Positions 1-64,000 of a stretch of 64,000 nt of DNA are shown in pieces. How positions within the stretch are numbered: position 1 is the first letter of the stretch; every line of letters starts with the position of its first letter. The DNA comes from Candidatus Oxydemutatoraceae bacterium (GTDB lineage: Bacteria; Pseudomonadota; Gammaproteobacteria; Poriferisulfidales; Oxydemutatoraceae): positions 1,676,769 through 1,740,768 of the forward strand of contig OZ244779.1 of NCBI GenBank assembly GCA_965219575.1. The letters are read 5' to 3'. Under the pieces are notes generated by a model that saw only the letters and a list, made by a program, of their open reading frames with translations, was not told where the DNA came from and did not search any database. The position numbers and the translations under genes were made by a program.

Positions 1-3000
1 ACGACGAGTATATCCTCCAATAAGCCGTAGCGGAGTTGCGGCGATATCAGGCTTCCGCAGATCGGCAACCCGTCGCTGCCGTCGGCGTTGCAACTTTGCG
101 GTCCGTCGCTACTCGGATTAGCTCTATATTTGAGTGTCGGGTATTGCCTATCGGTGCCGAAATCCCAATCGTCGGGGTTCCAGTCGGTATATCGGAGAGG
201 ACTCGTTGCACTCGGTGCGGTCGGCGATTGCATCTCTTCGGTGGTGAGACCGCTGCCCGCAGCACTGGTAGCTCGACCGCTGGTTTGCGTATCCCAATAG
301 CTGTTGCGAGCGGTACCCGACCCACTTCCTATTAACCCCCCTATCGCCGACCCGATAGCGGATACATTACCGATTGCATAGCTATCGCTTATCGTGTTCG
401 CACCCGACGACAAACCGGCAAAACCGCCCACATCGGATGCATCGCCGGCAGCAATCGCACCCGTCGCATAGCTGTTTCTAATGACGGCATTGTCCGATTT
501 TTCACCGACAAAACCGCCTACATGCTCATTCGTAGTGACATCCGTAACACGAACACGGCCGGTCGCATAGCTATTTATGATTTCCCCGCTGCTGAATAAA
601 CCGATAAAACCACCGGAAAGACCCTCTGCCGAAACGCTGCCGGTCGCATAACTGTTGATGACCAAATTGGGGGTCGTTCCTTCGGCAATACCGACCAAGC
701 CTCCGACGCTAGTGTTTCCGGTGACATCGACGGCAGCGTAGCTGTTGATAATCCAACCCGAGGCTAGATGTGCGCCGACCAAACCGCCGACATGATCGGT
801 TCCGGCAACTTCGCCGATCGCATAACTACCGATGACGGTGCCTCGGTTTGCACCGACCAGAGCACCGATATTCGTACCCTCTATATTGATATTGACATCG
901 GTCAAACCGAGATTGCGGACAATACCGGTGATACTACCGAACAAACCTTGATTAATATTACTTCTATTGATCTGCAAATTGGATATCACGAAGCCGTTGC
1001 CGTCGAGGCTACCGCTGAAATTGTCTATCGGCTGCCAACCTTGATCGAGCGTGTCGTTAAAATCGTCCACCGTCCACGCGGCTTTATTTACCAAGTCTTT
1101 ATAGCTTTCGTTGTCTAGAAAATCCAGACTTCGGGTCAATAGATAACGCGCATTCGGGTTGTTGCGTATTCTATACAAATCCTCCAGCGAGTCTATTTCT
1201 ATGACGAGGTCTACGGGTCCGGGATCACTCACGGCATAGGATCGCGGCGGCGATATCAAAGTCCCGCAATCGGGGGCACCGGCGACATCGCAAACATTGC
1301 CGAACGGACCTGCGGTATATTTAAGTCTCGGATACTCGCTTTCGGTGCCGAAATCCCAGATCTCGTCGCTCCAGTTCTCGTAAAGACCGACGGCAGCAGT
1401 CGGCATTTGTAGTTGCATCGTTGTCCTGCCCCTAGCGTCTCCGGCACTCGCCCCGCTATCCGAGTAGCTGTCGTTAAAAATTAACGGAGGGAAACCGCTC
1501 GCCCTGGAAGATATTTGAGCACCAAGCAGATTTGTGACACCCGGCGATGAACCGGTTGCATAACTATTCTCTATCACGCCACCGTTAACCAGACCGAGTA
1601 GCTTGCCTCTGGCACCAATTCTACAGCTTTCGGTGGACGATGCTAAAGTGACATCGGCATAGCTGTTTTTAATCGTGCTCGACGGGCCGAATTGATTGCC
1701 GATCAAACCGCCGACATGACAATATCCTGCAACGGTCGTCGCTTGCACAAAACTATTGTAGATCTCTGCATAAAAATTTCTGCCGACCAAACCACCGATG
1801 TGGTGGGTAGCGTTTGCCACCGCCGGGTTGACTCGTATCTCGGAATCTACTACGAAACTGTTGCCGATGTAGGCGATGTCGTTGGAACCAAGACCATTTC
1901 TGCCGACCAAACCGCCGATATAATTATGATTACCTCCTCCTCTAGTATTACCGACCCCTTCTACGATACTTGCTATTACGCCGCTGTTCAATACCAAACC
2001 TCTGTTGTGACCGACCAACGCAGCGACCTGTACGGCAGCGGAATTGGAAGCTCTAACATCGGCATCGTTGAGGATCAGATTTTTAACCGTTCCCCGCACC
2101 CCGATCGTTCCGAACAGACCGACCGCAACCGTATCGGCATCACCCACTTTGATTTGTAAGTTGGATATCGCAAAACCGTTGCCGTCGAAGGTGCCGGTGA
2201 AATTGTTTATCGGTTGCCAGCCGTCGTCGCCGGCAGCACCGAAATCGTCCACCGTCCAATCGCTGTTGACCCGCCTCGTGCGATAGCTTGAGGCATCCTC
2301 AAAATCCAGATTTCTGGTTAATCTGTAGGTGCCGGTCGGGTTGTTGCGTAGCGCATCCAGGTCTTCCAGAGTGTTGATCTCTATCGGTGTTCGCGGCACA
2401 CGGTAGCTCAAACGGAAGTTATATCGGCGTTTGCGTGCCGAAGGATCCGACGGGGTGAGCTCGACGACGATGTGGTTTTCACCGTCCTCCAAAATAATTT
2501 CCTCGCTCAACTCGCCGGCACCGAACTCGGAAACCAGTGCCGTGTTATCCTCGCCACGCAAGGCGCGGAACCGCGCACCGGCATCCTGCGACCCGACAAT
2601 CAATCGGATCGTGTTGTCGGCACCGACACCGACGACATGCGTTCGGTAATCACTCAACCTGCCGTTAAAGTTTAGGCGCGGTGAAAATCTACCGGGGGAT
2701 ACGCTTAATTCGTTCAGATCATAGCTCGGTTTCGGTGCTATCAGACTGCCGCAGACCGGCAAGCCGTCGCCACCGGCATCGCTACAAGTGCGCCGACCGC
2801 TGCTATCGGGGTTTCGGGCATATTTGAGACGCGGATATTGACGGTTGGTGCCGAAATCCCAGTTGTCGGTACTCCAGCCGGTATAGCGGGTAGGGCTCGC
2901 TGCATCCGGTGCAGTCGGCGATTGCATCTGTTGTGTGTCAAGACCGCTACCTCTTTCGCTATTGCTTAGACCGCTGGTTTCTGTATTCCAATAGCTGTTT

Positions 3001-6000
3001 TGAACGCGACCATCGGTGCCGGCAAACCTGTTTCCCAAGAAACCGCCTATATTCGGTCCGCTTGCCGATACACTGCCTATGGAGTAACTATCGGCAATTA
3101 ATCCGTTTGTTTCGTTTTGCCATAGATTGCCGATGAAACCACCCACTTGGTTTATGCCGGTAACCGAACCGCTTGCATAGCTATTCCTAATGACGGTATT
3201 GTTTAATTTTTCACCTACAAAACCTCCGATAGCCCTAGTACCGTCGGTAGTGCTCATCACATTACCGGTTGCATAGCTATTTCTGATTTCACCCCTTCTT
3301 TGCACACCGACGAAACCACCGGAAAAACCGACTGCCGAAACGCTGCCGGTCGCATAACTGTTGATAATCAAATTGGGAGTATCGTCGGCAAGACCGACCA
3401 AACCCCCGACTGCCGTGTTTCCGGTGACATCGACGCCGGCGTAGCTGTTGATAATCCAGCCCGAACGAAGATGCGCACCGACCAAACCGCCGATGTTATT
3501 GCGTCCGTTGATCTCGCCGGTTGCATAACTGCCGATGATGGTACCTCGGTTTGCACCTGCCAGCGCACCGCTATAATTATTGCTACCGACATCTATTCTG
3601 ACATCGGTCAAACCGAGGTTGCGCACCGTGCCGGTGATACTACCGAACAGACTTTGATCGTTGTCATTTCTATTGATTTGCAAATTGGATATTACGAAGC
3701 CGTTGCCGTCGAAGGTGCCGGAGAATCGGTTAGCATCGGTGCCTATGGGTTGCCAGCCGAAGTTGGTTTGACCGTCAAAGTTCTCCGGCCTCGTCCACCA
3801 TAAAGGTCTGTTTGTTGCCGCATCTTCATAACTGGCATTATTGCCGAAGTCCAGATCTCTGAGCAGGCAATAGCTACCGTCTCGGCGGTTGCGTATTTTG
3901 TTAAGGTCTTCCAAAGTGTTGATCGGCGTGAAATTACTCAACTCCGAACACTCTCTCGTTTCAACGACATCGGCGACGACGACACGGTTGAGAATGATCG
4001 ACTGGCGCACCGTTTGACTACTCTTGACTTCTATTACGAGGTGGCGCATCGGTTCGCCGGCAGTCAGAGTCAATGCCCTGCTAGGTTCGCCGCTGGCTAG
4101 ACCGGATTGCAATAGGCTCCCGTTTGCATCGTAGATATCAATGACGGCATTGTCCTCGAAGGCGGTGGCAATCAGGCGAATCTCGGAAACCGACGCAGAT
4201 ACCCGGATGTTGCCCGAATAACTGCCACCGGTGAACGGCGGCGATAGGGTGCCGTTGACTGCCGTTAAAAACCGCAAGCCGCGACGCAATTCGGGCGCGA
4301 TCAGCGTGCCACATTCGGGGGTGTCCGGCGTGCCGCACGCCGGTTGACCGGCGAGGTCGGGGTTCGGTGCATGTTTGAGGACCGGGTATTGAGCATCGCT
4401 ACCGAAATCCCAATCGTCGGGCTCCCAACCGAAATATACCCCGTCGGTGTTACTATACTGTGCAATGCCGGTCCGTAGCTCTGCCGTTGTTTTGCCGTTG
4501 CCGCCGGCCGAGGTTGACACACCGCCGGCGATTGTATCCCAGTAACTCGCGTCGACGGTAGAAGAAACTGCGAGCCGACCGATTAATCCCCCGAGTGGAA
4601 AAGTGCTGGGAAGACTAGGTCTCACCACCCTAACCGTTGCATAACTGTTGCGTACGCTACTGTCCTGTCGCTGAAAACCGACCAACCCACCGACAGAGGC
4701 ACCGATGTTAGCAGGATTATTGAGGGAACCTTGCGCATAACTATTGACGACTTGGCTCGTATTCTCCAAACTCCCTACCAATGTTCCTGCATGATTATCA
4801 CTATTGTTTGTGGTGACATCGGCAACCGCATAACTATTGATAATCCTAGAGGCTTGTACATGACCGACCAACCCGGCAACATGAAGCATGCCGCTGGTAA
4901 TTCTACCGATGGCATAGCTGTTGATAATCAGACCGTTCTGCGACATTCGCCCGACCAAAATAGCGGAAGCACTGAGTCCCCTAGAGACATTCGAGGAACG
5001 GACTATATCCATGAACGCACCGCTGTTGATAATCTCTCCGCCTAAGTTCTCGGCAACCAAACCGCCTATTAGATTACTTGCCGTGCCGGCGGCGGTTATT
5101 TCACCCTGCACATAGCAATTAACGACCGCGCCGCTATTGATTACCGCTAGACCGGAGAGTCTTTGACTAATCGACGGCGATCCCGCTATCTCTAGACCTG
5201 CTATGCGGAGGTTGCGTATCACACCCGAATTGGCGGAGAATAAACCTTTGTCACCGGTTGCCGCACTATTCATTCGTAAATTGTAGAGCGTGTTGCGGTT
5301 GCCTTCGAAAGTGCCGGTGAACGGGGTGCTACGATCTCCTATCGCTCTCCAGCTGTCGTTGTCTTCAAAATCCAAGTCTCTCATCAGTTCGTAGCCGAAG
5401 CAACCGCTGTCGGGACACCCGCCGCTTAGCTCGTTTGCCGTCGCGCGCGCTCTATAACCGCTACCGGATAGCTCGTAGCGGATTGCGTTCAACGCCTCCA
5501 AATCGTAAATCTCTATCAGACCGTCGCGGTCTTTATCTACGATTGCAGTCGGTGTCTGCGCTGTTAGAGTGTTATCGTAGCCTTGCCGGTCTATATAGTA
5601 TATTTGCAGGCGGTAGCGAGCAGTGTCTACTTCGTGCGTGCCGACATCGAATGTCGCATCGGTTGCTCCGTCTATGCCGATCCAGCTATCGGCTTCACCG
5701 GTTTCGCTGAATTGCCATTGATATAGCCGACCTTGTTCGGCAATCGAGCCGACACCGTCGGCATCCGCGGCGATGACTTCCTCAAAACCCGGCGAGTGCA
5801 ATAACGAAGTGCCGTTCACGAAGGCTAAGGGAGCCAAAACCGGACTGCCGTTATCCATTTTGGCAACGACGAGCTGCTCGGAGCCAATATCGCGGTTGCC
5901 GAAGCGACCGTCGCTTATCTCCACACGCAGTGTTGCAATACGCCCGGTTTCGGTTATTGATGCCACGAAATCGCCGGCTATTGTTAGATCGAAGTCGGGT

Positions 6001-9000
6001 TGGTTTATGGTGATGCCGGTGTCTAGACCGTCCATCAACAGCGGCATCTGCGGTGCGGTTTGTCTCCACATGTAAGTTAAGGGAACGATCTCATCGGTGT
6101 TGCTCGCTACATTGAAGCGCACCGTTTGACCTTCTCTCACCTGCCTGTTGCTCGGATCTACCGTCACGCTCGCAGCGAAGCTACGGAGGATTTTCATACT
6201 ATAATTTCGGGCAACGATTAGCTCGGTCGACGCAGGTGTCGCATCGAGGCTGATCGATAGATCGTTATCGCTACCGGTGACCGTAATTGGGTTGGCTTCG
6301 TCGCCGACTTTTAAGACCGTGAATGTAGCATCGTTATCGCTTGCGGCAACATCCAAGCTAATCGCAGTCGGGTTGTCGCCTACCACCACATAGTAGTTGT
6401 TAATCTCGGGGGTGAACTCGGGAACCAATGTGAAGCCACCGTTGACCGCTAGGGTGACTATGCGAGCGACTTGTTGCCTTAGGGCGGTGCCGTCGACATC
6501 GCGCAGTATCGGGTATTCGGTGGTGGAACCGAAATTCCAGTCGTTGCGACTCCACAAATAAAAAGCATCGGATACCTGCTCGCCGGGCGCAACCGCTGCC
6601 TTGAGATCGGCAATGCCGCGACCACCGTCGCTCGTCGTGATACCGGCCTCGATGGTATCCCAATAGCTACGCACTACGCGACCCGAATTGATACCGACCA
6701 AGCCACCGACATCATCGCCGCTGCCGACCACCCGCCCGGCAGCATAAGCGGTGCGAACTTCGCCGCTGTTCTCGCCGATCAAACCGCCGACGCGATCGGC
6801 ACCGACGACCGAACTCAACGCATAGCACAGCTCCACCGTGCTGCCGAATTTCCTGCCGACCAAACCGCCGACTCTATCGGCACCGGAAACCTGCGGATTG
6901 ACCGCATAGCTACTGCGTATCATTCCATTGTCGGCTCTACCGACCAAACCACCGACATTGTTCACATCGTTGTCTATGCCGGGGTCGTCGCTGTTGTCTC
7001 CTACGACCGAACCCGTCGCATAGCTGAACATAATACCGCCGCCGAACGAATAACCGACTAAACCGCCGACACCGATGCCGGTGCCTCGTATATCGCCGCT
7101 CGCATAGCTGTTTTCAATTCGGTTGTTCTCGGCGGTGCCGACCAAACCACCGACATTCGAAACACCTACTACAACGACAGTCGCATAACTGTTGTTGATC
7201 GTGCCTTCGTTATTCATCCCGATTAAGCCACCGACATCGGTGTTACCGACGACCATGCCGCTCGTGAAACTACCGACGACGACGCTCCCGGTTTCGTCTA
7301 CAGTACCGATCAAACCGCCGACATTGTCGCTACCGTCAATGCCGATTTCGGTTGCCGAACAGTCGGCTAGGCGCTTGCCCGCATAAAAACCGACCAAACC
7401 GCCGACATGCGTATTGCCGGAAACCTCGATGTCGTTTGTCGTGCTGTCGGTAATCGTGTTGTCGCTATAGCCGACCAAACCGCCGACATGCGTATTGCCG
7501 GAAACCTCCATATCGTTTGTCGTGCTGTCGGTAATCGTATTGTCGCTGTAGCCGACCAAACCGCCGATGTAGTTGACCCCGCCAACCGCACCGCTTGCCG
7601 AATTATCGGTCAAGCGGAAGGTCTGCAGACTATCGGCTGCGATAACTTCTTCGGACGACGGACAACGACGGCTGCCGGTGATGCTCAAACACGCATAGCC
7701 GATCAAACCGCCGGCATAATCGCCGGCTACCAACACATCGGCACTCACATTGTTGCCGACGATAGAACCGATGGTGTAGCCGACCAACCCCCCGACATAA
7801 CCGTTGCCGTGTATGTTGCCTCTGATATCGTTGCCACCGAGGATGCGCCCGGAATTGAAACCGACCAAACCGCCGACCCGCTCACCACCCAGCACATCGG
7901 TCGATGCAAAATTATCCGATACGATGCCGAAGTTGTCGCCGATCAAACCACCGACGGTATTGCCGTCGCGTATCACCGTCGCAATCTGCTCCGCCGCCTC
8001 GCAGTTGCTCGTCGCGCGGTTATCGCGACAACGGCTTTCAAAAATACCGCCGGCAACTTGTTCCAGCAGTATATTGTTGTTGACCACGGTGCCTCTGTTG
8101 ACGGCAACCAACCCTCCGACGGTTCCGACACTGCCGATTACACGACCACGCACGACATTAACATTACTCACGATGCCTTCGTTGACGGCAACCAAAGCAC
8201 CGACCTGCGACCGGCCGGTGATATTCGAACGTAACAATGTTAACGCATTGATTTGTGCTGTCGGCGCAGTGTGTGCGAAAAACCCGACACCGTCTACCGG
8301 ACGGTTGATATAGAGGTTCGAAATCGTGAAACCTCTCGCCTCGAAGTAGCCGGAAAACGGACTCGCTCTCGTGCCGATCGGCTGCCAACCCAAACCTTCG
8401 TTCCACTCCCGATTGATGCGACCGGCAAGATAGCTTCCGGCATCGCCGAAGTTTAAGTTCCTCGTTAACTCGTAGCCCCTGCAGACACCGTCGTTGCCTT
8501 CGGCGTCTTCGGCACAACCTCGGTTGAACAACGGCGCAGTGGGGCTTGCCCTATAGCCACTTCCGTCCGGAACATATCGGATCGCATTCAAGTCCTCTAA
8601 ATCGCAAATTTCTATCAAGCCATCGTCGTCCACATCGATATCGACGGCATAGCCACAGTTGCGATCTACGATAACGACCGAGATCGCAGCCGTCTCGCCG
8701 AAGCTGTAATTTGCTCCGTCTCTCGGCTCGGCGATGCTTAAATCTAAACGGCTGGAGACCGTCCTGTCGCCGGGGTCGGTATTTCTGGTGGGGATGCTCA
8801 GCGCAAGTCGGGTGCTACCGGCGGGAACGACGACCGTCCTCATACCCTCGAGTTCGTCGGGGACGAGATCGTTGTTGCCCTCTTCTTCTACCCTCAGAGT
8901 AACCGAAATGTTTCTATTAGTCACCGCATCGAGCGTTATCGCATAGTTTATGGTGTCGCCTTTGTAGACCGCAGACGGCGCACTAAGAGATACGGATTGC

Positions 9001-9080
9001 GCAAATACTTCACCAGCCAGTAGTACGAACGATACAACGATAATCCAAAAATAGCTACTTGGCGGTTTCATATAAAGCAT
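1..9080 (-). CDS. Giant GLUG-repeat / cadherin-like surface protein, paralog B (3' partial; runs off the left window edge, >3,026 aa)
   Basis: ATG at 9080-9078 gives MLYMKPPSSYFWIIVVSFVLLAGEVFAQSV..., near-identical to the start of 11273-57553. Bases 50..3 read LISPQLRYGLLEDILV in the same frame. The ORF track lists no terminated minus-strand ORF in this frame. Five W-x4-W[DN]FG-x3-[QE]YP module ends occur at ~6530, 4405, 2855, 1350 and 160. Confidence 0.92.
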   Translation of the reverse strand, partial: MLYMKPPSSYFWIIVVSFVLLAGEVFAQSVSLSAPSAVYKGDTINYAITLDAVTNRNISVTLRVEEEGNNDLVPDELEGMRTVVVPAGSTRLALSIPTRNTDPGDRTVSSRLDLSIAEPRDGANYSFGETAAISVVIVDRNCGYAVDIDVDDDGLIEICDLEDLNAIRYVPDGSGYRASPTAPLFNRGCAEDAEGNDGVCRGYELTRNLNFGDAGSYLAGRINREWNEGLGWQPIGTRASPFSGYFEARGFTISNLYINRPVDGVGFFAHTAPTAQINALTLLRSNITGRSQVGALVAVNEGIVSNVNVVRGRVIGSVGTVGGLVAVNRGTVVNNNILLEQVAGGIFESRCRDNRATSNCEAAEQIATVIRDGNTVGGLIGDNFGIVSDNFASTDVLGGERVGGLVGFNSGRILGGNDIRGNIHGNGYVGGLVGYTIGSIVGNNVSADVLVAGDYAGGLIGYACLSITGSRRCPSSEEVIAADSLQTFRLTDNSASGAVGGVNYIGGLVGYSDNTITDSTTNDMEVSGNTHVGGLVGYSDNTITDSTTNDIEVSGNTHVGGLVGFYAGKRLADCSATEIGIDGSDNVGGLIGTVDETGSVVVGSFTSGMVVGNTDVGGLIGMNNEGTINNSYATVVVVGVSNVGGLVGTAENNRIENSYASGDIRGTGIGVGGLVGYSFGGGIMFSYATGSVVGDNSDDPGIDNDVNNVGGLVGRADNGMIRSSYAVNPQVSGADRVGGLVGRKFGSTVELCYALSSVVGADRVGGLIGENSGEVRTAYAAGRVVGSGDDVGGLVGINSGRVVRSYWDTIEAGITTSDGGRGIADLKAAVAPGEQVSDAFYLWSRNDWNFGSTTEYPILRDVDGTALRQQVARIVTLAVNGGFTLVPEFTPEINNYYVVVGDNPTAISLDVAASDNDATFTVLKVGDEANPITVTGSDNDLSISLDATPASTELIVARNYSMKILRSFAASVTVDPSNRQVREGQTVRFNVASNTDEIVPLTYMWRQTAPQMPLLMDGLDTGITINQPDFDLTIAGDFVASITETGRIATLRVEISDGRFGNRDIGSEQLVVAKMDNGSPVLAPLAFVNGTSLLHSPGFEEVIAADADGVGSIAEQGRLYQWQFSETGEADSWIGIDGATDATFDVGTHEVDTARYRLQIYYIDRQGYDNTLTAQTPTAIVDKDRDGLIEIYDLEALNAIRYELSGSGYRARATANELSGGCPDSGCFGYELMRDLDFEDNDSWRAIGDRSTPFTGTFEGNRNTLYNLRMNSAATGDKGLFSANSGVIRNLRIAGLEIAGSPSISQRLSGLAVINSGAVVNCYVQGEITAAGTASNLIGGLVAENLGGEIINSGAFMDIVRSSNVSRGLSASAILVGRMSQNGLIINSYAIGRITSGMLHVAGLVGHVQASRIINSYAVADVTTNNSDNHAGTLVGSLENTSQVVNSYAQGSLNNPANIGASVGGLVGFQRQDSSVRNSYATVRVVRPSLPSTFPLGGLIGRLAVSSTVDASYWDTIAGGVSTSAGGNGKTTAELRTGIAQYSNTDGVYFGWEPDDWDFGSDAQYPVLKHAPNPDLAGQPACGTPDTPECGTLIAPELRRGLRFLTAVNGTLSPPFTGGSYSGNIRVSASVSEIRLIATAFEDNAVIDIYDANGSLLQSGLASGEPSRALTLTAGEPMRHLVIEVKSSQTVRQSIILNRVVVADVVETRECSELSNFTPINTLEDLNKIRNRRDGSYCLLRDLDFGNNASYEDAATNRPLWWTRPENFDGQTNFGWQPIGTDANRFSGTFDGNGFVISNLQINRNDNDQSLFGSITGTVRNLGLTDVRIDVGSNNYSGALAGANRGTIIGSYATGEINGRNNIGGLVGAHLRSGWIINSYAGVDVTGNTAVGGLVGLADDTPNLIINSYATGSVSAVGFSGGFVGVQRRGEIRNSYATGNVMSTTDGTRAIGGFVGEKLNNTVIRNSYASGSVTGINQVGGFIGNLWQNETNGLIADSYSIGSVSASGPNIGGFLGNRFAGTDGRVQNSYWNTETSGLSNSERGSGLDTQQMQSPTAPDAASPTRYTGWSTDNWDFGTNRQYPRLKYARNPDSSGRRTCSDAGGDGLPVCGSLIAPKPSYDLNELSVSPGRFSPRLNFNGRLSDYRTHVVGVGADNTIRLIVGSQDAGARFRALRGEDNTALVSEFGAGELSEEIILEDGENHIVVELTPSDPSARKRRYNFRLSYRVPRTPIEINTLEDLDALRNNPTGTYRLTRNLDFEDASSYRTRRVNSDWTVDDFGAAGDDGWQPINNFTGTFDGNGFAISNLQIKVGDADTVAVGLFGTIGVRGTVKNLILNDADVRASNSAAVQVAALVGHNRGLVLNSGVIASIVEGVGNTRGGGNHNYIGGLVGRNGLGSNDIAYIGNSFVVDSEIRVNPAVANATHHIGGLVGRNFYAEIYNSFVQATTVAGYCHVGGLIGNQFGPSSTIKNSYADVTLASSTESCRIGARGKLLGLVNGGVIENSYATGSSPGVTNLLGAQISSRASGFPPLIFNDSYSDSGASAGDARGRTTMQLQMPTAAVGLYENWSDEIWDFGTESEYPRLKYTAGPFGNVCDVAGAPDCGTLISPPRSYAVSDPGPVDLVIEIDSLEDLYRIRNNPNARYLLTRSLDFLDNESYKDLVNKAAWTVDDFNDTLDQGWQPIDNFSGSLDGNGFVISNLQINRSNINQGLFGSITGIVRNLGLTDVNINIEGTNIGALVGANRGTVIGSYAIGEVAGTDHVGGLVGAHLASGWIINSYAAVDVTGNTSVGGLVGIAEGTTPNLVINSYATGSVSAEGLSGGFIGLFSSGEIINSYATGRVRVTDVTTNEHVGGFVGEKSDNAVIRNSYATGAIAAGDASDVGGFAGLSSGANTISDSYAIGNVSAIGSAIGGLIGSGSGTARNSYWDTQTSGRATSAAGSGLTTEEMQSPTAPSATSPLRYTDWNPDDWDFGTDRQYPTLKYRANPSSDGPQSCNADGSDGLPICGSLISPQLRYGLLEDILV
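7390..7567 (-). repeat. 81-bp (27-aa) tandem duplication of one GLUG unit in paralog B
   Basis: ccgaccaaaccgccgacatgcgtattgccggaaacctc occurs at 7390 and 7471; the homologous site in paralog A (~55944-56040) has a single copy. Confidence 0.9.
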
Positions 9081-9105
9081 GTCATAGGCGAAAACTGATA
9101 GTAAA

Positions 9106-9114
9106 ATTATAACA
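9106..9114 (-). promoter_or_regulatory. Extended -10 promoter element (TGTTATAAT) for paralog B
   Basis: Perfect TGnTATAAT about 25 nt upstream of the ATG; the same 9-mer sits at the equivalent position upstream of paralog A. Confidence 0.65.
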
Positions 9115-9187
9115 TTTTCTAACCCGTAATAGGCGATTCTTGTGCTGACATTGTTGCACATTAACACTGTAGCTATGCAGACACGCA

Positions 9188-9396
9188 GGGCTGTTGAAAA
9201 AGTATCGCTCGGCACGATTTATACATTCATCCACCCGATTTATGGAAACCAAACCCAAACGGCGCAAGCGGTTGAGCTTGTGCAGAATGGTATCGTTTTG
9301 GGCAGACACACAGGTCTGCCCCTACGACTTTGTGGTTATCATACATGTGGCGCAAAGCGGTTGAATTCGTGCAGAGCGATACTTTTTCAACAGCCC
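9188..9396. mobile_element. ~209-bp MITE-like element with 30-bp terminal inverted repeats and an internal GTAG-type REP hairpin
   Basis: Left end gggctgttgaaaaagtatcgctcggcacga (9188-9217) and right end tcgtgcagagcgatactttttcaacagccc (9367-9396) are 29/30 complementary. Internal gggcagacacacaggtctgcccctac (~9300-9325) is the reverse complement of GTAGGGGCAGAC-N-GTCTGCCC. No transposase is encoded. Confidence 0.75.
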
Positions 9397-9444
9397 CCCC
9401 TTAGCGACCACCCCGTCAGGTGCAATAGCCCCATGTTCTTGGCA

Positions 9445-9999
9445 TTAGTTCACCAAAAGCACGGCCACACTGAGAATAGAACATACCGAAACAAAAATGC
9501 CGATAGCGAGCCCAACACCCCATTTATAAATGTCATCTCTCAATTTAGATTGATCTCTTGCAATGGTTGCAATGTCCCTTTTCATTTCTACAATATCAGC
9601 TTTTATATTCAAGATGTCGGTTTTCATAGCCGCCATATCAACTTCAACATTGTTTAGTCTCAGTTCTATACTTTTTATATCGGCTTTGATATTTACAATC
9701 TCGGATTCAACATTGCTTAGTCTCAGTTCTATACCTTTTATATCGGCTTTGATATTTATAATCTCAGAATCAACATTGTTTAGTCTCAGTTCTATACTCT
9801 TTATATCGGCTTTCATATCTGCGATGTCGGTTTCAATATTGTTTAATCTCGGTTCTGTACTTTCCGTGTATAAACCTGCTTTGTCCGACTGTGGGGCATG
9901 TGTTTCCGATTCTAGAGAGTCTAGCTTTGACTTCATTTCGAGCACCATTTCATAAATAGTTTCAATCGTCAATTTATCTACATTTTCTATATTTTCCAT
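9445..9999 (-). CDS. Coiled-coil repeat protein with C-terminal transmembrane anchor (DUF1640/CCDC90/Bdr-like), 184 aa
   Basis: GAGG ribosome-binding site and a TATAAT upstream. 21-aa heptad repeats RLNNxExxIxxxKADIKxIEL. Ends ...DIYKWGVGLAIGIFVSVCSILSVAVLLVN (hydrophobic tail after KW). AT-rich compared with the flanking genes. Confidence 0.75.
   Translation of the reverse strand: MENIENVDKLTIETIYEMVLEMKSKLDSLESETHAPQSDKAGLYTESTEPRLNNIETDIADMKADIKSIELRLNNVDSEIINIKADIKGIELRLSNVESEIVNIKADIKSIELRLNNVEVDMAAMKTDILNIKADIVEMKRDIATIARDQSKLRDDIYKWGVGLAIGIFVSVCSILSVAVLLVN
9610..9849 (-). repeat. 63-bp (21-aa) tandem repeat, about 3.8 copies
   Basis: RLNNIETDIADMKADIKSIEL / RLNNVDSEIINIKADIKGIEL / RLSNVESEIVNIKADIKSIEL / RLNNVEVDMAAMKTDI. 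Confidence 0.9.
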
Positions 10000-10211
10000 T
10001 TTTAGCCTCTTCAGTTGAATTATAAGAAAGAGCCTGCTTTATAGCAAGCCGTCTAATCGTAATCGGATTATAAATTCGGCTATAGGGTGCTTTTTCGCGT
10101 TTCCGATGAACAGCACTAAAAAAATGGATGAATGGTAAAAGCTATTATGTACACTCGGTTTTGACTCCCATAAATCAATGAGAAAACGCGTTAATCGTGC
10201 AGACCCTCAGA

Positions 10212-10506
10212 GGCTGTTGAAAAAGTGTGGATATCGTATAAATCCAACCGCTGTGCGCCATTTAGTTTTGGTTTCCATAAATCGGGTGAATGAATGTATA
10301 AATCTTGCAGATACGACGGGGCTGTTGAAAAGTATCGTTGCACAACCGTAGCCGCTTGCGCCATGAATTTATGCAAACCACCGAGTCGTAGGGGCGGACT
10401 GGCATGTCCGCCCGAACACGCGTCATGTTTGCACGAACCCAACCGCTTGCGCCATTTGGTTTTGGTTTCCATAAATTGGATGAATGTATAAACTGTGCTG
10501 ATACGC
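10212..10506. mobile_element. Two partial copies of the MITE/REP element family
   Basis: ggctgttgaaaa ends at ~10212 and ~10320. REP hairpin gtaggggcggactggcatgtccgccc at ~10388. The conserved block aaccgcttgcgccattt.gttttggtttccataaat..gatgaatgtataaa occurs twice. Confidence 0.65.
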
Positions 10507-11260
10507 AGCAACCACCCCGTCAGGCTGAATAGAACCGCCGATTGAACCGGTAGGTCAATCGGCAACTCTGATGTCTGCCCTTAAGTACCGTTCTGCACGA
10601 CACCAACCACTTGCGCCATTTTGTTTTGGTTTCCATAAATTGGATGGATGAATGTATAAATCGTGTAGGCACAACGCGTTACGGGCGGACATGTTAGTCC
10701 GCCCCTACAGGTGGGTTGGATAATTATGCGGCGCAAGCGGTTACGGTTTTGCAGAACAGTATTTTTTCAACAGTCCCCCTTAGCAACCACCCCGTCAGGC
10801 TGAATAGAACCGCCGATTGAACCGGTAGGTCAATCGGCAACTCTGATGTCTGCCCTTAAGTACCGTTCTGCACGACACCAACCACTTGCGCCATTTTGTT
10901 TTGGTTTCCATAAATTGGATGGATGAATGTATAAATCGTGTAGGCACAACGCGTTACGGGCGGACATGTTAGTCCGCCCCTACAGGTGGGTTGGATAATT
11001 ATGCGGCGCAAGCGGTTACGGTTTTGCAGAACAGTATTTTTTCAACAGTCCCCCTTAGCGACCACCCCGTCAGGCTGAATAGAACCGCCGATTGAACCGG
11101 TAGGTCAATCGGCAACTCTGATGTCTGCCCTTAAGTACCGTTCTGCACGACACCAACCGCTTGCGCCATTTGGTTTTGGTTTCCATAAACTGGATGAATA
11201 AATGTATAAATCGTGCCGGCAAACGCGTTGTTACGGGCGGACATACAAGTCCGCCCCTAC
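10507..11260. repeat. 275-bp tandem repeat (two apparently identical units plus a diverged partial third) built from MITE/REP parts
   Basis: Units start at 10507, 10782 and 11057 (agc[a/g]accaccccgtcaggctgaatag). Each has a ccgattga/tcaatcgg hairpin and a REP hairpin gggcggac-N6-gtccgcccctac. The two full units end in a TIR-like ttttttcaacagtccc. Confidence 0.92.
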
Positions 11261-11272
11261 GACTTGGCGGTA

Positions 11273-14200
11273 CTACTGGAGAGGGCCTTCTAAAAAGACT
11301 TTGGCGCGGATGCGTATCGCATCCGTCGCCGAGACTCGCGACAGAGTCACGGTATAGGGTCGGCTATCCCCACTCTGTGCGGTCACCTCTATGGTAATAT
11401 CTCTGCTCATTCCGGGATCAATAGAAACCCTGAGGCTTGCCGATTGCATTGCGCGACCCGAGTCTATCGTTCCGTCTCGGATCACCAGTACTGTATTTTC
11501 GGCGTTGACCGTCGCAGTGAGCGTTGTACCGGCTATGTCGTTAGGCAACTCTACGGTGTAGTTGATGCGTTGGCTTTCCGAGGTCTCGTCAAATATAAAT
11601 TCCGGCACTACACCTTGAGATGTACTTAGCATACTCAACCTCGTATCTTGATTTTGCTCGCGGTCGATAGTCACGGTATAGGCTTTAGTCGTCTGTCGGT
11701 CTTCGGCAAGCACGACAATTCTAGCTACCCTAGTCTGGCCTTCGTTCAACGAGAAAGGGTCATCAATATTTGCCGATTGCATGTTTATCATAAAGCTCAT
11801 AATTTCGGCAATGGGATGTTCACGTTCCGCTTGTACTCTAATATTCCGTATCTTATCACCGACTATCGGGTTAGGAATCGTATAGACATAGTTGGCACTC
11901 GTCGCCAGGTTGTCGAATTCGATAAGTGGACCTGCTCCCGAAGCGGGCAGGATATTCAAAGTTTGCAAGTTGGCATTATTGCTCACCTCGCGAGTCGCAC
12001 GCACTACATAGTTACTCGTCGTCACACCCGGTGCGCTAAGTGCCACGACAATCTCTCTAGTCTCTCTCGTCCGTTCTACGGGAAACGGAATCGTAGCACT
12101 CCCGTCGGTTAAGTTTTGCAATCGGCGGTCGACCGATATCGTATATGTAGTGTTGCTTTCGCCGTCCGGCAATACCGGACTCACAACCAGATTCCCACCC
12201 TCGCTTGCCACTGCTACCTCATAGCTTCTCACCGAAGCATCAAAATTATAAGGATCATCCGAACTAAGTCCGGTCAAATCTAGACTCTGCAGGGTTAACG
12301 GACGGAATATATTGACGGTATAGGTCGCTTCGGTAAAGCCGTCGAGAGTGCTATCAGTGCGTCTTACAACGAGGGTGATTCGGTTCTCACCTCTTGCCAG
12401 CGGAATAGCTAGAGAAATAGAGACAGTGGCATTTGCATTCAGCGACACAGTATCACGATTCAAAGTATAGTTGAAGGAGTTACTACCTATGCGAATACTC
12501 CGAATACGCACCCCGTCGATATCCACCGATGCCGTTGCCGTAGTGGCTACGATATCCCCACCCGAGAGTGTGCCTATGTATTCGGTTCCCGAATCGTCTT
12601 CGGGGTCTTCGGTTAAGGTGATACCGGACATTTGAAGCATAAACCCTAGCGCAGCTCTATCGACTGGCGAGTCGCGATAGAGCGTCACGGTATAAGTCTG
12701 CGTACTGCCGCTCTGTGCGGTCACATCTACGGTGACCGATTTACGCGCACCGGGGTCGACCTCAACTCTCAAACTCGGTCCCAGCGAGATAAGGTTTCCT
12801 TCTCCGTCTCTGATTGACAATTTTGCATTTGCAGCGTTGACCGTCGCAGTGAGCGTCGTACCGGCTATGTCGTTAGGCAACTCTACGGTGTAGTCGGTGC
12901 GTTGGCTTGCCGAACGCTCGTTGAATACGAATGTCGGTGCCAATGAACCCGGTGATACACCGAGCGTCCTCAGTCTCGTATCTTGATTTTGCTCGCGGTC
13001 GATAGTCACGGTATAGGCTTTAGTCGTCTGTCGGTCTTCGGCAAGCACGACAATTCTAGCTACCCTAGTCTGGCCTTCGTTCAACGAGAAAGGGTCATCA
13101 ATATTTGCCGATTGCATGTTTATCATAAAGCTCATAATTTCGGCATTGGGATGTTCACGTTCCGCTTGTACTCTAATATTCCGTATCTTATCACCGACTA
13201 TCGGGTTAGGAATCGTATAGACATAGTTGGCACTCGTCGCCAGGTTGTCGAATTCGATAAGTGGACCTGCTCCCGAAGCGGGCAGGATATTCAAAGTTTG
13301 CAAGTTGGCATTATCGCTCGCCTCGCGGGTCGCACGCACCACATAGTTACTCGTCGTCGCACCCGGTGCTACGAGTGCTACGGTAATGTCCTTAGTTTCA
13401 TTGACATTGAATGGAATTGTAGCACTTCCGTTAGCGGCTTGTGTCACCTCCTCGTCGGCATCAAATATCGTATATTCTACGATACCGTTATCTCTATCGA
13501 GCAGTACCGGACTCACGACCAGATTGTCGCTATCGCGTGCCACCGTCACCGTATAGTTGCGGGTAAAGGCATCAAAACGATAAGGGTCATCGTCGCTAAG
13601 CCCGTCCAAACCTAGTGTCTGCAAAATCAGCGGACGAATGACGGTTGCGGTATAGGTCGCTTCGGTATAACCGTCCTCGGTGCTATCGGTGCGTCTTAGG
13701 ACGAGAGTGATGCGGTTGGCACCTCGCTGCAATGGAATAGCCTTGGAAATAGGAGCAGAAGCTGCATTTGCGCTTAAATCTACCGGATTATCGTTCAAGA
13801 TATAGTCGGTGCCACCCAAAAGGATGCTCCGAATACTTACACCGGCGGCGGTCGCCGCTGCCGACGCTACGGTTTCGGTCGCGGTGCTGATCAGTTCGCC
13901 GCGATATTCGGTTTCGGAGTCACCCTCCGGATCAAGTTCCACATCGCTCATTCGAAGCATAAACCCTAAGGCACTTCGGGTCACCGATGCGGCTCGGGAT
14001 ATCACCACGGTATAAGTTGTGATTGTTCGATCCTGTGCGGTTGCCGAGATGGTAATGTCTTTGCTCATTCCGCGATTAACCGGAACCGTTAGGCTTGCCG
14101 ATTGCATTGCGCGACCCGAGTTTCTCATTCCGTCTCGGATCACCAGTGTTGCGTTCGCATTGGCGGCGGTTGCACTCAGTTCAACATCTTCGGTGTCGTT

Positions 14201-17200
14201 AGGCAACTCTACGCTATATTTTCTAACCTCTTGAGTTGCCGTCGAAGGGTCAAAGTCGAATTGCGGCATTAATTGACCCGACGATACCGCTAGCGTACTC
14301 AGCCGGGTATCTCGGCTCGGTGCCCGCACGATAGTCACCGTATAGGTTTTCTGCACGCTACGCTGTTGTGCGGTCACCACAATTCGGGCGCGCTTAGTCT
14401 CACCTTCGGCTAGAGAAATGTTCTCATTTATCCTATTGACACCCATAACTCTTGGGGGGGTGTCTTCGCCTATCGTAAGACTTAGCGTCGCATCGGGATG
14501 TGCGGCTTGCGCTTGCAGACTAACACTCGTTATCTTGTCACCGACGATCGGGTTGGAAATTCTATACTCGTAGCTATCACGCATTGCCAAATTTTCAAAG
14601 CCGGTAGGCGCACCTCGGTTCGGCACGATATCCAAAGCACTCAAGTCGGCATTGCGACTGATTTCTCGGGTCGCACGCACCGTGTAGCTATTCGTCACTC
14701 CGTTCTCTGCTTCAACAATGACGGTAATGACTTTCGGCTCTCCGGCGACGAGCGCAATTGAAGCCGCACCTGATTCTAAATCCTCCGCCGCTATCTCGGT
14801 GTTTTCGTCGCGGATCGTATACACGACATTATTACTTTGATCTATACCGGACAATACGGGTCTCACAACGAGGCGTTTATTCTCGTTTGCAATCGTGACC
14901 GTATAGCTACGCGTAGAGGAACCGAAACGATAAGGATCATCGGTCCTAAGTCCGGTCAGACGCAAATCCTCCAAAATCACCGGACGAATATCGGTTACGG
15001 TATAGCGTCGGGTGGTCTCACCGGCTTCTGCGGTTACGACGATTTCAATCGTATTTTCTCCGTAAGCTCGGGTAATATCGTATGTGTTAGTAGGATTGGG
15101 GGTAAACAATCTACCGCCGGGATTATCAATGTCGCGGTTGCGTTGCCTAACTTCAATCTGTTGCCCGCGTTGGATATTCACACCCAGCACAAAGTTGTTT
15201 CCGCTAAGGTCTTCTATCTCGTAATCCTCTACATTGCCGGCAAAGTTCGGATTTAAGCGACCGGGTGACAATACAATATCATTCAATTCGGCTTCGGTGT
15301 TTCTGAGGGTTATCAGCACGATATAGTCTTGGGTGGTCCGTCGATCTTGTGCGGTCACGACGATGGTAATCGTCGTCGTCCGATCCTCGGTCACCGCGAT
15401 CAGCGAACTCTGTCCACTCTCGGCTATGACTTCGCCGCGATCGCGCCCCGGTGCAAAAACTTCCACTTTATCTACATAGGGCTGTGCGGTCGGTCTCACT
15501 CTAACACCGGTCACACTATCGCTGAACGATGCCGAATATCGACCGCCATTGCGCACGCTATCAAAAATCACCAACGACGCAACCTCAAACGACGATTGCG
15601 GCAATAATTCCAATGCCGACAAACGCGCATCGGTACTGGGTGCCCGATCTACCGTCAAGGTGTAATCCGCGCGGTCGTCTTCGCTACCGGATTGTGCGGT
15701 TATCGTAATTCGCAATACCATGCGGTCGCCGGGATCGTCTAAGGTGATGCGTGCTTGTGCTACACCCACTGCCCTTCCGACCTCCGTATTGCTTGCATCG
15801 GTAATCACCACCGTTGCAAATTCGTCGCCGGCGGTCACGGTTACGATGCTACTCGTCGTCGCTTGGTTTAAGGTCGCGTTATAGGTTCCGTCACCGTTAT
15901 CTACGACCGATGCATCAACCACAGTAATATCTGCCAAGCTCGCATCGCTACTCGGGTCACGACTTAGCTCCAAGGTATAGCGTTCGATCGTCTCACTATC
16001 CTGCGCAGTCACTACGATGATCAGGGTTTGGGAGGTACCGGTATCGGCAATGGTCACTTGCCTGCCGAGCATGTTGCGAGCGGAATTCGTCTCTCCGTCC
16101 AAAGTGATTGCCACAGTCGCTTGCGAATGGGTCGTTGTCACGGTCACGGTCGTATTCGATGTGTTTTCGTCTAGGCTCCTACGGTAAATCCCGTCTCTAC
16201 CCACCGTTATAGTATCGCCACCGACAATGACACTTGCCAAACTCGCATCCGCACTGCTCACCCGAATTATCCGTAGGCTATAGGTCGCAGATGTAGTCTG
16301 ATTTTCGGCAATCACTTTGATCGCTATGGTTCGCTCCGGTGTATCCAAGTCGGCGCGCAGCGTGATGAGCTTATCGGGCATAGATTCCGGCGTACCGCCG
16401 TCTATACTAACCGTCGCCTCTCCGTCTTCGGCACGCGGCGATACCACGATTCGCATTATGTCTTGAACCTCAAGCCCGGCTATCCCCATGATACGCGCCG
16501 AGTAGGTTCTCTCTCCTTCTTCGTCGGGTGATGTCAATGTAAGCAGACGACGCATATTGTTATCCAACGAAAGCGCAATGCTCGCTAAGTTTGCATTGCT
16601 ACGGTCGGCTTCGGCGCGGGTCACGGCTACGGTATAACCTCGGGTCGTGCTGTCGTCCTGGGAGCTGACCGTGATGCGAATGAGTTTTTCTATTTCCGGC
16701 ACCGTCAAATCAAAGGCCCTGTCAATCGTGCCGGTTGCGACCTCCTCTTTACCGTCTATGACCACTTCGATTCTCGCACGCGGATGGGCTTCGGCAATCA
16801 CCCGAGTGCCGGTGGTGGCATTCGGAACCGCAAAGCTATAGACCTGTGTTCTGCTCGTAGGATCAAAGCCCGGCAGTAGGTTTGCATCGTTTGCATCCAG
16901 CAACCGTAAATCTCTCAAATCGGCATCCGAACTCTCGGCGCGGTTTATGGTCACGGTATAAGTCTCGCTCGTCGCACCGTTTTGTGCAGTCACCTCAATC
17001 CGAACTTGTGCCGAACCGCCTTCGTCTATGGATATAGGGATCGTGCTGTCGGCACCGCTTTGCACCCGTTCACCATCGGCATCCCCCGGTGCGTGTACAT
17101 CGATGACCGCTTGGCTGTTTTCGGCAGTCGGGCGAATCAATACTTGTGCCACCGAATTGGCTATATTGAAAGACGGTCGGGTCTCATTACATCCAATGTC

Positions 17201-20200
17201 CTCGTTCACCAACGATCGGCTATCGTCTGCGTCTAGAATTGCTATCGCATCCAGACAATCGTTAGTGCTTTGTGCGCGGGTGACGGTCAAAGTATGGTCT
17301 TTGAACACCTCACCGTTCTCCGCAATCACGCGGATCAGCAAGTCTCTACGGTCGCCGGTCTCGGCGAGGGTGATATCCACCATCCCCTGTTGTCTTGCAC
17401 TCACCAGCCGGGTATTGTTTTCGCTGATTGTCACCGTTGCTAATTGATCGCCGGCAACGGCGGTCACGGTCGCATTCATCACACTCTCGGCTACGGTTGT
17501 GCTATACATCGGTGGGTCGCCTTGCGGTATCAAGCTATCCGCACCCGGCGACACACGCAACGATGCCAAGTTTGCATTCGATCCCAGTATAATCCTTGCC
17601 GTCAACTTATAATCTTCGGTCATGCCGTTTTGCGCGGTCACGGTAATAGTAATCTCTCGTTGTGCCACCGCAATGTCGTTAAGACCCATTGGAACACCTA
17701 TCGGGATGTTGGTTTTCGTAGCAGTCCGACCACCGATTGCATCCGCGCCACCATTAATACTAATCGTCACCGTCGCACTGGAATGTGCTGCCGTCGCCGA
17801 CACCGAGAACGAGGTTACACTTCTGTCAATCACCGCAGTATATTCGCTATCGCTTCCCGAAACTGCGGTTGCCGTAGTCTCACCGACACCGGGGATGATG
17901 ATTATCGGTGCGCCACTCAAGCGGGTATCGGAACTGAGCGCGCGACTTATATTGAGTCTATAGCGGTTTATCGTTTCTCCGTCGGATGCGGTCACTTTAA
18001 CCTCAATCGTATTTCGACCGACACCTAAACGCAGGCTCGTATCGAGACATTCAATCGGGGAGTCGCTCTCGGCACCGGCAACTTTGCTAATCTCGACAGT
18101 CGCCTCGCCGTATTGATCATCCTGTAGTGCTTGTACTAAAATACAATCTATTGCACTTTCAACAGTGGGAAGCGTGTACTCCAGTGTGTCGGACATAAAA
18201 TCGCTCACACCTAAGGATCGAGAGGGTCTCTCTTCCGAAGTGGAAGACAGTGTGTAGAGTATACTTCGCAACCTGGCATTTTTACTCGACAGCCGATCGA
18301 CAGTCAACTTATAGGTTTGCGATGTGACTCCGTCGTGAGCAATTATTTTCAATTCTATTTCGTTTTCACCTATGACAAAAAGCGGTTCGCTTTCGGGTCG
18401 ATCTCTGGTAACCGAACCCGTCTCCAGTCCGCTTAAACTCAACGGTATACCGTTCCATAGAATGGCGGTGATTTTGGTGTCCTGCGGTGTCACCCTCAAG
18501 CTGACGGTTCTTTGATCGTTGGCAACCTCGACGGTATAGTTCTGTGTCGTCGGGTTAAACACACTTAGCACATTGATATCGTCGTCGTTCAGCACTTGCA
18601 AGTCTTGCAATTCGGCATCGGTACTTCTGAGACGAGTAATCGTAAGCGTGGTAGCTTGTTGTGTTCCCAATGCCGAAGTGGCGATCACCATCGTATTGTC
18701 GTCGTAGTTCAACGGCACCGATACGATTTTCTCTATCCTATCGGCAAGCACTCGGGTATCGGTCGTAGTCGGTGCAATGTCCGCTCTCAGTTCGGACACG
18801 ACTTGCAGATCGGTTGCGAATGTCACCCTAACTTGCGATGTCTCGGTGGGAACGACTGCGGTATAAATGTGCTGCGTAGAAGCGAATGTCGGCACCAAGG
18901 TGACCGTAGTCGCCGGTGCATAAGTCAATACCAAGTCCTGCAAATCCAAGCTGTATTCACGCACAACGACGAGCGTATAAACGGTGTCGGTTTCACGCGG
19001 TGCCTGCACTCTAAGTGTTATCGTGTTATTGCCGATATTCAGCGGTGAACTATCAACCCGATTACCGTCGACCTCCACATCGTTGACGAGCACCGTGGTT
19101 CCCTCTTTGCGCTCGAATTCTATGGTCTCGGAACCCCGCTCGTTGGCGATGGTCGCAAAATATCGGGGCACTTCGGGATCGAATTCTCTGCCGAAGTCGG
19201 TCCCCGCCAATCTTAGACTTCTCAATCGGGTATTGTATCGACGCCAAACATTTACGCTATACATGGCAACTTCCGGGTCCGCGAATGACCCGCCCGGTGC
19301 CGTCACCGTGAACGCAATGCCGTTTTCTCCCAAAGCCAAGCCACCGATCGTTGCTTGCGCAACCAGCAAGCCGGCTTGCGTCGAGGTCGTAATCTCACCG
19401 ACCGTATTGCCGTCGGATGCGATAACAATATCCACCAACTCGTTGACGCTCGCAATCACCGTGATGGTGCTTATCGCGTTGGGAATATCCGGTCGCATCC
19501 GTAGATCGGCACCCAAATCTCTGATCTCGGTGCCGTCCTCACCTTGCCATTCAACGCGCCAGCCTCGTATCGCAACATCGTAGCCACGAAAGACCGTATA
19601 GGTTCGGGTGCTGGTGTCGTCTTCACCCTGCGATACGATAGTGATTTCGTTGTCGCCGTATTCCAAATCCAGGGTTGTTGCAATTTCATCGGCAAGCGGC
19701 ACACCGTTCACCGAGATTGCGCCGCCGATTGCCGTCACACCGAGGTGCTCGACTTCGGTCGGCACGCGATAGTTTCGCACCTCAAAGTCGAAGTCCGGCG
19801 ATAAATCGTCGGCAGCCAATTCCACGAAGATAAAGCCTTCGGTATCGGCAACCAGTGTCTCTCTCAGCACCAATCCGGTAGATGCTCGTTGCGGTGGAGA
19901 TGCAATCGTCCGGCTATAACCTTGCCCGTCTGTGTAGCTCACCACCACTCTGTAATGATCGGCAACCTCGCCGACGACGGTATAGCCGATACCGTTCGCA
20001 TTATTAATGTCCGTCCAGTTGCCTCCCGATCGTTGCTGCCACCGGTATGCGACAGCGCGAGGATCGCCGGCACCGTCGGGGTCTTCCGCGAGCTTGTCTC
20101 TATCCAGTGTCGGGGCGGTATAAGTAAAGCCTACCTGTGTCGGTGTCGTGATGCCGTCTATTGTGCCGTTATCGTACTTTGCCACACTAAACGAGCGTGC

Positions 20201-23200
20201 TTGAATCACGGTTTCCCCGACGCCATCGTCGACCGCCAACGCTACATTGACCGTCTCGGCGCTTTGATCGGCAGCGATGAAATCGTCGCGCAGATAGAAC
20301 GACAGCGTAGCACGACCCGAACCACCTGAAACGCGACCGGCGAGCATGGTGCGGTCTAAAAGCCTCACTTGCGTTTCATCCGCCGTCCATCGATAGCGCA
20401 GATTACCGCCGTCGGCATCCGAAAGCTCGCTGCTCAGCGTAATGAAATGCCCCTCTCTGATCGGCACCGAAGTGCTTAACGGCTCACCGCGCTCATCCAT
20501 TGCTGCGCGCACCGCAATCGCACTTGCTTCGGGGAATGTATTAAAGCTAATGCGATATTCCACATCCAAATTCTCCTTGCCGCCGATCTCGTAAGGTTCG
20601 GATATCACGATGCGCACCCGCGTCGCGGTAGTAACATCGCCGCTCAAAGAATAACTCGCCGAACCGATCGACGGCGGTGCATCGTTTATCTTGATAATGC
20701 CGGCGGGATTGTATGCGTCGGCAACGATACGAATTTCGGCACTGCGATCCCGCACCGACACGGTAATTTCGTCAACCGCCGCACGATTAAAATCATCCTT
20801 GAATGTTGCCACCCTCGGCATCGACGATAATTCCGGCTGCGCTAGCGCACCGATTTGACCGATTTGTAAATCTTGCAAGCCCAGGCGTTGGCGCGGTAGC
20901 ACGGCACCACAATTCACCGACGGTGTGCCGCCGGCACAGCTGCCGTCGTTATATTTGAGGACCGGGTATTGCTCGATGGTGCCGAAATCCCAACGCTCGG
21001 TGCTCCAGTTGCGGTACGGGTGGGCATTACTTGACCTCGATGATTTCAGGACTTCGGAATTAAAGCCGCGTAAACTCCCGAAACGCGAACCTGCGGATTG
21101 ACCACTGCGTTCAATATCCCAATAATTTCCGATGAGATTAGGACCGAAATCTAACCTTATAAATCCTCTATCGTTCGTCGGATTCCCCGAGACGCGGGCG
21201 ATTGAATAGTTGTCGATGATTTGGCCGGAGGCTCGATAAATACCGATGAAGCCACCTTTCCTCGCCGCACCGACAACCGAACCGGCTGCATAACTGTCCC
21301 TAACAATTGTCGAACGACCAACCTCGAAATAGCCTAGAAAGCCACCGACTTGATTAAAATCACTGTCCCCACCTCTTGCCGTTACCGCAGCGAATGTATA
21401 ATTGTTGGCGATAACCTTGCTATCCGGTCTATTAATAGCATCATCATCAATAAGCCGTCCGATCAAACCGCCGACAATGTCGTCTGCCGATACGCGCCCG
21501 GTTGAATGGCTATTGTCGATCGCCGTATTATTAACATTGCCTATCAAGCCACCGACAGTGTTATCTCCGTTGACATCACCGATGGCATAGCTGTTGCTAA
21601 TCGTTGCATTTGCGGCATGGCCCACCAAACCGCCGATAAAGGTTGATCCATCGACATCACCTGCCGCATAGCTGTTGCTAATCCTGCCTCCAGAATCGCC
21701 GACTAGACCACCGGCTCTACTCCCTTCCCCTCGCACATCGCCCGTTGCATAACTATCGCGGATATTGCCGGACGACCTACCGACCAAGCCGCCGTTATAA
21801 CCTTGACCTGAATCATTGGTCACATTGCCCGTTGCATAACTATTCATAATCATCGTGTTACTGAGGCCGATGCCGACCAAGCCACCGATACCCGTACCTT
21901 GAGTAACGGTTATGCTACTACCCCCCTTTCTAACGACGGTGGCAGACGAAGCACCGTTTTCAATACGACCACCGCTTTCCAGCACACCGACCAAACCGCC
22001 GTTCGCTATGATGTCTCTTTGACCGGTAATATTGATATTCAGATTTATTGCCCCTGACGTACGACTATTGCCGATGGTTGCATTGGAAAAACTGACCAAG
22101 CCTCCGAGAACATTGGTTCCCGTCAATGTACAGTTTGCCGAACTATCGCTAATTTGGATGTTGGTCCCATTTGCTCTGCCGATCAAACAACCGCCGTCAT
22201 AATAAGTGCTAACCCTGCCACTCAATACATGGCTATCGGTGATGCTACGACCGCTGAACGAACCGACCAACGCACCGACATTATTGGAACCCGCTATGTC
22301 CACATCGGCTAAGCGCACACCTCTGATCTCGGCATTGCCGCTTGCTGCCGCAAATAAGCCCAAATTGACTTGACCGGCTTGCGAAGTACCGGCGAAACTC
22401 ACCGGTTGATTTATGCGTAGGTTGGATATCGTATAGCCGTTGCCTTCAAAAATAGCCGTGAAGCAGTTGCTGGTTGCATGGCTACAATCACCGATCTGAT
22501 TTTGTCTGTTAACCACCGTCCCGATCGGATCCCAGTTGTTATAGGTATCCGGAACATTGAAACTTCGATAACTGGACGCGTCGTCAAAATCCAAATCTCT
22601 GACCAATTCGTAACCTCTGCAGACATCGCCCGGACAGCCGCGGAACGATAACGCACTATTATCGGGATCTAGAAGCCTGGTGCCATCGGGCTGATTACGA
22701 ATTAAGTCTAATTGTTCTATAAAAAAGATATCTATCAAGCCGTCTCGGTCATGATCTACGATACGATCATCAAATGCCAGTCTGCCATTAATAACCGAGA
22801 CGATGGTATTGGAATACCCTTGGTTGTCGGTATAGGTCGTTGTCAACCGATACGATGCAAATATATTTCCAACTCGATAATAGGCACTATCAACACCTGT
22901 CGGAGAACCGTCTATCTCCCATTGATAGCTTATATCGGTGAACGGTCCACCGTCGGCATCGTTGATTTCGGAGGCAAAAATATAATTTGCGTTGGCAACA
23001 CCAAAGGGACCATCCACCCAACGCAACGCTGCCATCTCACCGTCGCGGTTGGTCTTGACCACATTGATGATGATATCCCGAGACGCAAATGCATCGGGAT
23101 TATTCCTTTTGACGACTTCCAGCCTGATAACCGCTTGCCCACTGACGGCTTCGGCAGCGAGCAGATCGTTGCGCACCGGCACCCTCAGCGTCCGCTCGAT

Positions 23201-26200
23201 ATTTTGCGGTGTGGGCAATAGTTCGGGGCCTCCGGTTTGCCTCCATCTATAATCCAATGCCGCATTGCCCGCGGCGCGGCTCTGCGCCGCATCCAATATC
23301 AGGGTATCGCCTTCGTTCACGGTGATGGTACTTTGCGCAGCCAACGCCACCGAAGCAGCGTCGTTTCGTGCGTATGTGATTACCAGCTGCGGCGGTTCGC
23401 CGGAAACCGGCGGTGCCGAGCGCGGAGATACTGCCACCCTAGTTGCCGACTGACCGCGTAGTAGTGCGCCACACATCGGCAACGAGGTGTCGTCGTCGAA
23501 GTCGCAAGCAGGGTCGTCTCTATCGGCACCTTCGGTATATCTCAGTAGCGGGTATTGCATATCGGTGCCGAAATCCCAGGCGTCGGTGTTCCAACCTCGA
23601 TATGTAATGCAACTGCGCGTCCTATTCCGGCTTGCTACGGTGCGCCCGTCTTCACCGCTCAAACAGGTTTGAGGTGTGTTCGGCACCGACGGATTGGTTA
23701 ATGTATTATTCGATCTCCTGTTATTGATATCGGGCACCGATACGACATGTGTGACATAAGTATTTCCGGAAACGGTGACCACACACCGATACGGTTCTCT
23801 ACGCCAATAGCTATTCGTAGGTGCTCTACTCGGCGTGCCACGGTTTAACAAGCCGGCAACATTAACATCGAATGTGTTGCCGTTATAAGTTCCCTCTAAA
23901 TTAGCCGGGGTGCAAACAGGCACATTGACCGGTCTTGAACCAAGATCGGTATTAGTTAACGGTAAAGCGAAGTTCGCCGATGAAAAGCTACCATTGGCAT
24001 AGCTGTTGGCAACAATGGATCTGCCGTCGATGTGCCTACCGACCAAACCACCGAAATACGGCACCGCACATGAAACAGCGATCGGTGATGGTTGTGGGGT
24101 TCTTACTTGACTATCGACATACACATAACTATTTTTGATTTCGCTGATGCCGTCGGCTCTCTCGGCATCGGATAACTGGGACCCGACCAAACCACCGACG
24201 ATGCAAGTCCCGAATACTTCACCCGCCGCATAATAGCTGTTGTGAATTCTCCCGCCACGCCGATTCCTACCGACCAAGCCGCCTACGGTCACATTACCGT
24301 TATTGGAGATATCACCGTCGGAATCCTGCACACCGACATTAATGCGTGCGCTACTGCCGACTATATATCCTTCGTTGACACCGACCAAGCCACCGGCCGA
24401 ACCTCGATCGGTTTGGATTATATGGAACATTAGACTCAATATTCTAGTTACAGTGCCGCGCACATCACTATTGCGGATCACACCGCCGCGCCGCAACAGC
24501 CCGGTGATACCACCGACATTCTTAATCCCTGCCAAACCTTTGATGGCGGGAGAGTCCAGGACTAAGTTTTCAATCTTACCGTTTGCACCGATCTCGGAAA
24601 ACAAGCCGACATTCGCTTTGCTGCCGGCACTGCTACGGCTGATAGCCAGGCGGGCAATAGAATAACCGTTGCCGTTGAATGTTGCATTGAACACGCCCCC
24701 TATCGGTTGCCAACCGTCGGCGGTGGAGACGAATTCATTTTCGTCTACCGTCCACGCATCATTCACCTCGCCCGAGCGATAGTCGCCGCTCGTGGTGAAA
24801 TTGAGATTCCCGGTCAACTCGTAGCCGATACAACCGGTGATCGGGCAACCGCGAGTAATCAATTCGCCATCGGCACTTGCCCTATAGCCGCTACCGTCGA
24901 GCTGATAACGTACCGCATTCAGATCTTCTAAATGCCTAATCTCTATCAAACCGTCGCCGTCGTCATCTATGTCGTCGGCGTTGGCAATCGAATCGCCATC
25001 AATATCGGCATTATCCATAGCGACCGACAACCCGACGGTGACGCTATTCGATACGATTGGCTCGCTCGTATAACCCTGACCATCCGAATACAAACCGATA
25101 AAACGATATTGATACCCGCCATCGACCGTATCGCCCGGTGATAAATCGACATTCCTCCATGCATCGCCCGGAAAACGCCGCTGGAACTGCCTACTTAGAT
25201 TGCTCACGGTACCGTCGATATCGTTAAGATTCTCGGTGACCGTGATTCTTCGGTTCGTGTTCACCGACAGTACCGGATTTCCGGTCACCCGACCGTTATT
25301 CACTTTGTTGATACGCACCGCGATCTCTCTGCTCAAGTAGACTTGACGGACACCGTTATCGGGGGTAATCGATACCGATAATTCAAACTCAAAATCGCCG
25401 TGATCCACATTCGCGGGTAGCAGGTCCACTTGCGGTGCCAACACTAGGTTCAAACTATCTGCATCGGCAATGTTCACCGGCGTGCCGCTGATCTGAGACC
25501 AGCTTAGATCCGAACTACCGGCGTAGTCTCCGCCGATCGTGAAAGTGGCACCCTCGTCGATGTCGATTGCGGCAATATTATCCAGTCTTAGATTATCGCG
25601 GACTATATCAAAATAATATCTCGACACCCGATTGCCGGCACTCGCTACCAGCGTGATTTCTTGTGTATTAGAATTATCCAAAATGAGCGTATCGTCGCTG
25701 CCGACAAGCGGACATAACGCATCGTCGCAATACAACATGGTCTCCAAACCGGCAACGGTCGATGTGGTGATGAATGTGATCGGCAACGGTAATCGGGTCG
25801 CGTCTACATAGAGCCGGTATCTGTTACTATTTCCACTATATCTAAAACCGCCGGTGATACCGTTTATTCGGGCTATTGCGGCATTCGCCACCTCTACAAT
25901 ACCCACCAACGAACTATCCAATACCTGCATCGCAATGCGACCGTCGGCAGCCTTCAGTGTCGGGTACTGCCGATTAGTGCCGAAATCCCAATCGTCGCTA
26001 CTCCAATTCGCATAAATACCCATCGTTGGCGTCGTCCCTTGTAGCACTGCGGTGGTTTGACCACCGAATGCGGTGGTTTCACCGATCGTCGTAGAAGCCG
26101 ATTGTTGATCGTTAAGGATATTATCCCAATAGCTGTTGATAACGGAGACGGTGCCGGTGGTACCCCCGATCAGACCTAAAACACCCCCCGACTGGCGCGC

Positions 26201-29200
26201 TGCCGCATAGCTGTTGACGATATCGGCTTGCTCCATAAAGCCGACCAAACCACCGAACCCTTGAACGAACCCTGCAATCTCGAAGTCTTGATCGATACAC
26301 TCTAGATCGAGTATCTTGTTCATATCCACCTGTGCATAGCTGTTCTCGATAGTACTGATATTCTCTGCGCTATCGCGGTTTGCCGAGATATGCTCCCCGA
26401 CCAAGCCACCAAGCCGACAATGCCCGCTTATCGCACCGGTCGTATAGCTGTTTTTAATCTTCGCACCACGCTCGTTCCTGCCGACCAAGCCGCCTACGAT
26501 GTCCCCTAAAGCATCACCGTCAGGAGAAAACGAATGGACATAGACCTGTGCAAAGCTGTGGCTAATCTCACCCCCGCTATTGACACCGACCAGACCACCG
26601 AAACGACTTTGTTTAAGCGCACGCCGACTGTAGTTGGAACCTACCAGTGCGGTGACATCGCTTACACCGATATCGTATATGCGACCACGGTTCTCGCCTG
26701 CCAAGCTCCCTTGTCGCTCCGCTCTCCTACTATTAAGGTCACGCCCGATGACATCGTAAATCCCGACATTGCGCAAGCGGAGTGCCTTAACTTCGGCATT
26801 CCGACCTAGGGTATGGAATAATCCGATTGCATCTTTGGTTTCCGTGCCGCGCAAACTCAAATTGCGAATGTGATATCCGCTACCGTCGAACACGGCATCA
26901 AACGAGTTATCATTATCTCCTATAGGATCCCAGTTATCCGCCCATTCGGTATTGACCACACCCGAGCGATAGCTTGCGGCATCGCCGAAGTCCAAGTCTC
27001 GCGTCAATTCGTAGCCGAAGCAACCGACAGTCGGGGTGGTCGGACACCCTTCAACGATAGGCAATAATCCACCGTCGGGTAGTGTATAGGTGTAGGTACT
27101 GCCGTCTAAACTATAGCGTATCGCATACAGATCGTCCACTGTCGTGATTTCTATCAAACCGTCGTCGTCGGCATCGGCTAACACTCTATCGTCGTCAAAG
27201 CCGAAATAATCTATCTCTAAAATATATTCAACGGTCGCACCGGCACTTTCAACCGACACGATAATCGCATCGCCGACGCCGGGGTCGGGTACGATCGGGG
27301 TGCTGACGGCACCGTCGACAACACCGAATTCATCTCCGCCGTAAGCGATAGTAATCATCGCATCGTCGCTCGCAGCATTCGGTATCAGACGCAACGAGCC
27401 GGTCACCCCGATATACGCACCGATACGATAACGCAGTCTAGGAGTTGCAAATTGCGGCGACAACTGCATTATGCTTCCCAAAACTTGTAGGTCGCTCAAC
27501 CCGTAGCTCCGTACGCTACCGCAAATCGGCTGACCGCTACCACCGCACGCCGGGTTGTCGCCATCGTCTCCGCGTCCATAGCGCAGTTGGGGATAGTGTT
27601 CGGTGCTACCGAAATCCCACAGGTTTGTATCCCATCTATAGTAGGCGGTATCGGTGCTATTATTCTGGGCAACACCGGCTTGCAGTGCAACCGTCGTTTG
27701 GCTGCTACCGATGCCGTTGTCCGCCACGCCGGCGGTCTCTATGTTCCAGTAGCTATTACTCACGCCACCTAAACTGTCACCGATCAAGCCACCGGACCGA
27801 GGCACATCGCTCACTCGCCCGATAGCGTAACTATTGACGATGCCTCGCTCGCCGACATTGTTGTTGACCCCGACCAAACCGCCGACCCGACTTTGTGCGG
27901 AAACACCACCGCTCGCATAGGTATCCGACACCGTACCGTTATTCAAACCTGCCAAACCACCGACGCGGTTGCTGCCCGATACCTCACCCAAGGCATAGCT
28001 CGTCAAAACCGCCGCACCTACCTCGTTGCGACCGACCAAACCACCGACCGCACCGATGCCCGATACCGCACCGCTCGCATAGCTGTTGACGATACGCCCG
28101 TTGCTGTCGGAACCGATACCATTAGCCCCGACTAAACCGCCGACATTGTTCTCACCCGATACGCTACCGATCGCATAACCGTTATAAACCTTGTCGGTGT
28201 TATAACCGACCAAACCGCCGACATGATAACTTTCGCTATCGTCGCTACCCGATCCTACAACCATAACTTCGGCAAAACTACGGTCAACCAAACCATCGTT
28301 CTCACCGACCAAACCACCGACAAAGGCCCTGCCCGTGACCTCGCCTAGCGCACCGCTTGCGACGATAGAGCCTCCCAAGTTGCGACCGACCATACCACCG
28401 ACCTCGCTTTCGCCGCCGACCTCACCGCTTAACGACACATTGTCGACGCGACCGTTGCTATTGCCGGCCAATCCACCGACACCGTCCCGGCCGGTGACCG
28501 ACACACCCGATAAAACGAGGTTGCGGATCTCGGCATCGGCATGCAGATGCGCAAACAACCCGACATTGTCCGTGTTCGGTGCGGCAATACGCAAGCCGGA
28601 AATCGTATAGCCCGATGACCGATTGCCCTCGAATATGCCGGTAAAACATCCGTTCTCGGAGTTATCGCAATCGAGCGTTCCGATAGATTCCCAATCGGCA
28701 GCGGAAAGCTCTATACTCGCCGCCAATTCGTAGCCGATACAGCCGGTCGTAGGGGCACAACCGACGGTGATTCTTTGATCGGCAGCCGACGACCTATAGC
28801 CGCTACCGTCCGGTTGATAGCGCACCGCATCCAGTTCGGTTCGGTTGTATATCTCTATCAAACCGTCGTCGTCTACATCCAAGTCGTCCACGCGCAGATA
28901 CGGATGGCGCAACGCAGTGAAGGTATAGACTAGATCGCCGTTTCCGAGATTGATTCCGGTACTGCCCGAAGCGGCAACCGGAATACGCAACGATGCGCTG
29001 CCGCTTCGGACAACTTCGGCAATACCGCCGTCTACCGACAATCCATACGCCGCTCCCACATAAGTTGGCGTGAGTTGGAATCCGGTCTCGTCGGCTTTCA
29101 ATACCAAGCTGTAGTTGTATATCTGCGGATTAAACGACGGAATAAGCTCTAAAACTTCGCTCGAGAATGTCAAATCGGTCAAACCGATATACTGACCGCG

Positions 29201-32200
29201 TAGCAACTCGCCGCACACCGGCAACCGCGACGAGGTATCCGACGCGACACGACAGGTCGGCGCACGATCGATGAAAAGTGTATCGGTGGCAGTCGTGTAT
29301 TTGAGCCTCGGGTATTGCATATTATTGCCCAAATCCCATATCTCGGTATTCCAGTTCGTATAAATCGCGGTTGTCGCGGATTGCAGTTCCACGGTGGTTT
29401 GGCTGGTGCCGTCGCGCCCGTTGACAACACCGCTGGTATTTACATCCCAGTAGCTGTCGTTGACTGCAACCGGCACATTGGCGGCATTGAACACCAAACC
29501 GCTACTCCGAGCGGAGCGATTCGCACCGATGGCATAACTGTTGTCAATCCTTACGCCGGTGCCTAGCGAACCGACCAACCCCCCGCCTTCGCTCGCATCG
29601 ATCGTTGCGGTCGCATAACTATTCGAAATCGTTGCGTTCTCAACCGCACCGACCAAGCCGCCGCCGGACCCGGAACGCGCAGATACCGTACCGGACGCAC
29701 GACTCTTGTCGATCGCACCGCGCAATACTCTACCGATTAAACCACCGCCGATGGCATTGACTTGAACCGAAACACCGGCACCGCTGTTGACGATGTTACC
29801 GCGATAAACGCCGATTAAACCGCCGCCGTTGTTGTCGGCACGCACCGTGCCGGTCGCACGGCTATTGATGATGTCGCTGTTGTTTCGGTCTTCGCCGACC
29901 AAGATGCCGACATCGTTGTCACCGATAACCTCGGCAGCCGACACATTGATGCCGCGAATCGTCGCCGTGGAAATCGCACCGAACAAACCGACATCGTCGG
30001 TAGTATGGCGACGGATCATCAAACCCGATATCGTATGGCCGTCGGCAATAAACTGTGCGGTGAACGGGGCATCGGCATCGCCGATCGGCTGCCAACCCTT
30101 GCCTTCGGTCCACAGCGGCATCGAACGCTGTGCATCGACATAGCTGTTATCGTCGTTGAAGTCTAAATCTCTGACCAGTTCGTAGCCGAAACAACCGCTG
30201 TCGGGGCAACCACTGTCTATCTCGATCGTAGTCGTCGTTGTCTCTGATTGATAACTAAAACCGCGCCCGTCCAAGCCGTGTCGTATCGTGTCCAACTGCT
30301 CCAGAAACGCAATTTCTATCAACCCGTCGCCGTCGGTATCGAGGGTCAAGTCGCGGTCGGCATCGGCAACGATGTTGTTGTCGTCATCCACGGTGAGAAT
30401 ACCACGATAGCTTGCAAAAGGCAGACGTTCTACAGCGATGCGATATTCAAATCGGTAGCGGTGCCCGCCATTCACCGCCACCGTGATTTCGCTTGCACCG
30501 TCGTTGAGCAACACTTCGGCAATACCGCGGTCTTGCAATGTTATCGGCTGCAAACCGTTATCGGCGGTGATTACAATATCGACGACGGCACCCGGCAACG
30601 GATCGCGCACCGCCGTATTCAAGCGCACTCGCTCGGTGTCGGAATACACGATCAACCGATAGTCGCTTCTGTCTCTTGCAAAGTTCGGCGACAACCGCGA
30701 ACCGTCCAGTGCCGAAAGCCGTATGTCTATGTTGTCTTGATAATCGGTCGACCTGAAGCGGATCGTGTAGCTACGGGTCGTGGCATCGGTTGCCGAGCGC
30801 ACCGCCAAGCGCACCGCATCGGTGTCGGTTCTGTTTAGGTCGATCTCGGCACTGCGGGTGTTATCGGCAATGATTTGTTCGCTGTCTCCGGCTATCAGGG
30901 TGACGGTGTCGGTGCGATAATAGGCGGTCGGTGTGGTATGGAATACGGTGACTGCCTCGTCGGTCATCAAGTTGTACGACTCTACTTCGGGACTGAACTC
31001 CGGCACCAGCATTGCGCCGGCGGGTAATTCCAGTGCAATCAAGCCACGGCGGTCTTGATACGGCACCAAGGTACCGCAATACGGTGCGTCCGCTCTATCT
31101 CTAAGTAAACGGTCGCGACAGACAACCGCACGGTCGGCTTCCGACAACCCCGGTGAAACCAGCATAGCGCAGCTTTGCAGTTGCTCCGCAGTTGGCTGTG
31201 TGCACAAACCGGCACTCCCGTCTTGATATAGTGCCGCAGGGTATTGGTCGGCATTGCCGAAATGCCAAAGTGCCGAATCCCAACGATAGTAGACGGTATC
31301 GGTGCTATTATTCTGTGCAACGCCGGATTGCAGTGCTACCGTCGTTTTGCTCGTACCACCGGCAGCGGTCGCTCCGGGTGCGGCGGTATCCCGATCCCAG
31401 TAACTGTCTAGAATTTGAGGGCTACCCGATGCGGTGCGCACCAAAGGCCCGCCGGTTGCATAGCTATTATTAACGGCACCTTCGTTTGTATCGATTAAAC
31501 CGGCAATAGCCCCGGTGTTGTCGGAAATGATAGGCTGCGCATAACTATTTTCTATATTGCCGGAAATATTATTTTCTAACGACAAACCCGCCGCAGCAGT
31601 ATTCGAACCTCTACTTCTAATAGCGATCGTTGCAAAACTACCGAGAATAGCACCGTCGTTGGTATGTACCAAACCTGCAGCAGCACCTTGATTATCTATC
31701 GTGCCGCCGACCGCACCGCTGTTGATAATGCGACCGAGATTTTGATAAACCAAAGCACCGACACTCCCGTTCTGCAAAAGGATAGCGGCATTTTCGACGC
31801 GACTATTGAAAATAGTGCCGTAGTTGTATACTGCCAAAGCGGCGATTGCACCGGTCGCTCTACTACTACGGATAGAGACATCTTTGAGGTGGATATCTTC
31901 CAGCCTTGCATTCTCACCCAAATAAGCAAACATGCCTATCCCGTCAAAAGCGGGGTCGTGTAAGGTCAGGTTGGATATCACATAGCCGTTGCCTTTGAAA
32001 TGCGCATCGAAGCGCGCGTTATTGCGACCGATGGGTTGCCAATCTATCCCTGCCAAGTCTATATCGGCTGTCAACTCATAACCGCGACAGCCGCTACGGC
32101 AATAAATCCGAGTACTATTACTCGTGCCACCTGCCCTATAAAAACGACCGTCCAAACTATGACGCATCGCATTCAACTGTTCGGGGGTGGCAACATCTAT

Positions 32201-35200
32201 CAAACCGTCGTTGTCGCCGTCTATTGCGGCGAGGTCTATCGGCTCATTCAGACGCGAAACGCTAAAACGGTAGCGATACGATTTGCGATCCTCGCCTTCT
32301 TCTACGACCACATCCAATAGCGTATCACCGCCGGTGTCCAATGCAATCAGTGGTGTATCAGTGCCGCTTTTCACTCTGAGCACCTCGGTATCGGTGGTCG
32401 TTTTATAGACCACAATATCGGCATTCGGAGCAAACGCCTCGGCAACAAAGCGTAGACCTTGTTGGTCGGCACCGACCACAATCTCGTAATCGTTGAATGT
32501 CGCAAAATCAAAAGGTCGGCTGAGACCGGCATTGTCGAGTAACTCGAAACGCTTCATCAAGCTCCCCTGATACGGGAGTATCTTGCCGCACAACGGGTTG
32601 TCGTGTCGTGCGCGTTGACATTCATCGGAATTGTACTTGATCACCGGAGATTGACCGGCACCACCGAAATCCCAATCGTCGGCATCCCAAGCGGCAAAAA
32701 TACCGGTCATCGTCGTTGCCCGCAACTCGGCACCGCTTCTCGCTCGACTTGCCGGCACATCAACCCCGGCAATGTCGCGATCAAAATAGCTGTTTGTGAC
32801 AACCCCTAGGCTATTACTCAGGTTTCCTTGCGCCACGCCCACTCTAGTCATCAGCATAGAGGCATAGCTGTTGCCGATGTTCAAACTTCGGTCGAGGTTC
32901 GCTCCTAACATCGCAGTATTTATAAGTTCATTTTCGATCGTCGTTTCGATTCTTCCGATCGCACGGCTGTTTTCGATCGACTCACTACCGATGCTATCAC
33001 TGTAATTACTCAACACTAATCCATGCACAAAAGCGGGCTGCTCCGGTACGAAACGAATCGATGACCTCAAAGTGCCGATAAAATAGCTATTACTCAATGA
33101 AGACTTGGCAAAAAAAGCTGAAAAAGGAGCCACATCTTCTCCGCTTAAATCTCCGATTACATAACTATTGCGGATTGTACTTCTCGTTAAAGATGCTGCC
33201 ATTGCCACTGCTATGGTTGAATTTATATCCACATTGACTAAACCCAAGCCGTCTATATCGGAGTCCGAAACGATAGCGAAAAGTGCGATGAGATCGGAGG
33301 CATCCAATACGCTTAGATTGGATATTGCATAGCCGTTGCCTTTGAATACGGCATTGGATAAGTCAACGAATTCCCACCTTCGAGTCGTCCAGATAGGCCT
33401 ATTTGTGGCCGGCTCTCGATAGCTGGCAGGGTCGTCGAAATCCAAGTCTCGCATCAACTCGTAGCCACGGCATACACCATTCGGACAACCTACAGTATCG
33501 AGTTCACCATCGCGTGCCGTTCTATAACCTATCTCTTTTTGAAAATTGAAACGCACCATTGCCACATCTTCCAGATAATGAAGGTCTACCAAGCCATCGT
33601 TGTCGGCATCTATCGGCGTCTCAAACCGGTAATCCAAATAGACCGTATAGCGCACCGTGCGAGTGCCGTGAACCACAATGACGACTTCGGTGGTGCCGTC
33701 GGCGTTCAGAGGAATTACGCCGCTCGGTGCATCGCTGTTAATATTCTCGGATATTGGCGTATCGCCGACATAGACGCTATAGGTGGCAGTCGCTTCGCGT
33801 GTCGTGGCAACCAGCTGCACGCGCGGCGTATCGTTTAGCACCGTGGTGCGATAAGCACCGCCGATATCCAGTAGTGTGTCGTCGAAGGGTTCGGTGAGCT
33901 GTGCGTAGCGAGCGGTGAGTGCGCTCAAGCCGTAGCGTGTTTTGGGGGCAATCAGAGTACCACACACCGGCAGGCGCGATGTGGGATCTGCGGCACTATC
34001 TGCGGCACTGAGGCACGCCGAACTACCCAATATATCGGTTGCCGCAGTATATTTGAGCGTCGGGTATTGCTCGGGAGTGCCGAAATCCCAGTTGTCTTTA
34101 CTCCATAAGTAATAGACACCGGTCGCCGTGGTGCCCGGCTCGGTTGCCGCCCGCAACCGCTGCGAGGTTCTTGCAAATGCACTGAAGAGAGTTTGATCTA
34201 GAATGGTAGAGGAATTGAGACCACTATGCCAATAATTCGGCATAGTACTATCAATACGAGTAAATCTCACAGAAAAATTAGCAAATTCAGCTGTTGTTTG
34301 CTCGTCTAGTGCATAATTGGCATTCAATATCACTCCGATTATATTTCCAGCACCTAAAAATGTACCTGGTTGACTATTACCGGATGCAAAGATTAAATTA
34401 CCCCGCGTATAGTTATTACTGATATTAATCGCTTGCTCTCCTGAAAAGGTACCCCTTGTCAACTCTCCCGTTTGACCGACAAATCCACCAGTACCGAATA
34501 CACTAGCGATATTTCCTAGGTTATTGTTCGTAACCGAACCGACTGCAAAGCTGTTCAATACCGTACAGCCGTTGCATCTGCCGAGAATGCCGCCGCCGTT
34601 GTAATTGAAAACCTGCACTGCAACACTGCTCCTGCTGTTGACGATGATGCCGGTATTTGCCGGCTCGGGTCTGGTATCGGCAAAGGTGGTGGTGTAAAAA
34701 CCGATATTGCCGACCAGTCCGCCGACATTGATGTTACCCTCTACGCGACCGGTCGCGTAGCTGTTGGCAATGCGCCCACCCCCGCGCAGGTTGCCGGCTA
34801 TCGCACCGACACGCGTGCCGCCTTCTATGCGCACATCCGGCAAGCCGAGATTGCGTACCGCACCGCGGTTGCCGAGAACACCCTCGCTGCCGATATTGCC
34901 GAATAAGCCGACATAGTTTCTGCCGTCGCGGTTGATCTGCAGATTGGAGATTGTGTAGCCGTTGCCGTCGAACTCGGCGGTGAATCGTAGCCTTGGGGTG
35001 TTAATGCCGGGGGGCTGAAAACCGCCTATCGGTGTCCAACCGGTGTCGGTGGTGACGGCAAAGTCGTGGACGACCCAGCTGCGGTTTATTGCACCCGAGC
35101 GGTAGCTACTCGGGTCGTTGAAATCCAAATCGCGCATCAATTCATAGCCGCGGCAGACTCGGTTCGGACACCCTAAGACTCGCAGCGGGTCGTCGGCCGT

Positions 35201-38200
35201 CAATCTGTAGCCGACCTCCCCGCCGGCAAGATTGAGGCGTAGCATCGCAAGCTCTTCCAGATAGTTAATCTCTACGAGACCGTCGCGGTCGGCATCCACC
35301 GCCGGCAGCGGTGCAACCGGTTGATACTCCAGATAAAGGGTATAGCGCACCGTGCCGTTACCGTTGACCTCTACGACAACTTCGGTGATGCCGTCGCTGC
35401 GCAGGTCTATCGTGCCGCTGGGATCACCGCTGGCAATGTTGGTATTCTCATCTGTTAGCATGTCGTTGACATAGACGCTATAGGTGGCAGACGACTCCAA
35501 AGTCGTTGCGCGCAATGCGATTTGCGGCGCAACATTGCGCACCGTGCCGAAATACGCACTGCCGATATGGAGTGCATCGGCGTCAAATGGCGGGTCCATC
35601 CCGGCATCGCCGAGCGGGACGAGTGATTCCAAGCCCCAGCGTAGTTTGGGGGCAATCAGCGTGCCGCACACCGGCAGGCGCGATGTGGGATCTGCGGCAC
35701 TATCTGCGGCACTGAGGCACGCCGAACTACCCAATATATCGGTTGCCGCAGTATATTTGAGCGTCGGGTATTGCATGTCATTGCCGAAATCCCAGTTGTC
35801 CTTGCGCCATCGGTAATAGACAGCGGTATCCGTGGTGCTCGGCTTGGTTGGCTCCCGCAACTGCTGCGCGGTTCCTTCAAATGCATTTATTAGATTAATA
35901 ACATTCATCTTAAACATCGGGTTCGCACTCCGATTATAATTCGGCACGGTACTAGTAGGATTAACCATATGAGCTCTCAGAGCCAAAAATTCTGGTGGGT
36001 CTAACCGATTGTTATCAAAAAGGTTTCCAAGTGCATAATTGGCATTGATTATCGCCTCCCCCAAAACTCCACTACCCATAAATAAGCCTGGCTGAGCTGC
36101 TACAATAGACCGATAGAATAAATCACCCCATGCATAGTTATTACTGATATTGATCGCTTGGTTTGCATCGGAGCGCAGTCCAAAAGTTTCCCCTATTTGA
36201 CCGACAAATCCGCCAATACCGAATCGAGTGGGGATAGTTGATCTAAGTGCACTGTTCGTAACCGAACCCACCGCAAAGCTGTTCAATATCGTGCAGCCGT
36301 TGCATCTGCCGAGGATGCCGCCACCGTTGCTGAATCTAACCCCTACTTCAACACTGCTCCTGCTATTGACGATGATACCAGCGTTCGCACCATCAGGTCT
36401 GGTATCTTCGGGGACGGTGGTGAAAAAACCGATATTGCCGACGAGACCGCCGACATTGACATTCCCGGATATAATGCCGGTCGCATAGCTGTTGACAATG
36501 CGCCCACCCCCGCGCAGGTCGCCGGCTAGCGCACCGACACGGCCATTGGCTTGTATGGTCACATTTGCCACACCCAAATTGCGTACCGCACCGCCGTCGA
36601 TAGAACCGAATAAGCCTATAATGTTCAAGCTAATGCTGTTGATCTGCAAATTGTAGATTGCGTAGCCGTTGCCGTCGAACTCGCCGGTGAACGGTGTCGT
36701 TTCATTGCCTATCGGTAGCCAACCTTGGTTGACAGTTACAAAATTGAAACTTGGCACTCTCCAGTCCGGGTTTATTTCACCCGAGAGATAGCTGTTCGGG
36801 TCGTCGAAATTGAGGTCGCGCATCAATTCGTATTGACCCGCCAAGGTGGTGGTGCTGGCAGCGATGGCATGCAGGTGATCCAGATAATAGATCTCGGTGA
36901 ACCCGTCGCCGTCGCGGTCCGCCAGCATGCGATTTTCCAAGCGCAGATAGAGCGTATAGTGCACCGTCTCGGCACCTTTAACCTCTACGACGATTTCGTT
37001 GACATCGAAGCGGGATAGCGCAATCACACCGCTGGCATCACCGCTGTCAATGTCGGTATTATCAGCTGTTAGAGTGCCGTTCACATAGATGCTATAAGTG
37101 GCAGACGACTCTTGTGTGGTGCCGATCAATACGAGTTCGGGCGTGGCACTGCCGAAAGTGCCGAAATAAGCACCGCCGACATTCTGTGCCGTCGCATCGA
37201 AGGGGGGAGACAGCTCCGTGGCACCTTGCGCAACGAGTGATTTTAAGCCGTAGCGCACTTTGGGGGCAATCAGCGTGCCGCATACCGGCAGCCGAGGCGA
37301 TGTAGTGTCCGATGTACTGTCCTTGGCACTAAGACACGCCGGGCGACCCAGCACATCGGTTGCCGAAGTGTATTTGAGGATCGGGTATTGCTCGGCAGTA
37401 CCGAAATCCCAGTTTTCTTCGCGCCATAAGTAATAGACATCGGTGGGCGTGGTACCCGGCTTGATTGGCTCCCGCAACTGCTGCGCGGTTCTTTCAAATG
37501 CACTGAAGAGAGTTTGATCTAGAATGGTAGAGGAATTGAGACCACTATGCCAATAATTCGGCATAGTACTATCAATACGAGTAAATCTCGCAAAAGAATT
37601 AGCAAATTCAGCTGTTGTTTGCTCGTCTAGTGCATAATTGGCATTCAATATCACTCCGATTATATTTCCAGCACCTAAAAATGTACCTGGTTGACTATTA
37701 CCGGATGCAAAGATTAAATTACCCCGCGTATAGTTATTACTGATATTAATCGCTTGCTCTCCTGAAAAAGCACCCCTTGTCAGCTCTCCCGTTTGACCGA
37801 CAAATCCACCAGTACCGAATACATTAGCGATACTTCCTAGGTTATTGTTCGTAACCGAACCGACCGCAAAGCTGTTCAATACCGTACAGCCGTTGCATCT
37901 GCCGAGGATGCCACCGCCGTTGTAACTGAACACCCGCACTGCGACACTGCTTCTGCTGTTGACGATAATGCCGGTATTTGCCGGCTCGGATCTGGTATTG
38001 GCAAAAACGGGGGTATAAAAACCGATATTGCCGACCAGTCCGCCGACATTGAGGGATCCACCTACGAGACCGGTCGCATAGCTATTGGCAATGCGCCCAC
38101 CCCCGCGCAGGTCGCCGGCGATCGCACCGACATGTCTCAAAGCAGTTATATTCACATTTGCGACACCCAGATTACGCACCGCACCGCCGTTGTCGATAGC

Positions 38201-41200
38201 ACCGAATAAGCCTACAAAGTCGGTGGTAATACGATTGATCTGCAGATTAGAGATTGCGTAGCTGTTGCCTTCAAATTCGCCGGTGAACGGGCCGGCATCG
38301 GTACCTATCGGCACCCACCCTAGCGGATCATTACCAAGGCGATCGAACTCTGACACCCTCCAGTCTTGGTTTATTGCACCCGAGCGGTAGCTGTTCGGGT
38401 CGTCAAAATCCAAATCGCGCATCAATTCGTAGCCGCGACATATTCCACCCGGACAACCGAAGGCATTCGGTTCGGCATCGGGTGCGGCTTTATAGCCTAT
38501 CTCGGTGTCTTGCGGGGTGTTGAAATTGAGCGTCGCAAGGTCTTCCAGATAATTGATATCTACCAAGCCGTCGTGGTCGGTGTCTACCGAGGTTGCCGGC
38601 ACATAATCCAGATTGAGGGTATAGCGCACCGGCTCGGTGCCGTGAACCTCTACGACGACTTCGGTGATGCCGTCGGCGTTCAGAGGAATTACGCCGCTCG
38701 GTGCACCGCTGTCAATGCGGGTACTCCCGGGTAATACGCTGCCGTTCACATAGATGCTGTAGGCAGACGATTTCAAGGTCGTGGCAATCAATACCAGTTC
38801 GGGTGTGTCATTGCGCACGGTGCCGGAATAAATACCGTCTATATGGAGTGCCGCGGCATCGAAGGGGGGACTCAACTGGATGTTACGGGCAGTGTCGAGT
38901 GCGCTTAAACCATAGCGTAGTTTGGGAGCAATCAGTCTGCCGCATACCGGCAGCCGAGGCGATGCGGTGTCCTCGGCACTGCGACACGCCGGACTACCCA
39001 GCACATCGGTTGCCGCAGTGTATTTGAGCGTCGGGTATTGCTCGGCAGTGCCGAAATCCCAGTTGTCCTCACTCCATCGGTAATAGACATCGGTAGGCGT
39101 AGTGCCCGGCTCGGTTGGTGATCGCAACTGCTGCGCGGTTTTTTCAAATGCATTTATAGGAAGGTTTTGATCAGTATCATCTATGATATCGGGAGTAATA
39201 TCATCGGCATAATAATTCGGCACGGTACGAGCAGGGACAGTTAAAGGTGAAGCAATAAATGGTGAAGGTATTAATTCATCATTCTGAATAGCACGCCCAC
39301 TTGCATAATTGGCATTCACTATCGCCTTCTGCAAAGTTCCAGCACCTACAAATGTGCCTGGGTTAACTCTACCGATTCTAAATATCAAATCACCCCACGC
39401 ATAGTTATTGCTGATATTAATCGCTTGATCTATATTGAAGCGACCTCCAGTCGTTTCACCCATTTGACCGACAAATCCGCCATTGCCTCGAATAGAAAAA
39501 GGCTCTAGCTCTGAATTGTTAGTAACCGAACCGACCGCAAAGCTGTTCAATATCGTACAGCCGTTGCATCTGCCGAGGATGCCGCCGCCGTTGTAGTTTC
39601 TAGCCTCTACTGCGACACTGCTCCTGCTGTTGACGATGATGCCGGTATTTGCCGGATCAGGTCTGGTATCGTTGGGTTCGGTAGTAAAAAAACCGATATT
39701 GCCGACCAGTCCGCCGACATTGAAATTCCCTGATATAATGCCGGTCGCATAGCTGTTGACAATGCGCCCACCGCCGCGCAAGTCGCCGGCGATCGCACCG
39801 ACATGCGTGCCGCCCTCTATGCGCACATTCGACAAGCCGAGATTGCGCACCGCACCGCCGTTGCCGATAGAACCGAATAAGCCTACGAAGTCGGTGGTAG
39901 TGCGGTTGATCTGCAAATTGGATATCACGAAGTTGTTGCCGTCAAACTCGCCGCTGAACGGTGCCGTTTCATTGCCTATCGGCACCCAACCGGTGTCGGT
40001 GGTATTGGCAATCCAGTATTGGTTTATTGCACCCGAGCGGTAGCTGTTCGGGTCGTTAAAATCCAAATCGCGCATCAATTTGTAGTTGTCTGCCAAAGTC
40101 GTCTCATCGGCATTGATTGCTTGAAGGTGCTCCAGATAATAGATCTCCAAGAAACCGTCGCCGTCAATGTCCGCCGCTACGCGATCACTCAGGTAGTTCA
40201 GGTCCAGCGGATAGTAGACGCTCTCGTTATCGCTACCGATAATCTCCAGAACGATGCGGTTGACACCTTCAACCAAAATGATCGGCGTGGCAATCGTGCC
40301 ACTGTCGATGCTGTCATGGAGCGTGCCGTCGATGCTCCCGAGATAGATATTGATGAACGCACCGTCTTGCGTTGCGGTCGGGATCAAGGCGACGGTGTCG
40401 GTGCTAACCGTGCCAAGATAACCGCTACCGCCGGCGGTGAAAGGTGGTAGCAATTCGCCCGATGCCAATTCCAGATTCTTCAAAGCGTTGCGAATTTGTG
40501 GTGAGATAATATCACCACAGTTCGGCAGACCGGTGCCGTCGCAAACCGCAACGGCATTAATGGATGCGTATTTCAATATCGGGTATTGCATGTCGCTACC
40601 GAAATCCCAGTCGGTGTTACTCCAGTTCGCATAAATGCCGGTGGCAGCATTTCGGTTAGTCGGTGCTTGCAGTTGTATCGTAGTTCGACCGCTACCGGAA
40701 GCACTGATATCCAGTCCGCCGGTCTGTCTATCCCAATAGCTATCTTGAGCGGTAGCCGATCCTGTCCCTATTAAACCCCCTAGCGCAGACCCGCTACCGG
40801 ATACGCGACCGGTTGCATAGCTATTGCTTATCGTGTTCGCACCCGACGCATTACCGACCAACCCCCCGACATCGGACGCATCGCCGGCAACAACCGCACC
40901 CGTCGCATAGCTGTTCATGATGACGGCATTGTCTAATTTTTGACCGACCAAGCCGCCTATATCTTGATTGGTGCCGGCATTTATCACATCGACACGACCG
41001 GTCGCATAGCTATTTCTAATTTCACTATTAAAATGCCAACCGACTAAACCACCGATATTCCACTCACCCGAAACATTGCCGCTTGCATGACTGTTGACGA
41101 TATCGGCAGTACCATTGCCGGCTAATCCTCCGACTCGTTGTTCACCTAAAACATTAACGGCTACATGGCTGTTGGCAATCAAACCGCCACGATGAATGCC

Positions 41201-44200
41201 AACCAAACCGCCGACAGCACCTTCTGCGGAGATGTCACCGCTCGCATAACTACCGATGATGGTACCTCGATTGTCACCGACCAGTGCACCGACAGTAGTG
41301 GAACCTTGTATTTTTACACCGATCAAACCAAGATTGCGCACCATACTGCCGGGACCGGTAGCAGCGAACAAGCCCCTAAAGGTGGAACCAGCACCAGTAC
41401 TGCGGTTGATTTGTAGATTGAATATCGTATAGCCGTTGCCGTCGAACTCGCCGGTGTATCGGTTCCTTAAATCACCTATGGAATCCCAGCCGATATCATC
41501 GCCATCGTCATCGTCGAAATCATCCACCGTCCAATCGCTGTTGACGGTGCCCGAGAGATAACTGTCGGCATCGTTGAAGTCCAGATCGCGCATCAATTCG
41601 TAGTTGCCGGTGAGGTTGTTTCTAATCGCATCCAGATGCTCCAGATAATAGAGCTCGACGAACCCGTTGCCGTCTCGGTCCGCCAACACACGATCGCCTA
41701 GATAGTTTATATAGAGCGGATATTGAACGCGCGTCGTGCCGGTGATGATCTCCAAGACGATGCGGTTGACAGCGTCTCGATCCAATACAATCGGCATGCT
41801 ACTCATACCACTAACGACACTTTGATCGGGTGTGCCGTCGACGCTGCCGAGATAGATGTTGATAACGGTATCGTCGTGCATTGCGGTCGGGATTAAGGCA
41901 ATGGTGTCGGTGGTCGCACCGCCTAGATAGTTGCTACTGCCGGCATTGAAAGCCGGTATCAATGTCCCCGATACCAATTCCAAATTTCTCAAGCCGTTGC
42001 GAATTTGCGGTGATATTAGATCACCACAATTCGGCAGACCGTTGCCGTCACAAACCGTAACGGTAGCGGTGGATGCGTATTTTAATATCGGATATTGCTC
42101 GGTATTGCCGAAATCCCAATCGTCGGGATCCCAGTTCTCATAGATGCCGATGTCGGCATTTTGATTGGTCGGTGTTTGCAGTTGTGTTGTCGTTTGACTG
42201 CTCCCGGAAGCACTGCTATCCAGTCCGCTGGTCCGGCTATCCCAATAGCTGTTGCGAGCGGTAGCCGATCCTGTCCCTATTAAACCCCCTAGCGCAGACC
42301 CGCCGGCGGATACGCGACCGGTTGCATAGCTATTGCTTATCGTGTTTGCCCCCGACGCATTACCGACCAAACCGCCCACATCGGATGCATCGCCGGCGAC
42401 GATCGCACCCGTCGCATAGCTGTTTCTAATCACGGCGTTGTTTGATTTTTCACCCACCAAACCGCCTATATACCGATTAATAGTAGCTTCTATCACACGA
42501 ACACGACCGCTCGCATAGCTATTTCCGATTTCACTATTTGCATATACACCGACTAAACCACCGACCGACTGCTCACCCGAAACATTACCGGTTGCATGGC
42601 TGTTGATGATATCGGAAGCGCCGTTGCCGACCAATCCGCCGACCCGTTGTCGACCTACGACATTAACGGCTGCATCGCTGTTGGCAATCAAACCGCTACT
42701 AAAATGTCCCACCAGACCACCGACCCGATGCCCGGCGACGATACGACCGCTTGCGTAGCTACCGATGATAGTCGCTTGATTGGCACCGACCAGTGCACCG
42801 ACAAGATTGGCACCTTGTATTTTTACACCGATCAAACCGAGATTGCGCACCATGCCGCCGCGACCGGTAGCACCGAACAGGCCTTGAAGTGTGCCGTTAT
42901 CTCGGTTGATTTGTAGATTAGATATCGTGTAGCCGTTGCCTTCGAGGCGACCGGTGAATCGGTTGCTATCGGTACCTATCGGTTGCCAACCGAGGTCGGT
43001 GGCATCGTCGAAATCGTCCACCGTCCAGAGTGCTTTATTTGCCAAATCTTCGTAGCTGGTATCGTCCAGAAAATCCAGGTCTCTGGTTAGTACATAGTTA
43101 CCGTCGCTATTGTTGCGTATGTTATCGAGGTCTTCCAAAGTGTCGATTATGGTCGCCGGATTGCCGTCTTCATCGAATAAGCCGAAGCGATAGCGGAGCG
43201 ATAAGTTGTAGCGGTCCACACCGCCGCTTCGGCCGTCGCTAGCGGGCGTGATCACTTCTATCGCAATATATGTCGTAGTGCTTTCGCTCAGTGTTATTTC
43301 TCGGCTAACAACACCGCCGGCAACGGCGGTCATCGGCATGCTACGACCGGTTTCGTTATATGCGTCGTCCATATAGATAAAGGTGATCTGCGCATTCGGG
43401 TCGGTAGCAACGGCAACCAGGTTGGCACTCGGGGTGTCGCGTTCGACAACACCGATGTAGCTCCGATAGCGGGTGTCGGGCGGAGGAACCAGTCTGCTTC
43501 TGCGTTCCGACACACCCAATGCGATCAGTGCGCGCCGCGCGATTACTGCACCGCAATTCGGCAAACCGTCGCCGTCGCAGGCTCGGCTACGCCCGGTGGT
43601 GTTGGCAGCGTATTTCAGAACCGGGTATTGGGTGTTATTGCCGAAATCCCAATTCGCATTGTCCCAGTTGTAATAAACATCGCTCACATTTCCCGATTGG
43701 GCACTACCGGCTTGCAACTCGGCAGTGCTTAGCAAGGCGGAATTACGGATTGTTGCTCCCGAACTTATGTTGTTCACCAAAGGTCGCAACGACAGATCGG
43801 AGTTTGCATAGCTATTGATTAGCGACGCATTGGAATTGCTCAAGCGACCGATCAGGCTACCGCCGACATCCACCCTGCCGATGCCGTAACTATTTTCATA
43901 CAGACCTCGGTTATTCGTACCCGCTAATCCGCCGACCTCGCTCCGACCTTGAACCCAACCGGTGGTATAGAGGTTTCTATAGTTTGAATAGCTACTGCCG
44001 AATAATCCGCCGACATTGCGATTACCGCTAACAAAACTATCGGCGTAGCTATTGTAGCTGGTTGCCGTAGTCGGTGTGAAAGCACTACGACCGACCAAGC
44101 CGCCGACCGAGTTTTGACCGCGAACGATACCCGCCGCATAGCTGTTGCCGATGATATTCTTATCTTCGCCGACCAAACCGCCGGAAATACTATCGCTCGC

Positions 44201-47200
44201 CGAACTTTGAACGGTGCATACCGCATGGCTATTTAGGATTTCGCCGTTGTCGGCATTGCGTCCGACCAAGCCACCCAAGCCTCTGCTACCGCGCACCGTG
44301 CCGTGCGCATAACTGCCGATCACCGTGCCGTCGTTCATGCCGGCCAAAGTGCCGACACCGGGGTAATCGTCGGCGTGCCGATTGCCGTTGTAGTCTTCTA
44401 TCTCGGCATCGACCAAGCCCAGATTGCGCACCGTCCCGACACTGCCGATGACCCCGAACAAGCCTTTGTGCATGGCGTTATCGTCGTTGTTGATTTGCAG
44501 ATTGGCTATCGTATAGCCGTTGCCGTCGAAGGTGCCGGTGAACGGTGTGTCGGCATCGCCTATCGGTGTCCAGCCGAGGTCGGTCGCATCGCGATAGTCG
44601 TCCACCGTCCAAATCGCTCTGAAAACGGTGCCGTCGTAGCTGGCATCGTCTGCAAAATCCAAGTTGCGGGTCAATACATAATTCCCGCTCAGACGGTTGC
44701 GCACCGCATCGAGGTCCTCCAGCGAGTCTATCGGAACGCCGGGGCGGTATCGCAGATGTAGCGGATATTCTACGGTCGGTTGACCGGCAACACTCGGGGT
44801 GATTTCAATAACGACATATTGGATCGTGTCTTGTTTTAGCCGAAACGGCGCACTGAGATCGCCGCTGCTGAACGCATCGCCGAGTTGCCGGCGGGCGGTG
44901 CCGTCGTATAGATAGATTCTGATCTCGGCAGCACTATCAAGTGCGACCGGGCGCAGACGGATATTGTCGCGCAACGACAATACCTCACCCGAATAATTGC
45001 TCTGTCCGACGGCGAAGCGAGGCAACAATTCACCGTCGACTATAGATAAATCCTGCAACAAGCCGAAGCGCAACTGCGGTGCTATCAGGCTCCCGCAAAC
45101 CGGTAAACCGCCGACACCGGCGGCATTACAAGTGCGCACACCGGTGATGTCGGGATTTTGTGCGTATTTGAGTGTCGGGTATTGCTCGGCAGTGCCGAAA
45201 TCCCAGTCGTCGCTACTCCAGTTCGCATAGATGCCGGTTGCGGCATTTTGATCGGTCGGTTCCTGCAGTTGTGTCGTAGTTTGACCGCTGCCGGAAGCAC
45301 TTGTATCCAATCCGCCGGTCTGCCTGTCCCAGTAGCTGTCGCGAGCGGTACCCGATCCTGCCCCTATTAAACCCCCTATCGCAGACCCGCCGGCGAATAC
45401 ATTACCGGTTGCATAGCTATTGTTTATCGTGTTCGCACCCGACGCATTACCGGCAAAACCACCCACATTAAACGCATCGCCACCGGTGATCGCACCGGTC
45501 GCATAGCTGTTTCTAATGACGGCATTGTCCGATTTTTGACCTGCAAAACCGCCTATGTGTTCATTAAAAGTGGCATCCATAACCCGAACACGGCCGGTCG
45601 CATAGCTATTTCTGATTTCCCCGGTGTTGAACTCGCCGATGAAACCACCACCCAAACCCTCTGCCGAAACATCGCCGGTCGCATAACTGTTGATGATCAA
45701 ATTGGGGGTCGTTCCTTCGGCAATACCGACCAAGCCTCCGACACCATCGGTTCCGGTGACATCGACGGCAGCATAGCTGTTGATAATCCATCCCGACCGA
45801 AGATGTGCGGCAACCAAACCGCCGACATGATCGGTTCCGCTAACTGTGCCGACCGCATAACTGCCGATGACGGTGCCTCGGTTTGCACCGACCAGCGCAG
45901 CGGTGTCCTGTTCACCCGCTATATCGACATCGATTAAACCGAGGTTGCGTATAGTACCGGTGATACTGCCGAACAGACTGTGACCGGCACCGCTTCTATT
46001 AATCTGCAGATTGGATATCACGAAGCCGTTGCCGTCGAACTCGCCGCCGAATCGGGCGGTATCGGTGCCTATCGATTGCCAACCGGTATCGGCAGGATCG
46101 TCGAAATCGTCCACCGTCCAAGTCGCTTTATTTGCCAAGTCGTCGTAGCTGTCATCGTCTTCAAAATCCAAGTTGCGGGTCAATAGATAACGCGCATCGA
46201 GACGGTTGCGTATGTTGTACAGGTCTTCCAGCGAGTCTATTTCAACGACCGCATCGCGCGACCGGTATTGCAGATACAGCGGATATTCTACGGTCGGTTC
46301 GCCATCGGCACTCGGGTTGATTTCAACGATGAGGTACTGGGTATCATCGGTATCCAGCATAATCGGCGCGCTGCGGTTGCCGGCGGCGAGGGTGTTGCCG
46401 ATCTGCGTCTTGACGCCGGCAACGAACTCGAAGATTTTGATCTCGGCAGCGAGATCGAATGCGATCGGTTGCAAACGGATCGGGTTTTCGGAAGACACTA
46501 CGCGACCGCTGTAACTGCCGTGATTTGACACATGGAATGGAGGCTCCAATTCGCCGTCGACGACGAGTATATCCTCCAATAAGCCGTAGCGGAGTTGCGG
46601 TGCTATCAGGCTCCCGCAGATCGGCAACCCGTCGCCACCGTCGGCATTGCAACTTTGCGGCCCGTCGCTCCTTGGATTTAATCTATATTTGAGTATCGGG
46701 TATTGCCTATCGGTGCCGAAATCCCAATAGTCGAGGTTCCATCCGGTGTATCGCTCGGGAGCCGTTGCATTCGCTGCGGTCGGCAATTGCATCTCTTCGG
46801 TGGTCAGACCGCTGCCCGCAGCACTGGTAGCTCGACCGCTGGTTTGCGTATTCCAATAGCTATTCCTGACACCGGCACGAATGCCGCCGGTGTCGAAGCC
46901 GCCGATCAACCCCCCTATCGGTGTTCCGCTTCCCGATACGCGACCGATAGAATATACATTGCTTGTTCGACCTCGCCGGGCAAAACCGACAAAACCACCC
47001 ACATTGACTGCAATGCCGGTAGCGACTGCACCCGTTGCATAACTATCCGTAATATTTGTACCGGGAGTATCTAACCTTCCCGCAAAACCACCTATGGATG
47101 AATTAATACTAGAAGAGATTTCTTTGACATTGCCGGTTGCATAGCTATTTCTGATAGAAGCATCAAATAAATTGCTAGTATCTACTCCGATCAAGCCACC

Positions 47201-50200
47201 AATACTAAATTGACCCTCAACGGTGCCGGTCGCATAACTGTTCAAAATGGAACCGCGATTCTCTCCGACCAATCCTCCGATTCTACCTATACCTACAACA
47301 TTGACGGCAGCGTGACTGTTGATGATTGAACCATGTATAGTGACACCCGTATTAGAATCAAAACTGGCTAAGTTTTGACCGACCAAACCACCAACCTCTC
47401 TATTTGCCGAAACCTCGCCGACCGCATAGCAACCGATGATATCACCTCGATTCAACCCTGCCAGTGCACCAATAACCCGAGGACCGTTTTTTATTTCTAC
47501 ATCGAGCAAACCGAGGTTACGGACAACACCTCCGCTTGGGATAATAGCAAACAGACCGATATTATCAGCATTTCTGTTTATCTGTAAATTGGCTATCACG
47601 AAGCCGTTGCCGTCGAAGCTACCGTTGAAATTGTTTATCGGCTGCCAGCCGAGATCACCGGCATCGTCGAAATTGTCCACCGTCCACGCGGCTTTATTCG
47701 TCTCGGCATTTTCGTAGCTGTCGTCGTCTAGAAAATCCAGACTTCGGGTCAATAGATAGCTCGCACTCGGGTTGTTGCGTATTCTATTCAAATCTTCCAG
47801 CGAGTCTATTTCTATGACGGGGTCGGGTTCTTCGGGGTCGGCGGTGCGCAGATAGAGCGGATACTCTATCGTATCGGGATAGGCGGATGTATCGATCGCA
47901 ACGACGATATGATTGACGCCCGCAGACAGCACGATCGGCGCGCTGGTGTCGCCGCTGGCTATCGCACTGCCGATTGCCGTTCTGCCGTCGGCAGTGATGC
48001 GATAGAGGGTGATATCGGCAGGCGTGGTCTGTGCGGTCGGGATGATGCGCACCTGCGTCTCGATAGTGATGCCGGTATAGCTACCGCTACCCTGCGGCGG
48101 GGCAACGAAGGCGGGGTTCAACGCACCGCTTGCCAGACGCAGGTTGCGCAGACCGTAGCGGAGTTGGGGTGCTACGACATCGCCGCAGCGAGGCAACCCG
48201 GTGCCGTCGCATGCCAGCGGCACACCGGTGCCGGTGGATTGGGCATATTTGAGTATCGGGTATTGCATGTTATTGCCGAAATCCCAGTTGTCGGGACTCC
48301 ATAGATAATATGTGCCATTTTGATTGTTGCTTTGTGCAACCCCGGCGCGCAGTTGTGCTGCCGAGCGACCTTTTAAGGTAGTATAGAGAGCCAATACGAC
48401 GCTTAAGGAGGAGCCATCGTCGGTATTCCAATAATTCTCCGCACCACTAAAGGAAGGAGCCCCAATAACAACAACGCTTCTTTGACCGGAAAAAGTAAAA
48501 CGCGCTTGTCCGACAGAGTAGTTGGCATTGAGTGTTATTTCAGGTCCAGAAGCGTCTAATTCACCGGCAAATCCTCCACTAGAGGCTCGGTTTGTATTCG
48601 TACCCGTAACATTCGTATTACCCCACGCATAGTTGTTGACAAAGTTAAATCCACCGGAAGTTGACATGCCACCGACAAAACCACCGATGGTATTGTCGCC
48701 GGATACCATCCCGACCGCAAAGCTGTTCCTTGCCGTGCAGCTCGTGCAGTATCCGATCAAGCCACCGACATTCCCTCCGCTTGCCGATACCGCAACATTG
48801 GCATGGCTGTTGAGCATCGCACCGCTGCCGTCGACACCTCCACCGACGATGCCACCGATGGCATTGCCGACCAAACCACCGACATTGGCAACGGCGGATA
48901 CCTCACCCGATGTATGACTGTTGATGATATGGCCGCGATGCTCACCGACCAAACCGCCGACATCGGTGCCGCTATCGAAAATCACCACGCCCCGTGCGGC
49001 ACTCCCGATAACGGTGCCGGCGTTTGTGCCTGCCAACGCACCGACATCATCGCTGCCGTCTATTTGCGCACCGGTCAAACCGAGGTCGCGGACGATGCCG
49101 CCGCTACCGATCACACCGAACAGACCTTGATTTTGCTCTTCGCGGTTGATTTGCAGGTTGAATATCGTATTGCCGTTGCCGTCGAAGGTGCCGGTGAACG
49201 GGGTGCCGTCGCTACCGATGGGCTCCCAACCTTCATCGAGCGCGTCGTCGAAGTCGGCTACCGTCCAGTCGGCATTGACGAACCCGATGCGATAGCTTGC
49301 CGGGTCCAGAAAATCTAGATCCCTGATCAAGCGATAACTACCACTCAAATCACCGCGTATATTGTTAAGATCTTCTATATAGTTGATCTCGGCTCTCGGT
49401 GTTAGGTCTAAATAGAGGAATTCCAGCGTATATCTCAATATCGGGATGTCGGGTAGACGCGGGTCAACCTCAACGACGATGCGGTTGGCACCGAGTTCTA
49501 AAGTGATCGGCTCCGATTTGCTACCGCTTGCCACATCCGCTTGCAGTAGTATCTCGTCGTCGCCGCTATAGATAGAGACGACACCGTTGCCCCTGATCGT
49601 CGGAGTCAGCGATACGGTGTTGCTCGGGGTGGTACTGATTGCCCTGCCGAAATAGCCGAGCAACTCGGGGACGAAAGGTGGATCCAAATTCGCACCATCC
49701 ACCGCAAGCGCACTCAAGCCGTAGAGTCGCTGCGGCAATATTAAGCCCCCGCAATCGGGGGCGCCGGCTACATCACAAACATTGCCGAACGGACCTGCGC
49801 TATATTTAAGTCTCGGATACTCGCTTTCGCTACCGAAATCCCATATCTCGTCGCTCCAGTTCTCGTAAAGACCGACGGCAGCGGTCGGCATTTGCAGTTG
49901 CACCGTGGTCCTGCCCCGATCTCCGACGGCATTCATCCCGCTATCCCAGTAGCTGTCGTTAAAAATTAACGGAGGGAAACCGCTCGCCCTGGAAGATATT
50001 TGATCACCGAGCAGATCTACGCCGGCCGGTGCCGAACCGGTTGCATAACTATTCTCTATCACGCCGCCGTTAACCAGACCGAGCAGCTTGCCTTCGGCAC
50101 CAATTCTACAGCTTTCGGTGGACGATGCTAAAGTGGCATCGGCATAGCTGTTTTTAATCGTGCTCGACGGACCGAATTGATTGCCGACCAAACCGCCGAC

Positions 50201-53200
50201 ATGACAATATCCGGCGACGGTCGTCGCTTGCACAAAACTATTGTAGATCTCTGCATAAAAATTTCTGCCGACCAAGCCACCGATGTGGTGGGTGGCGTTT
50301 GCCACCGCCGGGTTGACCCGTATCTCGGAATCTACTACGAAACTGTTGCCGATGTAGGCGATGTCGTTGGAACCAAGACCGTTTCTGCCGACCAAACCGC
50401 CGATATAATTATGATTACCTCCTCCTCTAGTATTACCGACCCCTTCTACGATACTTGCTATTACGCCGCTGTTCAATACCAAACCTCTGTTGTGACCGAC
50501 CAGCGCAGCGACCTGTACGGCAGCGGAATTGGAAGCTCTAACATCGGCATCGTTGAGGATTAGATTTTTAACCGTTCCCCGCACCCCGATTGTTCCGAAC
50601 AGACCGACCGCACTCGTGCCGGCATCACCCACTTTGACCTGTAAGTTGGATATCGCAAAACCGTTGCCGTCGAAGGTGCCGGTGAAATTATCTATCGGTT
50701 GCCAGCCGTCGTCGCCGGCAGCACCGAAATCGTTCACCGTCCAATCGCTGTTGACCCGCCTCGTGCGATAGCTTAAGGCATCCTCAAAATCCAGATTTCC
50801 GGTTAATCTGTAGGTGCCGGTCGGGTTGTTGCGTAACGCATCGAGGTCTTCCAGAGTGTTGATCTCTATCGGTGTTCGCGGCACACGATAGCTTAAACGG
50901 AAGTTGTATCGACGTTTGCGTGCCGAAGGATCCGACGGGGTGAGTTCGACGACGATGTGGTTTTCACCGTCCTGCAGAGTGATTTCTCCGCTCAACTCGC
51001 CGCCGCCGAACTCGGAAACCAACGCCGTGTTATCCTCGCCACGCAAGACAAGAAACCGCGCACCGGCATCCTCCGACCCGACGATCAATCGGATGATGTT
51101 GTCGGCACCGACACCGACGACATGCGTTCGGTAATCGCTCAACCTACCGTCAAAGTTTAGGCGCGGTGAAAATCTACCGGGAAATACGCTTAATTCGTTC
51201 AGATCATAGCTCGGTTTCGGTGCTATCAGACTGCCGCAGACCGGCAAGCCGTCGCCGCCGGCATCGCTACAAGTGCGCCGACCGCTACTATCGGGGTTTC
51301 GGGCATATCTGAGGCGCGGATATTGCCGATTGGTGCCGAAATCCCAGTTGTCGGTACTCCAGCCGGTATAGCGGGTAGGGCTCGGTGCGGTCGGCGATTG
51401 CATCTGTTGTGTATTGAGACCGCTACCTCTTGCGCTATTGCTTAGACCGCTGGTTTGTGTATCCCAATAGCTGTTTTGAACGCGACCATCGGTGTTGCTG
51501 TTTCCCAAGAAACCCCCTATATTTGACCCGCTTGCGGATACACTGCCTATGGAGTAACTATCGGCAATTAATACATTTGCGTTGTTAGGTTGCACTAGAT
51601 TGCCGATGAAACCACCCACTTGGTTTCTGCCGCTAACCGAACCGCTTGCATAGCTATTCCTAATGACGGTATTGTTTAATTTTTCACCTACAAAACCCCC
51701 GATAGCCCTAGTGCCGTCGGTAGTGCCCATCACATTACCGGTTGCATAACTATTTCTGATTTCACCCCTTCTTTGCACACCGACGAAACCACCGGCAAAA
51801 CCGACTGCCGAAATGTTGCCGGTCGCATAACTGTTGATAATCAAATTGGGAGTATTTTCTTCGGCAACACCGACCAACCCCCCGACTGCCTCGTTTCCGT
51901 TGACATCGACGCCGGCGTAGCTGTTGATAATCCAGCCCGAAGCTAGATGCGCACCGACCAAACCGCCGATGTTATTGCCTCCATCGATCCTGCCGGTTGC
52001 ATAACTGCCGATGATGACACCTCGGTTCGCACTTGCCAGCGCGCCGCTATAATTACCGCTACCGGCATCTATTCTGACATCGGTCAAACCGAGGTTGCGC
52101 ACGGTACCGGTGATACTACCGAACAGACTTTGATTACCGGCATTTCTATTGATTTGCAAATTGGATATTACGAAGCCGTTGCCGTCGAAAATACCGGAGA
52201 ATCGGTTTCTATCATTACCTATGGATTGCCAGCCGAAGTCGGTTTGATCGTCAAAGTCCATCGGCCTCGTCCACCATAAAGGCCGGTTTGTTGCCGCATC
52301 TTCATAACTGGCATTATTGCCGAAGTCCAGATCTCTGAGCAGGCAATAGCTACCGTCTCGGCGGTTGCGTATGTTGTTAAGGTCTTCCAAAGTGTTGATC
52401 GGCGTGAAATTGCTCAACTCCGAACACTCTCTCGTTTCAACGACATCAGGGACGACGACACGGTTGAGAATAATGGACTGGCGCACCGTTTGAACACTCC
52501 TGACTTCTATTACGAGGTGGCGCATCGGTGCGCCGGCAGTCAGAGTCAATGCCATGCTGGGTTCGCCGCTGGCCAGACCGGATTGCAATAGAGTACCGTT
52601 TGCGTCGTAGATATCGATGTCGGCATTGTCCTCGAAGGCGGTGGCAATCAGGCGAATCTCGGAAACCGACGCCGATACCCGGATGTTGCCTAAATAACTG
52701 CCACCGGTGAACGCCGGCGATAGGGTGCCGTTGACTGCCGTTAAAAACCGCAAGCCACGCCGCAATTCGGGAGAGATCAAGGTGCCACATTCGGGGGTGT
52801 CCGGCGTGCCGCACGCCGGTTGACCGGTGAGGTCGGGGTTCGGTGCATGTTTGAGGACCGGGTATTGGGCATCGCTACCGAAGTCCCAATCGTCGGGATT
52901 CCAACCGAAATACACTCCGTCGGTGTTACTATACTGTGCAATGCCGGTCCGTAGCTCTGCCGTTGTTTTGCCGCTGCCGCCGGCCGAAGTTGACACACCG
53001 CCGGCGATTGTATCCCAGTAGCTCGCGTCAACGGTAGAAGGTGCTACAAGCCGCCCGATTAATCCCCCGAGTGGAGAATTAATGCGGGAACGCGCAGGTC
53101 TCACCACCCTAACCGTTGCGTAGCTGTTGCTTACGCTACTGTTTCGTCGCTGAAAACCGACCAACCCACCGACAGAGGCACCGATGTTATCGGGATTATT

Positions 53201-56200
53201 GAGGGAACCTTGTGCATAACTATTGACGACTTCACTACTATTCTCTAAACTCCCCACCAATGTTCCCGCATTATTATCACTATTGTTTGTGGTGACATCG
53301 GCAACCGCATAACTATTGATAATCCTAGAGGCTTGTACATGACCGACCAACCCGGCAACATGAGGCATGCCGCTGGTAATTCTACCGGTGGCATAGCTGT
53401 TGATAATCAGACCATTCTGCGACATCCGCCCGACCAAAATAGCGGAAGCACCGAGTCCACTAGAAATGTTCGAGGAGCGGACTATATCCATGAACGCACC
53501 GCTGTTGATAATCTCTCCGCCTAAGTTCTCGGCAACCAAACCGCCTATTAGATTACTTGCCGTGCCGGCGGCGGTTATTTCACCCTGCACATAGCAATTA
53601 ACGACCGCGCCGCTATTGATTACCGCTAGAGCGGAGAGTCTTTGACTAATCGACGGCGATCCCGCTATCTCTAGACCTGCTATGCGGAGGTTGCGTATCA
53701 CACCCGAGTTGGCGGAGAATAAACCCTTGTCACCGGTTGCCGCATTATTCATTTGTAAATTGTGGAGCGTGTTGCGGTTGCCTTCGAAAGTGCCGGTGAA
53801 CGGAGTGCTACGATCTCCTATCGCGATCCAGCCGACATCGTCGGACGCAGTAAAGTCGGATACCGTCCATAACGCTCTGTTAAGATGCCGGTTGCGATAG
53901 CTGTCGTTGTCTTCGAAATCCAAGTCTCTCATCAGTTCGTAGCCGAAGCAACCGCTGTCGGGACACCCGCCGGTCACCTCGCTTGTCGCCGTGCTTTCCC
54001 TATAACCGCTACCGGATAGCTCGTAGCGGATTGCGTTCAACGCTTCCAAATCGTAAAGCTCTATCAGACCGTCGTGATCTTTATCTACGATCGCAGTCGG
54101 TGTCTGCGCTGTTAGGGTGTTATCGTAGCCTTGCCGGTCTATATAGTATATTTGCAGGCGGTAGCGCACATTGCCTAATTCGTGGGTGGTCGTATCGAAT
54201 GTCGCATCGGTCGCGCCGTCTATGCCGATCCAGCTATCCGCTTCACCGGTTTCGCTGAATTGCCATTGGTATAGCCGACCTTGTTCGGCAATCGAGCCGA
54301 CACCGTCGGCATCCGCGGCGATGACTTCCTCAAAACCCGGCGAGTGCAATAACGAAGTGCCGTTCACGAAGGCTAGAGGTGCCAAAACCGGACTGCCGTT
54401 ATCCACTTTGGCGACGACGAGCTGCTCGGAGCCTACACCGCGATTGCCGAAGCGACCGTCGCTTAGCTCCACACGCAGTGTTGCAATACGCCCGGTTTCG
54501 GTTATTGATGCCACGAAATCGCCGGCTATTGTTAGATCGAAGTCGGGTTGGTTTATGGTGATGCCGGTGTCTAGACCGTCCATCAACAGCGGCATTTGCG
54601 GTGCGGTTTGTCTCCACATGTAAGATAAGGGAACGCGCGCATCGGTGTTGCTTGCCACATTCAAACGTACCGTTTGACCTTCTCGCACCTGCCTGTTGCT
54701 CGGATCTACCGTCACGCTCACAGCGAGACTGCGGAGGATTTGCACACTATAATTTCGGGCAACGATTAGCTTGGTCGCGGCAGGTGTCGCATCGAGGTTA
54801 ATCGATAGATCGTTATCGCTACCGGTGACCGTAATTGGGTTGGCTTCGTCGCCGACTTTTAAGACCGTGAATGTAGCATCGCCATCGCTTGCGGCAACAT
54901 CCAAGCTAATCGCAGCCGGGTTGTCGCCTACCACCACATAGTAGTTGTTAATCTCGGGGTCGAACTCGGGAACCAATGTGAAGCCACCGTTGACCGCTAG
55001 GGTGGCTATGCGAACGAATTGTTGCCTTAGGGCAATGCCGTCGGCATCGCGCAGTATCGGGTATTCGGTGGTGGAACCGAAATTCCAGTCGTTGCGACTC
55101 CACAGATAAAAAGCATCGGATACATTCTCGCCGTCTGCAACCGCTGCCTTGAGATCGGCAATACCGCGACCACCGTCGCTCGTCGTGATGCCGGCTTCGG
55201 TGGTATCCCAATAGCTACGCACTACGCTGCCCGAATTAATACCGACCAAGCCACCGACATCGTCGCCGCTGCCGATCACTCGCCTCACTCGCCCGGCAGC
55301 ATAAGCGGTGCGAACCTCGCCGCTGTTCTCGCCGACCAAACCGCCGACGCGATCGGCACCGACGACCGAACTCGACGCATAGCACAGTTCCACCGTGCCA
55401 CCGTTCCTACCGACCAAACCGCCGACTCTATCGACACCGGAAACCTGCGGGTTGACGGCATAGCTACTGCGTATCATTCCATTGTCGGCTCTGCCGACCA
55501 AACCACCGACATCGTTGACATCGTTGTCTATGCCGGGGTCGTCGCTGTTGTCTCCTACGACCGAACCTGTCGCATAGCCGAACATAATACTGCCGCCGAA
55601 CAAATAACCGACCAGACCACCGACGCCGAAACCGCTACCTCGTATATCGCCGGTCGCATAGCTGTTTTCAATTCGGCTGTTCTCGGCACTGCCGACCAAA
55701 CCACCGACATTCGAAACACCTGTTACATTTGCAAGTGCATAACTGTCGTTGATCGTGCCTTCGTTATTCATCCCGATCAAACCACCGACCGCAGTGTTGC
55801 CGACGACCACGCCGCTCGTGAAACTATTGATGATGACACTCCCGGTTTGGTCTACAGTACCGATCAACCCGCCGACATTGTCGCTACCGTCGATGCCGAT
55901 TTCGGTTGCCGAACAGTCGGCTAGGCGCTCGCTCGCATAAAAACCGATTAAACCACCGACATGTGTATTGCCGGAAACCTCCATATCGTTTGTCGTGCTG
56001 TCGGTAATCGTATTGTCGCTGTAGCCGACCAAACCGCCGATGTAGTTGACCCCGCCAACCGCACCGCTTGCCGAATTATCGGTCAAGCGGAAGGTCTGCA
56101 GACTATCGGCTGCGATAACTTCTTCGGACGACGGACAACGACGGCTGCCGGTGATGCTCAAACACGCATAGCCGATCAAACCGCCGGCATAATCGCCGGC

Positions 56201-57553: not shown

Positions 57554-57579
57554 CTCATAGGCATAAAATTGATGAAAAG

Positions 57580-57588
57580 ATTATAACA
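57580..57588 (-). promoter_or_regulatory. Extended -10 promoter element (TGTTATAAT) for paralog A
   Basis: Perfect TGnTATAAT about 26 nt upstream of the ATG, conserved with 9106-9114. Confidence 0.65.
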
Positions 57589-57699
57589 CCCTCTAAATAA
57601 TATCCCGAAAATTATCGATAGAATATTGCTGTGTGCCCGAGATTATTATCCTTAATAGAACCGCCGGTTGAGCCGATAGGTCAATCGACCGGTGCCATG

Positions 57700-58320
57700 C
57701 TAGATGCAGTCGGTTATTTTTTTGATTAGCTTTTTCATGCTTTGATCTTTGATCTTCATCGAGGCTTTGTTTGCAATCAATCGGGCACTGATGTCTCTGA
57801 TTTTTTCAAACTCTTGCAAACCGTTCGCGGCGAGGGTTTTGCCGGTATCGACCAAATCAACTATTAAATCGGCAAGTCCTAAAACCGGTGCCATTTCCAT
57901 CGAACCGTATAATTTTATAATGCCGACTTGGCGATTGTGTTCGGCAAAATATCGTTTTGCCGAAACACAATATTTGGTTGCCACTCGGGGACGGTACTTC
58001 GGTTGTCGATCGGGCAAACCGGCAACCGATAGACGGCATTTTGCGATCCCTAGATTGCATAACTCGTAGATGCCGCTACTCTCTTCTTCCATCAGCATGT
58101 CTTTGCCGACTATGCCGAGGTCGGCAGCACCGTACTCTACATAGGTAACGACATCGGCGGCACGCAATACTACAAATTCCATCTTTCGGTCTTTGCTTAG
58201 CAATATCAATTTGCGCTCGTCGCCGGAACCGTTTTGTAGACCCAGACCGGCGCGCTCGAGCAACGGCAATGTCGCTTCGAGCAATCGTCCTTTGCCTAAG
58301 GCAATTCTAAGTGCGGTCAT
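57700..58320 (-). CDS. hisG: ATP phosphoribosyltransferase, short form (HisZ-dependent)
   Basis: Motifs IALGKGRL, ADLGIVGKD, RVATKY and GSMEMAP..GLADLIVDLVDTGKTL; 206 aa, lacking the C-terminal regulatory domain; follows murA. Confidence 0.95.
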   Translation of the reverse strand: MTALRIALGKGRLLEATLPLLERAGLGLQNGSGDERKLILLSKDRKMEFVVLRAADVVTYVEYGAADLGIVGKDMLMEEESSGIYELCNLGIAKCRLSVAGLPDRQPKYRPRVATKYCVSAKRYFAEHNRQVGIIKLYGSMEMAPVLGLADLIVDLVDTGKTLAANGLQEFEKIRDISARLIANKASMKIKDQSMKKLIKKITDCI

Positions 58321-58322
58321 AA

Positions 58323-58598
58323 TGGAACTATTAAAAAAGTGTGGGCATCACTAAAATCCAATCGCTTGCGCCCACATAATTACGCAAACCACCTGCAGAG
58401 GTAGGCGGACATGCAAGTCCGTCCCTACTATGTCTGCCCTAAAGTACCGTTTCGCACAGTCATAACCACTTGCGCGGTATGGTTTTGGTTTCCATAAATT
58501 GGATGTATAAATGTATAAATCGTGCAGATGCAACGCGTTAACGGGCGGACATGCAAGTCCGCCCCTACGGTTCATAAAATACTTTTTCAACATTCCCA
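58323..58598. mobile_element. Degenerate copy of the MITE/REP element between murA and hisG
   Basis: Imperfect TIRs tggaactattaaaaaagt / actttttcaacattccca. Two REP hairpins ggcggacatgcaagtccg[t/c]ccctac (~58404, ~58544). Shares the ttttggtttccataaattggatg block with 9.2-11.2 kb. Confidence 0.75.
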
Positions 58599-58614
58599 TA
58601 ATCTTTCCTTCGGT

Positions 58615-59895
<1,281 letters not shown>

Positions 59896-60543
59896 CTAAA
59901 GGCTTTGGGCGTCTCGGCTTAAGCGTGCTATCAATGCATCCAAGCCTTTATCCTTAATCTCCAAATCAAAGTTCTGTCTAAACTGTTTACCTACACCCAA
60001 ACCGTCGACTATCAAGTCAAAAATCACCCATCTGTTTTCCTTGAACAACATGGCATAGTTGATCGACACGGGTGCTTGCCCGCCGACGAAAAATAGCATC
60101 GTTTTTACTATTTGATAGCGGGCATCTTCGACGGTTTCGGGCATCGGATAATCAATCTTCTCTACTTTGGAAAGTAGCAACAGAGATTTCCCGTAGCTGC
60201 GTACCATTGTTCTACGCAGGGCATCGGTAAACGATCGGCGTTGTGTCTCGGAGGCACCATTCCAGTGAGAACCCAAAGTTAATTTGGAAAACAATTCCAT
60301 ATCAACCGCAGCGAGTATACGCCGATCTATCAGGTCGTATAGTTTTTCGGTATCGTTTTGGTAAGTCGCTTTGTTGATTTTAATCTCGGAAATGACGCTG
60401 TCGACCATAAAGGATAAAAAGTCTTTTGCGTCCCGGTAGCTTTGGGCGAATACCGGCTGGGCGAACACACCCATTAACAGAAAAAATATCGCGCCCTGCC
60501 TCACGCGTATAAAAAGTTCAGTGCAATAATTCATGCAGGTCAT
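59896..60543 (-). CDS. mlaC: Periplasmic phospholipid-binding protein MlaC/Ttg2D
   Basis: Signal peptide (..QPVFA|QS), SKLTLGSHW...QRRSF, WVIFDLIVDG, FRQNF, GLDALI pattern; upstream of murA as in the usual mla-murA-hisG order. The start codon is uncertain. Confidence 0.85.
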   Translation of the reverse strand: MTCMNYCTELFIRVRQGAIFFLLMGVFAQPVFAQSYRDAKDFLSFMVDSVISEIKINKATYQNDTEKLYDLIDRRILAAVDMELFSKLTLGSHWNGASETQRRSFTDALRRTMVRSYGKSLLLLSKVEKIDYPMPETVEDARYQIVKTMLFFVGGQAPVSINYAMLFKENRWVIFDLIVDGLGVGKQFRQNFDLEIKDKGLDALIARLSRDAQSL

Positions 60544-60627
60544 TATATATGATAATGGTCTGTTGCAGCGAATAAACCCTGCGTGGAAAACAATGCTTGC
60601 ATAATAAAAATCGGTCGTTAAGGGTTA

Positions 60628-60636
60628 TGTTATAAT
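60628..60636 (+). promoter_or_regulatory. Extended -10 (TGTTATAAT), candidate rne promoter
   Basis: Perfect TGnTATAAT in the AT-rich divergent intergenic region, about 260 nt upstream of the rne ATG. Confidence 0.55.
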
Positions 60637-60699
60637 TAGACAATTCGTTCGGTTGAATAAGCAAATACAAATACCGAATTATAAGATTGAATTGAATTT

Positions 60700-60731
60700 C
60701 AAGCGTATGCACTCGAGGCGAGTGCCGCTTG
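60700..60731 (+). promoter_or_regulatory. Bulged stem-loop in the putative rne 5' UTR
   Basis: caagcg-tat-gcactc-gaggc-gagtgc-cgcttg: a 12-bp stem with a 3-nt bulge. Confidence 0.45.
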
Positions 60732-60898
60732 CAGCAGATTTACCGATGATTTATAGGGCGATATACACATGTTGAATTGGGTGGGAATACTACTTATAAA
60801 AAATTCAAAAATGCGAATGAGGTATTCGTACAGTCTCTTTTGCGGGTTCGTAATGTACCGCACCGTGTGTTTGCCCGGCGCAAGAACAAGAGTTGATA

Positions 60899-63193
60899 AT
60901 GAAAAGAATTTTAGTCAATGCGACGCAACAGGAAGAGTTGCGTGTTGCCATAGCAGATGGTCAGAAATTATACAATCTGGATATCGAGGCGGCAACTAAG
61001 AGACAGAAAAAAGGAAATATATATAAAGGTGTTATCGCGTCTATAGCACCGAGCTTAAATGCGGTCTTCGTCGACTACGGCGGTTCGCGCCAAGGATTCC
61101 TTCCGACTAAGGAGATATGCCCTAAGTATTTTACCGCCGATTTCGACGGCCCTATTCGCAAGCAGGTTATACACAAGCTGATCGAAGAGGGGCAAGAACT
61201 CATCGTGCAGATTGTCCGCGAAGAGATATCGAACAAAGGTGCTTCTTTGAGTAGCTATATAAGTTTGAGCGGGCTCTATATGGTGCTGTTACCCGACAAA
61301 CCACGCACACACGGTATATCACAGCGCATTTCGGGAACCGATCGCCAACGGATGTACGATATAAGCCGCCAACTTAGCACGGAAAAGAACGAAGGCTTGA
61401 TTCTACGCACCGCCTGCTTGAATGCCGAGAAAAAAGATCTGCAAAAAAATCTCGATTACTTGCGCTATCTGTGGAAGCAAATACAAAAGACCGCCAACGA
61501 GCGACCGGCTCCTTTTTTAATCTACAAGGAAGCCAACATCGTGCTGCAGGCTATACAGAACAACTTGGGTTCCGATATAGACGAGATCGTTATAGACAAC
61601 CAAACGGTCTACGAAGAAACCAAAGAATTCATATCGATGGTACTACCGAGATATAAGAAGAAACTGAAGTTATACAGCGGCGATATCCCGTTGTTCAACC
61701 GCATGCACATCGAGACCCAAATTGAAACTTTGTATCAACACGAAATAAAACTACCGTCCGGAGGGGCTATCGTGTTGGATCACACCGAAGCGTTGACGAC
61801 CGTGGATATCAATTCGGGACGCTCGACACGACAACAAGATATAGAAGAGACCGCGCTAAAAACAAATCTGGAAGCAGCCGACGAAATTGCACGACAATTA
61901 CGTCTGCGGGACTTGGGAGGCTTGTTGGTAATAGATTTTATAGATATGAAACCACATCGCAACAAGCGTAGAGTGGAAGAGCGTCTGCGAGAATTATTGA
62001 AAGCGGATCGCGCTCGGACACGATTGGGGCGCATATCCGATTTCGGTTTATTGGAAATGTCTCGCCAGCGTCTGCGCCCTTCTCTACAAAACGATAGCGA
62101 AGTACTGTGCCCGCGTTGCAACGGGCGCGGCTTTATAAGAACCGTAAAATCCTCCGCTTTGGTCGCATTACGATTAATAGAAGGAGAGGCGGGTAAACCC
62201 CAGACTTCAACAGTCGTAGGTCAAGTGCCCATCGCAGTCAATCAATTCTTGATCGGCGAAAAAAGTACCGAATTGAAAGAAATAGAAAAACGCTACGGTA
62301 TAAAAGTAACCATAAACGCCGACTCGCAGATGGAAACACCGCATTATAAAATCATGCGCTACAAGGAGAACGGTTTTGCACTCGACAACGAGCCGGCTTC
62401 TATACGCTCATCGCTACCGGAACTTAACTTGTCCGAAAAACAAAACCAAGCCGAAACAATACCGGAAAAAGAAACCGCCGCTATTCCGACCGTCATCAAG
62501 ATGGAGAAAGCAACACTGTCCGAGATTGTCCGAAGCGTGTGTGAAAAATTAACATCCTTATTCTCGCTTAAGAAAGTGCCGGATAAACAAGATAGCAAGA
62601 TAGATGAAAAACAAAGCAAAAGTTCTGACGAAAAATTCCAAAGTTCGCATGCCGGTCGTAGTCAAAGCCCGAGAACGCAAACATACCATTCGAATAAAAG
62701 ACGGTCGGGTTATAAACAAACCGCTCAAAGAGATGCCGATTCGCGCTCAAAGCCGAGTAGTACACAGCAACAAAATCTTAGGAATAAAACAGCGTTTGGT
62801 TCGTCCGGCGAAAAACACCGACAATATCGGAGATCTAAAGCAAATTATAAAAGTGATCGTAATCGAGGTGCATCGTCCGGCCGCCGTAACTATACGAGCA
62901 GAGACTCTACTAAAAAGACATCTCCGCAAACCTCTCGCCGTGGCGATATCGATACTAGACCGACCGATACGCCACAGACGGTTAAAACAACCGGCGACTC
63001 CGTCAAAAAAACATTCTCGCAAACCTCTCGCCGTGGCGATGTCAATACCAGACCGGCAGATAAACCGCAAACGGTTAAAACAGAGGTTAAGCCCGATAAC
63101 GCATTTAAGCCCAAACCACCGCAAATCAAAGGCAAAAAATCCAAGCTGATACAGATAGAAACCAAGCCCCGAACCGATAACGACTCAAAATGA
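60899..63193 (+). CDS. rne: Ribonuclease E
   Basis: [25 protein letters not shown]1 domain, [25 protein letters not shown], Zn-link CPRC, amphipathic helix [17 protein letters not shown], basic disordered C-terminal half. ATG 60899 is preferred over TTG 60893. Confidence 0.95.
62912..63079 (+). repeat. 93-bp-period (31-aa) duplication in the RNase E scaffold region
   Basis: cgcaaacctctcgccgtggcgat at 62925 and 63018: [21 protein letters not shown] / [21 protein letters not shown]. Confidence 0.85.
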
Positions 63194-64000
63194 AGATTCG
63201 CTTATCGAATACGCTGACCGGTGCCAAAGAGATATTCGAACCGCACCGCCCCGACCGAGTATCGATGTATGTTTGCGGCCCCACGGTCTACAACTATATA
63301 CATATCGGCAATGCGCGCCCCATCGTCACATTCGATTTATTGTACCGGTTGCTCAAACAGCAATACGAAGAGGTAATCTATGTACGCAATATCACCGATG
63401 TGGACGATAAAATTATCAACGCGGCGAGTGCCGAAAACATCACGGTAGACGCTTTGACACAACGCTATACGGAAGCATTCCATCAAGATATAGACGACTT
63501 AAATGTCTTAGCACCGGATAGCGAACCGCGCGCAACCGAACATGTTTCGGCGATGATGAGAATGATCGAAAAGCTGTTGCAAAAAAGGCATGCATACGAA
63601 GCCGAGGGACATGTGTTGTTCGAGATAGCGACCGCCGAAAATTATGGTTGCCTATCGCACCAAAGTCCGGACGAAATCATAGCGGGTGCGCGGGTGGAGC
63701 CGGCATCGTATAAAAAGAACCCGTCGGATTTTGTTTTATGGAAACCTTCGACACCCGAGCAAATCGGTTGGGATAGTCCTTGGGGACGAGGGCGCCCCGG
63801 CTGGCACTTGGAATGTTCGGTGATGATCGAGGCACTGCTGGGAGATACCATAGACATTCACGGCGGTGGCATGGATCTGGTTTTCCCTCATCACGAAAAT
63901 GAAATCGCTCAGAGCGAGTGCGCTCATGACGGCAAGCAGTTCGTGCGTTATTGGATGCACAACGGTTATATCACCGTCAAAGGCGACAAGATGGCTAAAT
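63190..64000 (+). CDS. cysS: Cysteine--tRNA ligase (3' partial)
   Basis: ATG overlaps the rne stop (ATGA). Reads [11 protein letters not shown]...[17 protein letters not shown]...[11 protein letters not shown]...DFVLWK...[13 protein letters not shown]...[17 protein letters not shown]...[14 protein letters not shown]. Not in the ORF track because it runs off the edge. Confidence 0.97.

Follow-up and report, generated by a model that had tools for sequence, protein, structure and literature searches.

A candidate surface-sorting or anchoring tag at the C-termini of giant secreted proteins in a sponge-associated gammaproteobacterial family

The giant protein encoded by gene A ends in a short peptide beyond its last cadherin-like domain, and the question raised by this locus is what that peptide is for. 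The window, i.e. the whole stretch of DNA analysed, is 64,000 nucleotides long, and the features that bear on the question are listed in Table 1. In a sequence-only reading of the window the tail had been proposed as a sorting or anchoring signal. The explanation preferred here, on which belief and doubt are about equal, is that a sponge-associated gammaproteobacterial family uses the tail as a C-terminal tag, recognised in trans, for surface sorting or anchoring.

Table 1. Positions of gene A, its tail and neighbouring features in the window
Feature	Position	Strand	Basis
Gene A, single ORF of 15,426 codons; encodes a giant secreted protein bearing cadherin-like domains and GLUG repeats	11273..57553	-	ORF call and Pfam
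Stop codon TAG, immediately 3' of the tag	11273..11275	-	Sequence; seen in contigs of three independent runs
Tag, 14 codons, reads IRIRAKVFLEGPLQ	11276..11317	-	Sequence
Linker VSATDA, six residues, joins the last domain to the tag	11318..11335	-	Alignment of 24 giant-protein C-termini
Last cadherin-like β-sandwich domain, final strand RPYTVTLSRV	11336..11638	-	Pfam PF12733 and AF2
Predicted Sec signal peptide, 27 residues, cleavage after ...VFA, Gln at +1	57473..57553	-	By eye and hydropathy heuristic
Paralog B, 5' part; 16,068 codons, counted from the first start codon; end outside the window, at genome position 1637777	3..9215	-	ORF call; GLUG repeats
Intergenic REP-like hairpins and repeats of about 240 bp, outside the tag	9216..11272	.	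Sequence

The tail of gene A

In the tag, alternating hydrophobic and basic residues lead to VFLEG, and three further residues reach the free C-terminus. The tail had been described as basic and alternating, unlike the acidic body of the protein, and this was borne out by composition: it has three basic residues and one acidic residue, whereas the protein is acidic overall (D+E 11.4%, K+R 7.1%). In the Pfam assignments, Cadherin-like domains (PF12733) extend as far as the tail, and the GLUG repeats lie near the N-terminal end. The N-terminus, MLYMKPPSSYFWIIVVSFVLLTGEVFA followed by QS, was judged Sec-like by eye and with a hydropathy heuristic rather than a trained predictor, in agreement with the signal noted previously. 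RTX repeats, a TPS domain, a C-terminal β-barrel, a terminal aromatic residue and a TM, PEP-CTERM or GlyGly tail had all been reported as missing and were absent in the checks made on gene A: no GGxGxD nonapeptide occurs in the 15,426 residues, and no Pfam match to a TPS domain, β-barrel or sorting-domain model was obtained.

Contigs X1, X5 and X6 from public runs were compared with the window across the tail, the stop codon and the downstream DNA and showed 0, 0 and 2 differences, respectively. Since no difference lies within 11222-11358 in these three independent runs, the stop is not an assembly error. Summed contig depth was very high across 11100-11267, in the intergenic repeats.

The last 230 residues of gene A were modelled with AF2 (mean pLDDT 86.7) as two Ig-like sandwiches followed by coil. 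The last domain has a pLDDT of 92-96 and its last strand comprises residues 201-210; residues 211-230, which include the tag, are coil with a block-mean pLDDT of 68-69. In the model of a small tag protein, the tail falls below a pLDDT of 50. The length of the spacer between last domain and tag ranges from 0 to about 12 residues in an alignment of 24 giant-protein C-termini. That the tail merely completes the final Ig domain as its last strand had been named as a refuting case, and it fails on the position of that strand and on the variable linker; as modelled, the tag is a modular peptide outside the last folded domain. A fold search with the model of the small tag protein gave generic Ig-like matches only (TM 0.3-0.4), and matches to cohesin were weak. 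Complex prediction with three copies of the same protein returned a score of 0.00, which is no answer and evidence for neither side.

Occurrence of the tag in the genome and in related genera

The claim that the tail is a real C-terminal tag and not peculiar to one protein held at genome scale. The strict form was found in 37 ORFs and, with close variants, the tag ends 50 called genes, which together encode 165,158 residues and occupy 20.9% of the genome. Paralog B, for which the same ending had been anticipated, terminates in ...AIRIRAKVFLEGPLQ and belongs to this set, as do nearly all giant proteins, five of them spanning 12,744-16,068 residues. The bearers are otherwise unrelated and comprise giant GLUG/cadherin-like adhesins, Calx-β proteins, kexin-like proteases and small Ig-like proteins. 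Most carry no source name in the annotation, and several no family. A signal peptide ending in ...[AGS]Q was recognised heuristically in 42 of the 50 genes, in line with the enrichment predicted for signal-peptide proteins; the other eight are mostly N-truncated ORFs or mis-called starts.

When the genome was searched in six frames with a loose regular expression, 72 matches were obtained: 49 exactly terminal, 12 at 2-10 residues from a stop and 11 internal, so that the C-terminal concentration expected of a tag was recovered. A back-translated DNA pattern for KVFLEGPLQ and a stop matched 32 times in the genome, and its reversed control 0 times in all 41 genomes searched; the strict DNA pattern had 0 matches in metagenome contigs. 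When 1.84 billion proteins were searched with a profile, every match was a C-terminal tag of the same kind, and 73 of the 79 ended at the last residue; an internal domain starting KVFLEGP[YF], suggested for Bacteroidota-type surface proteins in the sequence-only reading, was not among them.

The peptide is fixed while the DNA that encodes it is not. Synonymous codons differ at every tag position, the amino acids hold, and the 37 strict-form tags end in TAG (19), TAA (14) or TGA (4); free codon variation with a fixed peptide indicates that selection acts on the protein. Downstream of the tag the DNA differs from gene to gene and, with the synonymous variation, this disposes of the second refuting case, a truncation remnant of the adjacent repeat. 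A family of 179-residue proteins combines bodies of 36-56% identity with an invariant signal peptide and an invariant KVFLEG.LQ; among the 24 aligned C-termini of giant proteins, identity is 21-64% and the tag again does not vary.

Copies that are not terminal were also found. Two paralogs of 1,750 residues have an internal tag, one protein bears it directly after the signal peptide, and in 19 of 120 subtilase homologues an LRR domain comes after the tag. The tag does not, then, strictly depend on a free carboxyl end, and the internal and mature-N-terminal copies are more in keeping with a docking strand than with a signal that has to be terminal.

Among relatives, family f1 has tag variants in genera g1, g2 (there longer), g3, g4 and g5; 0 of the 22 genomes from families f2-f4 had one. 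Only Candidatus Porisulfidus, a genus described in the abstract of PMC12988363 as a known sponge symbiont, has the exact form. Giant proteins of sister genera in the same family end in genus-specific variants, for instance ...KVFLEGPYEYR in one genus. The shared core consists of two to three hydrophobic-basic pairs, then [VIL]F[LP]EG and three residues to the end, a distance from the glycine that is constant in g1, g3, g4 and g5. Lysine or arginine precedes [VIL][FYL][LP]EG in every genus variant seen, and the last residue is Q, R, E or N according to genus, with K or L also occurring among the variants. The tag evolves genus by genus.

In one sister genus a giant GLUG protein (genome G005) ends in a hydrophobic helix and RRR in place of the tag. 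This tail and that of a 1,484-residue protein of genome G000, likewise a helix plus RRR, gave NCBIfam matches of the MYXO-CTERM/GlyGly type, all below threshold. Distant homologues of a tagged subtilase have an EF-hand-like tail at the place of the tag, with sub-threshold Pfam EF-hand matches and no dockerin model. By sequence comparison, then, the tag occupies the position at which homologous bodies carry other C-terminal modules.

Known sorting systems and candidate partners

The tag matches no described sorting signal among those compared. No Pfam model covers the tail (21 proteins run), six tails of 40 residues gave 0 NCBIfam matches at E<=10, and the motif appears in no paper found in a literature search. 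The passages seen of the Porisulfidus literature do not mention these tagged proteins.

The tripartite signals (LPXTG/sortase, PEP-CTERM/exosortase, GlyGly-CTERM/rhombosortase and MYXO-CTERM) resemble the tag in being short signatures that close many unrelated signal-peptide proteins of a single lineage at their very C-terminus, with homologous bodies bearing other anchors elsewhere; GlyGly-CTERM cargo is dependent on the type II secretion system (T2SS). Unlike these, the tag has no hydrophobic helix or terminal basic cluster, just P-L-Q after the glycine, and the last 60 residues of gene A contain no hydrophobic stretch. The C-terminal domains of type IX secretion (T9SS; type A, PF18962; type B, PF13585) likewise act as C-terminal signals of proteases and very large adhesins that also have a Sec signal peptide, and the predicted Gln at +1 of mature tagged proteins recalls the 'Q-rule' of Bacteroidota. 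Those signals, however, are folded domains of 70-100 residues, whereas the tag is 14 unstructured residues in a gammaproteobacterium; neither model matched in the 21 proteins run against Pfam, and SprA_N was not detected in the genome, in a search whose control likewise matched 0 of 14 genomes.

Dockerins are small C-terminal modules that dock diverse enzymes and adhesins on a separately encoded cohesin partner and can be internal, but their duplicated calcium-binding segment (~60-70 residues) is missing from the tag, which is a fifth of that length and has no Asp-rich loop. Donor-strand and β-augmentation ligands (N-terminal extensions of chaperone-usher subunits, the TonB box and the β-signal of outer-membrane proteins) share with it a short, amphipathic, alternating-hydrophobic strand that is disordered until bound; the β-signal differs in closing with a terminal aromatic residue. 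RTX adhesins of the LapA and SiiE type, secreted by type I systems, are also giant and repetitive with an uncleaved C-terminal signal, but they have RTX repeats and no Sec signal peptide, the reverse of gene A. Type V secretion is set apart by the lack of a C-terminal β-barrel in the last 230 residues of gene A and of a TPS match in the first 1,000.

Candidate partners were sought by neighbourhood and by distribution. With four genes on each side of 33 tag genes, no recurrent partner family was found; the families that did recur were repeat-derived ORFs, genes that by eye are DNA methylase-like and ATPase-like, and paralog pairs. A divergent pilus/T2SS-like cluster lies between arrays of giant genes (genome positions 1222786-1231058), and 25 of the 41 relatives, tag-free families included, have its secretin and its 285-residue protein; the tag-rich genome G006 gave no match to the 285-residue protein. 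A MotA/TolR-like motor operon with an FGE-sulfatase protein is present in 18 of 18 genomes of the family, but 10 genomes outside it that bear the operon gave 0 tag matches at E<=0.1. Glutaminyl cyclase is encoded in this genome and in g2, yet is absent from the tag-bearing g4 and g5. One small tag gene lies next to gspF-N, an arrangement not seen in genomes G001-G004 or G006. A PDZ_2 match in GspC was sub-threshold (19.2 bits vs. a cut-off of 27). PDZ ligands have a free C-terminal carboxylate and a last residue that is conserved and mostly hydrophobic. The tag has a polar and variable last residue and occurs in internal copies; its three-residue spacing from glycine to the C-terminus is constant in g1, g3, g4 and g5.

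Rival readings and the proposed export route

The main rival to a sorting or anchoring tag is processing by kexin-like proteases. Kexin/furin-like subtilases, encoded in the same genome and themselves tag-bearing, would cut at the basic residue before VFLEG, so that adhesins would be released or matured, or the LRR domain freed in the extended forms. Among solved relatives, the tagged subtilase is closest to kexin (4.6e-35), furin (2e-29) and Aeromonas ASP (5.4e-29), all convertases specific for basic residues; the subtilases have many paralogs that are nearly all tag-terminated, the Lys or Arg ahead of the core is kept in all genus variants seen, and internal copies lie at domain junctions. 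Kexin and furin sites have paired basic residues, but those of the tag alternate unpaired (R-x-R-x-K), and the eight residues past the putative cut, needless for a plain cleavage site, are its most conserved part; this explanation is considered rather unlikely. It is quite unlikely that the tag is a partnerless end-cap, in which a proline-containing polar tail and an N-terminal pyroglutamate would shield secreted proteins from sponge exopeptidases. Fourteen conserved residues in a strict amphipathic basic pattern exceed what a cap needs, internal copies are no ends, and the cyclase is missing from two tag-bearing genera, although a predicted Gln at +1 in 42 of 50 tag genes, the glutaminyl cyclase gene itself and the failure of any tag machinery to turn up among the candidates examined would suit a cap.

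Alternating hydrophobic residues, a tail that is unstructured in monomer models and several families of small β-sandwich tag proteins would also be compatible with self-association, the tags pairing with each other or with grooves of the small Ig-like proteins and so gathering the adhesins into a coat in the manner of donor-strand pilus assembly. Given that no usher was found and that the fold search returned nothing beyond generic Ig-like matches, such pairing is very unlikely. It is highly improbable that the tag is addressed to the host, with a receptor or uptake pathway of the sponge recognising it in place of a bacterial partner. In favour of this reading, Porisulfidus is termed a known sponge symbiont in the abstract of PMC12988363, and tagged proteins carry eukaryote-like adhesion domains (cadherin-like, LRR and FN3). 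The genus-specific drift of the last residues weakly suggests co-evolution with a bacterial partner instead. To our knowledge, no eukaryotic C-terminal motif class fits the tag. The last alternative concerns the DNA, with the tail as a 3' recombination cassette, a terminator- or repeat-derived element or a truncation by the adjacent REP element. A REP-like hairpin does begin 6 bases past the stop of gene A, the first in the intergenic region, and similar hairpins follow many tag genes; third-codon positions and stops nevertheless vary freely where amino acids do not, downstream sequences differ, and the tag is kept across genera with different DNA. On the sequences compared, this alternative is effectively refuted and is left with almost no probability.

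For the preferred reading, a trans-recognised sorting or anchoring tag, a route of export can be proposed. The statement that the window holds no transporter gene proved true, and a full T2SS is encoded elsewhere in the genome. Other than two pilus-like systems, it is the only Sec-coupled outer-membrane route recognised there. A search of the genome for the usher PF00577 was negative (the control matched in E. coli), ShlB was found in none of 5 genomes of the genus (weak control), and a single Omp85 is present. Tagged proteins are thus probably exported by Sec and then by the T2SS. All 18 genomes of family f1 have GspC, and 0 of 22 from the other families do; this agreement with the tag holds only at family level and could be due to shared ancestry. 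Any T2SS cargo known to us is far smaller than these megadalton proteins.

In the proposed mechanism, tagged proteins would be exported by Sec, the signal peptide would be cleaved between A and Q, and the mature proteins would pass the outer membrane via the T2SS. The exposed amphipathic basic strand would then retain them at the cell surface, either by β-strand addition to a putative partner or by binding to lipopolysaccharide. A broader proposal is offered only tentatively and is thought less probable than not: that a new diderm sorting system uses a 14-residue, helix-less C-terminal strand as the common docking or export signal of ~50 surface proteins of sponge-symbiotic gammaproteobacteria, with a receptor outside the known sortase, T9SS, usher and two-partner machinery, maybe a specialised use of the T2SS, and with the tag-bearing kexin-like proteases as release enzymes.

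Only for the type IX secretion of Bacteroidota is it understood how Sec-dependent megadalton adhesins pass across and onto the Gram-negative outer membrane. The gammaproteobacterial lineage described here devotes a fifth of its genome to such proteins, and one tiny peptide marks them and provides an annotation rule by which they can be spotted. If that peptide is a sorting or anchoring tag, the whole surface proteome of the symbiont would be definable from sequence alone, and the tag would offer a handle toward a new receptor or secretion step as well as a portable 14-residue display tag.

The tag in gene A and across the genome

Gene A was read as a single ORF of 15,426 codons, beginning with a Sec-type signal peptide (MLYMKPPSSYFWIIVVSFVLLTGEVFA, then QS after the predicted cleavage site; assigned by eye and a hydropathy heuristic rather than a trained predictor) and ending in ...RPYTVTLSRVSATDAIRIRAKVFLEGPLQ followed by TAG. 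Pfam placed GLUG repeats towards the N-terminus and Cadherin-like PF12733 domains up to the end; no RTX nonapeptide was found across the protein. Gene A is acidic (11.4% D+E vs 7.1% K+R), whereas its tail holds three basic residues and one acidic. Tail and stop were identical in contigs from three independent public runs. The other genes of the 64-kb window (HisG, a MurA-type enzyme, MlaC, RNase E/G, CysRS, a small coiled-coil membrane ORF and the 5' part of paralog B, a second giant GLUG gene) include no transporter. The description given by the sequence-only reading is correct.

REP-like hairpins (GTAGGGGCGGAC...GTCCGCCC) and ~240-bp repeats fill the 2-kb gap between the two giants, where the summed contig depth is hundreds-fold that of the gene. 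Also between the giants lies a 184-residue ORF with a heptad-like repeated coiled coil and a C-terminal membrane helix, matched by Pfam only as a weak coiled coil and with a close paralog elsewhere in the genome.

The whole genome (2,369,097 bases) holds 37 ORFs with terminal [VIL]F[LIVM][EQ]G[PAS]L[QR]-stop. A looser pattern, searched in six frames, gave 72 matches, with the final motif letter as the last residue in 49, 2-10 residues from the stop in 12 and internal in 11. Simple gene calling yielded 2,006 ORFs; the tag or one of its variants (...VFLEGLLQ, ...VFLEGFLQ, ...VFPEGLLR or ...LLEGALTR) closes 50 of them, which sum to 165,158 residues (20.9% of the genome). The tag first noticed in one gene is real and recurrent, and paralog B (16,068 codons), whose end had been named as a check, carries it too, as do a third tandem giant (13,356 codons), others of 15,535, 12,744 and 7,908 codons, and five of about 5,800. 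The back-translated DNA pattern matched 32 times in this genome; the reversed-pattern control gave no match in 41 genomes. By Pfam, unrelated architectures precede the tag: GLUG, Cadherin-like, Calx-beta, Big_2/Big_9, subtilase S8 with P-domain, and family-less proteins. The positions of these and other features are collected in the table.

Features bearing on the tag (genome, coordinates in the symbiont genome that contains the window; window, coordinates in the window)
Feature	Position	Strand	Remarks
Gene A	window 57553 to 11273	-
Predicted signal peptide of gene A	window 57473-57553	-	heuristic
Gap between gene A and paralog B	window 9216-11272		hairpins and repeats
184-residue coiled-coil ORF	window 9445-9999	-	paralog at genome 2024584-2025255
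Three tag-ending giants (13,356, 16,068, 15,426 codons)	genome 1597329-1734321	-	head-to-tail, ~137 kb; includes window 3-57553
Five clustered tag-variant genes	genome 1232414-1331804		~5,800 codons each, ...FPEGLLR
Internal tag, two near-identical 1,750-residue proteins	genome 1308319-1313601; 1918093-1923450	+; -	FN3 and LRR by Pfam
Tag directly after signal peptide, 1,370-residue protein	genome 1796419-1800540	-	two FGE-sulfatase domains
Three kexin/furin-like subtilases with P-domains	genome 508145-511405 (locus L039); 374133-376436; ORF ending 374015
Glutaminyl cyclase	genome 1101705-1102412		PF05096, 302 bits
Helix and Arg-cluster end, giant GLUG protein of related genome G005	locus L106 (G005:C1:1700200-1717200)		ORF end at locus position 12609
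Helix and Arg-cluster end, 1,484-residue protein	genome 2241568-2246022		beside gspE
Divergent, compact pilus/T2SS-like cluster	genome 1222786-1231058		between the giant-gene arrays
Operon of MotA-like, TolR-like, 580-residue and FGE-sulfatase proteins	genome 2030351-2035710	-

The tag is carried by exported proteins only. By a lenient test, which 71/281 other signal-peptide candidates also passed, 42/50 tag genes start with a hydrophobic segment that closes in ...[AGS]Q and would place Gln at mature +1; the remaining eight tag genes are mostly N-truncated ORFs or miscalled starts. Gln at +1 resembles the 'Q-rule' of Bacteroidota. The glutaminyl cyclase was rejected as a partner, its distribution (present in Candidatus Porisulfidus and the sister genera g2 and g3, not in g4 or g5) not following that of the tag.

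A peptide module spread through the family

Selection targets the peptide, not the DNA. Every degenerate position in the 37 strict copies uses several codons (Val GTA/GTT/GTC/GTG; Leu TTA/TTG/CTG/CTC/CTA; Gly GGT/GGC/GGG/GGA; Pro CCG/CCT/CCC), the stops are TAG (19), TAA (14) and TGA (4), and the DNA after the stop is unlike between tag genes. Although a REP-like hairpin begins 6 bases past the gene A stop, this variation excludes an origin from a repeat, a terminator or, as had been considered for the adjacent repeat, a truncation.

The tag is also a module rather than the end of a fold. Among 17 members of a family of 174-199-residue proteins the bodies are 36-56% identical, and the elements at either end, a signal peptide of the form MKYLRRYLIxAGLCLLLVCSANVASAQ and a tail KVFLEG.LQ, hardly vary. 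Twenty-four C-terminal pieces, taken from giant proteins of five species, share an invariant tag behind bodies of 21-64% identity, the spacer between the last YTVxxxR strand and the tag varying from 0 to about 12 residues. AlphaFold2, run with the 24-piece alignment on the last 230 residues of gene A, gave two beta-sandwiches (mean pLDDT 86.7), the last strand spanning residues 201-210 and residues 211-230 forming coil (pLDDT 68-69 vs 95-96 just upstream); in the small-protein model the tail fell below 50. The modelled strand stops at 210, the tail is coil and the spacer varies, so the tag is not simply the closing strand of the last Ig domain, the alternative that the sequence-only reading had set as a refutation.

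The strict DNA pattern, searched in one genome per species (185,579 species), gave 26 matches, all in three other Candidatus Porisulfidus records, and none in a metagenome collection. A profile of the tail matched each of the four remaining species of the genus, 28, 17, 21 and 18 times. Giant GLUG proteins of g3 end in ...RLRLR[IVL]FLEGPLR and those of g5 in ...LRLKVFLGGMVR; tails of g4 include ...VRVRVFLEGPLQ, ...RVKVFLEGALE and ...RIKVFLEGALN, and one of g2 is ...VNVKVFLEGPYEYR. A narrow profile (E<=0.01) matched 13/41 relatives, every one in the symbiont's own family, and 0/22 genomes of the three other families. Against 1.84 billion representative proteins a broader profile gave 79 matches at E<=0.001: 73 reach the final residue, five stop within four residues of it, and the remaining one is internal and due to chance. 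Homologues of the tagged subtilases showed more variants (e.g. ...KVYPEGLLSE, ...KVFLEALLE); among the matches listed, a terminal tag was found in 66/120 by regular expression, and in nine more by eye. Judged from these sequences, the tag is family-wide, with genus-specific variants.

Known signals and secretion machinery

Six 40-residue tails searched against NCBIfam gave no match up to E<=10, Pfam matches leave the tail uncovered, and the motif strings were not found in the literature searched. Lacking a transmembrane helix, the tail is not of the sortase, exosortase or rhombosortase type. It differs from T9SS signals in having no folded C-terminal domain and from the beta-signal in having no terminal aromatic residue; the tagged protein has no barrel or TPS domain as in type V, and tag proteins fit neither feature of type I secretion, RTX repeats and absence of a signal peptide. 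In g2, one giant GLUG protein has in place of the tag a Gly-rich stretch, then a hydrophobic helix and RRR. Such helix and Arg-cluster tails, also seen in the 1,484-residue protein of this genome, are like GlyGly/MYXO-CTERM-type signals, but sorting-domain models matched them only below every NCBIfam cut-off. In nine homologues more distant from the tagged subtilase, the end is an EF-hand-like tail of about 45 residues, which resembles dockerins and gave only sub-threshold EF-hand matches in Pfam. Since these tails end homologues where the tag would stand, the tag occupies the position of an anchoring module in other lineages.

The genome encodes four secretins, the fourth of them amid ORFs recognised by eye as a type III system. 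It also has a T2SS (GspA, B, C, D, E, GspG, GspL and an apparent gspF-N operon, called by eye), a PilMNOPQ-type cluster and a single Omp85; no usher was found, nor ShlB, for which the control was weak. GspC, whose C-terminus gave a PDZ match below threshold, is present in 18/18 genomes of the symbiont's own family and 0/22 of the other families, a distribution that parallels the tag's at family level. On these findings Sec followed by T2SS is the likeliest putative export route, but the parallel is one among relatives and may reflect inheritance alone.

Two other candidates were rejected. The pilus-like cluster (a weak-match secretin, three unknown proteins, a GspE-like ATPase, a GspF-like platform protein and a 298-residue pilin-like protein), found in 25/41 relatives, also occurs in families without the tag, and a search of one tag-rich genome did not find its 285-residue protein. 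The MotA/TolR-like operon, in gene content loosely like the GldK/L/M set of type IX secretion, has homologues of its 580-residue protein in 18/18 genomes of the symbiont's own family and in 14 of 400 genomes sampled across the class. It does not track the tag: ten genomes from other families have the operon and no tag. No recurrent partner gene was found in the neighbourhoods of tag genes.

Candidate modes of action

The tail is an amphipathic strand: one face carries I, I, A, V and L, the other R, R, K and F. E-G comes next and then, for most genera, exactly three further residues, the last of which changes from genus to genus. Internally, the tag precedes a propeller-like region (by eye), FN3 and LRR domains in both 1,750-residue paralogs. 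It follows the signal peptide in the FGE-sulfatase protein, whose gene lies 270 bp downstream of a tag-ending gene, and is followed by an LRR domain in 19/120 subtilase homologues (among the matches listed). These internal, N-terminal and LRR-extended copies argue against a signal that requires a free carboxylate. They suit a docking strand, which would join a partner by beta-addition or bind lipopolysaccharide through its basic and hydrophobic faces.

The tag could also be, or contain, a processing site. Two of the three kexin/furin-like subtilases end in the tag and the third has an LRR domain after it; their closest solved relatives (kexin, furin and Aeromonas ASP) all cleave after basic residues, and K or R always precedes VFLEG. 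Homologues of these subtilases are expanded to at least ten paralogs in some related assemblies.

The earlier proposal of a sorting or anchoring signal held as regards a recurrent C-terminal tag; docking by a strand, and likewise passage through the T2SS, we infer. The evidence best supports an unrecognised sorting or anchoring tag, a reading to which we give about an even chance; on that reading, these exported proteins would carry a C-terminal sorting signal outside all described families.
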